From positions 1,396,389 to 1,460,388 of the forward strand of contig CM121343.1 of assembly GCA_051530055.1 (NCBI GenBank): DNA of 64,000 bases. The letters are read 5' to 3'. Below are positions 1 through 64,000 of the stretch, in pieces. A model generated the notes under the pieces. The model saw nothing but the letters and a program-made list of their open reading frames with translations, did not search any database and was not told where the DNA came from. The DNA comes from Neoechinorhynchus agilis. Its lineage: Eukaryota; Animalia; Acanthocephala. How positions within the stretch are numbered: position 1 is the first letter of the stretch; each line of letters starts with the position of its first letter. The translations under genes were made by a program, and so were the position numbers.

Positions 1-342
1 GCATGCTCTTGATCGAAATTTTACGCAATTGATAATAAAAATAGCACCAATAATGAAAAAACATTATAAGTCCAATACAAAACTTAAATCATAATGATGG
101 AAACGATGAAATTTTTTTTCGAAACTCAGTCATATAAACTAAAAAGAACCGCATTCTAAGCATCCAATTGCTCTTCATTATTCCCGCATTTATATTATAG
201 CGAATCGTAATTCAAGTGCCATATAGCAACCGCAAAACCTTTGCAGGGGAACATAAAATTTGTAAGATAAAAAACCGCTCAACGAATTGCAATTGTCCGT
301 TTCAAAAATTGTCAATATGGGAGGTACCGTGGAATGTGATTG

Positions 343-535
343 GAATTATTGTTTAGGTCTACACCCGGTAAATGATTTCATTTATTAAAGCCGTTCTGCG
401 AACCACGTCGGGTTCATCATCAGTTCTAAAACGCAAGTGGATGAGTAATTTTTTCGGGTGATGATCCCGACGAGGTTCGCAGAACGTCTTTAATGAATAA
501 TCATTTACCGCGGGTGTAGATCTAAATAATAATTC
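343..535. mobile_element. Short inverted-pair element (PLE pLTR-derived, hammerhead family A)
   Basis: Arm 343-423 (GAATTATTGTTTAGGTCTACACCCGGTAAATGA...GGGTTCATCATCAG) is the near reverse complement of arm 458-535. Each arm carries a CTGATGA-T-GAACC..GGTTC hammerhead-like motif with GAAA altered to GCAGAA. The same family recurs at six other loci in the window. Confidence 0.75.
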
Positions 536-552
536 TGCTTCAAAAAGCCCAT

Positions 553-3500
553 GATAAAAGGGACTTAATCACCACATACTCGGAACTTTAAATTTATGGC
601 TAAATATCCGAATACAAAACGCTCAAGGTGCTGCATTATCCGCTAAAGAAACGCCCCAGATAAAAAACGCTCAAAGAGCCGTATTACCTGTTAAAAAAAG
701 ATTCCAGATAAAAACGCTCAAAGAGTCGTATTATCAGTTTAAAAAGATTCCAGATAAAAAACGCTCAAAGAGTCGTATTATCAATTTAAAAAAGATTCCA
801 GATAAAAACGCTCAAAGAGTCGTATTATCAGTTTAAAAAAGATTCCAGATAAAAAACGCTAAAAGAGCCGTATTACGGGTTAAAAAAAGATCTCAGATAA
901 AAAACGCTAAAAGAGCAGTATTGTCCGTTAAGAAACGCCCCAGATAAAAAACGCTCAAAGAGTCGTATTATCCGTTTAAAAAAGATTCCAGATAAAAAAC
1001 GCTCAAAGAGTCGTATTATCCGTTTAAAAAAGATTCCAGATAAAGAACGCTAAAAGGGCAGTATTATCCGTTTAAAAAAGATTCCAGATAAAAACGCTTA
1101 AAGAGCCGTATTATCCGTTTAAAAAAGATTCCAGATAAAGAACGCTAAAAGAGCCGTATTACCTGTTAAAAAAGATTCCAGATAAAAACGCTTAAAGAGC
1201 CGTATTATCCGTTTAAAAAAGATTCCAGATAAAGAACGCTAAAAGAGCCGTATTACCTGTTTAAAAAGATTCCAGATAAAAACGCTCAAAAAGTCGTATT
1301 ATCCGTTTAAAAAATATCTAGACAAAATGTACTTAATCGCCACATATTCGTAACTTTAAATTCATGATTAAATATCCACATAGAAAACGCTCAAAGAGCA
1401 GTATAATCCGTTTAAAAAAGATCTCAGATAAAAAAACACTAAAAGAGCAGTATTACCAGTTTAAAAAAGATTCCAGATAAAAAACGCTCAAAGAGTCGTA
1501 TTATCCGTTTAAAAAAGATTCCAGATAAAAAACGCTATGAGAGTCGCATTATCCGTTTAAAAAAGATTATAGATAAAAAACGCTCAAAGAGTCGTATTAT
1601 CCGTTCAAAAAAGATTCCATATAAAAAACGCCTAAAGAGTCGTATTATCCGTTTAAAAAATATCTCGACAAAATGTACTTAATCGCCACATATTCGTAAC
1701 TTTAAATTTATGATTAAATATCCACATAGAAAACTCTCAAAGAGCAGTATTATCCGTTTAAAAAAGATCTCAGATAAAAAAACGCTAAAAGAGCAGTATT
1801 ATCCGTTAAAGAAACGCCCCAGATAAAAAACGCTCAAAGAGTCGCATTATCCGTTTAAAAAAGATTCCAGATAAAAAACGCCCAGAGTCGTATTATCCGT
1901 TTAAAAAAGATCTAAGATAAAAAACGCTCAGAGTCGTATTATCCGTTTAAAAAAGATTCCAGATAAAAAACGCTCAAAGAGTCGTATTATCCGTTTAAAA
2001 AAGATCTCAGATAAAGAACGCTAAGAGAGCCCTATTACCTGCTAAAAAAAGATTCCAGATAAAAACGCTCAAAGAGTCGTATTATCCGTTTAAAAAAGAT
2101 CTCAGATAAAAAAACGCTCAAAGAGTCGTATTATCCGTTTAAAAAAGATTCCAGATAAAAAACGCTAAAAGAGTCGTATTATCCGTTTAAAAAATATCTC
2201 GACAAAATGTACTTAATCGCCACATATTCGTGACTTTAAATTTATGATTAAATATCAGATACAAAACGCTCAAAGAGCCGCATTATCCGTTTAAAAAACA
2301 TCTCAGATAATAAACGTTCAAGAAGCCGCATTATCCGATTAAAAATAGCCCGATAAAAAATAGACTTAATCGCCACATATTCGTAACTTTAAATTTATGA
2401 TTAAATATCAACATAGAAAACGCTCAAAGAGCAGTATTATCCGTTTAAAAAAGATCTCAGATAAAAAACGCTAAAAGAGTCGTATTATCCGTTTAAAAAA
2501 TATCTCGACAAAATGTACTTAATCGCAACATATTCGTAACTTTAAATTTATGATTAAATACCAGATACAAAACGCTCAAAGAGCCGCATTATCCGTTTAA
2601 AAATCTCAGATAAGAAACGTTCAAGAAGCCGCATTATCCGATTAAAAATACCCCGATAAAAAATAGACTTAATCGCCACATATTCGTAACTTTAAATTTA
2701 TGGTTAAATATCCACATAGAAAACGCTCAAAGAGCAGTATTATCCGTTTAAAAAAGATCTCAGATAAAAAACGCTCAAAGAGTCGTATTATCCGTTTAAA
2801 AAAGATTCCAGATAAAAAACGCTAAGAGTCGTATTATCCGTTTAAAAAATATCTCGACAAAATGTACTTAATCGCCACATATTCGTAACTTTAAATTTAT
2901 GATTAAATACCAGATACAAAACCCTCAAAGAGCCGCATTATCCGTTTAAAAAACATCTCAGATAATAAACGTTCAAGAAGCCGCAATATCCGATTAAAAA
3001 TACCCCGATAAAAAATAGACTTAATCGCCACATATTCGTAACTTTAAATTTATGGTTAAATATCCACATAGAAAACGCTCAAAGAGCAGTATTATCCGTT
3101 TAAAAAAGATCCGATAAAACGCTAAGAGTCGTATTATCCGTTTAAAAAAGATTCCAGATAAAAAACGCTAAGAGTCGTATTATCCGTTTAAAAAATATCT
3201 CGACAAAATGTACTTAATCGCCACATATTCGTAACTTTAAATTTATGATTAAATACCAGATACAAAACGCTCAAAGAGCCGCATTATCCGTTTAAAAAAC
3301 ATCTCAGATAAGAAACGTTCAAGAAGCCGCATTATCCGATTAAAAATACCCCGATAAAAAAAAGACTTAATCGCCACATATTCGTAACTTTAAATTTATG
3401 GTTAAATATCCACATAGAAAACGCTCAAAGAGCAGTATTATCCGTTTAAAAAAGATCTCAGATAAAAAACGCTAAAAGAGTCGTATTATCCGTTTAAAAA

Positions 3501-6500
3501 ATATCTCGACAAAATGTACTTAATCGCAACATATTCGTAACTTTAAATTTATGATTAAATACCAGATACAAAACGCTCAAAGAGCCGCATTATCCGTTTA
3601 AAAAACATCTCAGATAAGAAACGTTCAAGAAGCCGCATTATCCGATTAAAAATAGCCCGATAAAAAATAGACTTAATCGCCACATATTCGTAACTTTAAA
3701 TTTATGATTAAATATCCACATAGAAAACGCTAAAAGAGTCGTATTATCCGTTTAAAAAATATCTCGACAAAATGTACTTAATCGCCACATATTCGTAACT
3801 TTAAATTTATGATTAAATACCAGATACAAAACGCTCAAAGAGCCGCATTATCCGTTTAAAAAACATCTCAGATAAGAAACGTTCAAGAAGCCGCATTATC
3901 CGATTAAAAATACCCCGATAAAAAATAGACTTAATCGCCACATATTCGTAACTTTAAATTTATGGTTAAATATCCACATAGAAAACGCTCAAAGAGCAGT
4001 ATTATCCGTTTAAAAAAGATCTCAGATAAAAAACGCTCAAAGAGTCGTATTATCCGTTTAAAAAAGATTCCAGATAAAAAACGCTAAGAGTCGTATTATC
4101 CGTTTAAAAAATATCTCGACAAAATGTACTTAATCGCCACATATTCGTAACTTTAAATTTATGATTAAATACCAGATACAAAACGCTCAAAGAGCCGCAT
4201 TATCCGTTTAAAAAACATCTCAGATAATAAACGTTCAAGAAGCCGCAATATCCGATTAAAAATACCCCGATAAAAAATAGACTTAATCGCCACATATTCG
4301 TAACTTTAAATTTATGGTTAAATATCCACATAGAAAACGCTCAAAGAGCAGTATTATCCGTTTAAAAAAGATCTCAGATAAAAAACGCTAAAAGAGTCGT
4401 ATTATCCGTTTAAAAAAGATTCCAGATAAAAAACGCTAAGAGTCGTATTATCCGTTTAAAAAATATCTCGACAAAATGTACTTAATCGCCACATATTCGT
4501 AACTTTAAATTTATGATTAAATACCAGACACAAAACCCTCAAAGAGCCGCATTATCCGTTTAAAAAACATCTCAGATAATAAACGTTCAAGAAGCCGCAT
4601 TATCCGATTAAAAATACCCCGATAAAAAATAGACTTAATCGCCACATATTCGTAACTTTAAATTTATGGTTAAATATCCACATAGAAAACGCTAAAAGAG
4701 TCGTATTATCCGTTTAAAAAATATCTCGACAAAATGTACTTAATCGCCACATATTCGTAACTTTAAATTTATGATTAAATACCAGACACAAAACCCTCAA
4801 AGAGCCGCATTATCCGTTTAAAAAACATCTCAGATAAGAAACGTTCAAGAAGCCGCATTATCCGATTAAAAATACCCCGATAAAAAATAGACTTAATCGC
4901 CACATATTCGTAACTTTAAATTTATGGTTAAATATCCACATAGAAAACGCTCAAAGAGCAGTATTATCCGTTTAAAAAAGATCTCAGATAAAAAACGCTC
5001 AAAGAGTCGTATTATCCGTTTAAAAAAGATTCCAGATAAAAAACGCTAAAAGAGTCGTATTATCCGTTTAAAAAATATCTCGACAAAATGTACTTAATCG
5101 CCACATATTCGTAACTTTAAATTTATGATTAAATACCAGACACAAAACCCTCAAAGAGCCGCATTATCCGTTTAAAAAACATCTCAGATAATAAACGTTC
5201 AAGAAGCCGCATTATCCGATTAAAAATACCCCGATAAAAAATAGACTTAATCGCCACATATTCGTAACTTTAAATTTATGGTTAAATATCCACATAGAAA
5301 ACGCTCAAAGAGCAGTATTATCCGTTTAAAAAAGATCTCAGATAAAAAACGCTAAGAGTCGTATTATCCGTTTAAAAGATTCCAGATAAAAAACGCTAAG
5401 AGTCGTATTATCCGTTTAAAAAATATCTCGACAAAATGTACTTAATCGCCACATATTCGTAACTTTAAATTTATGATTAAATACCAGATACAAAACGCTC
5501 AAAGAGCCGCATTATCCGTTTAAAAAACATCTCAGATAATAAACGTTCAAGAAGCCGCATTATCCGATTAAAAATAGCCCGATAAAAAATAGACTTAATC
5601 GCCACATATTCGTAACTTTAAATTTATGGTTAAATATCCACATAGAAAACGCTCAAAGAGCAGTATTATCCGTTTAAAAAAGATCTCAGATAAAAAACGC
5701 TAAAGAGTCGTATTATCCGTTTAAAAAATATCTCGACAAAATGTACTTAATCGCCACATATTCGTAACTTTAAATTTATGATTAAATACCAGATACAAAA
5801 CGCTCAAAGAGCCGCATTATCCGTTTAAAAAACATCTCAGATAAGAAACGTTCAAGAAGCCGCATTATCCGATTAAAAATACCCCGATAAAAAATAGACT
5901 TAATCGCCACATATTCGTAACTTTAAATTTATGGTTAAATATCCACATAGAAAACGCTCAAAGAGCAGTATTATCCGTTTAAAAAAGATCTCAGATAAAA
6001 AACGCTCAAAGAGTCGTATTATCCGTTTAAAAAAGATTCCAGATAAAAAACGCTAAGAGTCGTATTATCCGTTTAAAAAATATCTCGACAAAATGTACTT
6101 AATCGCCACATATTCGTAACTTTAAATTTATGATTAAATACCAGGCACAAAACCCTCAAAGAGCCGCATTATCCGTTTAAAAAACATCTCAGATAAGAAA
6201 CGTTCAAGAAGCCGCAATATCCGATTAAAAATAGCCCGATAAAAAAAGACTTAATCGCCACATATTCGTAACTTTAAATTTATGATTAAATACCAGATAC
6301 AAAACGCTCAAAGAGCCGCATTATCCGTTTAAATCTCAGATAAGAAACGTTCAAGAAGCCGCATTATCCGATTAAAAATACCCCGATAAAAAATGGACTT
6401 AATCGCCACATATTCGTAACTTTAAATTTATGGTTAAATATCCACATAGAAAACGCTCAAAGAGCAGTATTATCCGTTTAAAAAGTCTCAGATAAAAAAG

Positions 6501-7125
6501 CTAAGAGTCGTATTATCGTTTAAAAGATTCAGATAAAAACGCTAAGAGTCGTATTATCCGTTTAAAAAATATCTCGACAAATGTACTTAATCGCCACATA
6601 TTCGTAACTTTAAATTTATGATTAAATACAGACAAAACCTCAAAGAGCGCATTATCCGTTTAAAAAACATCTCAGATAAGAAACGTTCAAGAAGCCGCAT
6701 TATCCGATTAAAAATACCCCGATAAAAAATGGACTTAATCGCCACATATTCGTAACTTTAAATTTATGGTTAAATATCCACATAGAAAACGCTCAAAGAG
6801 CAGTATTATCCGTTTAAAAAAGATCTCAGATAAAAAACGCTCAAAGAGTCGTATTATCCGTTTAAAAAAGATTCCAGATAAAAAACGCTAAGAGTCGTAT
6901 TATCCGTTTAAAAAATATCTCGACAAAATGTACTTAATCGCCACATATTCGTAACTTTAAATTTATGATTAAATACCAGACACAAAACCCTCAAAGAGCC
7001 GCATTATCCGTTTAAAAAACATCTCAGATAAGAAACGTTCAAGAAGCCGCATTATCCGATTAAAAATGCCCCGATAAAAAATAGACTTAATCGACACATA
7101 CTCGTAACTTTAAATATGCGATTAA
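553..7125. repeat. Tandem satellite array: ~47-bp monomer plus ~58-bp linker unit forming higher-order repeats of ~258/305/352 bp
   Basis: Monomer CAGATAAAAAACGCTCAAAGAGTCGTATTATCCGTTTAAAAAAGATTC recurs at 657, 705, 751, 799, 846. Linker ACTTAATCGCCACATATTCGTAACTTTAAATTTATG enters the array from ~1330. Marker CTCGACAAAATG recurs with spacings of ~258, ~305 or ~352 bp. Confidence 0.97.
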
Positions 7126-7239
7126 ATTTTCCGTGATTAAGGCGAACCAGTAATAATTCTGAAAGAATGTTAATTTTGATATAAATATCGATCCAATTAA
7201 ACTCAAATGACGTCGTCAGTTCTGGAACCTCAATCATTG

Positions 7240-7365
7240 TTAAAGTGTTGAGGCAGGGTTACCTCCTTCGAATTATTTCAAATAAATCAAATATGTGATG
7301 ACCGGGATTATTTTCATTAAAAGTATACTTTGATTAACCCGACGGATTTTCTTTGTCGATGATAT
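7240..7365 (+). mobile_element. Degenerate 3' end of PLE family B (eroded hammerhead plus downstream tail)
   Basis: AATAAATCAAATATGTGATGACCGGGATTATTTTCATTAAAAGTATACTTTGATTAACCCGACGGATTTT resembles the sequence after the hammerhead at 54203-54295 and the reverse complement of 40960-41045. Confidence 0.5.
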
Positions 7366-8101
7366 GTTGGATTGTAACTAGTTTTGGAGCGTCGTTTCGT
7401 TGTTAAAGATAGCTATGATTGAAAATGTTGTTCTGTGTGATGTAAGATTTGCCCAGATAAACAATGACACAAATCTGAACAATAAACGAATCGCCGTGCT
7501 CTCATAGGTGAATCGCTAAAGCGATCTTTAAGTTTGTTGTTCAGTCTCCCACGCAGTACAACGAGGCAATGCTGCTAGCGTGATAGCGACAGCCGAGGAA
7601 GGAGGGGAGCTCTAATTTTACGGACGGTGGTGATTGCACGTTTTGTACTTTAAAAAAATCACTGCTCAACAAATTATAAAAATTGCGTTTTTTAAAAAAG
7701 ATCTTTAAGCAGATAAAACTCATGACACTAAAAAAATGTTAGATTCGTCAATTGACAATAATTATGTTTTGTTACTTGAGTTTGTATCGTGTCTTGGCAA
7801 TTTCTAATTTTTCTTACAATATTTTAAGCGTAAATGACCCATCCGGTATATATACGAAATCGTGTTTGAAGATTTAATTGTTCATATCCTTTTTCTACGG
7901 GACCTAATAAATTACTTCAATTTTTTCCAAAAGATTGGTAATCATTGTAGATACTTTTGAAAGTTCTCATAGTGCGGCAAAACGGTAGATAATGTTTCGG
8001 AATCTAAGAGAATTTGAAATTCTGTGTGTGCTAATCCATTTAGAAAATGGTAGATTGGAGCATAGAAGTTTATTCACTGTACCTCACAAAACAAGAATTT
8101 C

Positions 8102-9227
8102 TCAGGTAGCATTGGGGAGGGTCGAATCAGGCTTTAGTTTGTTTTTTCCACACAACGACTTGCCCTTGTTTGTTGGTTTGCAATTCGTTACTGATTTGCA
8201 AAGACAAATTTGTATAAGTCTTGTTCTATAGTAATCTGAGGCGAATACGTACAGAAATGGATTAAGGCAGTGATTGATGTAAATGAGCATTTTTGCGAAA
8301 ACTGATATATATTCTTCAATTGTGCTGGTCTCTCCTCCTTTGAGAACGGTATGTTTGAATAGAAGACATTGAGTGGGTAGCCAGCAGATAGCGAAACAGG
8401 AGATTATAGCGGATACAAGGCAGGTAATGCGACCCTTTTTAATCCTGGCCTGGTTATTTCTGGTATGTTGGATAAGAAATATAACGATGGCACTATAAAT
8501 GGCAACGATGACGAACAAGGGAATGATATATCCCAGCGTAAGGAAGCATATCCACGCGATGGAGTTCAGAGTACTGGTGTTCAGGGTGCCGATGGGAGTG
8601 CAGTAATTGATGTGATGGAACGTGATTTTTCGATAGATCCACACGAACGGGGAAGCCGCGACCACCATTGACAGCCAAGTGATAGTAATGGATAAGAATA
8701 TGACTTTCCGCGTACGGTATTTCCTTGTTTGAGTCTCAAAGACCACAATGCACAACCGGTCAATTGACATGAGAACCATGAAATAGACGGTTTTGACGAA
8801 ATCTACATCCACCTAGTGATTTCTCAAAATCGGCATATATGCTGACATAGGCAGTGAGGTGATTGAAGAAATTTGCGAATTTGCAAATGAGTTCAGGAAG
8901 TTCGTATGATTTCGCATGGTATTGGTACACGCTGTGAGGAATGCATATACATGAGAAGGTAAGATCGGTCAGAGCAAGCTGAGTTATAAGACTAGTTGTT
9001 GTAGATTGTAGCCGTTTTACCTCCTGAATAATGTACACGACTATCGCATTTTCAAGCACACTTAGTATCAACAATGCAATAAAGATGGTTGAAAATATTA
9101 AAGAGGTTTTGGCCTCCCAAGAAGTTCCATTGCTATTCAAACCTTCAGCACCATCTAAAACCGCCATTGTGTGATCGTTGCTTCCATTAAAGGTAAAACT
9201 GCGAAATCCTTCACTGTAGTCGCCCAT
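8102..9227 (-). CDS. Class A (rhodopsin-like) neuropeptide GPCR, allatostatin-A/galanin/somatostatin-receptor-like; frame interrupted in TM3
   Basis: ORF 8760-9227 gives TM1-3 (ENAIVVY, LALTDL, CKFANFF). ORF 8102-8812 gives TM3-7 (MSIDRL, CWLP, NPFLY). They are joined across a 52-nt insertion or a 34-nt GT-AG intron at 8813-8846. Confidence 0.88.
8786..8834. mobile_element. 49-bp imperfect hairpin insertion with 3-bp target-site duplication (ATA/TAT)
   Basis: Arms GACGGTTTTGACGAAATCTAC and revcomp GCCGATTTTGAGAAATCAC, flanked by ATA at 8783-8785 and 8835-8837. Removing the element plus one TSD restores the TM3 reading AYVSIYFMVLMSIDR. Confidence 0.6.
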
Positions 9228-11272
9228 TGATCAGGTCACATAATCTTTGAGAACATCTGAAGATTGTGCCCAAGTGTTGCAAACTCCACACTAATCATTT
9301 GCGATTATATACCGGAAAAGCAAGTCTTTGTGTATCCATAATTAATGAAAAACTACTTTCAAAAATATGACAAGAATAAAGAATGTATCATCGAGAGGAA
9401 ATCCTCCGGGATGATAGAGTTGGAGATGTGGTTGTGTGATTATGATTCCCACCCCCGGGTGCACGCGTGTAAACTTTTTCGCTCCTATATAACTAAAATG
9501 ATTTCGAAAATAGTACTCCTTGGATTTACGTTGTATTTATTTACCACTTATCCACCGGTCGCTGGGTTCCACGGGTGTGCGAGGTTGCTGGAAGGGTGGG
9601 GGTCAGGTTTGAGATCACCCATCGGCCCCAAAAAGTGGGCTGGCCCTGGCCCTTCGAGTGCGGCTAAGCGCCTACGATGTGTGCAAGTCAGCCGAAAGGC
9701 TCCCAAAAAAAGGAATATAACCGAAAGGCTAAAAAGATGTCGCAAGACCAATCAATCTGAAGAACATAACCATGCGTATGTCTGACTGTAAGGATAAATC
9801 AACATAAAGTAAAAAATCACTTAAAGTAGTAGTGCAATCGTATTTCTGTATGAACATATCAAATTTTGCCCATCTTGTGGCGCTTAAGGCATAAATGGAA
9901 ATAAATTACACAAATAACTTCAAAATTGTAATACAAAGAATCCAACGGGAAATAGCTAACAATGTTAATGAAATTTAAAAGACAACACATATTTTACGCT
10001 ACCACGGGCGATGTTTGTTTTTCCGTTGATATGAAATTCATTTTTATTGAAGGGAATTTGTAGGAAAGCAAAACAATTCTATTCATGGTAGGAAAAGGCA
10101 CTTTCATATTTGGTAGAGTCACGCTTCCCAGGTAAAATCTTTGTTGTAGCAACAGGATGAAATTAGGAGCAAGAAGCTTTTGACTAGATCTTGGAAACTT
10201 GGGAATAAACGCCCATGTTCCGCGTTAGTAGACAATGACTATAATCAACGCAGTAAAATCTCGAGCATTCTACGATTCCAAGTACCATTATGTTGTTTAG
10301 ATGCGATGTATATATTCATTGAAATATGATCAAGAGTAGAAACACAACTTTGAGTCTCACGTCGTGTTAATGAAACTTAATGCATCTCCAAAGTAGCTAT
10401 TCATATATCATTGTTGCTTGTCATAACTAATAAGATGTAAAAAGGTGAACGCTAAAAGGAAAAAATCCCAGTTGATCAATACCGTAATTATAGTTTAATG
10501 GAAGCAAATGGCAGTTACATATCCATAAATGGCTTTAATGCGTTTAAAAAAATGGAGAAAACCTTGCCGTTTAAAAAGAATAATAGTAACTAGGATCAGG
10601 GATTCACTTTATTCCAAAAACGCTCGATTTTATCTTACAGACATGGTAAAAGTCTTAAAATCATCGTCTTTGCTGACAGTACAAGGAAAACTCAATTGAA
10701 AATCTTAAACCTTCCAGTCTACTACTTGCGCGTACGTGCCGGAAGGGATGCTTTTGGTTAGATCTATCAAAACTAAAATCTAATTCGTTATAGTTAGAAG
10801 CCAAATATAACGACAAACCATTTCCTGCCATGTAAAGTTATCAAATTCGTTAATCACACGATTGACGGTACATCAGCGGAAGTGGACGCCTAAAGAGACG
10901 TGCAAAAGCACTCAATTGAATATTGTATTCGCCGCCTACTGCTTTTTGAAACTTGTTAGTCAGCTTCTACGACGATTATATATTATTTGAAGGAAATAAT
11001 TGTGTTATGTCTTTCCTGTTACGTATTTAATTAAATAAGTGATTTTATTTTTACTCAAAAATTTTCAGGAATATCTTGGGTTTTCTTTATTGTCTTTATG
11101 GCGTCCGTAAACGATAAATTTTCAAATACAATTCAGCGATCGGGTCTATGACCGACTCCGTTGGACGGCATTTGCCTATGGTCTTCAACCAACAAAATTA
11201 GATAATTGTAAAGATGTTATCCACGGATTGTTTTTGGTCAGGTGAAATAAAAAATAATTTAATTTTTATTAA

Positions 11273-11372
11273 AATGTCGATATGTGAGGAGAGAACGTAG
11301 TGCATGATTAGAACTGTTATTTAAGTCTTCATCGGGTAAATAATTTTTATTAAAGACGTTTCGAACTTCGTC
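11273..11372 (-). mobile_element. Single arm of hammerhead family A element
   Basis: AATGTCGATATGTGAGG...GGTAAATAATTTTTATTAAAGACGTTTCGAAC matches the reverse complement of 20490-20580. Confidence 0.6.
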
Positions 11373-11868
11373 AGGAGTCTGGCGGTCCAGCGTCCGGATG
11401 ACATGTGAAGGAAATTAATAAAACTAATCCTTTTTAAAAAAATTCACTGATTAATTTCCCCGATATTTCACGTCGGATAATTCTGACATTTTCCCAAGAT
11501 TTATCATTGCTTGTAAGTCTTTAAATAATAAATTAGTAAATTTTTGAATCCGGGAAGGGATGCCAAAACTAAGAAAAAGAAAGTATTTTTTTCATTTGTC
11601 TTTATTTGACCTGGCCAAAACCAAAAATGAGATAATCCAGTTAGAATTATCCTGAAGATCTAAGTGCCAAAGCCTAGCAACCAATATGCCACCAGCCAAC
11701 TTGTCACCGATGATGCCGCCTCTGCGGACACTTCAGCCATACGTACGGCCTATAATGCGTATAACCTTTCGAGCGTCATTTCATCCATAAACGAGCGCAC
11801 GCGCGGACGCGGTCAACTGCCAATACTAGCGCTCGTCAGCTGTCGATTAAAATTCGGACTTCTTTACA

Positions 11869-12444
11869 ATGCCACATAGTACGTCTCCGGCTATCCTCGA
11901 GAAGGAGAATTTACCCGTGAGGAGCTTGTCCTCGTTTATTAAATTTACGGGGCAATCTAAGTTCACTCAATCAGATAGGCAGCTTGAACCATTCAGTGAC
12001 AGGACGAAGCAGGAGAAGGGATTAGTTGCTGAAGCCAAAAAAGGATTCAAGTCGCCGAAGCTTGGGCGACTCATTAGAACCAGTTTTAGTAAGCTCACAA
12101 TCTCATCGCCAAATCCATTTAAGCACAAGGAACCTTCTACTGCCCCTGCTATTATCGAAGATTTCAGCCCTTGTATCGTCGGTCAAGATATTGTTGAAGT
12201 ATCTTCCCCCACTCATGCAGTTATGGGGCCTTCGTCGTCTTTTGAAGAAACAATCAATAATACTGGCTTCTTTAGACGGCTGATTAGTCGGCGACCAACA
12301 AACAAATGGACGCTATTTCCTGTCGTGAGTCCATGCGAACCGGACACAGAAGTGTACTCTCGGTGTGACTTCACCCAGAATGATGAGGGTGTCAGTTCTT
12401 CGGATGCTGCATTTAAACTTGATAAGCGATCCGCATTGGATTGA
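11869..12444 (+). CDS. Uncharacterised 191-aa ORF (Ser/Pro/Lys-rich, no recognised domain)
   Basis: ATG-initiated open frame in locally GC-richer DNA; no motif recognised; overlapping antisense ORF present. Confidence 0.3.
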   Translation: MPHSTSPAILEKENLPVRSLSSFIKFTGQSKFTQSDRQLEPFSDRTKQEKGLVAEAKKGFKSPKLGRLIRTSFSKLTISSPNPFKHKEPSTAPAIIEDFSPCIVGQDIVEVSSPTHAVMGPSSSFEETINNTGFFRRLISRRPTNKWTLFPVVSPCEPDTEVYSRCDFTQNDEGVSSSDAAFKLDKRSALD

Positions 12445-12704
12445 ATTTCATCAATAAAGATTATGCGACAGTCTCGTGGGAATTCAATAAGAAGAGTTCG
12501 AAAAACATCCACACCACCGCTCTGGATCACTCGGTTGCCGTCCTGATGTAACGGTCGAACGGAAGGATGCAGCGCTTCCCCGGTGCACAGCCAGGCTTGT
12601 TATGTAGCATTGCTTTAGTTTCGATGTAATTTTGATTAGCTGGAATCCAACACTTTTATTGGTCTTCAGACCTATAAGTGAGGCGGTACCGGGTTATGTA
12701 ATTA

Positions 12705-12865
12705 GAATTATTGTTTAAAGTCTTCACACCGTAAATAATTTTTATTAAAGACGTTCTGTGAACTTCGGCGGGTTCATCATCAGTTTGTTTATTGCATTTT
12801 AATAATTAACAAACTAATGATAAATACGTCGAGCTTCTCTTTATCGGGTGAAGACTTCTAAACCT
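12705..12865. mobile_element. Hammerhead family A inverted pair (right arm eroded)
   Basis: GAATTATTGTTTAAAGTCTTCACACCGTAAATAATTTTTATTAAAGACGTTCTGTGAACTTCGGCGGGTTCATCATCAG followed by partial inverse AACAAACTAATGATAAAT...TTTATCGGGTGAAGAC. Confidence 0.65.
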
Positions 12866-13547
12866 ATAAGTATTGAGCTATTCTTCTTCTGTTTGATTGC
12901 AATGTTTCATTTCTATACAGTTAAGACCTACGTGGAGCCTTTTGCCAGTTAAAGATACTCTTCTTTATTTTAGGCGTGAATTTTCGTAATGTTGAGAAAT
13001 TTCTCGTCGACATTCACTGAGTAAAAATTTGATTTAAGAGCACATTACCATTCTTGTTAGGCCATCACAACACGATAGTTTGGAGCTGACGAAGCCCTAA
13101 ACTTATTTTCACTGTGTGTGTAAAATCATTTGTTCCGAAAGGATATCAATCGCATTTCGACAGATGATGTGAAGAGCAAATTTCTAATTACAAAGCAATC
13201 TCGCGGACAATTCTTGAAAGGAAATAGCTGTAGAGTCACTCTTTAAATTACTCACAAGGCAAAATCGTGACCGCGTAAAACTTCATCCAAAGTAATGCTC
13301 GATATTATGGGCGCTAGGAGTGGTTGACGCCTCTTATAAATAGTGTAACACTATGATTTGTTGACCGATAAAATTCCACCTTAACTTGTAAGTGGATTCT
13401 CATGTCACTGGAATCATTGTTTTCTTGTGTGTGTGCAATGTTGTTCCGTGCGATCCCTCGATTACCCATAAGATTTCTTTAAGGACAAAAAGTACAAGCG
13501 AAATCCGAGATAACGCTGCTCCGCTCAAAATCTACTTGGACAGCAAT

Positions 13548-16560
<3,013 letters not shown>

Positions 16561-17367
16561 TTATCGTTGTAGATCTAAATACGACGAGAGAAGACGTATA
16601 CTGTCTCTTAGTCGAGGATATCACGAAGGTGATCACCAACTTATCGATAATTGCAACTTATAGGGAATCGATAGTGACGCCCTTGGTTTAATTGCGTGAA
16701 CTGAAACCCAACACGAAATGCTTTGGAAACATGAACCCGGCTACCACGCATGCTATTATTGACCTTATACAGTGCGCAATTGCCTTTTTATCCGTTTCTC
16801 TTTTGAAAAGTCAGACCGTGGAGACTCGATTGCCGCCGTTAAAAATCAGGACAGACGTTTCCCCAGCTACTACTACTGCTAAGAATGCTAGCAAGCGACT
16901 ATTACGTGCACTGGTGCACTTACGAGACTAAAGATGACATGAAGCACTCTATATCATTCACACATTCCTGCTTCGACCGAATTCCATAATCTGTTAGTCT
17001 TTCAATCTCGTATTCACTGACCCGTATAAGTTTACTCACACACGAACACTAAAAGGTCGTACCGCCACCACCACCACCAACGAAGGTCTTCAAAAGAAGG
17101 AGGGCATGGCATCAATCCCGGTTTAAACCTATTATGTTTTTCCATCTAATCGCCCCTATTTCCCATAGCTCGCATTTAACGAAGCGTTTCGAGTGTTCCC
17201 ACATGAACCATCGCCAATAGGGGTTCAAAATAATCCAGCTTATAAGCAATTATATCACGCTCTTTAGTTTGCTACGAGGTGATGGCGTCTATAGATGCAT
17301 TGACGTTAGGTTATACGTTTGTGAACGGACTACATGGTTCAATGGACCTTCAAAATGTCAATAGCCA

Positions 17368-17545
17368 TGTTTGTTTAGAAGTCTACACCCACGGTAAATG
17401 AGTATTTCGATTAAAAACGTTCTGCGAACCTCACCGAGGGGGGATCATTTTTTGTTTGCGTCTATCAATAACTAACCAACTGATTATGATGAACCCCCGC
17501 AGATCGTTTTTAATCAAAAATTGTTTACCAAGTTAAACAATAATC
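17368..17545. mobile_element. Degenerate hammerhead family A inverted pair
   Basis: GTTTAGAAGTCTACACCCACGGTAAATGAG...AAAACGTTCTGCGAACCTCACC and inverse CAACTGATTATGATGAACCC...TTTACCAAGTTAAACAATAAT. Confidence 0.5.
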
Positions 17546-17855
17546 CCAATGGGCCTTATTACACGCACCCTTTTTAATTCTAGAATTAAAAAGTCTGTTA
17601 GGATTGCTAAAAAGAATGTATATCGATGCATGATTGCATCATTAATGATTGTTTCCTACTCACAACGGAGTTACACTGGCCTTTGACCAATTAAAACAAC
17701 AGTACACTCATGCGTTTTTAGATTCTGTGAGTGCGAGCGTGAAGTGCAACGCACTCGAGAACCCTTCGGAAGGCTCGACGGCGTTTTGCGGTTGTGTACA
17801 TAGGAGCAAAAGTATCAGCAGACGAACAAAATATAGCTCGTGTATTCAAAGACGC

Positions 17856-19246
17856 TTAAGAGTGTTTCTGAGAGACATCGATACCGTAGAAACATCCACA
17901 ATTAGTCGCGCTGGCATGTGATATTTGGTGATCGTGGCCGGATGAAAATTGCAGCCTTACATCTCTGTATTGTGTGGGAAAGCAACAGCCGGTCTTTACT
18001 CCTTGTTCACTAAGTTCAGAATGTATATAACGTTGGAGGTAATATATCGTGTTTGGATTGTCCCGAACAGGCATCATGTTAAATCCACGCTTATCCGAAA
18101 TGGTTTCAATCATATTGCCTCGATGTAAAACCTCGTCCTTTGTTTCGAGACATGATCGCTCGCTTGACATTGCGCAATATGATATTTCATAGACACCAAT
18201 TGGCACTCCCGTTTCTGTGAAAACAGTAAGTAATGGATCATCCTTGGAGAAAACGTCAAGTAAATTATGGTCATTAAAATTCCAAACATAGGTACGCATT
18301 ATACATCCATTCGAAAGGACCTTTTGAGACTAAGATAGCCCGACAATAAGTGAAATAGTGCTCGGTTACTGACTTACTGTTTGTCCATAGGAATGTCCTT
18401 GGCGAGGTGCGACTTGTCTTCTTTTCCTGGCTTTTCTGGGGGAGGAAAGCATCAAGCGAACCAATGCTTCTCGTCGAAACGTGATCTGTTCTAAGCCTTT
18501 CTCAGTAAGTCGGACATAGATGGTAAGTACTTGACGATGACTAAGAACGGCAATTGAGGATTTGCTTCGACGTAATTCCTGGCTTCTTCCCAGCCCGTAT
18601 CGATTGAGTCCGATTCTAATGCTATCCGAGTCCAAACGCCTGTGATTCGCTAAAATCGTGACCGTTGTGTTCAAGTCCGAGAGTTTTTCCTTTGATCCAG
18701 ATTTCATAATTCGCACCATAGCGCCGACCCTCGTCTTTGCTATCAGAGTATAAAGTTTAAAATACTATCTTTATATAAAGACTTACTTGTCCGGACGAAT
18801 TGTGCGTTATTTCTGACAAAGACAATAAACTTGAGCTGATCTATTTTGACTGGAATTAAGCCATTATTTCGGAACCTTATTTTAAAATCGCAATCATGTT
18901 GTTGCTTGCTCGAGCACATCGATAATCGAGCAGGAATTGTTTCATCTGCGACATTTATGCTTTGATATATTTCCCGTTTGCTTACAGCCGAAAGGTACTG
19001 CATTGCTGACTTAATTATGACTTGAGGTACTTTACCTGAATATTCAGAAATTAGTCGCTCTTTCATGTGCACTTGATTGAAGCTAAGGCTTTCATTTACC
19101 ATCTCAATAAATCTAGTGAAGAGCTGGAGTTCGGACTTGCTCATAGTTTTCCTAGTCGCGTTTGCATTCATTTGAATTTGTTGTTGCTCGGCGCGAATAA
19201 GGACTGCGATGATGATGATGGAAATGCGAAGTGAACCAATTTTCAT
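17856..19246 (-). CDS. Divergent TGF-beta superfamily ligand precursor, ~431 aa, 3 exons
   Basis: Exons 19246-18787, 18739-18378, 18329-17856 joined in frame by 47- and 48-nt GTAAGT..AG introns. Hydrophobic signal peptide, furin site RKARKRR, mature domain with seven Cys ending GCCFP...NCGCF. Confidence 0.75.
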
Positions 19247-20124
19247 TATATCTCATTGTTGTTTGTTAACAGCGAACAAAACAACAACAACAACAACAAT
19301 GTGATTTTATTGAATAGAAGAACATCATGATTTACCATGACAGTGGTGCGGGCAAAGCATTAATAAACCCTCTCCGGATAAACAGTTTTCAGAATCCTTT
19401 TCAATTTATACTTGCCAGTCGAGAGAAGAGAAAGGTTCGGCTACACGTACACACAGAGACGGCAGTGGTGGTAAGCAGCGACACGCGTCTCTCACCTTTG
19501 TCTAAAGCTATAAAAATTCTGTCATAGAGAATGCCAGACAAATGCAGCGGACAGTCTCGACCGTAATGCTAAGTCAGAATCGGTCGGGAAACAAATAGTC
19601 ACAACATCAATTGAGCACTTTGCTCTTGTGTGATACGCAAATGCTGCCGGCGGCACCTCATTCCCAATTTATATCTATGCTTCGAAAAATCTTCATTTCC
19701 GTTCATTAGCCTAATATAGAGATCGATCCCCCAGTAGCAACACCGAGTGCTTATCGCATTATGTCGCTCATTTGTATCTCATCAAATCAAATTCGCCCTA
19801 AGATATGCTCGCCTGGCACAAACTCATTCGGTCGCCACTTTAAACGTTATCGCTTCTGGCGCGCTGTCTAAAGAACTGCCATAATGATCGATCTTTCGGA
19901 AAAGTCACTTGAGCAATACCAAGTCAACCATATCTGATACACAAGCCTTTTTTTGTCAATCTTAACCTGTAAACGTTAGCCTATTCATCTTCCTCTCACA
20001 ATAAAACGAAAAAGTAAATACGACTCATTAATAACGCGTTTTATATTGAACAAAGAAGAGGAATCATGTAATTTTGGATCCTCGTGAACATTCGAGTTCA
20101 AATTCGTTAAATGAATGTGGATGG

Positions 20125-20290
20125 TGATTTTGGAGTGGATTACTACGAGTCCGGGCGGGTGGAGGAGAGTCTATGAGGTTGGTTCTTTCCTCCGGTTCAT
20201 TTCGGGTCTTAACATCCGAGAATATCGTACAGCATGGAAAAAGGAGCGAAAGTAGAAGATGCGAAAGGAAACGACATCAAGTTTATGTAG
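20125..20290 (+). repeat. Dispersed repeat related to the reverse complement of 40560-40770 (sequence downstream of the PLE family B hammerhead)
   Basis: Shared blocks GTGGATTAC..GAGTCC.GGCGGG, AGGTTGGTT.TTCCTC.G.TTCATTTC.GGT, CATGGAAAA.GGAGCG.AAGTA. Confidence 0.4.
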
Positions 20291-20408
20291 TACCCTTTCC
20301 GAATGGCGAAAAGATTTTTTAGTTTGTCCTCTTGGTTCTACTGATTTAGAGTACTCCAAAAAAGCCTACTCTGCGGTCTCAGTAATAGTGATGAACATTC
20401 TTGGATCA

Positions 20409-20580
20409 GAATTATTGTTTAGCGCTACACCCGGTAAATGATTTTGTTTATTAAAGATGTTTCGAATCTGGGGATGAATCCGACGAGGTTCGAAATGCCA
20501 TTAATAAAAAATTATTTACCGGGTATACACCTAAACAATAATTCTAATCACATTCCCCGGTACCTCACATATCGACATTC
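20409..20580. mobile_element. Hammerhead family A inverted pair
   Basis: GAATTATTGTTTAGCGCTACACCCGGTAAATGA...TTTCGAATC mirrored by CCGACGAGGTTCGAAATGCCATTAATAAAAATTATTTACCGGGTATACACCTAAACAATAATTC. The tail AATCACATTCCCCGGTACCTC matches the reverse complement of 310-345. Confidence 0.7.
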
Positions 20581-21550
20581 TTGGATCAGAACTCGAATAA
20601 AGCTAATCTTTGTGAATCGCGATGGGTGGGCGCCAATATTGAATCGTTGTACTGCGCTCAAGTACAAATACGATTTGTTGTCTCCAGGGCACATAAACGA
20701 AGAAATTAGGCAGTCGTTAAATCTAAACATTGATTTTATAACCATTTATACAAGCCGAATTCCCATTAATAGCTGAAATGTATGCTAAACAATTTTGCCG
20801 CCACATCGCTCAATGTGCATTTGCTTTGAGGAACAAAAATTAATCAATTCGCATTGCCGAGTTCTACTTTGATCTTCTGACTTACTTCAACTAAGTCCTT
20901 AGAGTTTATTACTACCAATTTGTCGATAAGTTAATCGTTTCGTAATGAAATTCGTTCACTCCTAACAGAAAATAATAGCCATGTAATTAGAAAGCATACA
21001 GTGGTAAGATGTAGCAATGAATAGGAATGGAGTTTTTGTTTAAAAGTCGAAGTAAGGAAATATATTACAACTTTAGAATTGCCTGCAACTTTGATTAAAA
21101 CTATATAATCTCTTAGGCGGAAAATAAGTTCGTAAATCCTTCAGATGATGTGATGATTGATCACGGTTAGTATTGAATAGTTTAACATCGTATTACTATG
21201 GCGAATCTTTCAAGTTTCCTTCGCCCGAATAAATATTTGTTAACACGGTTTCGAATCATTCCAAATTTTGAGCGAATTTATCACTTGCTGTCATGCCAAT
21301 CACCGGATGCAAAGTTCCCGACTTAGAAGATAGAAACGAAGGTTTTACTGCTCTCAGCATTTTACATACAGGCAGTCACCTGAAAGTGACTTGATCGTGT
21401 TACTTTTTTTATAGGACCATGAATTAACGGTATAAGGCCTTTTTTAGCGAAGGAATGCAGTCCTGTTGCCTGAAGAGACGATGGCACTTCCTGTATCATG
21501 GGAAGATGGACTTATTTACAAGAACAAAGGTTCTCCTTTACGGTCAGAAC

Positions 21551-23148
21551 CTACAACGACATGCCCATTCTTTTTAGGGCTAAAAGAGCGTTGACTGCTT
21601 TCTATAAAAGGAGTTTAACTTTTTAGATGGGTTACAAATTATCGCCACATACCTGCCAGCGACGCCGTATCACGAACCGGCGCAGCTTCGTCGTGTTAAT
21701 CTTTGTTTCATCCGTTACGTTGACATTACCCAAATCAGTTCTTTTTTGGTGTCGTGTGAGCCACTCGTGCTTTAGGCACTGGTCGGCCGTTAAACGATTC
21801 CTATAATAATGACTTGTTAATTCACAGTGAAATCCCCGCATCTTACTCTTTCTTGGCGACTAGCAACTTAGAAATGAAGTCCTTTGCTTCAGATGAAATC
21901 TCATCAAAAGCTTCATCTTCGAAATCAAATGCGACTCGAGCAATGCTGTTATATGTTTCGGCATCATTTTCACCCATAAACGGACTGAGGCCGGAGAGCC
22001 TGAAGTATATCGATGAGATGCTTTGTCGCGTAGAGATTAAACTCACAGAACAAAACATATAACACCAATGCTCCACATGTCAGTGCCTTGACCTATTTGT
22101 TCATAAGAAATTACTTCAGGAGCGACGAACTCCGGTGTGCCGAATAGGATTTTGAGGCAGTCACCCGGTTTGAATCGACGTGCAAGTCCAAAGTCAATTA
22201 TTTTGATCCGGTGGCCATCGCGATTAACGCAAAGGATATTTTCTGGCTAAATCGGTTAATCATAGCTAATGGATTTTGTGGAAACAACTATACCTTCATG
22301 TCCAAATGTAGAAAATTTTCATTGTGCATGAACGCAATTCCTTCACATATTTGACGCATGTATAATTCGCAAAGTAGCTCGGTAAGGATGAAATCTTCAT
22401 CGATGACTCGTTCAAATAACTCGCCTCCGCTTATCCTATCGTCAACAGAGTGGGTGTGTGCGTTTTCTGACTTTGAGTTAAAAGAGTTTCTATACCACAC
22501 TTACAGTTCCATAATAAGTGCGATTTCGTGTCTAGTATCTATTGCATCGTATAGTTGAAGAAGACGGGGATGTTGGAGGCTATTCATAACTTCAATCTCA
22601 TTATAGACATCCTTCCGTTCAACTTCAGATCGAACGGGTACTATCTTTACGGCAAGCTCCTTTCCCGTCTTCTTCTCTATGCATCGCTTCACTTCGCCAA
22701 ACTTTCCCCTAATGTCATTCATTGAACCGATAAAACTTTTACAAATCCTGTAGTCACCTTCCAAGCAGATCAATAACGGTGTACTCCGCAGTGAGCGAGG
22801 TATTTTTCCTAGGTGTCACATTGCGCCTTTCGAAGGTTGGCTCTCTATCTTAAAGCAAATCGTTGAGAAATTGGTTAGACAAACAATCGAACTCGCACCT
22901 GGTTCCAATTCGATCGTCGGAGGAGGTGTAATACTGACTTGGTTATTGACATTGTGACGGCTATAAATCGAATTGATTAAACATGTGAGAGAAACTTTTA
23001 GCCGAATTAAAAGAAGGAATTTGGTAAAAGATGATTCTCCTCTGAGACACAAATGGTGGTCTGCTGTGTTTAGTTCATGGAAAAACCAGGGAACCACAAA
23101 GGAATAAAACTCGTCGACCTGACGACGTGCCCCACTCTTTCTTACCAT
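21551..23148 (-). CDS. MYLK: Myosin light-chain kinase (MLCK-type CAMK-group kinase) with CaM-binding tail; 5' end uncertain
   Basis: Spliced reading EPTFERRNVT..LGR|GKFGEVKRC..ELAVK..HPRLLQLYDA..EL|ISGGELFERVIDEDF..HLDMK|PENILC..DFGLAR..GTPEFVAPE..DMWSIGVICFVL|LSGLSPFMGEND..RRRWQ|KAVNALLALKRMGMSL*. GT-AG introns of roughly 46-70 nt. Confidence 0.92.
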
Positions 23149-23815
23149 GACATTTTAAGGAGGATGCAATAGTGCTACTTGAAAGGCTGATCTACAATTT
23201 GTTTTAAACATGCATTGAGAAGGGCCAATGTGTAGAAGGAAACACAAAACGCCATTAAGATTAGATTCCTGAGGACGAGATCATTCTTGATACTAAAAGA
23301 CGATTATGCGACACAGAAACATGTTCCAATAGGAGCAAAGGACTGTCTTTACATCGTAGCACGCACGAACTGATGTCTGATGAGGATGAACGGAAATTGA
23401 GACGTATTCCGTCTTCTTGATATTGTTCTCTTTTCCGCCTTGGTATTATTAAAAGAATAGCACGCGATAAATGATGAACACAAATGACACAAACATATAC
23501 CGGCATTGCAATAGCGTTCCCGCTCCCCCTTCTTCTGCTCGTTACTATCAGCACAATCAAATAGTAGGCCGCATTGACGGCACAAAAACCGCTCTTCAGT
23601 GAACAAATAGTTTAGGTAGGTGTGCGCAAGCAGTAAAGGAGGAACGATGTGGTTCCCATCGCATATCACATGGAATGATGCATGGATAAATTGTTGGGAA
23701 CATACATATGCGCCTATTTAAAAACAAAAAGATCATCATTTAGAGTTCGAAGAAGTTCAATTCCAGAAAAGTGGTAATCTACTTATAAAAAACACTGTTA
23801 CATTGCATCGTAGAC

Positions 23816-25603
23816 TTACCCGTATCTGCGCAACCAGCTATCTCTCTTGTATTTTAGTGGCATTTGCTCCTTAAAGACCAAATGATCAGAACAGGTGCCT
23901 AATGCTCCAAGACTTCTGCATTGATCCAATAAATTAACTTCGCTAAAGTATCGATTCATCGAATAGTTGTAATCTATTGTCTTGCGATCATCTGAATCAA
24001 CGATCTTTCCTGCTCTTGAAAGCAGCACGTGAGAAACTTTTGTACTGGTTAATGAGGAAGATCCTGTAGATAAACGCTGTTTGGGTTGCTGTTGCCGATT
24101 GCATTGAGCAACCCAATGTGGAACATTCATAACTTTTTCCTCACATACGGTATCCAGAGTACTGTATCGCGTAAGCTGCGGGGTTTGTAGGCGTGATGAT
24201 CGGCGGTACTCTGATGGTTTTGGTGATCTTCGTTTTTGTGCCACATTTCCTATTCTTTGCGGCACACCTTCCCGTGGAGTGCGGAATGCAACGCATTCAA
24301 GTGATACTGCTTTATTTGGTGGCTGCGATGAATACTGACAAGAATTGCAGGTTACGAAGGGCTTCGGTGCCTTCGTCGTTTCCGAAGAAATCGTGTTCGC
24401 ATATTTAATCAAGGATGAAGAAGGGCTCTTTGTTGTATAGATTGATTCCAACTGCTTTGAAGTTGGATCTATCTCAGGTTTTCTGAGGCTCTCTCTCCAA
24501 CGCTTTTCGACAAAGTATTGACCGCTGTGTTCCTCGATATTTGGATTACTGAACCAGTACATGGAACTCTTATTTAACAAAAGATTTTTACATTGCTTTG
24601 GATTTTGCATCCATGTGGATGACAGCGATGATGTCGGCTTAACTATGTTGACCCAAGACATGGACCTCTGTCGCGAACAATAGACTGTCACATCTTCTGA
24701 ATGCGGATGTGACTTTTCTGCTTGGTGTCGAAGCCACGATTGTGTCGGTCTGGCGAATCGTGGAATGTCTTCGTTATTTAATTTTCTATTCGTGAAAAGT
24801 TCCGAAGTCAAAGACATACTGGAGCACTACTTTTCGACTATTCTCAGTAGATAGCACTTTGAGTTGAAAGGCAGTGCGATTGAACTACTGTTGGTTTCAT
24901 CACTGCTAGTATTTGTTGTTGACGAACTTGAGCACGGTGATGATATAGCAGCGAAATGAGATGAAGACAGAGGTTTTGACTTTACATCGTTTTTACTAGC
25001 CAAGTCAGACGCCTGATCGATCTCGCCGTAGACGGATTGAGCTTTATCGAAATCGCTTTGACTAGTCTCTAACAAAATATCGTCCAGGGTAAGTTTTTGA
25101 AACGGTCTTTTGTTATTTTCGCTAATTGTAGACCAAAGAAGGTTTTGACTCACTGAGTCGTTCTTTGTTCGTGTACGTGCCGGAACCAAAGCGTGAGATT
25201 GTTTTACAATCATCGGAGACTGGTCGAGTCGACGTGGATTTTTTGGATCGGCATCAAACACGCGTTTTACACATCCATTATATTCGGTACCATTAAACGG
25301 CGATATTTTTGACATTGCACATTTAGTTGTCGAGGTCATTTGAGTGTTCGATGTGAACCCTGTTGTGGTCGCTGCATCATTAGTTGACGTGAGATGGCTC
25401 GATTCAAAGTTGCGTATGAGGTTCATAACACGTTCCCGATGACAAACAGAAAGATCAGCGTTGCTCGCACTTCTGATGTCTCGCTGTTTGTTACTGTTGC
25501 TACCAGCGTTCGATTGACTTAAAGCTATCCTGGATTGTGTAGCTGGACGAGACGAGGAATGTTGCCGATTCCGCTGAGGACTAGCAACTGGATTTACGGT
25601 CAT
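23816..25603 (-). CDS. Long low-complexity Ser/Thr/Pro-rich coding segment, possibly upstream exons of the MLCK gene
   Basis: ORFs 24827-25603 and 23816-24817 are in the same frame, separated by one TAG removable by a 39-nt GT-AG intron. The segment ends at a GTAAGT donor (23819). No domain recognised. Confidence 0.5.
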
Positions 25604-26311
25604 TTCTGAAACTCCAAGAGGCGCGATTTTTTTCCCTACAGCGAGCTGTATATGCTTCTTGTCCTTTTTTTATTTTGCAATAGAACGTCAAGTTGGGATT
25701 AAAGCGCAAAAAGGTCACGCAATCCCATTCAGAGGCCCGTCGGTTCTCGCCCCGTTAAAGATCTTTTGCCCCTGTCAAACTCGTTGTCTACAGCTATTTG
25801 GGGACCACGCCGCTAGAAAAAATTAAAATGCATGTTTGTAAAATTACAATGACCTAACTAATACCGGAGAACTCAGAAAGTCCATTCAATTTCTGCCTCG
25901 CAGTCTTTTATTCCACAGCTCTGCTCCTGCCACAGTCACATACCTCCTCTCCTACCAGTGCATACGCGTTCGCGCACGTACTCGAACAGAGCTACTTCTC
26001 AAAACTAAAATGAGTCAGACCACGTGGAAGTGCTCGTGGTGGATACATCGTGTAAATGTATAACAAAAGCGTTGCCTTCTTGTGACATCAACTCGTACAC
26101 TTTTCTCTTCCGCACTGTAACCATTGTTGTTGAATCGTTGCTCAATCGTGGTAGTGGTGGTGGTGGTATGGACGACCAAACTCCCTTCGTTAGGTGAGCA
26201 GAGTGTTTTGTTGCCTTTTTATCAGTAATCTCATCCATGAAATCATTCCCTCTCATGGCTTATATAAGCACAGATCACCAAACCATCCCAAGTGAATCTT
26301 GTACATTTCGG

Positions 26312-26435
26312 ACCGCGATAAATGATTATTTCCATTAAAGACGTTCTGCGAACATCACCGGGGTTCATCATCAGTTAATTAGTAAAAGGAGACGAGGTCC
26401 ACAGAATGTCTTTAACCAAATCATTTACCGCGGGA
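26312..26435. mobile_element. Hammerhead family A inverted pair
   Basis: CCGCGATAAATGATTATTTTCCATTAAAGACGTTCTGCGAACATCACCGGGGTTCATCATCAG mirrored by ACGAGGTCCACAGAATGTCTTTAACCAAATCATTTACCGCGG. Confidence 0.65.
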
Positions 26436-26860
26436 TCGACACTCGTACATTTTAAACAACTCTTGTCAGTTAAATACAAACAACCGTATGAATATCGATA
26501 AGAAGTACCACATCACTAACAATTATATTCCGAGACACCGTCCCAGTTCCTGAAAGGCTTTTTATATCGAGATAACCATCCAATAAGAAGTACTCAAGCC
26601 TCAAAACTCACTGAAGAACAATAAAATATTCTTTCACGACGTTTTTTAATACGTTATTTATCTCACGATCTCGGCTGAAATGACTGCGGTTTACAACTAA
26701 AGAACTTAAAGTAGTGTTATTTGTTTTGGTAACAGTGAGCATCCAAAGGAGACATAAGCCAATTTATTCAGAGATTAAAAACTTCAATTCTTCTACAAAA
26801 TATAATACAATTATAGGCATCTAAAAAATCGACCCGTTGGAAGAGTTGGAACATTAAAAA

Positions 26861-29800
26861 TTAGACAGCTGTATGTTTTTTGTGTGTCTTTTGTTCTCCT
26901 TCAGATTCGCATGGCCGTTGAAGTGACCTCTCTTCGCTTCTGTATGGTCTCAAGCGTGCTCGTGGACTACCTCGCCAATTTGAGGTAGACTGTCTTTTTG
27001 TTGAGCAATCACGCTTGGATTGAGATGTGATCGAAACTGCCATTCCAAGTTGTCCATAGGCATTGGTACCAGGGTAGTGAGTTCTATTTCTACTGGAGTT
27101 TACGATGCCTCCCAATTCACCACCAATGAAGGTTTCTGGATATCCGGGATCATCTTTTTTTCTCCTGGTAGTGGGAACTACGTTGATGACTTCGCACACA
27201 GACGCAGATGCTCGCCGCCTTCGGTAAGTATGATCATCATCATCATCATCATCCATTCTAGCATGAGTTGAACCGAGTCCATATGCGTTATCATCCGACT
27301 TCTTTCCATTCGTGGGATTAAGATCAACGGTCTGAAGCGAACTTATGCAACCATAAGCAAATCTGTGCCGATTGTCGCTGATCATCTTTTCTCTCAATTT
27401 TTGCCGCCAAAGAAGTTCCCTTTCGCTATAGCTAGCAAGCCTGAAGACAACAGCTGATGATCCATTGCCGTATAAAGCAGCACTTTGCTGCACTTGTTCA
27501 TTAGAAGACACGGGGGCGAATATTACGCTCGTATCTATTACAACGGGAACGGAGCCATCTGCAGGCATAACAGAGCGATCGTAGGCTTTAGCTGTGTAAG
27601 CGGCATCAATTGCAGTTTTACTGGTAGAACGTCCATAGTCCGTATGTTCCTGAGATCGCTTATTGGCATAGATGTTAGGTCTTTTAGTTAACAATGTGAT
27701 TATAGCCGAACCATCATTGGATTCTGCTGAGCACAGATTCACATTAGCAGCAGCGAGAGAAGCCGCGAATCTCTTAAAGTCTTTGCGAAATGGCAAGATG
27801 TTGATATTCTTGACCAGAGTATATATGAGACACCATCGAAAACGTAACCTTCTTTTAGACAGCGATAAAATTCGTTCATGGGAATTGGCCTGGTCCATGG
27901 GTCCTCTTGATTTGAGGATTTTATTCCACACAATGTTACAGAACGCAATGACTACAGGATGAGTATGAGCCACTTCGGTGTGCAGAAAAGCGACGTACGT
28001 GCTGAAACCAGTATCCAGTCGCTCTAGAGGTCTTCCCACGAAGCTGTAGTCCAGTCGAGAGATAAACAAGACATTAATGATGATTGCTCGTGTGAGACGC
28101 GCAAAGCATGCTACGACTCCTAGAAAGCAATCAAAGAAAAAGTTAAAGTACACAAAACATGCATGAATGCGTCGATTTTTGAGGGCGATGTGATTCTGTA
28201 CTTCAGAGATTTTACACGGCGAAGACGAACCCTCCTAGTGCTTCACTCGTAAGAAACCTCTGGTTTAGACCTTGAGTAAATGTAACTCTTGTCGCTGATC
28301 GAACTAAAAGCAACTTAAGAATGTAAATTACGACGATTGGTGTAATGAACGTCATGACTATTTCGAACAATGGCACTCTTTGGCTCAAAGTGACTGAGAT
28401 TGTGGATGCAATAATGAGGAGAGTGTGAAAAAGAATCACAAATCCCCAGGCAGTGTAGCCAATAACAAATCCACTGTAGTGCACGCTCTGAGCTACAATT
28501 TTGTTAGGCTTGAGGTATCTAGCTGATGGAATATCCTCAAACACGGCTTTAAACATCATGAGTTTATTGCTCCTATATTGTTTTATACTGTTCACCAACT
28601 GAACCGAGAATACGATCAGAGTAATTATTCCACTAATTATGGCATGTTTGTGGAATGACCGTTCAGAATCCAATTTTATATTTAGAATGTGTTTAAAATA
28701 GAACGAAAGCACCATTCCATGCTGCTGTTCTGCGAATCTACTGATCGCATCGCTTCCGACGACAGTGGCATCTGATGCGGCTCTACGAACGCTCTCGGAA
28801 TTCCTGACAAAACTAAAAACCAAAGAGCAGCATAGGTAATAAATGAACACGAACGTTGTCACATAGGTGCAAATTGCAATTGTTGAGTAACGGAATTCAT
28901 CGTTCCAGTCGTATATTCGATCAATAAAGCGTCTTAAACACGATCTCGATGAATTCATGATTAAATGTTGGTTGATATATATAGCTTTTCTGCCAGATAA
29001 TAGCCGCTTAACGTATCGGTCATTTATTTCTCCATCGTCTGAATCTGTATCGATTATTCGCGCCTGATAATCACTTTCCGGTCTCTCAGAAAACCCTGTT
29101 TCATATAACTCGAATCGAGCGCATGGCTTACAAATCAATTTCTCAGTACAGACATAACATCCCATCAGCCGATTGTACAATCGTCTTGCTTGCCACCTCA
29201 ACCACATCAGTGTATTATGTTTCGCAAAAAGACCACAGCAAATACTGGGCAACACATCCATATCATCGTTTTTCCTTGTGGAAAAGACTTGTTTGTATAA
29301 AGACCAAGCACTTACCAATCTTACTAGCAATTGTGCCGTGATAAAGCTTATGAATATGAAATGTGGAATATTTTTAAGCAAACCGTATGTGAGATACCAA
29401 TGACCGAGCTGCATTCTCATTTTGGCTTCAGTCAGCAGTTTTGCTGTCGATACGATCAAAGGATTGCTTAATGATGGAGAGTGAGATACAGAACTCAACA
29501 TAAGTTCGTCAACTGGAGTAAATCCCATGCAAAAACCTTCCTTTACCACAATGTGACACACATCGACCACCATATACAAGAGACCAATAACGGCGCAAAT
29601 ACATGCCGTTTTGACTATTCGCTTCCTCTGGCGATGTTGTGTCAGTGCTCTACGTTTGGACAACTCGTTATTGAGAAGATGCGTACAGACTAGAATAGGG
29701 TAATATCTCATGCCAATAAGGAAAACGAATCCTATCTTTATTGCCAGATCCGCCATAATAGTAAAGGCTGCGATTTCCGTAGAGGATGCGGGAATCTCCT

Positions 29801-30345
29801 CGTCGTTGTTCATCAAACTTTGATATGAAGAGTTAAAAATTTGAGGGCTTATACCGTCTTTATACAGAAGGGATGCTGTATCGATAATCGATGATTGTTG
29901 GTTATCCATTGGCCCATATGCTATTGTTCCTTTGAATAAGAGTACTTCAAATACCTTCAGAACTTCGCATGCCAATATTCCAAATATCACGACTGTCGAC
30001 GAACGATTAGTCATTTGAAATGGATTCATTGGCAATGGAAACCAAAAACTCTTTCGTCTGTACCATTTATTGCGACCGTGCTCCGAGTTTTCATCGCTGC
30101 AATACATCAGTATGGTGAATGCTAACAGCGCAAAAACCGATACGGGAAAAGCAATTAGGTTTTCATGAGCCAAATGAGTCATTACTTGGCACTGTCGCAA
30201 TATACCCATTGCTGACATTATTTTTTCTTGAAATTCAACATAACTTGAAAATGGAGGTTGATATATGGACGACTGTATGCCCACGGTTACACCAAGAGAT
30301 ATAAGAGTCAATATTATTGTCAGCATATACGCCACTAATGTTCAT
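26861..30345 (-). CDS. STRA6: STRA6-like multi-pass membrane protein (retinol-binding-protein receptor family)
   Basis: ORFs 28212-30335 and 26861-28153 joined by a probable 46-nt intron (28201-28246). Family-like motifs RYYPIL, YRSNKLMMFKA, HYSGFVIGYTAWGF, LKNRRIHACFVYFNFF, LDTGFSTYVAFL, RFRWCLIYTLVKN. Start codon uncertain (30345 with an extra intron, or 30326). Confidence 0.85.
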
Positions 30346-30594
30346 ATCATGTTTCGATAACGATCTTCAGGATTCTAGATAATCGCTCATAAATGATTTT
30401 CGCCTTTAAATTCACTCATATAACCGCAGTAACATTATGCATATAAGGAGGAATCGTCGGTGGAAAATCCGTTTGTAGACCCCAATTCTCACATAAGGAA
30501 TTTTAAAAATGATTAGTAATACGCTGTTGTTAAAAACTGTCTTAATGAATGCTGCGCCAATTAAAATTAGCCGATCACATTTATCAGTTTAAAG

Positions 30595-30712
30595 TATCTT
30601 AAACGGCTGAATTTAAGCACAACGCCCACGGATTTTGGTAAGGGAAGCGCTAGTCTCCATACGGTAACGAGTTTATACATTCCTTTGGATCCTCAGATAC
30701 CTCCGGCACTGT
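30595..30712 (-). mobile_element. Eroded fragment of the tRNA-like SINE family
   Basis: CCATACGGTAACGAGTTTATACATTCCTTTGGATCCTCAGATACCTCCGG matches 52434-52485. Confidence 0.5.
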
Positions 30713-30795
30713 GCCCAAATTTAGACGTGAAGGATAACTTCATTCATACGCTGAATTTCAGCAAAAATCAGAATATGTAATCTTCTACATACTAC

Positions 30796-32036
30796 CTATA
30801 AATTTAGCAAGTTTACGAAATGAACATTGGTGGCAAACGTGGTGATTTTTTTCCATTTTCGAATGGATCTCCGTTCTTCTTCAAGTCTGGACGCAATCTT
30901 CGTTGGCTTGGTGCTAACATTTGAGTATTTTGTGGGAGAAGTGCTCTCATATTCCATATCATGTTGCCTTCTCGGTTTCAAGATTCCCTGGCATAAAGCG
31001 ACAATTGCTTTAAGCACCTTTTTGAACTTATTGGAGTGTGCCAAAGTGACGAAAAAGATGATGACTCCGCTGATAAGAACTTGAATTCCCCTTCTTGTAA
31101 CGTGATCGCAAAATTTCCCACCATATAAAAAATTGCATTCGCATTGTATTCCACTTACCATCCTGACGATATTGGATTTATCAACGCATTTTCCATGATC
31201 GCCACACAGTGCCGCATGTATTGAGCAGAGATCCGTTGCATACTGGCAAACGAACTGAGCGTCGGACAATGCGTTTTCCGGCGTTGATGAAAAGCAGTTT
31301 CTAAGCTCACTGAGTCGACAATCGCCCTCGGCGGGAATAAGTTCACTATATGCCATTGCGTAAGAGTAGTTCATGATTAGACAGTGAGTTGGTTCGTTAA
31401 TGTCACTAGAGATCGAATTTAGACTGACATGGGTGCAGTAGTGCTCATTGAGCATTCTATATCGACTTCTAGAAGGAGATAACTCTTGGATTGGCGACTT
31501 AAAGTCCTTAGATTTTAGCATTCGATTTCAATGATTCTCCCAATCAATAGATCGTCTGGGACGTGAAGAACCACTGGCATACAGGAAGACACGTTTTTCT
31601 TGGTAAGAAACTTCGCAATTTTTTCGACGTCTTCAAAATCGCCTATCTGTGCAACGGACACCCTTGCAATTGCGTCACTTTCCATCTTTCCACACAGAAC
31701 AGCTTCCCGTTGACATCGAGCAGAGATTTGATCAGCTAGCGAATCCTGTTTGCTAAACACAGAAACTAAAGTATAACATGACTTTCCCACTCTTAGCCAT
31801 CCATTCGGACATAAAAACCGATTCACCGTATTGTTGAACTTATCCAATATAACGCTCGTCTTAGATGCGCCCCTTTCAATCATATCAATTGCAAAATATT
31901 CGAGAGCATCCAACCATTCTCCACTGCCACCAGTTAAAGTCTCTGACTTCATCGCTTTTGAGGTATACGAATGAAAAAAGATCATCGCTAACACCATTCG
32001 CAACGCAAGCATTGGGAAGATATACAAATGATTCAA
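30796..32036 (-). CDS. Single-pass membrane protein with C-type-lectin-like and EGF-like domains; exon junction unresolved
   Basis: Signal peptide, CPNGWLRVGKSCY (CTLD start), CGDHGKC..CECNFLYGGKFC (EGF), hydrophobic VLISGVIIFFVTL. The two ORFs (31515-32036, 30796-31521) are in different frames and no clean short intron was found. Confidence 0.65.
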
Positions 32037-32755
32037 TTACCTGCAGTATTTAAGCCGGAATCGCGTAAAAATCTCAAATAATCCGTCGATTCCCGTCCGA
32101 ATTTGTTATATTCCAGCTTCCCAGGGCAATAATTGCGTAATTTAGCCATTACTTCTGTTTTCTTTCGGAATTATTGCGCGCTTTTAAACATTAAAATCAA
32201 TTTTTATCGTTTTAATAAATTGTGAAAGAATCAATTCAGCGCTGCTGTTATCCTCACGCGTTGTTTATGGATATATTTTGTTTGGTGCTGTAGAGATTGA
32301 TTTATTGATTCCATTTGGAAATATTTCGTTCGTCTCGTCATACGTCTTCAGGTTGCTTGTTAATTTTCTAATGAACTAACAAGCTGAATTATGGACATTT
32401 AAAATTAGCAGTGTAGTAAGCCTAAAAGAAACAAGATTGATCCGCAACGGAAGGTTGTCGCTAACCGCCTACCCTTTTGGATTCGTTGATGGAACTGGAG
32501 AATGTGGTGAAATCGCTCGATTTAGGCCACTCTGCTGCTTTTAACATCAATCATTTGAATCGCCCATGTATTCCAGCGTAACCAAGACGGTTCGATTTGA
32601 AAGCGCCAGACAATGTTTAGTGGCCGCGGTCGACCAAAAAGATATCAATCAATGGATTTTCTTCAAAGGCCACAAAAGCACTGGAACTATTCAAGGTTCA
32701 AAATATCGATCGTATCACGGTTTTAGCCGCCTTCTGAATATAAAAGCAATTAACA

Positions 32756-34619
32756 GCGATGGATATAAGGATTACCCTAAAAACAAATCAAAAATCGATT
32801 CATTGAGATTTGCGATAGCTTGCTAGAATCTAACCCGAATTCAGTCATCGCGCCCCATTGTACATGCGCATACAATAACTCAGGATTTCTTGTTGCTTCG
32901 TATCTTATTGAAAAGACGAAAATGAAGCTGAGAAGTGCAATAACGGAATATCAGCGATATCGTGCCCCGGGAATTCAATCGCCCCCGTTTATTCACGGCT
33001 TGAGATTACGGTACTCAAGTTGGCGAACAGGAGTGTTATTGAAACGCAAAATAGATGTCAAAGATGTGACAATTACCGAGAACACGAAATGGCAGTGAGT
33101 ATTGAAACGAGAACAAATTACGGATCGAGGCAGAAAGCAAATGACGAAAGCTTGGAAACCGATATCATTGACATTGATAGAAAGAAGATCGCTGGTGGAC
33201 GAAAGCGTTGTATAGGTGATTCAGGCGAGCAAAGGATACCGTCAAAGAGACGAGTTTCACAATCGTCTACTTGCGACTCAACTAGTTAAAAGCGAGTCAA
33301 AAGACCTCAAATCCAGAAAGAGATCAAAGAATAATATATCCTCTTGTAAAAGATCGTCTCAAGTGGCACAAATAACGGAATCAACAAGCCAAGAACAGAG
33401 TCCATCTACAAAAAGGGTTGCAGTCAGCGCGGAGCAAGCAGTTTTCAGGCCACAAAGGAAAGTCGCTGAACTACCAACAAAAACAAACCCTTCAATTCTT
33501 GATAGTTCGCTTGAAGACGCAAGCCAACCAACAGGTCTGTCACAGGGCTTCTCGGTAGATGTTCCTTACATCTATCGACTGAGATACGACACCGACCAAA
33601 GAAAAATCGACGAAATTCAGCAAAACATTACAGAACTTTGTCCAGTTAATCATGGAGGAGGATTCATCGGTAGCCAGCAGGTATCAATGACAGTTAATAA
33701 TGTTGAAACATTGTGGCAATTAAGTTATCGAGAAAGCTACAAGGCCGACGGAACCCGGTACTTGCTTTTTATTCGAGAGTAAAACGAAATTTATATTATC
33801 GACAGGCGCAATTCAATCTTCAGAGTTACCAATCTTACGTTTGTGACGAACCGTGGCACCACAGATCATCTTCGTCAGACTTTGCTTGATTGAGAGATGG
33901 TGGAAAATATCGAGGTTGGTACACGGATTCCTCGATTCCTTATATTTTACGTCTTGGCATTCAACAGGCATTCTACAGGTAAGGAACTGAATTAGGAAAA
34001 ACGATCGGAACTCATTTGGAGGGAGATTATGCAGCCTCGTTATCGTGCTATTATCGAATACGGAACTATAGACCGAAGTCGAGAGCCTTTTCGGATTAAA
34101 AAGAAGGATTTTTACGACCTCATGTTCACTAAACAAATTTTTAATGGGATGTTTCAAAATGAGATAACCCATCAAGAAGACGGTCTTATATTTCAGCCCG
34201 TTGATATGTCGTATATTTTTGGTACCTTTGACAAGCTGCTAAAATATTAACCTCCACCATTCAATTCGGTCGATTTCAAATTGGTCATTCCTCGACACGT
34301 GATGGAAAAGCGAAAAATAGGATCTAGCGGGCTGCTGTATGTGAGAAATTACCAAGAGCCGTTTGTACGGATTCGACTCACGGATGAATTGTTTCGATGC
34401 TAAGAAAAGATAATTGAATGCGTTGTTGCCGGAGGTGAATGGAAGATGGTTCGGGTTAGAACTGATAATGACATCCCTAATGCTTTTCAAACTGCAATTC
34501 CGATCAAGGAAAGTATTGAAATATCCGTGGCGCAAGATTTACTTTTGAATACCATTGCAAAGGTCAACCGTAGATTGTTTTATATAAAGAGTTTAGAAGA
34601 CTACAACAAGATCGACTAG
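32756..34619 (+). pseudogene. RNGTT: mRNA capping enzyme (RNA triphosphatase + guanylyltransferase) pseudogene, copy A, 5'-truncated
   Basis: HCxxxYNxSGFLVASYLIEK (DSP), GFIGSQQVSM, KADGTRY (motif I, 33741), HQEDGLIFQP, PPPFNSVDFKL, KIIEC..W..VRVRTD..PNAF. In-frame stops in conserved motifs (LD*EM, KY*PP). Confidence 0.88.
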
Positions 34620-35666
34620 GAAGTTGCAAAACGCTTCAAGGAGATGGGCATCTATTTTTCAGTCAGCGACTTCCTTCAGGGATGCTAAGTTTGAAATCGC
34701 GGATGGAGCGAGCTATTCGACTAAAAAATAATTTGTTAACTGCCGGCGCTTTCAATAAAGCATCGATTAGTAAATTTCAATTTTGTTTGGGTGTTTGTTT
34801 CTTTTTATAGTGATAATCACATAAACTTATCTTATCTTTTCTAAAAATCGAAAAACTTCATAAAAAATAAAATCGAAAAATCCAAAACTTGAGATCAAAA
34901 ATATGAACGATACTTGAATCATAAAACTTCGAATAAAATCCATGGTTTAGGTTTTAAATCGTAGAATAAACGGAAAATAATTCAATACAACGCTGAGCGG
35001 TTTCAGTTGTGACGCAAAACATTTTTCAAGCGAGGCAATCGAATTGCATTTAGTCTCAGGGAGCAACAATTTCAAGAGGGTACGCCAATGAAAAACCATC
35101 CAGAAATTTTTATATTTCATTTGCAGGTACGATTGAAAATATCCGTTTTTACTGAAGCCAAGGGATAAACAAAATGGCGAAGTAAAAAAATAAAATATTT
35201 TTTGTCAAGATATAATGCGAGGAGAAGCAACCTCATTACATGAAATCGACCAATATCGTCAACGATAAATCGGAAAAAACTGCTGAATCATTGGATCAGA
35301 AGCAAGTCGTTAACGCTGCCCGAAAGCGCGGGAAATGTGTCTTTGAATGTGAAGCCAAGTAATCATTTTCCAAAAAAAACCAGCGAATCAGCATAATCAT
35401 CGCAAAGTGACAAAAGCGGCAATGCCATTGGAATCGACCATTTTACTTTAGGAAATTGCGCACTAGACTTGATTAGGATTTCAGGATATGGAATTTAGAC
35501 TGGATTCTTCGAATTTTCCGAGAAATAATATCAAAAGAAATGATAGCGCAAGAAGTACAAGCATCAAAAATCGATGAAGTCTAGAAAAGATGATAAATTA
35601 CGTGGCTAACGGTAAATATAAATACTTAATTGAACCTGTGTACGCAAAGTCAAAAAATGCAATTTA

Positions 35667-36690
35667 GAGTTCCATGGAATCAAAATAATAAGTTATTCAA
35701 TCGAATGGCGCAAGTTTTGTAAGCTAAAACAGAAAATTATATCGAAATAAAGAGTAATGCGATTTTTATGTTTGGAGTGTTAAAGAATCATAATTAAGAC
35801 CAATAAAAATGTAGATGATTCTTTTCAATTGGGTTTCAAGTTATAAATGCAATAAATGATACATTATTTTGATCTTTTCACTATCCTTCGTTTGAACGTC
35901 GAACATCGAATGTATTTCTAGTTTTAAGGACAGGATGCATCACCGCTTAAACCTTTTTTTAATCCGTCAAGTACATTTCTAATAACTATTCGAAAATGCA
36001 TCCAATCACCGTCGGACAGTTTGTAGCAATTTAAGAAAGCCGGAATTAAAAGTTTATTTTTTTGGGGAAGGACGAATGTATTTGCTAGGCTGCATTATTT
36101 CTGCGGTTATAGAGTATCTTAATAAGAAGAGTTAAGTGGAATAAGATAAGACGGCAGCATTGATCAGCGTTGCTCAGCTACTCAAATGTTCGGAAATTCC
36201 CTCTTTAGAATAAATACATAACTTATTTTTGTTTATAATCAATCCTCCGTTCCAAAAGCCTTTAACTCACAGGGTCCCATTTCGTAAATATTGGAGTCCA
36301 TAATAAATGATAATCAAAAGTACCACAAAGAAAGTCATTATAATAGGCATAATCGTTGTAAACCTATAGCAATAATCATAAATTTTTTTGGAATTTTTGC
36401 AGTTTCGCTTATCGTTTCCTTCAGCTACATTCAATGTTGTATTGTTGGACATTTTACTTTTGCGTCTTCGATACTTAACACAAAGCTTTTTAATTCGTCT
36501 CTTAGCAACGAGGATTTCATTGACGATTTTGAAAGTTGGCAATGCCATTCAAAGTTCCATGGAATCAAAATAATAAGTTATTAAATCGAATGGCGCAAGT
36601 TTCTTAAAGCTAAAACAGGAAATTGTATCGAAGTAAAGATAAATGCGATTTTTATGTTTGAAGTGTTAAAGAATCATAATTAAAATCAAT
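35667..36690 (+). repeat. Pair of ~135-bp diverged direct repeats (35667-35800 and 36551-36690)
   Basis: AGTTCCATGGAATCAAAATAATAAGTTATT.AATCGAATGGCGCAAGTTT...GATTTTTATGTTTG.AGTGTTAAAGAATCATAATTAA present twice, ~885 bp apart. Confidence 0.8.
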
Positions 36691-36959
36691 TCCGCCGTGA
36701 GCATTTCTAACGAACGCCAGTCGCACGACGAAATAACAGATAAATGTTTCATCAACAGATCGTTCAGGAGCATTTGTCTTTACTCCTTTAGAAACCTGAA
36801 CTTTACTGTTGGAAACACTCGTGTTGAATAAGTTGTACGCTTCAAGGTAACAAGGCATTTTTTATTTTATTAAAAATACAATTAACCTTTTTTGTCTTAG
36901 CTCTCAAAGTGCTGAAAACAAGAAAAACTGCTTTAATTCCAAAACAAGAACCAATGACA

Positions 36960-38290
36960 CAACTATGAAGATTTATGTCAATCTTTCGAAACGTATTTTT
37001 GATACTAATGAAATCAGCTTATTAAACGAGGGACTGAATTTCATTCCGGATAACTTTCAAAACAATATAAAATCAGATGTGATGTTGAAGAGATAGTGAC
37101 TACGACACCCACAAAAGCATTAAAATCAATCGCAGACTATGATAAGAAAGCATCGAATATCAATGAGGTGAACCAGAGATGGAGAGCACAATGTTGTCGA
37201 TGTTCAACCAATTCAACAAAATTTCAAACCTAAATGACAAACGACAACTCCTAAATTTGCCGGGATCTCGTGGTACCCCTCAACTCGCTTCAGCTGTCCG
37301 TGGGACTGGTGGAAAGCGCCGTTAAAGTCCTTTAGAAAGGCGACCTACAGCAGCTTTCTGCCTTACGGAAAAGTGATCGTGCTCGTAAACCAATAAAACT
37401 TTGCGCATTGCTATGCGGCCTACAGGGTGCCTTTGGTACTTGATTTCGTTGAAATTGCTAAGCCTTGTCCGATGTACCGTTGGTTAGTTTCTGACTTTCG
37501 GTCACCAAACATGGAGCTATTAGCAAATGACTCCGATTTTCGCGTTTACATCGATCTCCTTTGTGCGTATTCGATCATGATCGCAAATCGAACGTTGCAT
37601 TCAAATATTCGTTCTGGAAAATCCGTATAACGATGATAACAACAGAATTTACGCAGCGGATAAGGGAAAGATGCTGGTTTCCCACGCTCTCTTGTTACTT
37701 GGTAATATTAAATTCACATGGCTAAAAAAAGGAATCCAACTATATCTCCTGACAGACAATTTAACGCCTTCTTGAAAAAAAAACGATTGCGGGATGACAA
37801 ATTATGTAATAGATCAACAAACGGCAAAAATACTTTTTCATACGTCTTTCCAAAGGTTCATCAAACAAAACTCAACTTTCATCTGATTAAAAGCATCCAA
37901 CTTGTAATTTACCCACTCGATGGCAAAGGACATTAATCGCTTGCTTAGCTTAAACGTGGACGAATATGAACATAACATTAAAGATGGTACTACTTTTGCC
38001 AAGTAAATTCACCGACAGACTATGAAAGGACTAAGAGTTCATGCCGTTGATGTGGTGTCTTTATTCACGAACGTCTCAAATGTAGAATCTGTCAATTTGG
38101 ATGCTAATATGTTGGTTAATTTATTCACGAGACGTTCAAAAAATTTCGACGATTGGACCCAGGTAATATTGTGGTATACAACGACGACGATTCTCCAATT
38201 CGAAGATTCCAAATCTGTCTTTGTTGTTCATGCGAAATTGGGAAAAGATATTAAAAGCTGGCTTCCTGGACTCAAGAAATATTGACGGCG
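36960..38290 (+). mobile_element. Decayed Penelope-like element N-terminal/RT remnant
   Basis: FDTNEISLLNEGLNFIP, ADKG and AVDVVSLFTNV motifs in broken frames. Confidence 0.6.
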
Positions 38291-38759
38291 TTCGATACGC
38301 AATGAATCGACGAATTTAGTTAATAAGTTAACATTGTAGAACAAGTTTAAGGGTGTTAATAACTCGAATAAAAGTGTGGTCGGTAGCGTACATCACTTTC
38401 TTTACACTAAAGAAATTCAAAGTGTAATGCTTTCGCTTTCCTGTGTAAATTCTTTTTACATTGAACATTTGCTAATTTTGGTGTGCTTCAAACAGATTGT
38501 TTGAATTGTTAAAAATATATTATGTTGGTTTTAAAAAAATTCCACTTAAAAGAATAACCGCCCAAACTAGCCATTTGTAGACCATTTTATAATTTAAATT
38601 GAGAAATGAAGTTGCAGGTAATCGACACCCGCGTGGCACTATTAAATCATAACATCCGGCGACGAAGGTTATAATAAACGAGTACCAATGATTGTAGCAG
38701 TGCGGATGAACCAACAACGCCTATCGAAAATCACACCGGGAACGCCGAAAGGAAAAGAG

Positions 38760-39000
38760 CAAGCGTTAAAATGAAGAGATGATAATACGATGCTAAGGTG
38801 CATCATAAACGTGAAAGGTGAAAAAAGAGCACAGGTGCTGAGAACGATTTGGAAGAAGCTCGGTGAACCAAGGTTGAAGGATATACCAACCATCAGAGCG
38901 TTTAGTGGAACGAATATCGATACCTTAGAGGATGTCCAGGTCACATTTGGTCGACCAATGATATACCTTAAAGTAATTGTTATCATTGTAATGGAGCGAT
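38760..39000 (+). mobile_element. Probable Gypsy aspartic-protease remnant
   Basis: TIWKKLGEPRL..TIRAFSGTNI..L..VQV resembles the retropepsin region of this Gypsy group; catalytic DTG not preserved. Confidence 0.4.
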
Positions 39001-39429
39001 AATATTTGGTTTACCGTAGGTGCTAGCGTTCGACTTTAAGATTCCAGAAGCTCGTGCACAATATTCAAGAAGACGATGTGGACGCCTGGGCAGTACAAAC
39101 CATGATTTCTAAGAATTTTCTAACACCATTCGATGGCACCGTCGGAGCAATTAAGGATTTCTAGGCTAGCCGTGCGCAATAGAATATGAACAAAAAAGTT
39201 CTATTTGCTTTATGAAGCGCTAGAATAAGAATTAGAAAGATTAGTCAGCAATGGAATACTTGCCACAGTATAGGTGGTGAAGGAAGATATAAAATGAGCG
39301 ACTTCGATAATGATTGTACGGAAAGATCATGGATGTAAGGATTTCAGAGTCACACTAAACAAGTGCCTCATATTGGACTTTCTCCAGATTCCAACGTTTA
39401 AAGAAGTAATACAGAATCTGGCCAATGCG

Positions 39430-40430
39430 AAATGGTACAGCAGACTAGTAGAACACTGACGATGGCCACCCTGATGAGACATTTCAGGTACAAGAGATTA
39501 GCATTGGGAACATCCGCCGCCCGAATATTTTCCAGACGTATATTAACGGCGTGCTTAAATTACTTTATAGGCACGGAGACAAAGGAGGACATTTCATACT
39601 TGAAGAATGTGTACCATCGGTTGGAGATTTTTAGATGCCCTGCAACTCTAATTTTATTACAAAAGAGACATCCACGCTCGGACGAAAATACCGCCTTGCC
39701 CTTTAACTCAAAAACTCCGCCTGAAACGAATACTTTGATCTCTATTGATGAGATGAAACGGAGCGTTTCCTCCTTTTCTAACGGATCCGGGCATGGTTTA
39801 GGTGGTCTACGTCCTCAACAGCCGGAACTGGAGCTATCTCTCGAAAATTCACTGATCAAACTTATCGATCGATTCACAATGGGCGGTCTCAGTAAAGTTT
39901 GTCAGCAGCTCTTTTTCTCACCTTCCTTGCTTTATCAAAAAATGATGGAGGTGTTCGACCCATTGCAATAGGCTGTGCACTTCGTAGACTCGCAGCTAAA
40001 GTTCTATGTAAACGAATCACAGACAAGGTAGGCGTACAACTTCGACCTGCACAACTTGGTTGCTGTACCTCGTGTGGTACCGAGCCGATCGTTCATGCTC
40101 TTCGTAATTATATTGAAAATTCGACCTCGCCAAGTGTTGTGCTTAAACTCGACTTCAAAAACGCTTTCAACTCATTGAATCGATGTGCCCTCCTTAATAG
40201 TATAATCGAAAACGTACCGGAGATTTTCCCGTACTTTCAAACAGCTTACGGCTCAAAGAAGCTTCTAATATATGAGAATAATATAATATGGTCGGAGTCC
40301 GGAGTTCAGAAGGGAGACCCCCTGGGCCCCATCGGTTTCTCAGTCGCAGTTAATCACGTTGCTAAATCTTCCTCACCTACGGTTATCCCGTATTTTGCAA
40401 ACTTCAAAATCGCTAATCCGCCGTCTTGAA
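39430..40430 (+). mobile_element. Non-LTR retrotransposon RT fragment, restriction-like-endonuclease group (CRE/HERO/NeSL-like)
   Basis: SGHGLGGLRPQ, KNDGGVRPIAIGCALRRLAAK, QLGC, KLDFKNAFNSL, GVQKGDPLGP; frameshifted and truncated before YLDD. Confidence 0.8.
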
Positions 40431-40449
40431 ATTCTTCATAAAAGAGCAT

Positions 40450-41385
40450 ATAAATTTGAACAGCTAACTTCATAACGCCTCTCAGCCCTACCACCACAAT
40501 ATCTTCCACATATCGCACCCTTTTCACACGAGAACAACACTCGTAATCCTAATTCGTTTTTTCCTCTTTCGACTTCGCACCTCCCTATACTTACGCTCCT
40601 TTTCCATGCCGCCCAGTCTTCTCGGATATCATAACCTGAAATGAATCTGAGGAAAAACCAACCTTACAAGCGCTTCTGCGAACAATAACCACCAATTCCC
40701 ATCAGAACGGATCTTCCAACCCAACCGAACATTGCCGCCCGCCAGGACTCGTAATCCACTTTATAATCAATAGCCAGTTTCATTTTCCAATCAGAACTCG
40801 AGTGTTCATGAGGACCCAAAGGTACATGGGTTCTCTTCTTTGTGAATCAACAAATAAAACGTGTTATTATTAGGTTGAAGACATGACTGTCGGTATACGA
40901 AAAAATGAAGCATCGAAAAATGAAGGCGTTCAAAAAGAATGATTTTAACGCTAAACAAATTAATCATCGATGGAAAATCCTTCGGGTTAGTCAAAGTATA
41001 ATTTTGGTGAAAATACTCCCGGTAATAGCATATTTGATTTATTGGACATATTTCGCGAGGTGACCTCGCCTCATCAGTCATCTAAAAAATAATACATTTT
41101 TCACATTCAGGTTTTAAGCTCGAGCACGCAGAATCGCCATACCCGAAATTCGGGGCCAATTATCCGCTCAAACCCCCTGCGATGTACTACGTTCTTTCCA
41201 TGATTTTAGTATTGATTTTTAACACGTCGCTGGCTGGAAGTTTCAAGCCAAAAATAGCTTTATTTAATTCCATATTGTTTAACACAGCGATGTGTAAGGC
41301 CTCCAAAACAAGACTTCTTTTTAAGTTTTGCTCTATTTCTATAAAGTTGGTGCCACCAGAATCCGCTGGATCCTTACATGTCGCT
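40450..41385 (-). mobile_element. PLE family B 3' portion (GIY-YIG C-terminus, hammerhead, downstream tail)
   Basis: GGTNFIEIEQNLKRSLVLEALHIAV..KIMERT* is near-identical to the end of ORF 53633-54058; flanking DNA 40950-41330 matches 53930-54300 in inverse orientation. Confidence 0.75.
41041..41080 (-). ncRNA. Minimal type I hammerhead ribozyme motif (family B)
   Basis: Minus strand CTGATGA-G-GCGAGG-TCA-CCTCGC-GAAA-TAT-GTC followed by AATAAA; stem II perfect; stem I pairing not evident. Confidence 0.65.
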
Positions 41386-41389
41386 TGAT

Positions 41390-41528
41390 GATTGGAGATT
41401 ACCGACACACGAACCAAATGGTTTACTCCATTGTGAGTAAAAAGGCTGGAATTCGTCTATACAGTACTAAAGGAATCGCTCTCAGAATCACTTTCAAGAG
41501 GAAGGGTGAAATTGAGCCGACTCATGGG
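41390..41528 (+). mobile_element. PLE family B fragment in opposite orientation (pre-GIY-YIG linker)
   Basis: YSIVSKKAGIRLYSTKGIALRITFKRKGEIEPTHG matches 53630-53745; cut off just before the GIY motif by the LTR. Confidence 0.75.
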
Positions 41529-41696
41529 GATCAAATGGCTGACAAGAAGGTAACAAAGATGTGGTGACGATGCAACGCATGATTATTGATCGTGAGCGTT
41601 GACATTGTACTTGTGAGTGTGCAAGTGACGGGTGGTTGTTAGAAAATGGCTGGTTGTCACAAGAAGATTTTGATCATGGCTAACAAGGGAACGACA
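41528..41696 (+). repeat. Gypsy LTR, 5' copy (first few bases lost)
   Basis: 169 bp identical to 49556-49724; ends in CA and is followed 2 nt later by a PBS and gag. Confidence 0.8.
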
Positions 41697-41698
41697 AT

Positions 41699-41708
41699 TG
41701 GCGACGAG
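41699..41708 (+). promoter_or_regulatory. Primer binding site TGGCGACGAG
   Basis: Typical Gypsy PBS motif placed directly after the LTR end and before gag. Confidence 0.75.
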
Positions 41709-41714
41709 GGTTCG

Positions 41715-42315
41715 TTAATTCAAAGAATGATGGAAAGACAAGATGCTGTGATGGCTATGTTGTTGAAGCAGCAGGACGAGCAAGAAGCCAACGATAAAAG
41801 ATTGTGGGAAATGGTGTTTGAGAAGAAGGAAAACAATAAAGAGAGCAAATGACAAGTCAAGATCGCGCCCTTCAGAACTTTCAACCAGGAACAGGAGTCC
41901 TGGAAAACTACCTAGAGCAGTTAACACAACATTCCCTGCTCTCGGGGATAGAAGACGAGGAGCAGGAAAAGACATGCTTACTTGATTGGTTGGGCCCGAG
42001 GACATTTGGAATAATCAGGAAAGCGACTGGAGCGAGAAAGCCAGCCGAACTGAAATACAACGATTTAATGATGTTATTGAAAGAGATGATGGGAGAGCGA
42101 ATTCACGAAATCACATACAGGTATAAATTTTTCAATATGAAGATGAATGTGCAGCATTCGTACAGAGAATGGGTCACGGAACTGTGGGGGCTGCAAGATG
42201 TTGTGGTGTTGAACTGCCCTCACGAGGAGGTGTGGAAGATGGCATTACAACACAAGAATTTAAAACTAAAAAATTAACCGAAGCCATGGAAGTAATGAGA
42301 AGTCAGGAAAGGGAG
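41715..42315 (+). mobile_element. Gypsy gag, disrupted and 3'-truncated
   Basis: VKIAPFRTFNQEQESW / NYLEQL..LLDWLGPRTFGII..KPAELKY..EITYRYKFF; stop and frameshifts present; no zinc knuckle before the foreign insert. Confidence 0.7.
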
Positions 42316-42329
42316 GGGAGTTACACATC

Positions 42330-43889
42330 CTGCCGGTGGCAAACAATGTAGTTTCGGCCTTTGCCTACTCACCTGCTAACGACGCCGCCGAGACTGAAAT
42401 GTTAACTGCACTGGCAAATGGAGTGCGCTCTGGTGTTCTGGTCGTGGATAACGTAAAGTTCAGTCCCAATCAGTTGAATGTGTTGGCCTTGGCTGCGAAT
42501 GAGTTTCCGAGGTTTGCAGTAGCTGCTCCTGGCCACCCATCTTTGGCCCAAGCGGTGACTATTCCCGCAGTGCCTCTCGTCATTTTGTATCGCGGAGGGC
42601 AGGCTATCGTTCCTCCTGCAGTTCTCCCTCAGTTCAACGTTGTTAAAGAGACGATTGTGCGGTTGATGTCCCTCCGTCGTGAGTTCTCTGCTGCAATAAC
42701 TGGTTTTCATCGAGCGGCCTCAATTTTTGCTCGTTGGGGGCCGACCAGGCATCTCAGTCGGATAGGGGGATTTACCGGGACGCTCGAGGTTTCTGTGCTA
42801 GTGACCAAAGCCACATTTTGGAAATTCCTTCTTGCACTTATTAGGTTTAATCCGGGACGCGGCGGATGAGGACATCAAACTGGAGGCTTCCTTTATGGCG
42901 TCAGTGGACGCCTCGGATTGTTTTAGGCTGAGCCTATTTTCTTCTGCCATCGCTGTACTATCCATATCAACTGCTTTCGACCAATATTGTATAACGGCCC
43001 GTGGATTATGCTTCGGCGATATAGTAGAGACGGCAACAAATTATAACAGTATGAGGACCAAGATACAGCAACTATCAACAGTCTCAAGAGTCGCCCCTGC
43101 CTTGTGTCTCCTTTATCAGATGGCCATGCGTCTATCAACTGCAATAAAAATGCCGAGCCTTGGAATACACTTTTGGACTGGAACCGCGTGGGCAACTGAA
43201 TTCACAGCCATATCTGTAGAGAACAATGTCACCGATGCGATGTGGCACGGCGCTTTTGGCGCTTACGTCCCTTATCCGGTATCTCCACTCTCAATGCTAT
43301 GGTGCGTTAAGATTTATCCGGCACACTGGGCTTTCCCAGTCCTCCGACTTCAATTATGATTACAAAGGAAATCGTGCGTGCGGGCTTTCTGCGAGATGTA
43401 TTCTTCATGCCGTCCATAGGTGACGAGATTTTCAATTCTGGCGGCGTGATTGCGAGCGGCAGGCATAGTACTTCTCACTATGTAAAACTCCTGCTCAATG
43501 TCATAGCGCAAACTGCCCGTTACGTTTTTGCGCCTACCAATGAGTGGATTGCCCGCGATCCAGACATGATCAGTCACGAGCGGTCCATACCCGGTGATCG
43601 ACCGTTGCCTGCCATGCAATGGGATGAAGAACTGATGATTATAGTTCCTGGAACGCTTTGTGCCTTCTCATGGGAGATGTCTAGCTTCGCCTCGCCAATA
43701 TGGCGCCTAGGCGACCTACACGCTGAAATCTCTAGAGTGATCCTCCGGAAAGATTGTCTACAGCACCCGGCAGTGGGCATAGAGTGCGATAGAGGCAGCA
43801 TCTATACCCCTGGTGCTTTCGACATCTTAGGCCTACATGACGTGGAAGGTGAAGCCGGGACTTTGCCAGTGGATGATTTCAAGTTTTAG
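42330..43889 (+). other. Endogenous viral element: putative toti-like dsRNA virus capsid gene (partial, two compensating frameshifts)
   Basis: Three consecutive stop-free ORFs (42336-42869, 42832-43359, 43356-43889; frames 0/+1/0) totalling ~515 codons. No retroelement motif; GC-richer than the flanks; lies directly upstream of a frameshift signal and an RdRp-like ORF. Capsid identity is inferred mainly from position. Confidence 0.55.
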
Positions 43890-43930
43890 AGGGGGCTAGT
43901 GGGTGTGTTACAAGCCCTCTTAAGGGCCAC
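43874..43930 (+). promoter_or_regulatory. Putative -1 programmed ribosomal frameshift cassette
   Basis: T-GAT-TTC in the capsid frame (one change from G-GAU-UUC), 8-nt spacer, 9-bp stem 43889-43897:43913-43921, loop GTGG able to pair with CCAC at 43927-43930. Confidence 0.55.
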
Positions 43931-45097
43931 GTTGTGAGATAGAAAATTAAAACTTCTCTCATTGCGCTTGAAACCCTAGTGAGTGGGTATGTTCAGGCTA
44001 CCTTGAAGAACCAAAAAACCAGGGCATTGTGTTCCTCTACTTACCCCTTCCCCTCTGCATTTTTAGATATTGATGGTACTCGACTTTTCGCCAGATAAAA
44101 TGCAACAGCTATGGGCAGCAGCGAAGGTTGACCCTAAAGACGCCAGGGCTCGCGTCTCAATGTTATTGGACGAAGGGCCACTTTTGGCGACTACATCAGT
44201 ACACGCTTCGACTAGACTAGGTTCATCAATAGCTCGTCTCCACACTTTGGCTGAAGTAGAGGATGCTACTCGAAATACGGAGAGATTAGGCTATCTCCTG
44301 TCTATGGATACGTACAATGTGGCTTCTGTCGGACTCAACAACGAGCGGGATAGACAGAGATTGCTCGATGCAATGTCGGGGCTCTGTTTTTCGAATGACT
44401 CTCCAGTGGCCTTCGCACTATGGCAACAAGTTTTACCCGATTCTAGGGCACTCAGTTCCTTGGTTCGAGAGGACCTAACTGCTTTGGAGGCTTCTGCTAC
44501 TTTGAAAGTTCCTTTAGGCGCGATGTTGAAAATTGGGCGATACCCTTTTCATAGGTGTCCACACCTCACAATCTCAAGATGGGCCACTTCCAGGAAGGGC
44601 TACGATGGAGTCAACACCCTATTTCCTGCGGCAACGAAGGCTGATTGGGCTGCAACCAAACTAGACGCCCAAACTACCCTAATGCTCATATCTCAAGCCG
44701 CTCGTAAGCACAAGAACCGTTGGATTACACGAATCAATGACCTATTTCGCGTTATGCGCGTCGGAAACTTCAATTCCACCGCGGCCGGACTTTTGCTTGC
44801 AGTAGTTTCTAGCGAAGAGATGTCCCAGTGGGTGAACGTATTGAGCTCAAAAGGTCACTGCTGCCTACCTTCTGGAGACCTACTCACTCAGTTGAAGAAG
44901 TTAAGTGATGCTGCCCTCCGATCAGGGCGTTGTTGGCGAGGGCACCAACTATCTGCACCGGCACTGGCTAAGTTTGCTTATTGGCATCTATGTTCCTCGC
45001 GTGCTTTGAGCACCTCTGCTTGGGATAAGGAAAGAATGAACAGGACCACCCCCGTAGAACTGTCACCCGTCTTAGGTTTTGACATAGTCGCAGCGAT
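43890..45097 (+). other. Endogenous viral element: N-terminal part of a toti-like RNA-dependent RNA polymerase
   Basis: 349-aa ORF 44070-45119 with LKKLSDAALRSG and FAYWHLCSSRALSTSAWDKERMNRT, resembling the Totiviridae pre-motif pattern L..L..R.....W..E...R. Cut before the catalytic motifs; its last codons run into Gypsy protease DNA. Confidence 0.68.
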
Positions 45098-45099
45098 TC

Positions 45100-47150
45100 A
45101 AAATTCATCCAATGGGTAGATGTCTAGTATGGGTATCTAAAACAGGACAAAGGAAACAACTGCCAGTTATTGTGGCCAAGAGAAGGGAAAGCCCATTATT
45201 CGGTTTGGATTGGATCAGAGGATTCGGTTTAAAAATCCCAGCGGAGATAAGAAATAAAGAGGGGTTTAGTTGTGTGAAAGAAATAACATGGGAGGAAAAT
45301 CGAAGAACAATTTCCAAAGGTGTTTGATGAAATGGTGGACAAAGTGAAGAATTTCAAAGCACAGCTGATCGTGGAAAAGAATGCCAAACCAATAGGCCCG
45401 CTCGACGGATTCCGTTACCGTTATTGAACAAAGTCAAAAAGGAAATATTCCGCCTGAAGGAGAGGAGGCGATCGAATGGATTACACCCATGGTAGTAGTA
45501 AAAAAAGCTAATGATCAAATTAGGATTTGCGGTAATTTCAGAGTGACGATTAATCCGTTCTTGATTATGGAAACATATCATATGCCGACCATCGAGCAGT
45601 TATTCCAAAAACGTGGCTGAAGGTTGCAAATATTCTATTATTGATTTGAAGGACGAATATTTGCAACTCGGGGTGGAAGAACGGAGCAGTCAGCTGTTAA
45701 CAACGAGTACACCGTGGGGTTTGTTCTGATATGCCAGGATGCCATTTGGTATAGCAGCCGCACCAATAATCTTTCAAAAATTCATGGACAACCCTATTGG
45801 CGACACCCCCGGCGTGTCGGTGTATTTAGGCAATATATTTGTGACTGGAGCAAACATGGAGGAACATTGGGCGCACGTACAGGAGGTTTTCAGGAGATTT
45901 GAGGACGTTGGATTAAAGGTGTCCAGATCAAAATGCAAGCTGATGCGTGAGGTGTGTTTCTTGAGGATGCGCATTCACGAAAATCGAATTCAACCGATTG
46001 AGAGCAAGACGACAGCAGTGTTGAACGCTACCATTCCAACTAATATAAAAGAGTTACGATCCTTTTTGGAACTTGCCGATTTCCATGCTCCATTTATTCC
46101 AGGACTGCAAATGTTGTGCGTACCGCTGTATGAATTGACGAGTGTGAAAAGAAGATGGAACTGGACAAGCAGACATCAAGCAGCGTTTGAGCAAGTAAAA
46201 CGAGCCTTAGGAAGTCCGGAGAGACTAATTTCTAACCAAGTGGAGTTGCCAGTGGTTGTGATGTGCGATGCGAGTCAGAAGGGAGTTGGTGTGTGATCTG
46301 TCATATTGTCGAACGAGGACAAAATATTCCGATTGCGTGTACGTCTCGAGTCTTGGCCGATGCCGAAAAGAGATACTCACAAATCGAGAATAAGGATTTT
46401 GCAATTGTGTTCGCCGTAAGGAAATTCCATGTATTTTTACAAGGTAGGAAGTTCATTTTGCAGACCGATCATAGACCATTAAAATATATGCTTGGAACCG
46501 AGCGAAACTTGTCCAAAATAGCTAATACTCGCCTGATGAGATGATCCTTGATTCTATTGGAATATCAATATGTGGTGGTGCATATTAAAGGAAGAAAAAC
46601 GTTATGGCAGATGCACTATCAAGGATGCCATAGAGGGACAATAGAAATAAAAGTGTCACATGATGAAAATGTGGATCATTTTGAACTATCGGACGAGTAC
46701 TAAGGTCTGAATCGCGATGCGATTCACAAATAAATACAATAATGAGATACGTGTTGAGAGGCTGGCCGGACAGACAACAACAGGAGGATCAAGCGTTCTG
46801 GGTAAGATGAATTAGCCGTGGAAAGAGGGGTCCTGCTTTGGTTGAACCGGATCGTGGTACCGGAACGTCCGCGAGCACATTTCTTAGAAATTTTGCATCA
46901 TGGTCCTCCGGGCGAGTCCGTGATGAAGAACATTGCAAGATTCCATTGTTATTTGCCGGGAATAGACAAGGAGGTAGAACATTATGTCAAACGATGCAGT
47001 GACTGCCAACGTTTGCGACCAAGACAAGTATCGGCGCCATTAATTCCTTGGGATGTACCAAAAGGGCCATAGAAAAGATTGCACATTGATATTGCGGGAC
47101 CGTTCGGAGGGTCCCGTATTTGGTAATGGTCGACGCATGTTCCAAATGAC
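45100..47150 (+). mobile_element. Gypsy pol remnant (protease C-half, RT, RNase H, integrase N-part)
   Basis: PLFGLDWI, VVVKKANDQIRICG.F, MPFGIAAAPIIFQKFM, YLGNIFVTG, DASQKG, YSQIENKDFAIVF, QTDHRPL, H...G....K..AR, C..C; many stops and frameshifts. Confidence 0.92.
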
Positions 47151-47719
47151 CCGAAGTTTGGAGGGAAACACGAGTATTTCATTTGATAAACATGGCTCAT
47201 TCATAGTGTATAAGATAGACATGATGCTGATCAGTGCTAATGGAGATCCTTTAAAAACATGAAAAATAATATGAAAACTTTACGGAGATTACGTCTTGAC
47301 AACGAATCTGTCTAAGAAACTAATCATTCGAACTAATATCCAAATGGAAAATTCGATAATTGTGTGCTCTAATTTTAATGAAAGTAAAAATTGAATCGAA
47401 GAATAAAATTGATGGGAGTAATAAGTCCATTCTGGATTCAAAGCGATATTACCATTTTCTACATCCATTATTCCATGATTGACAATATAAGAACAGGGAT
47501 AGAGAAATATCATTTTTTGTAAGTCATAATCATACATTTTCTTGGCATATTAATATGATCAGTTATTATATAAATAAAAACATCTTATTTGCACGATATT
47601 CACCAATAAAGTCTTAATGGTGATGCTCCTGACATGTACAATTATTTTATCATAGGAGTGCAAAACTTTCAGAACTTGTAAATAAATCAAAACTCCACAA
47701 ACTCACAATAATATTAAAG

Positions 47720-48760
47720 TCTGTGGAGCTTACTCAATTATCGATTAAAGAATCTTTCTTGAATAATAGCTTAAAAAAGATTACAATATACACCCATCCT
47801 CTCTATGGAGCCGCTCGTTACGCTGCATTTCTCTATAACGGCCATCTTAAATTAAGACAAGTTTTCGATTTACGGCCTAAAATGTTTCCTTCTTACCACA
47901 AAATCTTTTATTCGAAAATGTCCGACCAAGAGGAAAAGATGTGCTTTCTGTGCAGTAGATCATCATAGCTCTAAATGTCCCAAGAAGGAGAAGCGATGTG
48001 CAAATTGCGGACAAACAGGACGCTGTTCGTTTGCCAAATTCTGCTCGAGCTTCCGTGCATATTACGCTTGGACCGTGAACCAGAATAAGGTATCCGAAAC
48101 TAGCGATGCAAGATATCCGAGAATTTCAACAGCGTCCATCACTCCTCAACCTGAAGCCTTTGGTCCCAGTATGAAGAAAGGAAATGGCAAACAACTGAGC
48201 ATCAGCTCTGGATCGAATCTGGACGACATTTCACAAAATGTTTCGAAACAAATGATGAAGACGGTGGAGAATAGAATTCAAATAGCGATTAAGGTTTTGG
48301 AGAGACGTTTAGCGGCACATTTTAATGCCCTTATGGAATCCATAACGTCGACTATGAAGAGAACGACAGGAGCGAAAAGTCATACACCGGTAAAACGGTC
48401 CAGAGTTTCAGATAATATACAAACAGATAATCTAAGTGTGGTCTCCGAAGAAGAGATAATGGAGGTGGATAACGACGTAGAGATGGTTCACCAGATCTTG
48501 GAAGAACAGAGACAGTTATGTGCAGAAGGGGTCAACAAGTTGATCCATAAGGGGAGTTTTTGATACATGCTAAGGTTAGCGCAATGGAATGCAGGTGGCT
48601 GCGCAGGTATTGCCAGACTGTCTAACATCCTATTAAATACTAAAATCGTATTTATAGACGAAACTAAATCCCTACTTAATAGTAACAATCTACCTCAGAA
48701 TCTCTCTCATTTTTCATCACACCACTGTTTAGTAAGAATTCCCAGGGTTTGTTATCAATT
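47720..48760 (+). mobile_element. LINE 5' fragment: ORF1 zinc knuckles and start of the ORF2 AP-endonuclease
   Basis: RCAFCAVDHHSSKC..KRCANCGQ at ~47937-48020, followed by MLRLAQWNAGG..IVFIDETK at 48567. Confidence 0.65.
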
Positions 48761-48789
48761 TTTAGTGATGTAATAAGGCCGAAACTTAC

Positions 48790-49530
48790 CGCCCAATCCA
48801 TCTCCTGCAGGACGCAAGGAGTTTGCAACCATTCAGAAGAGAATGGCCACTGATATTGGCTAGCGATGCAAGCGATATTGGCGTGGGTGCAGTTTTGTAC
48901 CATGGCTTGCCGGACGGACGGAGAAAACCCATCATGCATGCTTCTCGTAAATTGCAAAAAGCGGAACAGAATTATGCTACTATCAACAAGGAGACGTTGG
49001 CTATTATCTTTGGAGTCAAAAGATTTAATCTGTATTGGTACGGACGTCGATTTACCGTCCAAGCGGATCACAAACCGCTATAGTATATTTTGGGTTTTGA
49101 TCGCGACTTGACCAGAATGCCAAACAGTCGAGTGGTAAGATGGACTTTGCTATTGGGAGAGTATGACTACAAGGTAGAATATGTCAAGGGAAGAAGCAAT
49201 GTACATGCGGATTGCCTCTGATTTCAACGGAACCAAGTGATGATGAAGGTACGATATGTTGGATACATGAAGAGAAGTCAAGGGTTTGTGAGATGGCTTC
49301 TGACGAGATCCTGATTTATCGCAAGTGGTGCTGTATCTGAGAGACGGTTGGCCGAAACAGGTAGATGAGAAATTCATAGCGTATGGAGACGAAAAGACGA
49401 ATTATCGTTCGAGAACGGAATTTGTATGCTGAGTGAAAGGATCGTCATGCCCAAACAATTACGCCAGCATGTGATCGAGACTTTACATAGGGGTCACATC
49501 GGTATAGAAGGAATGAAGGCGCTGGCTCGC
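48790..49530 (+). mobile_element. Second Gypsy RNase H-integrase remnant
   Basis: LASDASDIGVGAVL, ASRKL..AEQNY..I.KE.LAIIFGV.RF..Y.YGRRF....DHKPL, LH.GH.G...MKALAR. Confidence 0.88.
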
Positions 49531-49555
49531 AAGGAGAACAATAAAAACGTTACAT

Positions 49556-49724
49556 GGATCAAATGGCTGACAAGAAGGTAACAAAGATGTGGTGACGATG
49601 CAACGCATGATTATTGATCGTGAGCGTTGACATTGTACTTGTGAGTGTGCAAGTGACGGGTGGTTGTTAGAAAATGGCTGGTTGTCACAAGAAGATTTTG
49701 ATCATGGCTAACAAGGGAACGACA
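49556..49724 (+). repeat. Gypsy LTR, 3' copy
   Basis: Identical to 41528-41696; preceded by purine-rich AAGGAGAACAATAAAAA (possible PPT) and CGTTACAT. Confidence 0.8.
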
Positions 49725-50339
49725 ATACCAACCGCGCGTCTCGAAGCACCGTAGAATTTACATCCAAGGTTGTAAAATTGTTGGTCGCAAGAACAAAGAA
49801 TTCCCATATAACCTATTAGAGGCGGATGAGTAAGCGTCGATATTGGTGAACACTTTGTTGTAGTGAGCGTCAAGACGAGTTGGAAAGTCTCGGATGTAGG
49901 AGAACAGAATATAAAATACTCACCGGTATTAATGTGTTGTAATTTTAGAAGTCTAAAATTAAGAATTGTTTTCTCGTGGCAAAATCATTTGACAAGTAAA
50001 ACTCTCCACGTGCTAGTTAGGTTTATGGACAAGGACCCGGCGGAACTATTAGCGAGATACTACTTATATCCCGGGTTGTTGGAAAGGGAAGGTGAGGGAG
50101 AGTTCTGGACATCTGCTCAACCGACGGGACGAACTATAAACTTCGATGTCGGTACTTTAACACACTTCAAAACCCTACTCGTCTTTGCACGAAGACTATT
50201 TAGCCATTCTAAAATTCTATTTTCTTATAACAACAATACTGTCAACTGAATCCTAGGGGCCAATTGTTGTTGATTTGGTGTTCAATGCAGGCTCTTTAAG
50301 CACTATTGCTGATTGACTGGGGAGAATGGTGATCGTAGG

Positions 50340-50790
50340 TAACGGTGGTCAAATCGCAAATCCCGTTTCATATGACATATTGGAGTTACCGGCATGATGG
50401 GATAATGCGTAACGGAATAGAATTAACGGAATCGAAGACCGAAGCATTGGTGAATGCAACAAGCCCCAAGAACGCTAGAGAATGGAGATCTTTTCTCTGC
50501 CTCGCGAATGTCCATTCTAAGTTCGTTTAGCATTTTATGCGTGTTACTGTAAGAACTGGTGACTGTCCCGAAATCGCAATGGAGTTGGACACAGGACCAC
50601 ATGAAGGCATTCAAATGCGAATCTGTAACGATTGACACCATATTCGCCGGATTTACAACTGGTTCTATGTCCAAGTTACTGAAACACGCAGAGACATTAA
50701 GAACCCATTGAACGAGAGGCCCTAGTGATAGTTTTCGGAGTCGAAAGGTTTCATCAGTTTATGTTTGGGAGGACCATCACTTTAAAGACA
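50340..50790 (+). mobile_element. Gypsy RT/RNase H remnant
   Basis: NGIELTESKTEALVNATSPKNAREWRSFLCLAN; downstream ALVIVFGVERFHQFMFGR..TLKTD. Confidence 0.65.
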
Positions 50791-51822
50791 GATCTCTGGA
50801 AACATTTCTCAAAGCTTTAGATGTAACTAGTTACGAAGGGTTGACAGAAGAAGGAGTAGCCGGGTTGAAATTGACATCAGCAAAGCAGTTTATATCAATG
50901 AGCTAGTCATGAACGTGCAGAATCGTCCAGGGGAATGTTGTATATAATAAAGGGGAAAAAATAGATCCCAATTATTCTGCAATAACGCTGGCTGTACGCA
51001 TAATAATCCGAAAAAAGAGGACAGCGCTGATGGTGTTCAAAGAGGCTATTAAGGATGCTTTGAGACGGAGATGGAATTCTGCGGGGATAATGCTCCCTAT
51101 TCCGGTTGATAGGTTCAAAAGGAATAAAAAGTTACCAGCTCAAAAGACTTCAAAATATAAAATAATTTAATAATTGTTCCAAAATTGAAAACTGGCAGAG
51201 TTTAAATTCTGTAGTTGCACCGAGGGAGTAAAGTAGACGAAACCTCCTGAATTTTCGCCAACAATGCAACATTAAAAGTCAAATATCCATTCATAAATTT
51301 ACTTACATTCTCAACTGAAGCAGCCGAAATGCTCGAGATCATTCAAAATCTTCCAGTAGAAGAGCAAATCGACAACGGTTTCGAAATAATGCAGCAAAGT
51401 GCGCATTCGATGCTGAGAGTGACAAACGTGTATAAACGAAAGAAAAGCAATTTTAATTTTTAAACGTCGATCGTATTACGTCGATATTTTAAAGTTTCGA
51501 TTTCACTCTTCTAATTTGTTTATCTCGGATTTCGAAAACTAATGTGCAACTTTTTTTTATGGAGATGGTCGATGTTTCATGGTTTAAGGAAAATTTCTAT
51601 AAATGTGGAATTCAATTTAACACGGGTTAACAAAATTTTGCAATTGAAATGCTTCCATTTTCTGGATTATCTAAAAAATATGTATTGCCCGATTGAAGAT
51701 GTTCCTCGAGGCACATGTTTCCTTCATTAATTATCTTATAATCTAAATTGACTACTTGGGAGCTTTCATCTCGCTTAAACTTATTATTTTGGTTTTTGCT
51801 CGTTAAAGGACGTCTTTAATAA

Positions 51823-52020
51823 AAGATTCTTTACCAGGCTAAGACCTAAACAACCGACTTAAATGTCAATATGTGAGGCAAAGGCGTTTCAAACCTCGTC
51901 GGGTTCATCATCAGTTTGTTAGTTATTAATAGACGCTTAACAAACTTATGCTGAACCCGACCAGGTTCGAAACGTCTTTAATAAAAGGTTCTCTACCGGG
52001 CGAAGACCTAAACATCAAAC
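51823..52020. mobile_element. Hammerhead family A inverted pair plus an extra tail copy
   Basis: Minus arm AAA-CTGATGA-T-GAACC-CGACGA-GGTTT-GAAACGCC-TTT (51882-51918); plus arm GAACC-CGACCA-GGTTC-GAAACGTC-TTTAATAAAA (51952-51985). The two arms together give an intact consensus hammerhead. Confidence 0.8.
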
Positions 52021-52329
52021 TTAAAGATTGAACGAACTCTTCCTTCTATGAAATCAGCACATTAAATCCAGCGAAAACAATATTTTTTTGCTGCAGGTTT
52101 ATACGACTACTTATGGTACCGAAACATTTGATCTTAAACAACACTTTTGTAACGTTATTTTTCATTACCATAATATAATAAAAATATACCTACTGATTGT
52201 AAAGAACCTGCGTAGTCCGCATGTAAAATGGTGAAGTCCGTAATCAAAAATCTGGCAATGATAAAAGAGTCTCTCATGTAATACATTGCTAAAGATCCTG
52301 CCAACAATATTCTATACATATTTTTTTGA

Positions 52330-52647
52330 AGACTGACCACTAGACGGCCTTTTTGCACGGCTGATAATTTTTCTTGGGCACAAAACCCATTGATCTGGTT
52401 CAGGGAAGCACATAAAATCACTTAATACCCTGAACCATACGGTTACGAGTTTGTACATTCCTCCGGATCCTCAGATACCTCCCGGGGAGGCGGGACTCAC
52501 CAGTGAGTTTCCTCCCTTCAGCAATATTTCGTCCCCTGTGGTTATGCGTCATTGGCGGTAACGGGATTGGAACCAGTTGACCTTTAACTGGGATCAAGGG
52601 CATTAGCCAATTGACCACCTCGACACAACTACGGAATGTACAAACTC
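52330..52647 (-). mobile_element. tRNA-like SINE (A/B box head, body, tail)
   Basis: Head GTCGAGGTGGTCAATTGG...GGTTCCAATCC..ACCGCCA; body matches 57005-57190; tail matches the reverse complement of 56850-56950. Confidence 0.65.
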
Positions 52648-52649
52648 TG

Positions 52650-53050
52650 CCAGCTTTGATTTTTAATTTTGGGCCATCGATGAGCCGTGTGACCAAAGAA
52701 AAATTATGAGCTGTGAGCTTCATAATATAGTCCGGTCCCTTGTTCAGCAAATTAAGTTCCCTTGAGGAAAAGGTGTGTTTTGATCTATTCACAAAATAAC
52801 CGCGCTCTTCGAAGGTTCTTCGTCTTAATTTTTCAAGCTTCCGTAAGTGGTTCATGGTTATATGTTGTTCAGCAATTGATATTCTTAGATTGACGCACTC
52901 ATTGACTCCTATGCTGTCTTTACCTTGCAAAGTACGTACCACCAGCTCCCACAGTAAGGTCGACCGTCGTTTAAGCTTCTCCATGCGGTTCCACATTTCA
53001 TGAATCCCGAATACGATCAACTTCTTGGAGAAAAACTTCTGCAGTTGCGA
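52650..53050 (-). mobile_element. PLE N-terminal coding fragment, inverted relative to the adjacent RT
   Basis: FVNRSKHTFSSRELNLLNKGPDY resembles the PLE N-terminal NLS...L...E..LL.KGL.F motif. Confidence 0.55.
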
Positions 53051-53054
53051 ATCC

Positions 53055-54300
53055 TGAAATCTATTAGCTCCGACCTTGGCCGACATCCACATGCGCGATT
53101 GGGAATCCACTTTCTTGGTGCTTCATAGTCATGTCAATCGGTGGTGGCGTTATGTGAACGATGTATTCATTTTGACTGATTCAAACAATAACAGAGATTT
53201 ACTAAATGCTGAACTGAACTGTCAAGATCCACACATACAGTGGTCAGTCAAAGAAGAGAGTATCAACGGTGAGGTCTCTTTCCTGGACGTCCTGGTCAAG
53301 CGGTCTGCACAAGGCAAAGTTAGCACGTCACTTTATCGTAAGGATAATCTACCATGGGGACCACGATACTGGTCAAGTCACCAACCGATGAGGTATCAAA
53401 TCTAGGCTGTCATGTCCTATTTCCAAAGAGCTTTTCTTATTTCCTCTACTCGATTTGCATGGAGTAAGGAAAGGGAGAGGATAGTACAGGAGCTGAAAAT
53501 GAGGGGATATCCCAAAATGATTATGGACCGGGGAATCCGAGGCTATAACTATCATCCGCATAACAACAAAAAAATCGTCTCCAAAGCCTGCATGCTTCGA
53601 AATAGTGCACTGGTGATGATGACACGAATCAAATGATTTACTCCATTATGAGTAAGAAGGCTGGAATTCGTATTTACAACACTAAAGGAATCGTTCTCAG
53701 AAGCACATTCAAGAGGAAGGGTAGAATTGAGCCGACTCATGGGATATATAGAATTCATTGTGAACAGTGCGAGAAAGTATATATCGGACAAACGATGCAA
53801 GGCATCGAGAAGAGGGTCGCTCAACATAAGCAAGCCTGCAGTCGATTTGAGCATTCGTCGGCAATTTCGGATCATCAAGCGGATTTTGGTGGCATCAACT
53901 TCATTGAAATAGAGAAAAACTTGAAAAGGCGTCTTGTTTTGGAGGCCTTGCACATCGCTGTGTCCAACACAATGGAAGGAAATAAAGCTAATTTTAGCTT
54001 GAAACTGCCAGTCAGCGACGTGTTAAAAATCAATACTAAAATCATGGAAAGAACGTAGTACATCGCAGAGGGTTCGAGCGGATAATTTGGCCCCGAACTT
54101 TGGGTTTGGCGATCCCGCGCACTCGAGCTCAAAATCTGAATAAGAAAAACATATTATTTTTTAGATGACTGATGAGGCGAGGACACCTCGCGAAATTTTT
54201 CCAATAAATCAAAATCAAATGTGCTATTACCAGGATTATTATCACCAAAATAATACTTTGACTAACCCGAAGGATTTTTTATCGATGATTGACGTATATC
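53055..54300 (+). mobile_element. Penelope-like element family B: RT C-half, GIY-YIG endonuclease, pLTR
   Basis: LAPTLADIHM..WE, WWRYVNDVF, SFLDVLV, LYRK, HGIYRIHCEQCEKVYIGQT..RVAQH..SAISDH, LEALHI; a few stops and frameshifts. Confidence 0.9.
54165..54205 (+). ncRNA. Minimal type I hammerhead ribozyme motif (family B)
   Basis: CTGATGA (54169-54175)-G-GCGAGG-ACA-CCTCGC-GAAA-TTTTTC then CAATAAA; stem I pairing not evident. Confidence 0.62.
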
Positions 54301-54791
54301 TTCTTCAGTGGTCGCTGTGGTGCCGTCGATGCCTTTTAATGGGGCGGACTTCTGTGAAGTAGGACCATAAACCACGCGGACGCCTGAGAAAAGTCTCTCA
54401 TGTGATGACTGTCTGCATATTTTTGGAGTTCTCTGGATTTTGCAATCCATCAATTGTTTTGAATTTGGCGAATACGTTTTTGAGCGAGTGCTTTCGCCTT
54501 TCAGAACTCCATTTGTTTGATGGTTGAGCGGCGATCGTTTTCTAGGGCCATTCTTGTTTTTCTTTTCCGATTTATGAGACATTTAATTTCTGCGTCATTC
54601 TCATCCAACCAATCCGACTATTTTCGCCTTCGGACTCCCAACTATTCTTCGCAATTTCGAATGATTGAACATTTCAAATTCTCCCATAATTCAGGAGCTG
54701 TTTTACAGCCGCATTGATTGATTTGTCGATTTAGCGATTCTTAAAAAGCTTCTACATTTGTGGGGTTTTTCAGGTTGGAGATGTCCCATCT

Positions 54792-56665
54792 ATTTCTCAC
54801 ATACAGCAGCCCGCTAGATCCTATTTTTCGCTTTTCCATCACGTGTCGAGGAATGACCAATTTGAAATCGACCGAATTGAATGGTGGAGGTTAATATTTT
54901 AGCAGCTTGTCAAAGGTACCAAAAATATACGACATATCAACGGGCTGAAATATAAGACCGTCTTCTTGATGGGTTATCTCATTTTGAAACATCCCATTAA
55001 AAATTTGTTTAGTGAACATGAGGTCGTAAAAATCCTTCTTTTTAATCCGAAAAGGCTCTCGACTTCGGTCTATAGTTCCGTATTCGATAATAGCACGATA
55101 ACGAGGCTGCATAATCTCCCTCCAAATGAATTCCGATCGTTTTTCCTAATTCAGTTCCTTACCTGTAGAATGCCCGTTGAATGCCAAGACGTAAAATATA
55201 AGGAATCGAGGAATCCGTGTACCAACCTCGATATTTTCCACCATCTCTCAATCAAGCAAAGTCTGACGAAGATGATCTGTGGTGCCACGGTTCGTCACAA
55301 ACGTAAGATTGGTAACTCTGAAGATTGAATTGCGCCTGTCGATCATATAAATTCGTTTTACTCTCGAATGAAAAGCAAGTACCGGGTTCCGCCGGCCTTG
55401 CAGCTTTCTCGATAACTTAATTGCCACAACGTTTCAATATTATTAACTGTCATTGATACCTGCTGGCTACCGATGAATCCTCCTCCATGACTAACTGGAC
55501 AAAGTTCTGTAATATTTTGCTGAATTTCGTCGATTTTTCTTTGGTCGGTGTCGTATCTCAGTCGATAGATGTAAGGAACATCTACCGAGAAGCCCTGTGA
55601 CAGACCTGTTGGTTGGCTTGCGTCTTCAAGCGAACAATCAAGAATTGAAGGGTTTGTTTTTGTTGGTAGTTCAACGACTTTCCTTTGTGGCCCGAAAACT
55701 GCTTGCTCCGCGCTGACTGCAATCCTTTTTGTAGATGGACTCTGTTCCTGGCTTGTTGATTCCGTTATTTGTGCCACTTGAGACGATCTTTTACAAGAGG
55801 ATATATTATCCTTTGATCTCTTTCTGGATTTGAGGTCTTTTGACTCGCTTTTAACTAGTTGAGTCGCAAGTAGACGATTGTGAAACTCGTCTCCTTGACG
55901 GTATCCTTTGCTCGCCTGAATCACTTATACAACGCTTTCGTCCACCAGCGATCTTCTTTCTATTAATGTCAATGATATCGGTTTCCAAGTTTTCGTCATT
56001 TGCTTTCTGCCTCGATCCGTAATTTGTTCTCGTTTCAATACTCACTGCCATTTCGTGTTCTCGGTAATTGTCACATCTTTGACATCTATTTTGCGTTTCA
56101 ATAACACTCCTGTTCGCCAACTTGAGTACCGTAATCTCAAGCCGTGAATAAACGGGGGCGATTGAATTCCCGGGGCACGATATCGCTGATATTCCGTTAT
56201 TGCACTTCTCAGCTTCATTTTCGTCTTTTCAATAAGATACGAAGCAACAAGAAATCCTGATTCGTTGTATCCGCGTGTACAATGAACCGCGATGACTGAA
56301 TTCGGGTTAGATTCTAGCAAGCTATCGCAAATCTCAATGAATCGATTTTTGATTTCTTTTTTAGGGTAATCCTTATATCCATCGCAGGGCAGACAAAAGT
56401 GCGGTACATTTAAATAATCAGTAAACTCTTTATTGTCATAATATGGATCGTTATTTATAAGACTGATGATCCCGGCAATAGATCGATGTCCGGCAATTCG
56501 GCGCATCCGATTAACAGCAATGGTAGGCGTGAATCACTTGTCCTCAGGAATGAGCGAATCGTATTGTGACGATAAGGGAGTCTTAAATACGATAAAGCGG
56601 TTTTTAATGAGATACGAACCCATCGACGTGGTATTTAGCCACCGTTTAGGAATTCGCAGAATTGA
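54792..56665 (-). pseudogene. RNGTT: mRNA capping enzyme pseudogene, copy B, 3'-truncated
   Basis: Retains the N-terminus (LRIPKRWLN..RFIVFKTPLSSQYDSLIPEDK*FTP) and VHCTRGYNESG. Region 54792-56385 is the inverse near-copy of 32756-34349 with the same stops; motif I reads KAGG. Confidence 0.88.
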
Positions 56666-56849
56666 TAGTGATTGATTGGTCGCTATTTGTTTCGTAGTCA
56701 TTCTTGGTTATCGATAGTTATTGTACGTTGTCTTTGATGATTCTAAGATCGATTCGCTTTACCCAGTCGTTCTTATGAACGGTTACTCCCAATCGCAAAT
56801 ATGCAAAGATGACGTAGATATTGAACATAAAAATATGTATCTACGTGCG

Positions 56850-57195
56850 GCCTTTTTTTCACGGCTGATAAGTTTCTATGGACACGCAGCCCACCGATCT
56901 GGTTCAGGGAAGAGCATAAAATCACTTAATATCCCGCTGAACCATACGTTCATGAGTTGGCGTTGAATTAACAAATCAAAGCTGGTTCAGTTTGTACATT
57001 CCGTAGTTGTGTCGAGGTGGTCAAGTGAACTAATGCCCTTGATCCCAGTTAAAAGTTAACTGGTTCGAATCCGTTACCGCCAATGACGCACAACCACAGG
57101 GGACGAAATAATGGTAAAGGGAAGAAACTCACAGGTGAGTCCAGCCTCCCCGGGAGGTATCTGAGGATCCGGAGGAATGTACAAACTCGTAACTC
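56850..57195. mobile_element. tRNA-like SINE, rearranged: tail on minus (56850-56955), head and body on plus (56989-57190)
   Basis: A box TGGTCAAGTGA 57018-57028, B box GGTTCGAATCC 57062-57072; homologous to 52330-52647. Confidence 0.65.
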
Positions 57196-57299
57196 TGCAG
57201 CAACACGACCCCAATCGCGTTTTCAGACGCATCGCAATCAACGACGAATTCTCCGTTTTCCTCTATAGTGCTAATGAGGGCGTTTTTAATATCGTCCTT

Positions 57300-58560
57300 T
57301 AATTAATCGTCGAATCGCATCTTTCTCTTTGTGTGCAAGGGGAATCTGATGTTTTAGTAATTAAAGGTTGAATTTTATACGAATAATTCGAAATCCATCG
57401 ACTGTAATAGGCGAAGAGGCCTAATAATCGCTTGAGAATTCCAGGATTCGAGGGAATCTCCTCCAGAGCTTTCAGTCGCGTAGGATCCGGACGTAGGTAG
57501 CCATTGCATATCTCGTAACCTTTTCTTTTGAAAAAAAGGGACACTTTTTCATGTTCAGCTTCAATCTCCGACTTGAGGCGGCCTCCTTGAATCGCCGCAA
57601 ATTCCGGTCATATGTCCATAAACCTTTGGAATGTCGCTACCCCATTCGTCACGTCCATAGGAACCTTGGTGAATCGGAATAACCGCCCATCCGCTTCAAA
57701 AGCGGCGTAATTCCTCTCTGTCGTTCAAAGTATGCTTTCTTAAGATCGATACAGCTGTAGAATCTGTTTTTTAAACTTCGATAGCTATATCGTTCAACCG
57801 TGGAAGAGGATAAGCGTCGAGATATGTGTAACCGTTGATCGTTTGCGAAAAATTGACAACAAACCGCTTTTTATTATTTCCTTTCCTGACCACGACCACT
57901 TGAGCACACCAAGGGAAATGGCTGGTTCAATTGTCCCTTCCTCCAATGAATAAACGATCTTCACTAGAGTATTAATTTAGTGACGATTGGGGTGCAATTC
58001 TCAGACAGCTTCTCAAATGAGAGAGGGACATAAGCCGTATCGTTTATTGCGGAAAATGACAACTCTAAGGAGACATGTTCGCCGTGCGCTTTTTGCTTGA
58101 TTTCGGAGTACGTTTTGACGAATGGTAACCAAAGAATCATCTCAGTACATAATTGCTTTAGTATGTAAAATTCGACGACCCCGTAAAACCGGCAACCAAA
58201 TCGTATATCGAGCGAAGATTTCCCCATGTTTTACACATTCTGGCGCAGTGTCCGATTTTACGACACGAACGACACTCGGGCCCTCTGGCAGGACATCTCG
58301 CTCTAAGATGTCTAGGTCCTCCACAAAAGAAGCAAGAATTAGTTCTGTCGCTATTGTGATATCGTTGATAGCTGCTTATTCTCTTCGTTCTGACCGCGCC
58401 ACACTTCCGGCCCAGTATCCTCGGAACGCCCATGAGAGTGACCATCGATATCGACGCTACTCATCGCGCAACGATTTGAACCGAAGCGTTCCAATCCTTC
58501 GATCGTCATTTGCATTGGTTTGACAATCTCGATGACTTTTTCCAAGTTCAGTTATCCTTC
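57300..58560 (-). mobile_element. Decayed Gypsy gag-protease-RT
   Basis: Double knuckle CFFCGGPRHLRARC..CRSCRKIGHCARMC, YLDAYPLPRL, FEADGRLFRFTKVPM.VTNG, PDPTRLKALEE..LLGLFAYYSRWI. Confidence 0.85.
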
Positions 58561-58769
58561 CTCTAGGAGCCTCTGACAAATCGTATCAGAAAATATCCCA
58601 GAAATAAACGAATTTCTCATGAAGTCTGCTTTTGCTTCGTTCGCGCTGACTGCTTTGAACTTACAATCCTTTGCCAGTGCAGCGAATCCTGTTCCTTAAG
58701 AGATGTCTTACGAGCTATCCGCTTCAATGTCACTGTAATGAGTCTCACTTCTCCACTTCACCATTGTAG

Positions 58770-58805
58770 ATCCCTGAAGAGGCCGTTAAACGGCGAAAGC
58801 TTGGA
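58770..58805 (+). ncRNA. Minimal type I hammerhead ribozyme motif (family C)
   Basis: TCC-CTGAAGA-G-GCCG-TTAAA-CGGC-GAAA-GCTT-GGA: stem I TCC/GGA, stem II GCCG/CGGC, palindromic AGCT stem III, AATAAA ~15 nt downstream. Confidence 0.7.
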
Positions 58806-58864
58806 AAAACAAAAGACTAATAAATCAGTGCGCCGATTGTCAAACAGAATTAATGGGAAAAAAG

Positions 58865-60110
58865 GCTCTCGCTTTACTAGAATACCAGTCGAAGATGCGA
58901 TCGAACTAGCTATTCCACCACTGATACAGAATTGCAATGACTGGAAGTTGTCAGTTAACAACTGGCGCAAAGTACTTCTTTTTTGCACAAAATTCTCGAA
59001 TTTTGAATTCGATGGGAAAAACTTCGATCAAGTGGATGGACTAGCAATGGGTAGCCCGATTTCCCCAGTTCTAGCTGAACTCTACATGAGGCACTGGGAA
59101 AGTTCGAGTTTGTCGAAGTTAACAGGGGTTAAACTCTGGATGCGATACGTGGATGACACCTTCATCATATTGGACCAAAAGAAGTGCACGGTCCCCCAAC
59201 TGAACAAAGAACTTAATGGGATGAACAAGCACATACAATGGACGTACGAACATAAAGAATGGGGTGCCTTACCATTCCTAGATGTCAACATTAAGGGGAA
59301 CTTGGATGGCACTTTCTCAGCTTCAGTGCACATTAAACAAGGTGTCCCACGTCAAGTCGTTCCTTGGATCTCTGATCAACCGCAAAAACACAAGATATCA
59401 AGGATTCGATCGCTATTTATCAGGGCATATCGATACTGCTCAGACGATGGTACCCTCAAGAACGAACTGGATCGACTATGGAATATCTTCAAAAGAGGTG
59501 GGTACCCAAAGAAATGCATCGAAAGAGCGAGGAAGGATGCAAGACTAATTAAAATAAAGAAATCAATGGCAACTGAGGAAAAAAGATACATTGAAGTCCC
59601 ATACATAAATGGAGATTGGAATTCAAAGATGGAATCTCTAATCAAACGACTTGACACAAAAAAGGAATACAAATTATATTGTAAAAAAGGGCGTACACTA
59701 AACAGTCTCTTACGACCCGAAAAAGAGGAAATGATCAATAAATGTGTATACAAAATCCCATGCCTAGACTGCGATCAATCTTATATCGGACAAACAAATA
59801 ATATCAAGAGACGATTGACCGAACATCGAAGAGCAGTCAGCAAAATGACGGATACGAACTCGGCAATAGTTCATCATATCATAGATAATGGACATAGGAT
59901 CAATTTTGAGAGGGCTGAAATCCTTGCGAGGAACGGAAACCGTAGGGACAGTACTACGATGGAGGCCATTTTTATTAAACAATTAAACACGTTCACGCAA
60001 CCTACGCGTTCCGCCTGATATATTCACGATGAAGCAAAGGATTCAACAGTGACCGTGTGAATGTATTTTAGATTCTGAAGAAGGCCAACGAGCAGGCCGA
60101 AAATTCAAAT
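58865..60110 (+). mobile_element. Penelope-like element, 5'-truncated, uninterrupted RT-C/GIY-YIG frame (within ORF 58738-60018)
   Basis: FTRIP, GLAMGSPISPVLAELYM, WMRYVDDTF, LPFLDV, CVYKIPCLDCDQSYIGQT..RRLTEH..SAIVHH...GH, MEAIFI. Confidence 0.93.
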
Positions 60111-60112
60111 TG
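60068..60112 (+). ncRNA. Minimal type I hammerhead ribozyme motif (family D) at the PLE 3' end
   Basis: TT-CTGAAGA (60075-60081)-A-GGCC-AACGAGCA-GGCC-GAAA-ATTC-AA: palindromic AATT stem III, UUC triplet, short stem I. Confidence 0.7.
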
Positions 60113-60119
60113 ATAAATT

Positions 60120-61636
60120 ACAATCTTTCTTCGCCAAGTCCTACAAGGACTCTAAACCATCGGAGTTGATGGACAAGATGCAAGGCTATCTCGGGAAGCA
60201 CCCATCATGTTTCCTGTTCATTCAAATCTTCATAAGAAATTACCCGAGGATATTTGATCGGTCCTAGTACACGCCAAGATAAAGGATCCTCGAAAATTAG
60301 CACAAGCGGCCGACGAACTATGGAAGGCTATGCAGCTCACCACATCTTCAATACGGCGGAACCCAAGACAGCCATAATCACCCCCTTCGGTTTATTCGAG
60401 TTTTTAAGGATGCCTTTCGACCTCAAGAACGCTGCACAAACCTTCCAACGGCTGATAGACGCTGTCTGCTCCGGTCTCGACTTTGCCTTCGTCTACCTCG
60501 ACGATATTTTGATTGCAAGTCAAAACGAATCAGAAAATTTGCAGGATCTAAGAATTCTATTCACTCGTCTAGCAGAACGTGGACTTACTATCAACTTACC
60601 GAAATGCGAATTCGGAGTCAGAGCTCTAGATTTTCTTGGTCATCGAGTAAGTAAAGAAGGTACGATTCCCACACCGATCAAGGTAGAATCCATCCGAAAC
60701 TTTCCTCGCCCAAAAACGGTAAAGGCATTGCAGGAATTCGTGGGTATGATAAACTTCTATCATCACTTTATTCCTGCAGCATCGAAGTTATTGCGCCCAC
60801 TTTATCAAGCGATGTCAAAGAATCCTTCGAAGAAGATTTTTGAATGGACTGAGGAGATGAATGAGGCTTTTGAAAGCGCGAAGCAAGCACTAGCTGACGC
60901 CACAATGCTCACGCATCCGGCAAAAGATGCGCCAATAGCAATCACAACGGACGCTTCTGATTACGCTGTTGGAGCAGTCCTACAATAGAGGATTTCAGGA
61001 GATTGGAAGCTATTAGCCTTTTTCAGTCGTCAACTACGAAAGCCAGAGCAAAAGTACAGTACATTCGATTGAGAACTGCTGGCAATTTACTTGGCAATCG
61101 GGCACTTCCGCTATACAGTAGAGGGACGACCATAAACCGTTTTCACAGATCATCGGTCACTGATTTTTGCTATGGCCAAAGCTTCGGACCCTTGGTCCGC
61201 TCGACAACAAAGACATTTGAGCTACATCTCAGAATACACCACGAACATAGAGCATGCGAGTGGGCGCAGCAATCAAGTCGCCGATACGCTTTTGAGGGTT
61301 ATTCTAGCCAACGTTAACGAAGGTATCTCTTTTGAAGCAATGTCTCAAGATCAACAAGAAGATCCCGAAAAACAGGCACTACGGACAGCGAAATCAGCAC
61401 TGCGTCTCCGAGACGTTCCCATCGGTAACGAAGGATTAACGCTTCTCTGTGACGTTTCATCCGGAACACAAAGACTGATAGTACCAACATCGTGACGCAG
61501 ACGTGTATTCGACGCGATTCACGAGCTGGCACACCCCGGAATAAGAGCGACCCGCAAGCTAATCACAAGGAAATTCGCTTGATATTATATCGCAAAAGAT
61601 GTCGGCAATTGGGCTAAAACATGCATTACTTGCCAA
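60120..61636 (+). mobile_element. Gypsy element (CsRn1-like): gag fragment fused to RT C-half, RNase H, integrase start
   Basis: DSKPSELMDKM..CFLF, KTAIITPFGLFEFLRMPF.LKNAAQTFQRLID, VYLDDILIAS, TDASDYAVGAVLQ, DPWSARQQRHLSYISEYT, H.LAHPGIRAT, CITCQ; protease and RT N-half deleted. Confidence 0.92.
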
Positions 61637-61639
61637 AAA

Positions 61640-64000
61640 ATTATTATTATTATTATTATTTCACGCCTCATACAACATACACACAATCAATCTCTTAATT
61701 CCTCTTTCTTGCTTGATCTAATATGTCTCGGGCCCAAGATGGCTGTGAGTTGTGGGACGATCTCTTAAATCCCTTCACAGCAGCCTCGAAAACCCTTCTT
61801 TTAATTCTTAAGTAATAATAATCCTTTTATTGTCCTGATCCTGTAAAAAAGAGAATAACATGAGAAAATCACTTACCTCATTCCTGTTAAGTATATTAGT
61901 TTGATTAATGGGTAAAAAACTAGATGGTTTATTGAAAAAGATTCTAAGAATTGAGGAGTTGTAATTAAAATATTTACAGCTAGAATAACAATAAGAATAA
62001 AACCAAATTTTAGACAAAAAAATTCTTGTTAAAAAGGAAAAAAGGGGTTCCGTATCAATATTATTTTTAATAAGAATACTGCTAAGCTTATTCAGCATAG
62101 TAAGATAAAATGATGGTCTGTTTTCTGGGGGCCGGCCTCGTGCGAAAAAGCATATTGAACCCCCTAGAAATATTTTTAACACTTTAGAAATAAAAGGTGG
62201 GGAAATTGATAACCTTTTGGCTCTTTTGATAAAAATATCTGTTTTTGTCAGAAGACTTTTAAAGGAAGAGTTTATAAAAATTCTGTGATTTTTACAGGGG
62301 AAATCAACACCTAAAATATTGGAATGCGATCTAAAATTGATATTAGGGAAATTGAAATTAGAAGATAATTCATTAATTAGAAGCTTCCTCGAAGCCAAAG
62401 TTTTAGTCAGTGGAATAAAGAAAGTTTTGTTATTGTTTGTAACTAAATTGGCTTTCCTAAGTTCCGACGACAAAGATTGCATAAAATTGGCTATATTATT
62501 CGTAGAATATATCATCCGCATAAACTAAAGGAAATATGGAAGATGATTTCTTTAAATTTTTGAAAATATATATAAGGGCAATTAAAAATAAGGTGGGCGA
62601 GAGTGGAGATCCTTGAGGAACACCATATCTAGAGAAAAATTTAGTGTGAGAAGGGTCCACCTCATAGTAAAAGGACTTGGATTCCATAAGATAGTTGGTT
62701 TTGTAGATAAGATTAAGAGGAACTTTAAGATTAACTAAAGCCTCATAAAGAAAGCCACGATCCAAGGCATCAAAAGCCTTATTAATATCCAGCTGAATGA
62801 GAAGTTTTTGTACATTAATAGCTTCATTCATAGAATTAAGAGAGGATAAAAGCGATGTGACACCTTTACCTCTAATGAAGCCATGGAAAAAGTCGGGGAT
62901 TAGCTTTCTACATACTAAAAAGTCATACAGTTTCCCGTTCACCGCTCTTTCTAAGCAAGAGACGATTGGGTTCTGTATGGAAATTACTCTGATGTGGGAT
63001 GCGTTAAATATACGTCCTTTCGTTTTGGGAATAAAAATTTTCTTAACAATATTTATGTTAAGTAGATCATTAAAATCAATTTTCGATAAACGAAATCTAC
63101 TAAAAAAAGATAGATTTTGCCTTATCAGAAATAGAACTAAAAATTATGGGTGAAGTGCCATTTATATTATACGCTTTAGAGGGGTTAGATTTACAGGCCT
63201 CCAGAAAAACTTCAACTTCAAAATTCCACGAAAAGGACTTTTTATTAAAGATGGGAAGTGGAGGAGAAGAACATGCACTAAAAGTATGTGCCATCAAAAT
63301 AGACTCAATTACTGCAGGATAAGATATAGACCCTATCCAGTTAGATGCTTTTGCCTTCCAACAGACCGGTCTTCTTTTCAAAATACAGGACCAAAAGTCC
63401 TTACCAAAGGACTTAAGAGAGATCAGCTTCTTTTTGTCCAACGAAACTTGATGATAAAACTTAGCTGTGTAAAATTTTTTCATAAATAAGTTTTTAAGGG
63501 GAGCGTTACCATACAAGTCAGCTATAACAGCATTTTTATAAAATATGTTGGCTTCATGACAAACAGGAGGTCGCTTGATCACAGACTTAGTAATTAAATT
63601 TTTATGTACAGAGAATAAAATGGCATTGTTAAAGTCAGATAAGGAGGATGAAGTGGAAGAGTTCATAAAAGAAAGGAGATCATTATTAAATTTTGAAAAG
63701 CTTTTAGGATTAAAAACGAAAGTGTCCTTAAGAGCGATGCCATTAGATTTAAAAAGGATAAGGTCATGTCCTAACAATCTCTGTGACTGAAGTTGGGAAG
63801 CAGGATAAAATAAAATAGGAATTGACTTTTTAATAATTGCACCATCCAAGAAGGTATGTCTATTAGATTTAACATTATGAAAAGAAGGAAATTTGGGGAG
63901 CAAAAAATTGTGAAACTTAAAAAAGGGCCTAAAAGCATTTAAAAAATTACTATTGAAGTCGCCTACGATAAAGTCAGGATTCCAGTAACGGAGGATATGC
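61640..64000 (-). mobile_element. AT-rich LINE ORF2 (RT) 3' portion with (AAT)n tail, runs off the window
   Basis: HGFIRGKG, QLDINKAFDALD, GVPQGSPLSPTLF, YADD, ILGV; frameshifted. Tail (TTA)n at 61640-61660 abuts the Gypsy integrase CxxC motif. Confidence 0.88.

Follow-up and report, generated by a model that had tools for sequence, protein, structure and literature searches.

A toti-like virus fossil, probably within a decayed Ty3/Gypsy remnant, on a chromosome of the acanthocephalan Neoechinorhynchus agilis

Neoechinorhynchus agilis is a fish-parasitic thorny-headed worm (acanthocephalan). In the 64,000-nt stretch of its chromosome CM121343.1 (GCA_051530055.1) analysed here, hereafter the window, an insert of ~2.8 kb at positions 42321–45107 of the + strand lies amid sequence of retrotransposon character, and the question is what this insert is and how it came to lie there. 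A sequence-only reading had proposed that it is a fragment of a toti-like dsRNA virus that entered a Gypsy element by template switching. Our overall best explanation is likewise a toti-like fossil in a Gypsy remnant that arrived by template switching, and we put the probability of this reading at roughly 0.6. The insert and its immediate surroundings are laid out as follows (window coordinates).

41407..41527, + strand: fragment of a Penelope-like element, which abuts the 5′ end of the Gypsy-derived sequence (89% identity to window 53622–53743)
41528..42320, + strand: retroelement leader and putative gag-like remnant, which shares its strand and its purine richness with the downstream pol
42321..43889, + strand: toti-like ORF1 remnant (putative capsid gene), ~523 codons, from BLASTP to ORF1 relatives
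43890..44069, + strand: ORF1–ORF2 intergenic spacer of 180 nt, closed in all three frames
44070..45107, + strand: toti-like ORF2 remnant, the first ~346 codons of an RdRp gene, from phmmer (best E 5.2e-34)
45108..47260, + strand: Ty3/Gypsy pol remnant, with the presumed protease end, RT, RNase H, integrase zinc finger, and the start of the integrase core, from Pfam

The sequence at window 53622–53743, to which the Penelope-like fragment is similar, lies just ahead of a GIY-YIG domain (PF01541, 4.5e-6).

Extent and viral affinity of the insert

In terms of gene content, ORF2 provides the strongest similarity to viral proteins. The start of the gene is preserved, and the frame runs without frameshift or stop until truncation on the 3′ side cuts the gene off before the catalytic palm motifs; past the viral part, the frame stays open as far as a stop at 45119. 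A phmmer search of 1.84 billion proteins with the 349-aa ORF gave 51 matches at E ≤ 1e-3, most of which fall within the N-terminal ~350 residues of ~1000-aa proteins. The best match, P0003 (1040 aa), aligns over its residues 56–352 with ORF residues 57–340, and its residue 1 aligns to window position 44073; similarity to another relative, P0005, extends to ORF2 residue 346. The RdRP_4 domain (PF02123) was found in eight of nine scanned relatives, downstream of the matched part, with E values of 1e-34 to 1e-46; it occupies approximately residues 230–675 and ends at ~660–700. The named relatives include Totiviridae sp., Hubei toti-like virus 9, Hangzhou paraphaenocladius impensus totivirus 1, and Mute swan feces associated toti-like virus 2. 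These alignments show that toti-like RdRps are homologous to ORF2 in their N-terminal third.

These results agree with the sequence-only reading, which had assigned ORF 44070–45119 to an RdRp: its best phmmer matches are toti-like RdRps, with relatives that bear PF02123. The segment that had been singled out as the RdRp pre-motif region is inside the homologous region, before the catalytic core begins, and belongs to a block that a relative from Pomphorhynchus laevis also has. The further suggestion that the source virus is undescribed is supported: its nearest relatives are only ~30% identical.

The catalytic palm motifs themselves are absent, with similarity ending at approximately residue 340–352 of the relatives, and no further RdRp piece was found anywhere in the window by tblastn with all relatives. 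The motifs are missing because the RdRp gene is truncated, as expected of a fragment, and ORF2 itself has no Pfam match because it stops early in the PF02123 domain. No match was obtained for the four insert ORFs in Pfam, PHROGs, or PDB sequences, for the insert in the viral_contigs scanned, or for the 348-aa product in an exact look-up. A word-indexed protein search with the 349-aa ORF returned nothing, and the relatives surfaced only in the exhaustive phmmer search. The single-sequence AlphaFold model of ORF2 had a pLDDT of 34 and was unusable.

The ORF1 remnant is truncated at its 5′ end and contains two frameshifts and no in-frame stop. Two of its stretches align colinearly by BLASTP with the C-terminal 328 aa of the ORF1 of contig L002 (29%, E 5e-18, and 26%, E 2e-11); the ORF1 of contig L007 is also similar (29% identity, E 6e-12, BLASTP), and P0026, a capsid–RdRp fusion protein, matches both window genes in order. 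The arrangement seen in the window, namely ORF1 remnant, spacer, and RdRp start, recurs in L002 and L007, where the spacers are 211 and 137 nt long, and 147 nt separate the called genes of the P. laevis copy. A conserved element within the spacer was considered and rejected, as the spacer sequence does not align across relatives. With regard to the earlier assignment of the upstream ORFs to a capsid, their homology and colinearity with the ORF1 of two toti-like contigs stand, and the term "capsid" is applied by gene position only. ORF1 has no match in Pfam, and a profile of its relatives searched against PDB sequences yielded no meaningful match, the best hit being a designed protein (E 0.054).

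The edges of the insert are set by homology, to the second N. agilis copy described below (L001) at ~42321 and to P0005 at ~45107, so that the bounds given previously, 42330–45097, are slightly shifted. All four of the previously listed + strand open stretches, of 177, 175, 177, and 349 aa, are present. When the 2799-nt insert was shuffled 2000 times, the longest open stretch over all frames had a mean of 126 aa and a maximum of 244 aa, compared with the 350 aa observed, and at least one + strand stretch of ≥170 aa occurred in just 75 of the 2000, compared with four in the real insert. The description of the insert as nearly stop-free coding DNA is borne out by open stretches that are far longer and more numerous than in the shuffles. 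It is also richer in GC than its surroundings, as had been stated (0.50 versus 0.44 upstream and 0.43 downstream). On the sense strand, the purine content is 0.64 upstream and 0.575 downstream and the GC skew is +0.32 and +0.20, respectively; within the insert, these values are 0.47–0.49 and approximately zero. This purine-rich bias is common to both flanks and absent from the insert, in which no retroelement Pfam family matches, consistent with the earlier statement that retroelement motifs are lacking there.

The possibility that the insert is a native extra Gypsy ORF or a host gene was rejected, since both genes match a viral genome in order. By alignment, the insert is a colinear ~44% of a toti-like virus genome, made up of a 5′-truncated ORF1, the spacer, and the start of the RdRp gene; the copied stretch begins in mid-ORF1, takes in the intergenic spacer, and ends about one third of the way along the RdRp gene. 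Compared with its exogenous relatives, it is partial and disrupted, with both genes truncated and ORF1 twice frameshifted. We consider it nearly certain that window 42321–45107 is an endogenous viral element (EVE), in which one contiguous part of the plus strand of a toti-like dsRNA virus is preserved as DNA in sense orientation, and there is very little doubt in our minds that the source belonged to a Ghabrivirales-type lineage with a PF02123-bearing RdRp.

Related copies in worm genomes and in sequencing archives

A second copy of ORF1, L001, is located 0.9 Mb away on CM121343.1 and has different flanks; it spans only the 5′ junction of the window insert. The two copies are 80% identical in protein sequence and ~68–69% identical in nucleotide sequence, with their differences distributed 95/50/301 over the codon positions (pN 0.13, pS 0.85). 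Given saturated synonymous sites against 80% protein identity, together with the different ends, we read L001 as a separate integration, and on the same grounds the idea that the two copies are duplicates formed after integration was rejected. An ORF at the L001 locus with an RdRP_1 domain (PF00680, 1e-25; PF02123, only 0.018) was evaluated as the missing 3′ part of the RdRp and also rejected; it has no significant BLASTP similarity to the toti-like relatives (best E 0.035) and is separated from the ORF1 copy by Penelope-like and piggyBac fragments.

The genome of Pomphorhynchus laevis carries related toti-like fossils, represented by KAI0980754.1, together with identical copies, and by KAI0988074.1. 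Like the window copy, these reside in an acanthocephalan host, have the layout ORF1 end, spacer, and RdRp start, and fall into the same clade in a rough tree. Unlike the window copy, KAI0980754.1 is part of a tandem array with a 3666-nt period that sits beside LINE fragments rather than within a Gypsy element, and KAI0988074.1 retains the PF02123 core. The P. laevis fossils are not orthologous insertions because they are only ~28–29% identical to the window. Within the literature searched, viral traces reported for acanthocephalans comprise mononega-like fossils in P. laevis only, and P. laevis had, as of that report, no described exogenous virus (PMC12548735). No toti-like virus or fossil from the phylum Acanthocephala was found in the literature searched.

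These additional copies bear on whether the junctions could be artefactual, that is, whether chimeric DNA reads of viral or episomal origin were misjoined to a Gypsy copy. Pooled worms supplied the ONT R9.4 and Illumina reads, which were combined in a MaSuRCA hybrid assembly and scaffolded with Hi-C (PMC12690905), and a 1.6-kb inverted duplicate with 98% identity flanks the TE island, which hints at possible local assembly trouble. However, the libraries were made from DNA (PMC12690905), in which a dsRNA virus would not be present, and the insert is frameshifted and truncated at both ends. In addition, the window contains no N, and the insert is contiguous with chromosomal sequence, between TE and host-gene DNA, on a gap-free stretch of CM121343.1. 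The same chromosome carries a second, diverged copy with different flanks, and the independently assembled P. laevis genome contains related fossils. We therefore regard an artefact as highly improbable.

Outside the worm genomes, the closest relatives are three contigs of ~6.3–6.4 kb from the Logan assemblies of SRR6291331 and SRR6291373 (P0003, P0006, and P0004), with 30–33% identity to the window and E values of 5e-34 to 6e-29. The upstream layout was read for two of the three, the P0003 and P0006 contigs, and these share the ORF1–spacer–RdRp layout of the window, with an ORF1 that is homologous too. The two closest contigs, 6399 and 6285 nt in length, consist of ORF1, a spacer of 137–211 nt, and the RdRp. 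In contrast to the window, the genes are uninterrupted (728–848 and 1027–1040 aa), and the contigs have the appearance of complete exogenous genomes. Their run numbers belong to a series used for vertebrate virome libraries with parasite reads (PMC9241645).

Among toti-like viruses from invertebrates and environmental material with a PF02123-type RdRp, Hubei toti-like virus 9, Hangzhou paraphaenocladius impensus totivirus 1, and Totiviridae sp. QYV43092.1 have a homologous RdRp N-terminus (E 1e-6 to 1e-11) and the same ORF1-then-RdRp layout; they are only 20–27% identical to the window in the shared RdRp region, and a rough neighbour-joining tree without bootstrap places the window apart from them. 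Unlike these viruses, the window copy exists as DNA and has lost both ends and the catalytic core.

Gypsy flanks, junctions, and route of entry

Downstream of the insert, Pfam identifies RVT_1 (1.3e-16), RT_RNaseH (3e-20), RT_RNaseH_2, and Integrase_H2C2 (1.8e-7) in this order on the + strand, in two frames. This pol remnant is truncated at its 3′ end and broken by five or more frameshifts and five or more in-frame stops. Only a short stretch remains ahead of RT, and the catalytic part of the aspartic protease is missing, which fits the earlier account of a protease that resumes mid-domain. Upstream, the putative gag-like remnant is read in three frames, which implies at least two frameshifts, and ends before any zinc knuckle; the first 171 nt of the leader and gag-like remnant are 100% identical to window 49556–49726, inside other TE debris.

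The 142-aa gag-like ORF had no match in Pfam, PDB sequences, or the protein collection, and its AlphaFold model (pLDDT 47) retrieved nothing from the PDB with Foldseek at E ≤ 0.001; in our own judgement it is gag-like by position, composition, and general pattern only. The protease end and RT-start stretches have no Pfam match, and the gag and protease pieces gave no tblastn match at any comparison locus. Hence, the claim that the insert is wedged between gag and protease holds for the Gypsy pol downstream on the same strand; gag and protease were not confirmed by profile or sequence searches, nor gag by a fold search. The two flanks would be one colinear element as suggested by their order, strand, and composition only. 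Overall, the insert is quite probably embedded in, and co-oriented with, a decayed Ty3/Gypsy remnant that has no LTRs, with gag-like sequence on its 5′ side and the protease end, RT, RNase H, and integrase on its 3′ side.

Neither an LTR pair nor a TSD was found to bracket 41528–47260, and the sole repeat is the 171-nt leader patch. At the junctions of the insert, no direct or inverted word of ≥6 nt is shared within 40 nt of either one, which upholds the earlier statement that TSD and TIR are absent, and there is no A or T run of ≥6 near the 3′ junction. Both junctions lie in internal coding sequence and not at element ends. Because there is no TSD, TIR, or poly-A and the junctions are internal, ordinary transposon insertion and LINE-type retroposition are excluded, and neither retroposition of this type nor cut-and-paste insertion was retained as an explanation for the viral piece.

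Template switching before integration is plausible as the route, and we give it about an even chance. A retrotransposon reverse transcriptase would copy Gypsy RNA from its 3′ end, jump to the viral plus-strand RNA within the protease region, copy ~2.8 kb towards the viral 5′ end, and then return to the Gypsy RNA in gag. The chimeric cDNA would enter the germline, and the terminal parts of the Gypsy element would be lost later. A parallel is the LCMV–IAP recombinant cDNA that Geuking et al. (2009, cited in bioRxiv 10.1101/127498) reportedly observed experimentally in cultured mouse cells. As in the window, an RNA virus sequence is joined to internal retrotransposon sequence, in that case by copy-choice during reverse transcription; the LCMV–IAP event was reportedly seen experimentally, whereas the window presents the end product only, from which the mechanism is deduced.

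A second parallel is found in Aedes, where EVEs are enriched beside co-oriented Ty3/gypsy elements and template switching has been proposed (PMC5497376; bioRxiv 10.1101/127498). Like the window copy, the Aedes EVEs are viral fragments co-oriented with an LTR-retrotransposon in TE-rich DNA, and one integration is embedded within a full-length element (PMC5497376; bioRxiv 10.1101/127498). They differ in that they are mainly flavi-, rhabdo-, and chu-like and have been shown to produce piRNAs, whereas the window source is a toti-like dsRNA virus in an acanthocephalan and its host element has no remaining LTRs.

A less likely alternative is that a viral plus-strand cDNA, made by any cellular reverse transcriptase, was end-joined into a break in a resident, decayed Gypsy copy, with loss of the gag end and the protease start. 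Such capture is favoured by the disparity in decay, with at least 10 breaks in the 2.15 kb of Gypsy pol compared with two in 2.6 kb of viral coding sequence (binomial P ~0.008), which is compatible with the viral piece having arrived later or with a template that was defective from the start. A defective Gypsy RNA serving as the template would, however, account for the disparity under template switching as well. The repeat-free junctions and the lack of LTRs or a TSD around the Gypsy remnant are also consistent with end-joining, as is the surrounding 20 kb, a patchwork of abruptly joined TE fragments that includes the 171-nt patch repeated at 100%. Conversely, co-orientation with the Gypsy element would arise by chance in one of two cases under break capture but is expected under template switching, and in Aedes the association of EVEs with Gypsy elements is strongest in the same orientation (bioRxiv 10.1101/127498). 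The locus is a good descriptive case for RNA-virus sequence becoming DNA, with internal Gypsy flanks, co-orientation, and repeat-free junctions.

Present-day role and significance

Lacking the catalytic core, the insert is unable to make a polymerase. Most probably it is an inert fossil, and at most it would serve as a small-RNA template. It is also conceivable, though we think it unlikely, that the insert has been retained for a benefit it brings to the host, through antiviral piRNAs or through an expressed protein; this would fit either route of origin. The 349 codons of ORF2 are free of breaks and ORF1 contains just two, next to a shattered pol, but young age would explain this good preservation equally well. 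The BRAKER annotation of the assembly (PMC12690905) includes a gene that coincides with one ORF1 stretch, but the ORF1 frameshifts and the truncation of both genes speak against a protein function. As for piRNAs, the pathway is present in N. agilis, with PIWI genes, clustered piRNAs, and a ping-pong signature (PMC12256650). The orientable TE fragments around the insert are on the + strand, and the window copy sits in a largely one-stranded TE island. However, piRNA production needs no open frames, and the open frames are therefore no evidence for a piRNA role. In practical terms, the ORF1 stretch carries a "hypothetical host protein" annotation and should be flagged as viral-derived.

More speculatively, the window copy, L001, the P. 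laevis fossils, and the three Logan contigs may represent one acanthocephalan-infecting toti-like clade that is still circulating, hidden in fish or amphibian datasets, and that the worm genome has sampled repeatedly; the window copy could then feed a heritable, piRNA-based antiviral memory. We offer this only tentatively.

The viral fossil is of a known kind; what is new, per the literature searched, is its occurrence in the phylum Acanthocephala. A distinct toti-like lineage reached the germline in two or more acanthocephalan classes, and in N. agilis it did so at least twice; the fossils supply a concrete query for finding living viruses.

Extent and coding content of the insert

The plus strand is open over four stretches (177, 175, 177 and 349 aa) within the interval from about 42.3 to 45.1 kb, as the sequence-only reading had stated. 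In a control of 2000 shuffles of the 2799-nt insert, the maximum open length over all frames had a mean of 126 aa and reached 244 aa at most (observed, 350 aa); at least one plus-strand stretch of 170 aa or more arose in just 75 of 2000 shuffles, and the real insert has four. The segment lies in a window without any N and is bounded as follows.

41528–42320, plus strand: upstream flank, candidate gag-like sequence; GC 0.44, purine fraction 0.64, GC skew +0.32
42321–45107, plus strand: insert (ORF1 remnant, spacer and ORF2); GC 0.50, purine fraction 0.47–0.49, GC skew about 0
45108–47260, plus strand: downstream flank, Gypsy-type pol remnant, clear from its Pfam domains but badly decayed; GC 0.43, purine fraction 0.575, GC skew +0.20

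The insert is thus GC-richer than both flanks, and the Pfam search found no retroelement family within it, both as claimed. Direct or inverted repeats of 6 nt or more are absent from either junction, in agreement with the reported lack of a TSD or TIR, and no run of A or T occurs near the 3' junction.

The insert ORFs gave no match in Pfam, PHROGs, PDB sequences, a word-indexed protein collection or two IMG/VR scans. For the 349-aa ORF (ORF2), exhaustive comparison with 1.84 billion protein representatives in phmmer returned 51 matches at E ≤ 1e-3 (best four, 5.2e-34 to 5.8e-29), most of which are about 950–1100 aa long and align through their N-terminal 350 or so residues. PF02123 (RdRP_4) was detected in eight of the nine matches scanned, at approximately residues 230–700 (E 1e-34 to 1e-46), and the source names include “RNA-dependent RNA polymerase [Totiviridae sp.]”, Hubei toti-like virus 9, Mute swan feces associated toti-like virus 2 and Hangzhou paraphaenocladius impensus totivirus 1. 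This ORF, on which Pfam and PDB searches were silent, is homologous to the N-terminal part of toti-like RdRps. Residue 1 of the best match pairs with codon 2 of ORF2 and the similarity stops at about residue 346; as judged from this alignment, the start of the gene is therefore kept and its 3' part is cut before the catalytic palm. About 346 codons out of roughly 1030 remain, free of frameshifts and stops, and no additional RdRp piece was found elsewhere in the window. The segment that had been singled out as the RdRp pre-motif region falls within this N-terminal region, in a block common to a relative from Pomphorhynchus laevis.

The three closest relatives reside on Logan contigs of 6399, 6285 and 6403 nt. 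In two of these (L002 and L007) an ORF1 of 848 or 728 aa is followed by a spacer of 211 or 137 nt and then the RdRp; the window follows this arrangement, its spacer being 180 nt long and closed in all frames, and the spacer sequences of the window and its relatives do not align. The C-terminal third of both ORF1 products is colinear with the second and third open stretches of the window (third stretch, 29% identity to L002, E 5e-18, and 29% to L007, E 6e-12; second stretch, 26% to L002, E 2e-11). An alignment of five relatives contains invariant columns close to the ORF1 C-terminus, and both genes of the window find their counterparts, in the same order, in a 2473-aa fusion protein from a named totivirus. 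The proposal that the upstream ORFs encode capsid holds insofar as they are homologous to and colinear with a toti-like ORF1, but the label itself derives from gene position, a profile search of PDB sequences and a Pfam search having returned nothing; we refer to ORF1 as a putative capsid gene. Its remnant spans about 523 codons with two frameshifts and no in-frame stop, and relative to its relatives lacks roughly the first 200–300 codons. Together the ORF1 and ORF2 remnants represent about 44% of a genome of toti-like type, and the main interpretation of the segment as a toti-like fragment, with an RdRp start and the gene upstream of it, is supported by homology to viral genomes.

Related copies in acanthocephalan genomes

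The window maps to CM121343.1 (1,396,389–1,460,388) of Neoechinorhynchus agilis; one of its ORF1 stretches is a called gene in GCA_051530055.1, and a second ORF1 copy (locus L001) lies about 0.9 Mb away. The L001 copy reaches about 765 nt further 5', ends about 36 nt past the ORF1 stop and is bordered by wholly different sequence on either side. In an alignment of 484 codons the two are 80% identical in protein and 69% in nucleotide sequence, and differ at 95 first, 50 second and 301 third codon positions (pN 0.13; pS 0.85, which is saturated). The low pN and saturated pS indicate that purifying selection acted while the copies diverged, as it does in replicating viruses, and this argues against duplication within the genome. 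From these substitution patterns and the differing ends we read the copies as separate integrations of related viruses.

A repeat family with 75–78% identity between window 40371–40890 and L001 6260–7034, the tail of a LINE-like element, occurs 1.4–2.2 kb upstream of both copies and is probably just a common repeat. L001 also holds a separate viral fossil, a 354-aa ORF (12600–13664; CM121343.1, about 2.33 Mb) with a picorna/partiti-type RdRp core (PF00680, 1.1e-25) and no relationship to the toti-like RdRps (best BLASTP E 0.035). The second ORF1 copy is 1.9 kb upstream of this fossil, and the intervening DNA holds Penelope-like and piggyBac fragments.

Related toti-like fossils are carried by P. 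laevis, which belongs to another acanthocephalan class. One is a tandem array of identical units with a 3666-nt period (WNNJ02002973.1, 46–70 kb), and another keeps the PF02123 core. Each array unit contains, in order, a 412-aa RdRp start, the N-terminal part of ORF1, a fragment of LINE RT, the end of ORF1 and a spacer; the RdRp-start ORFs do not differ between units, which points to recent amplification or to gene conversion. A rough neighbour-joining tree, built without bootstrap, separates arthropod-associated toti-like viruses from a group made up of window ORF2, the P. laevis fossils and the three Logan contigs. The runs behind the contigs (SRR6291331 and SRR6291373) fall within an accession series from virome libraries of vertebrates that also yielded parasite reads (PMC9241645), and the contigs might be viruses of acanthocephalans. 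For P. laevis, mononega-like fossils have been reported and no other virus described (PMC12548735); our literature search found no mention of toti-like elements in Acanthocephala.

Retroelement context and origin of the insert

The description of the insert as wedged in a Gypsy element, between a truncated gag and a protease resuming mid-domain, stands in part: RVT_1, RT_RNaseH, RT_RNaseH_2 and Integrase_H2C2 match just downstream on the same strand, but no tool confirmed the “gag” and “protease” labels. The upstream flank has a purine bias like that of pol, and its 142-aa ORF is gag-like by our judgement; this ORF matched nothing in Pfam, PDB sequences or the protein collection, its AlphaFold model has a pLDDT of 47, and Foldseek returned no match. 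The presumed protease end likewise has no Pfam match. Frameshifts (at least five) and in-frame stops (at least five) interrupt the pol remnant, which is truncated early in the integrase core. The Gypsy remnant lacks a bounding LTR pair or TSD, its 5' end adjoins a Penelope-like fragment, and no other copies of this Gypsy family were found among the sequences examined.

The insert sits within a TE island of about 20 kb in which the fragments that could be oriented face the same way. A 171-nt patch of retroelement leader and first gag-like codons (41528–41698) recurs 8 kb downstream with 100% identity (49556–49726), amid decayed surroundings; the second copy adjoins an integrase fragment of a different Gypsy, and both begin at the same base. 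The island is bracketed by a 1.6-kb inverted duplicate (32756–34349 and 54792–56385, 98% identity), each arm of which has part of an mRNA-capping-enzyme gene (PF01331 in one; DSPc beside the other). Either a genuine palindromic duplication or, in this hybrid assembly from pooled worms, an uncollapsed haplotype or misassembly could account for it (PMC12690905). The window further contains Penelope-like elements with RT and GIY-YIG (53076–54058 and 58738–60018), another LTR-element RT/RNase H ORF (60254–60988) and, unrelated to the insert, a long array of internal repeats (542–7127) with many self-matches at 72–85% identity.

Both junctions appear to interrupt coding sequence inside the retroelement, and the viral piece reads in the sense direction. 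Together with the lack of a TSD, TIR or poly-A, this arrangement excludes ordinary transposon insertion, LINE-type retroposition and the landing of a Gypsy in an older viral fossil. Copy-choice during reverse transcription is a plausible but unproven route, to which we assign a probability of about 0.5. Reverse transcriptase would start at the 3' end of the Gypsy RNA, switch within the protease region to the plus-strand RNA of the virus, copy about 2.8 kb and return to the Gypsy RNA in gag, a course that predicts co-orientation of the viral piece and the Gypsy. A similar route was proposed for mosquito integrations adjoining co-oriented Ty3/gypsy elements (PMC5497376; bioRxiv 10.1101/127498).

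Decay is unequal across the locus: the 2.15 kb of pol contain at least 10 breaks and the 2.6 kb of viral coding sequence contain 2 (binomial P about 0.008). This favours either a defective Gypsy RNA as the copy-choice template or the more doubtful alternative that viral cDNA was ligated, with deletion, into a break of a Gypsy copy that was already in place and decayed. Some of the frameshifts in both sequences could be indel errors from ONT sequencing, since the assembly combines ONT R9.4 and Illumina reads (PMC12690905). That the whole insert is an assembly artefact is very unlikely, given that the sequencing libraries were DNA, that the viral copy is truncated and frameshifted and that independent relatives are present in two genomes.

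Present role and significance

Without the polymerase core, the locus is incapable of viral activity. PIWI genes, clustered piRNAs and a ping-pong signature are known in N. agilis (PMC12256650) and, with the same-facing TE island, make it possible that the insert serves as a small-RNA template. Toti-like fossils and virus–Gypsy chimeras are both already known kinds; the insert adds a phylum for which the literature search found no toti-like virus or fossil, and it is accompanied by evidence for repeated integration of toti-like viruses.
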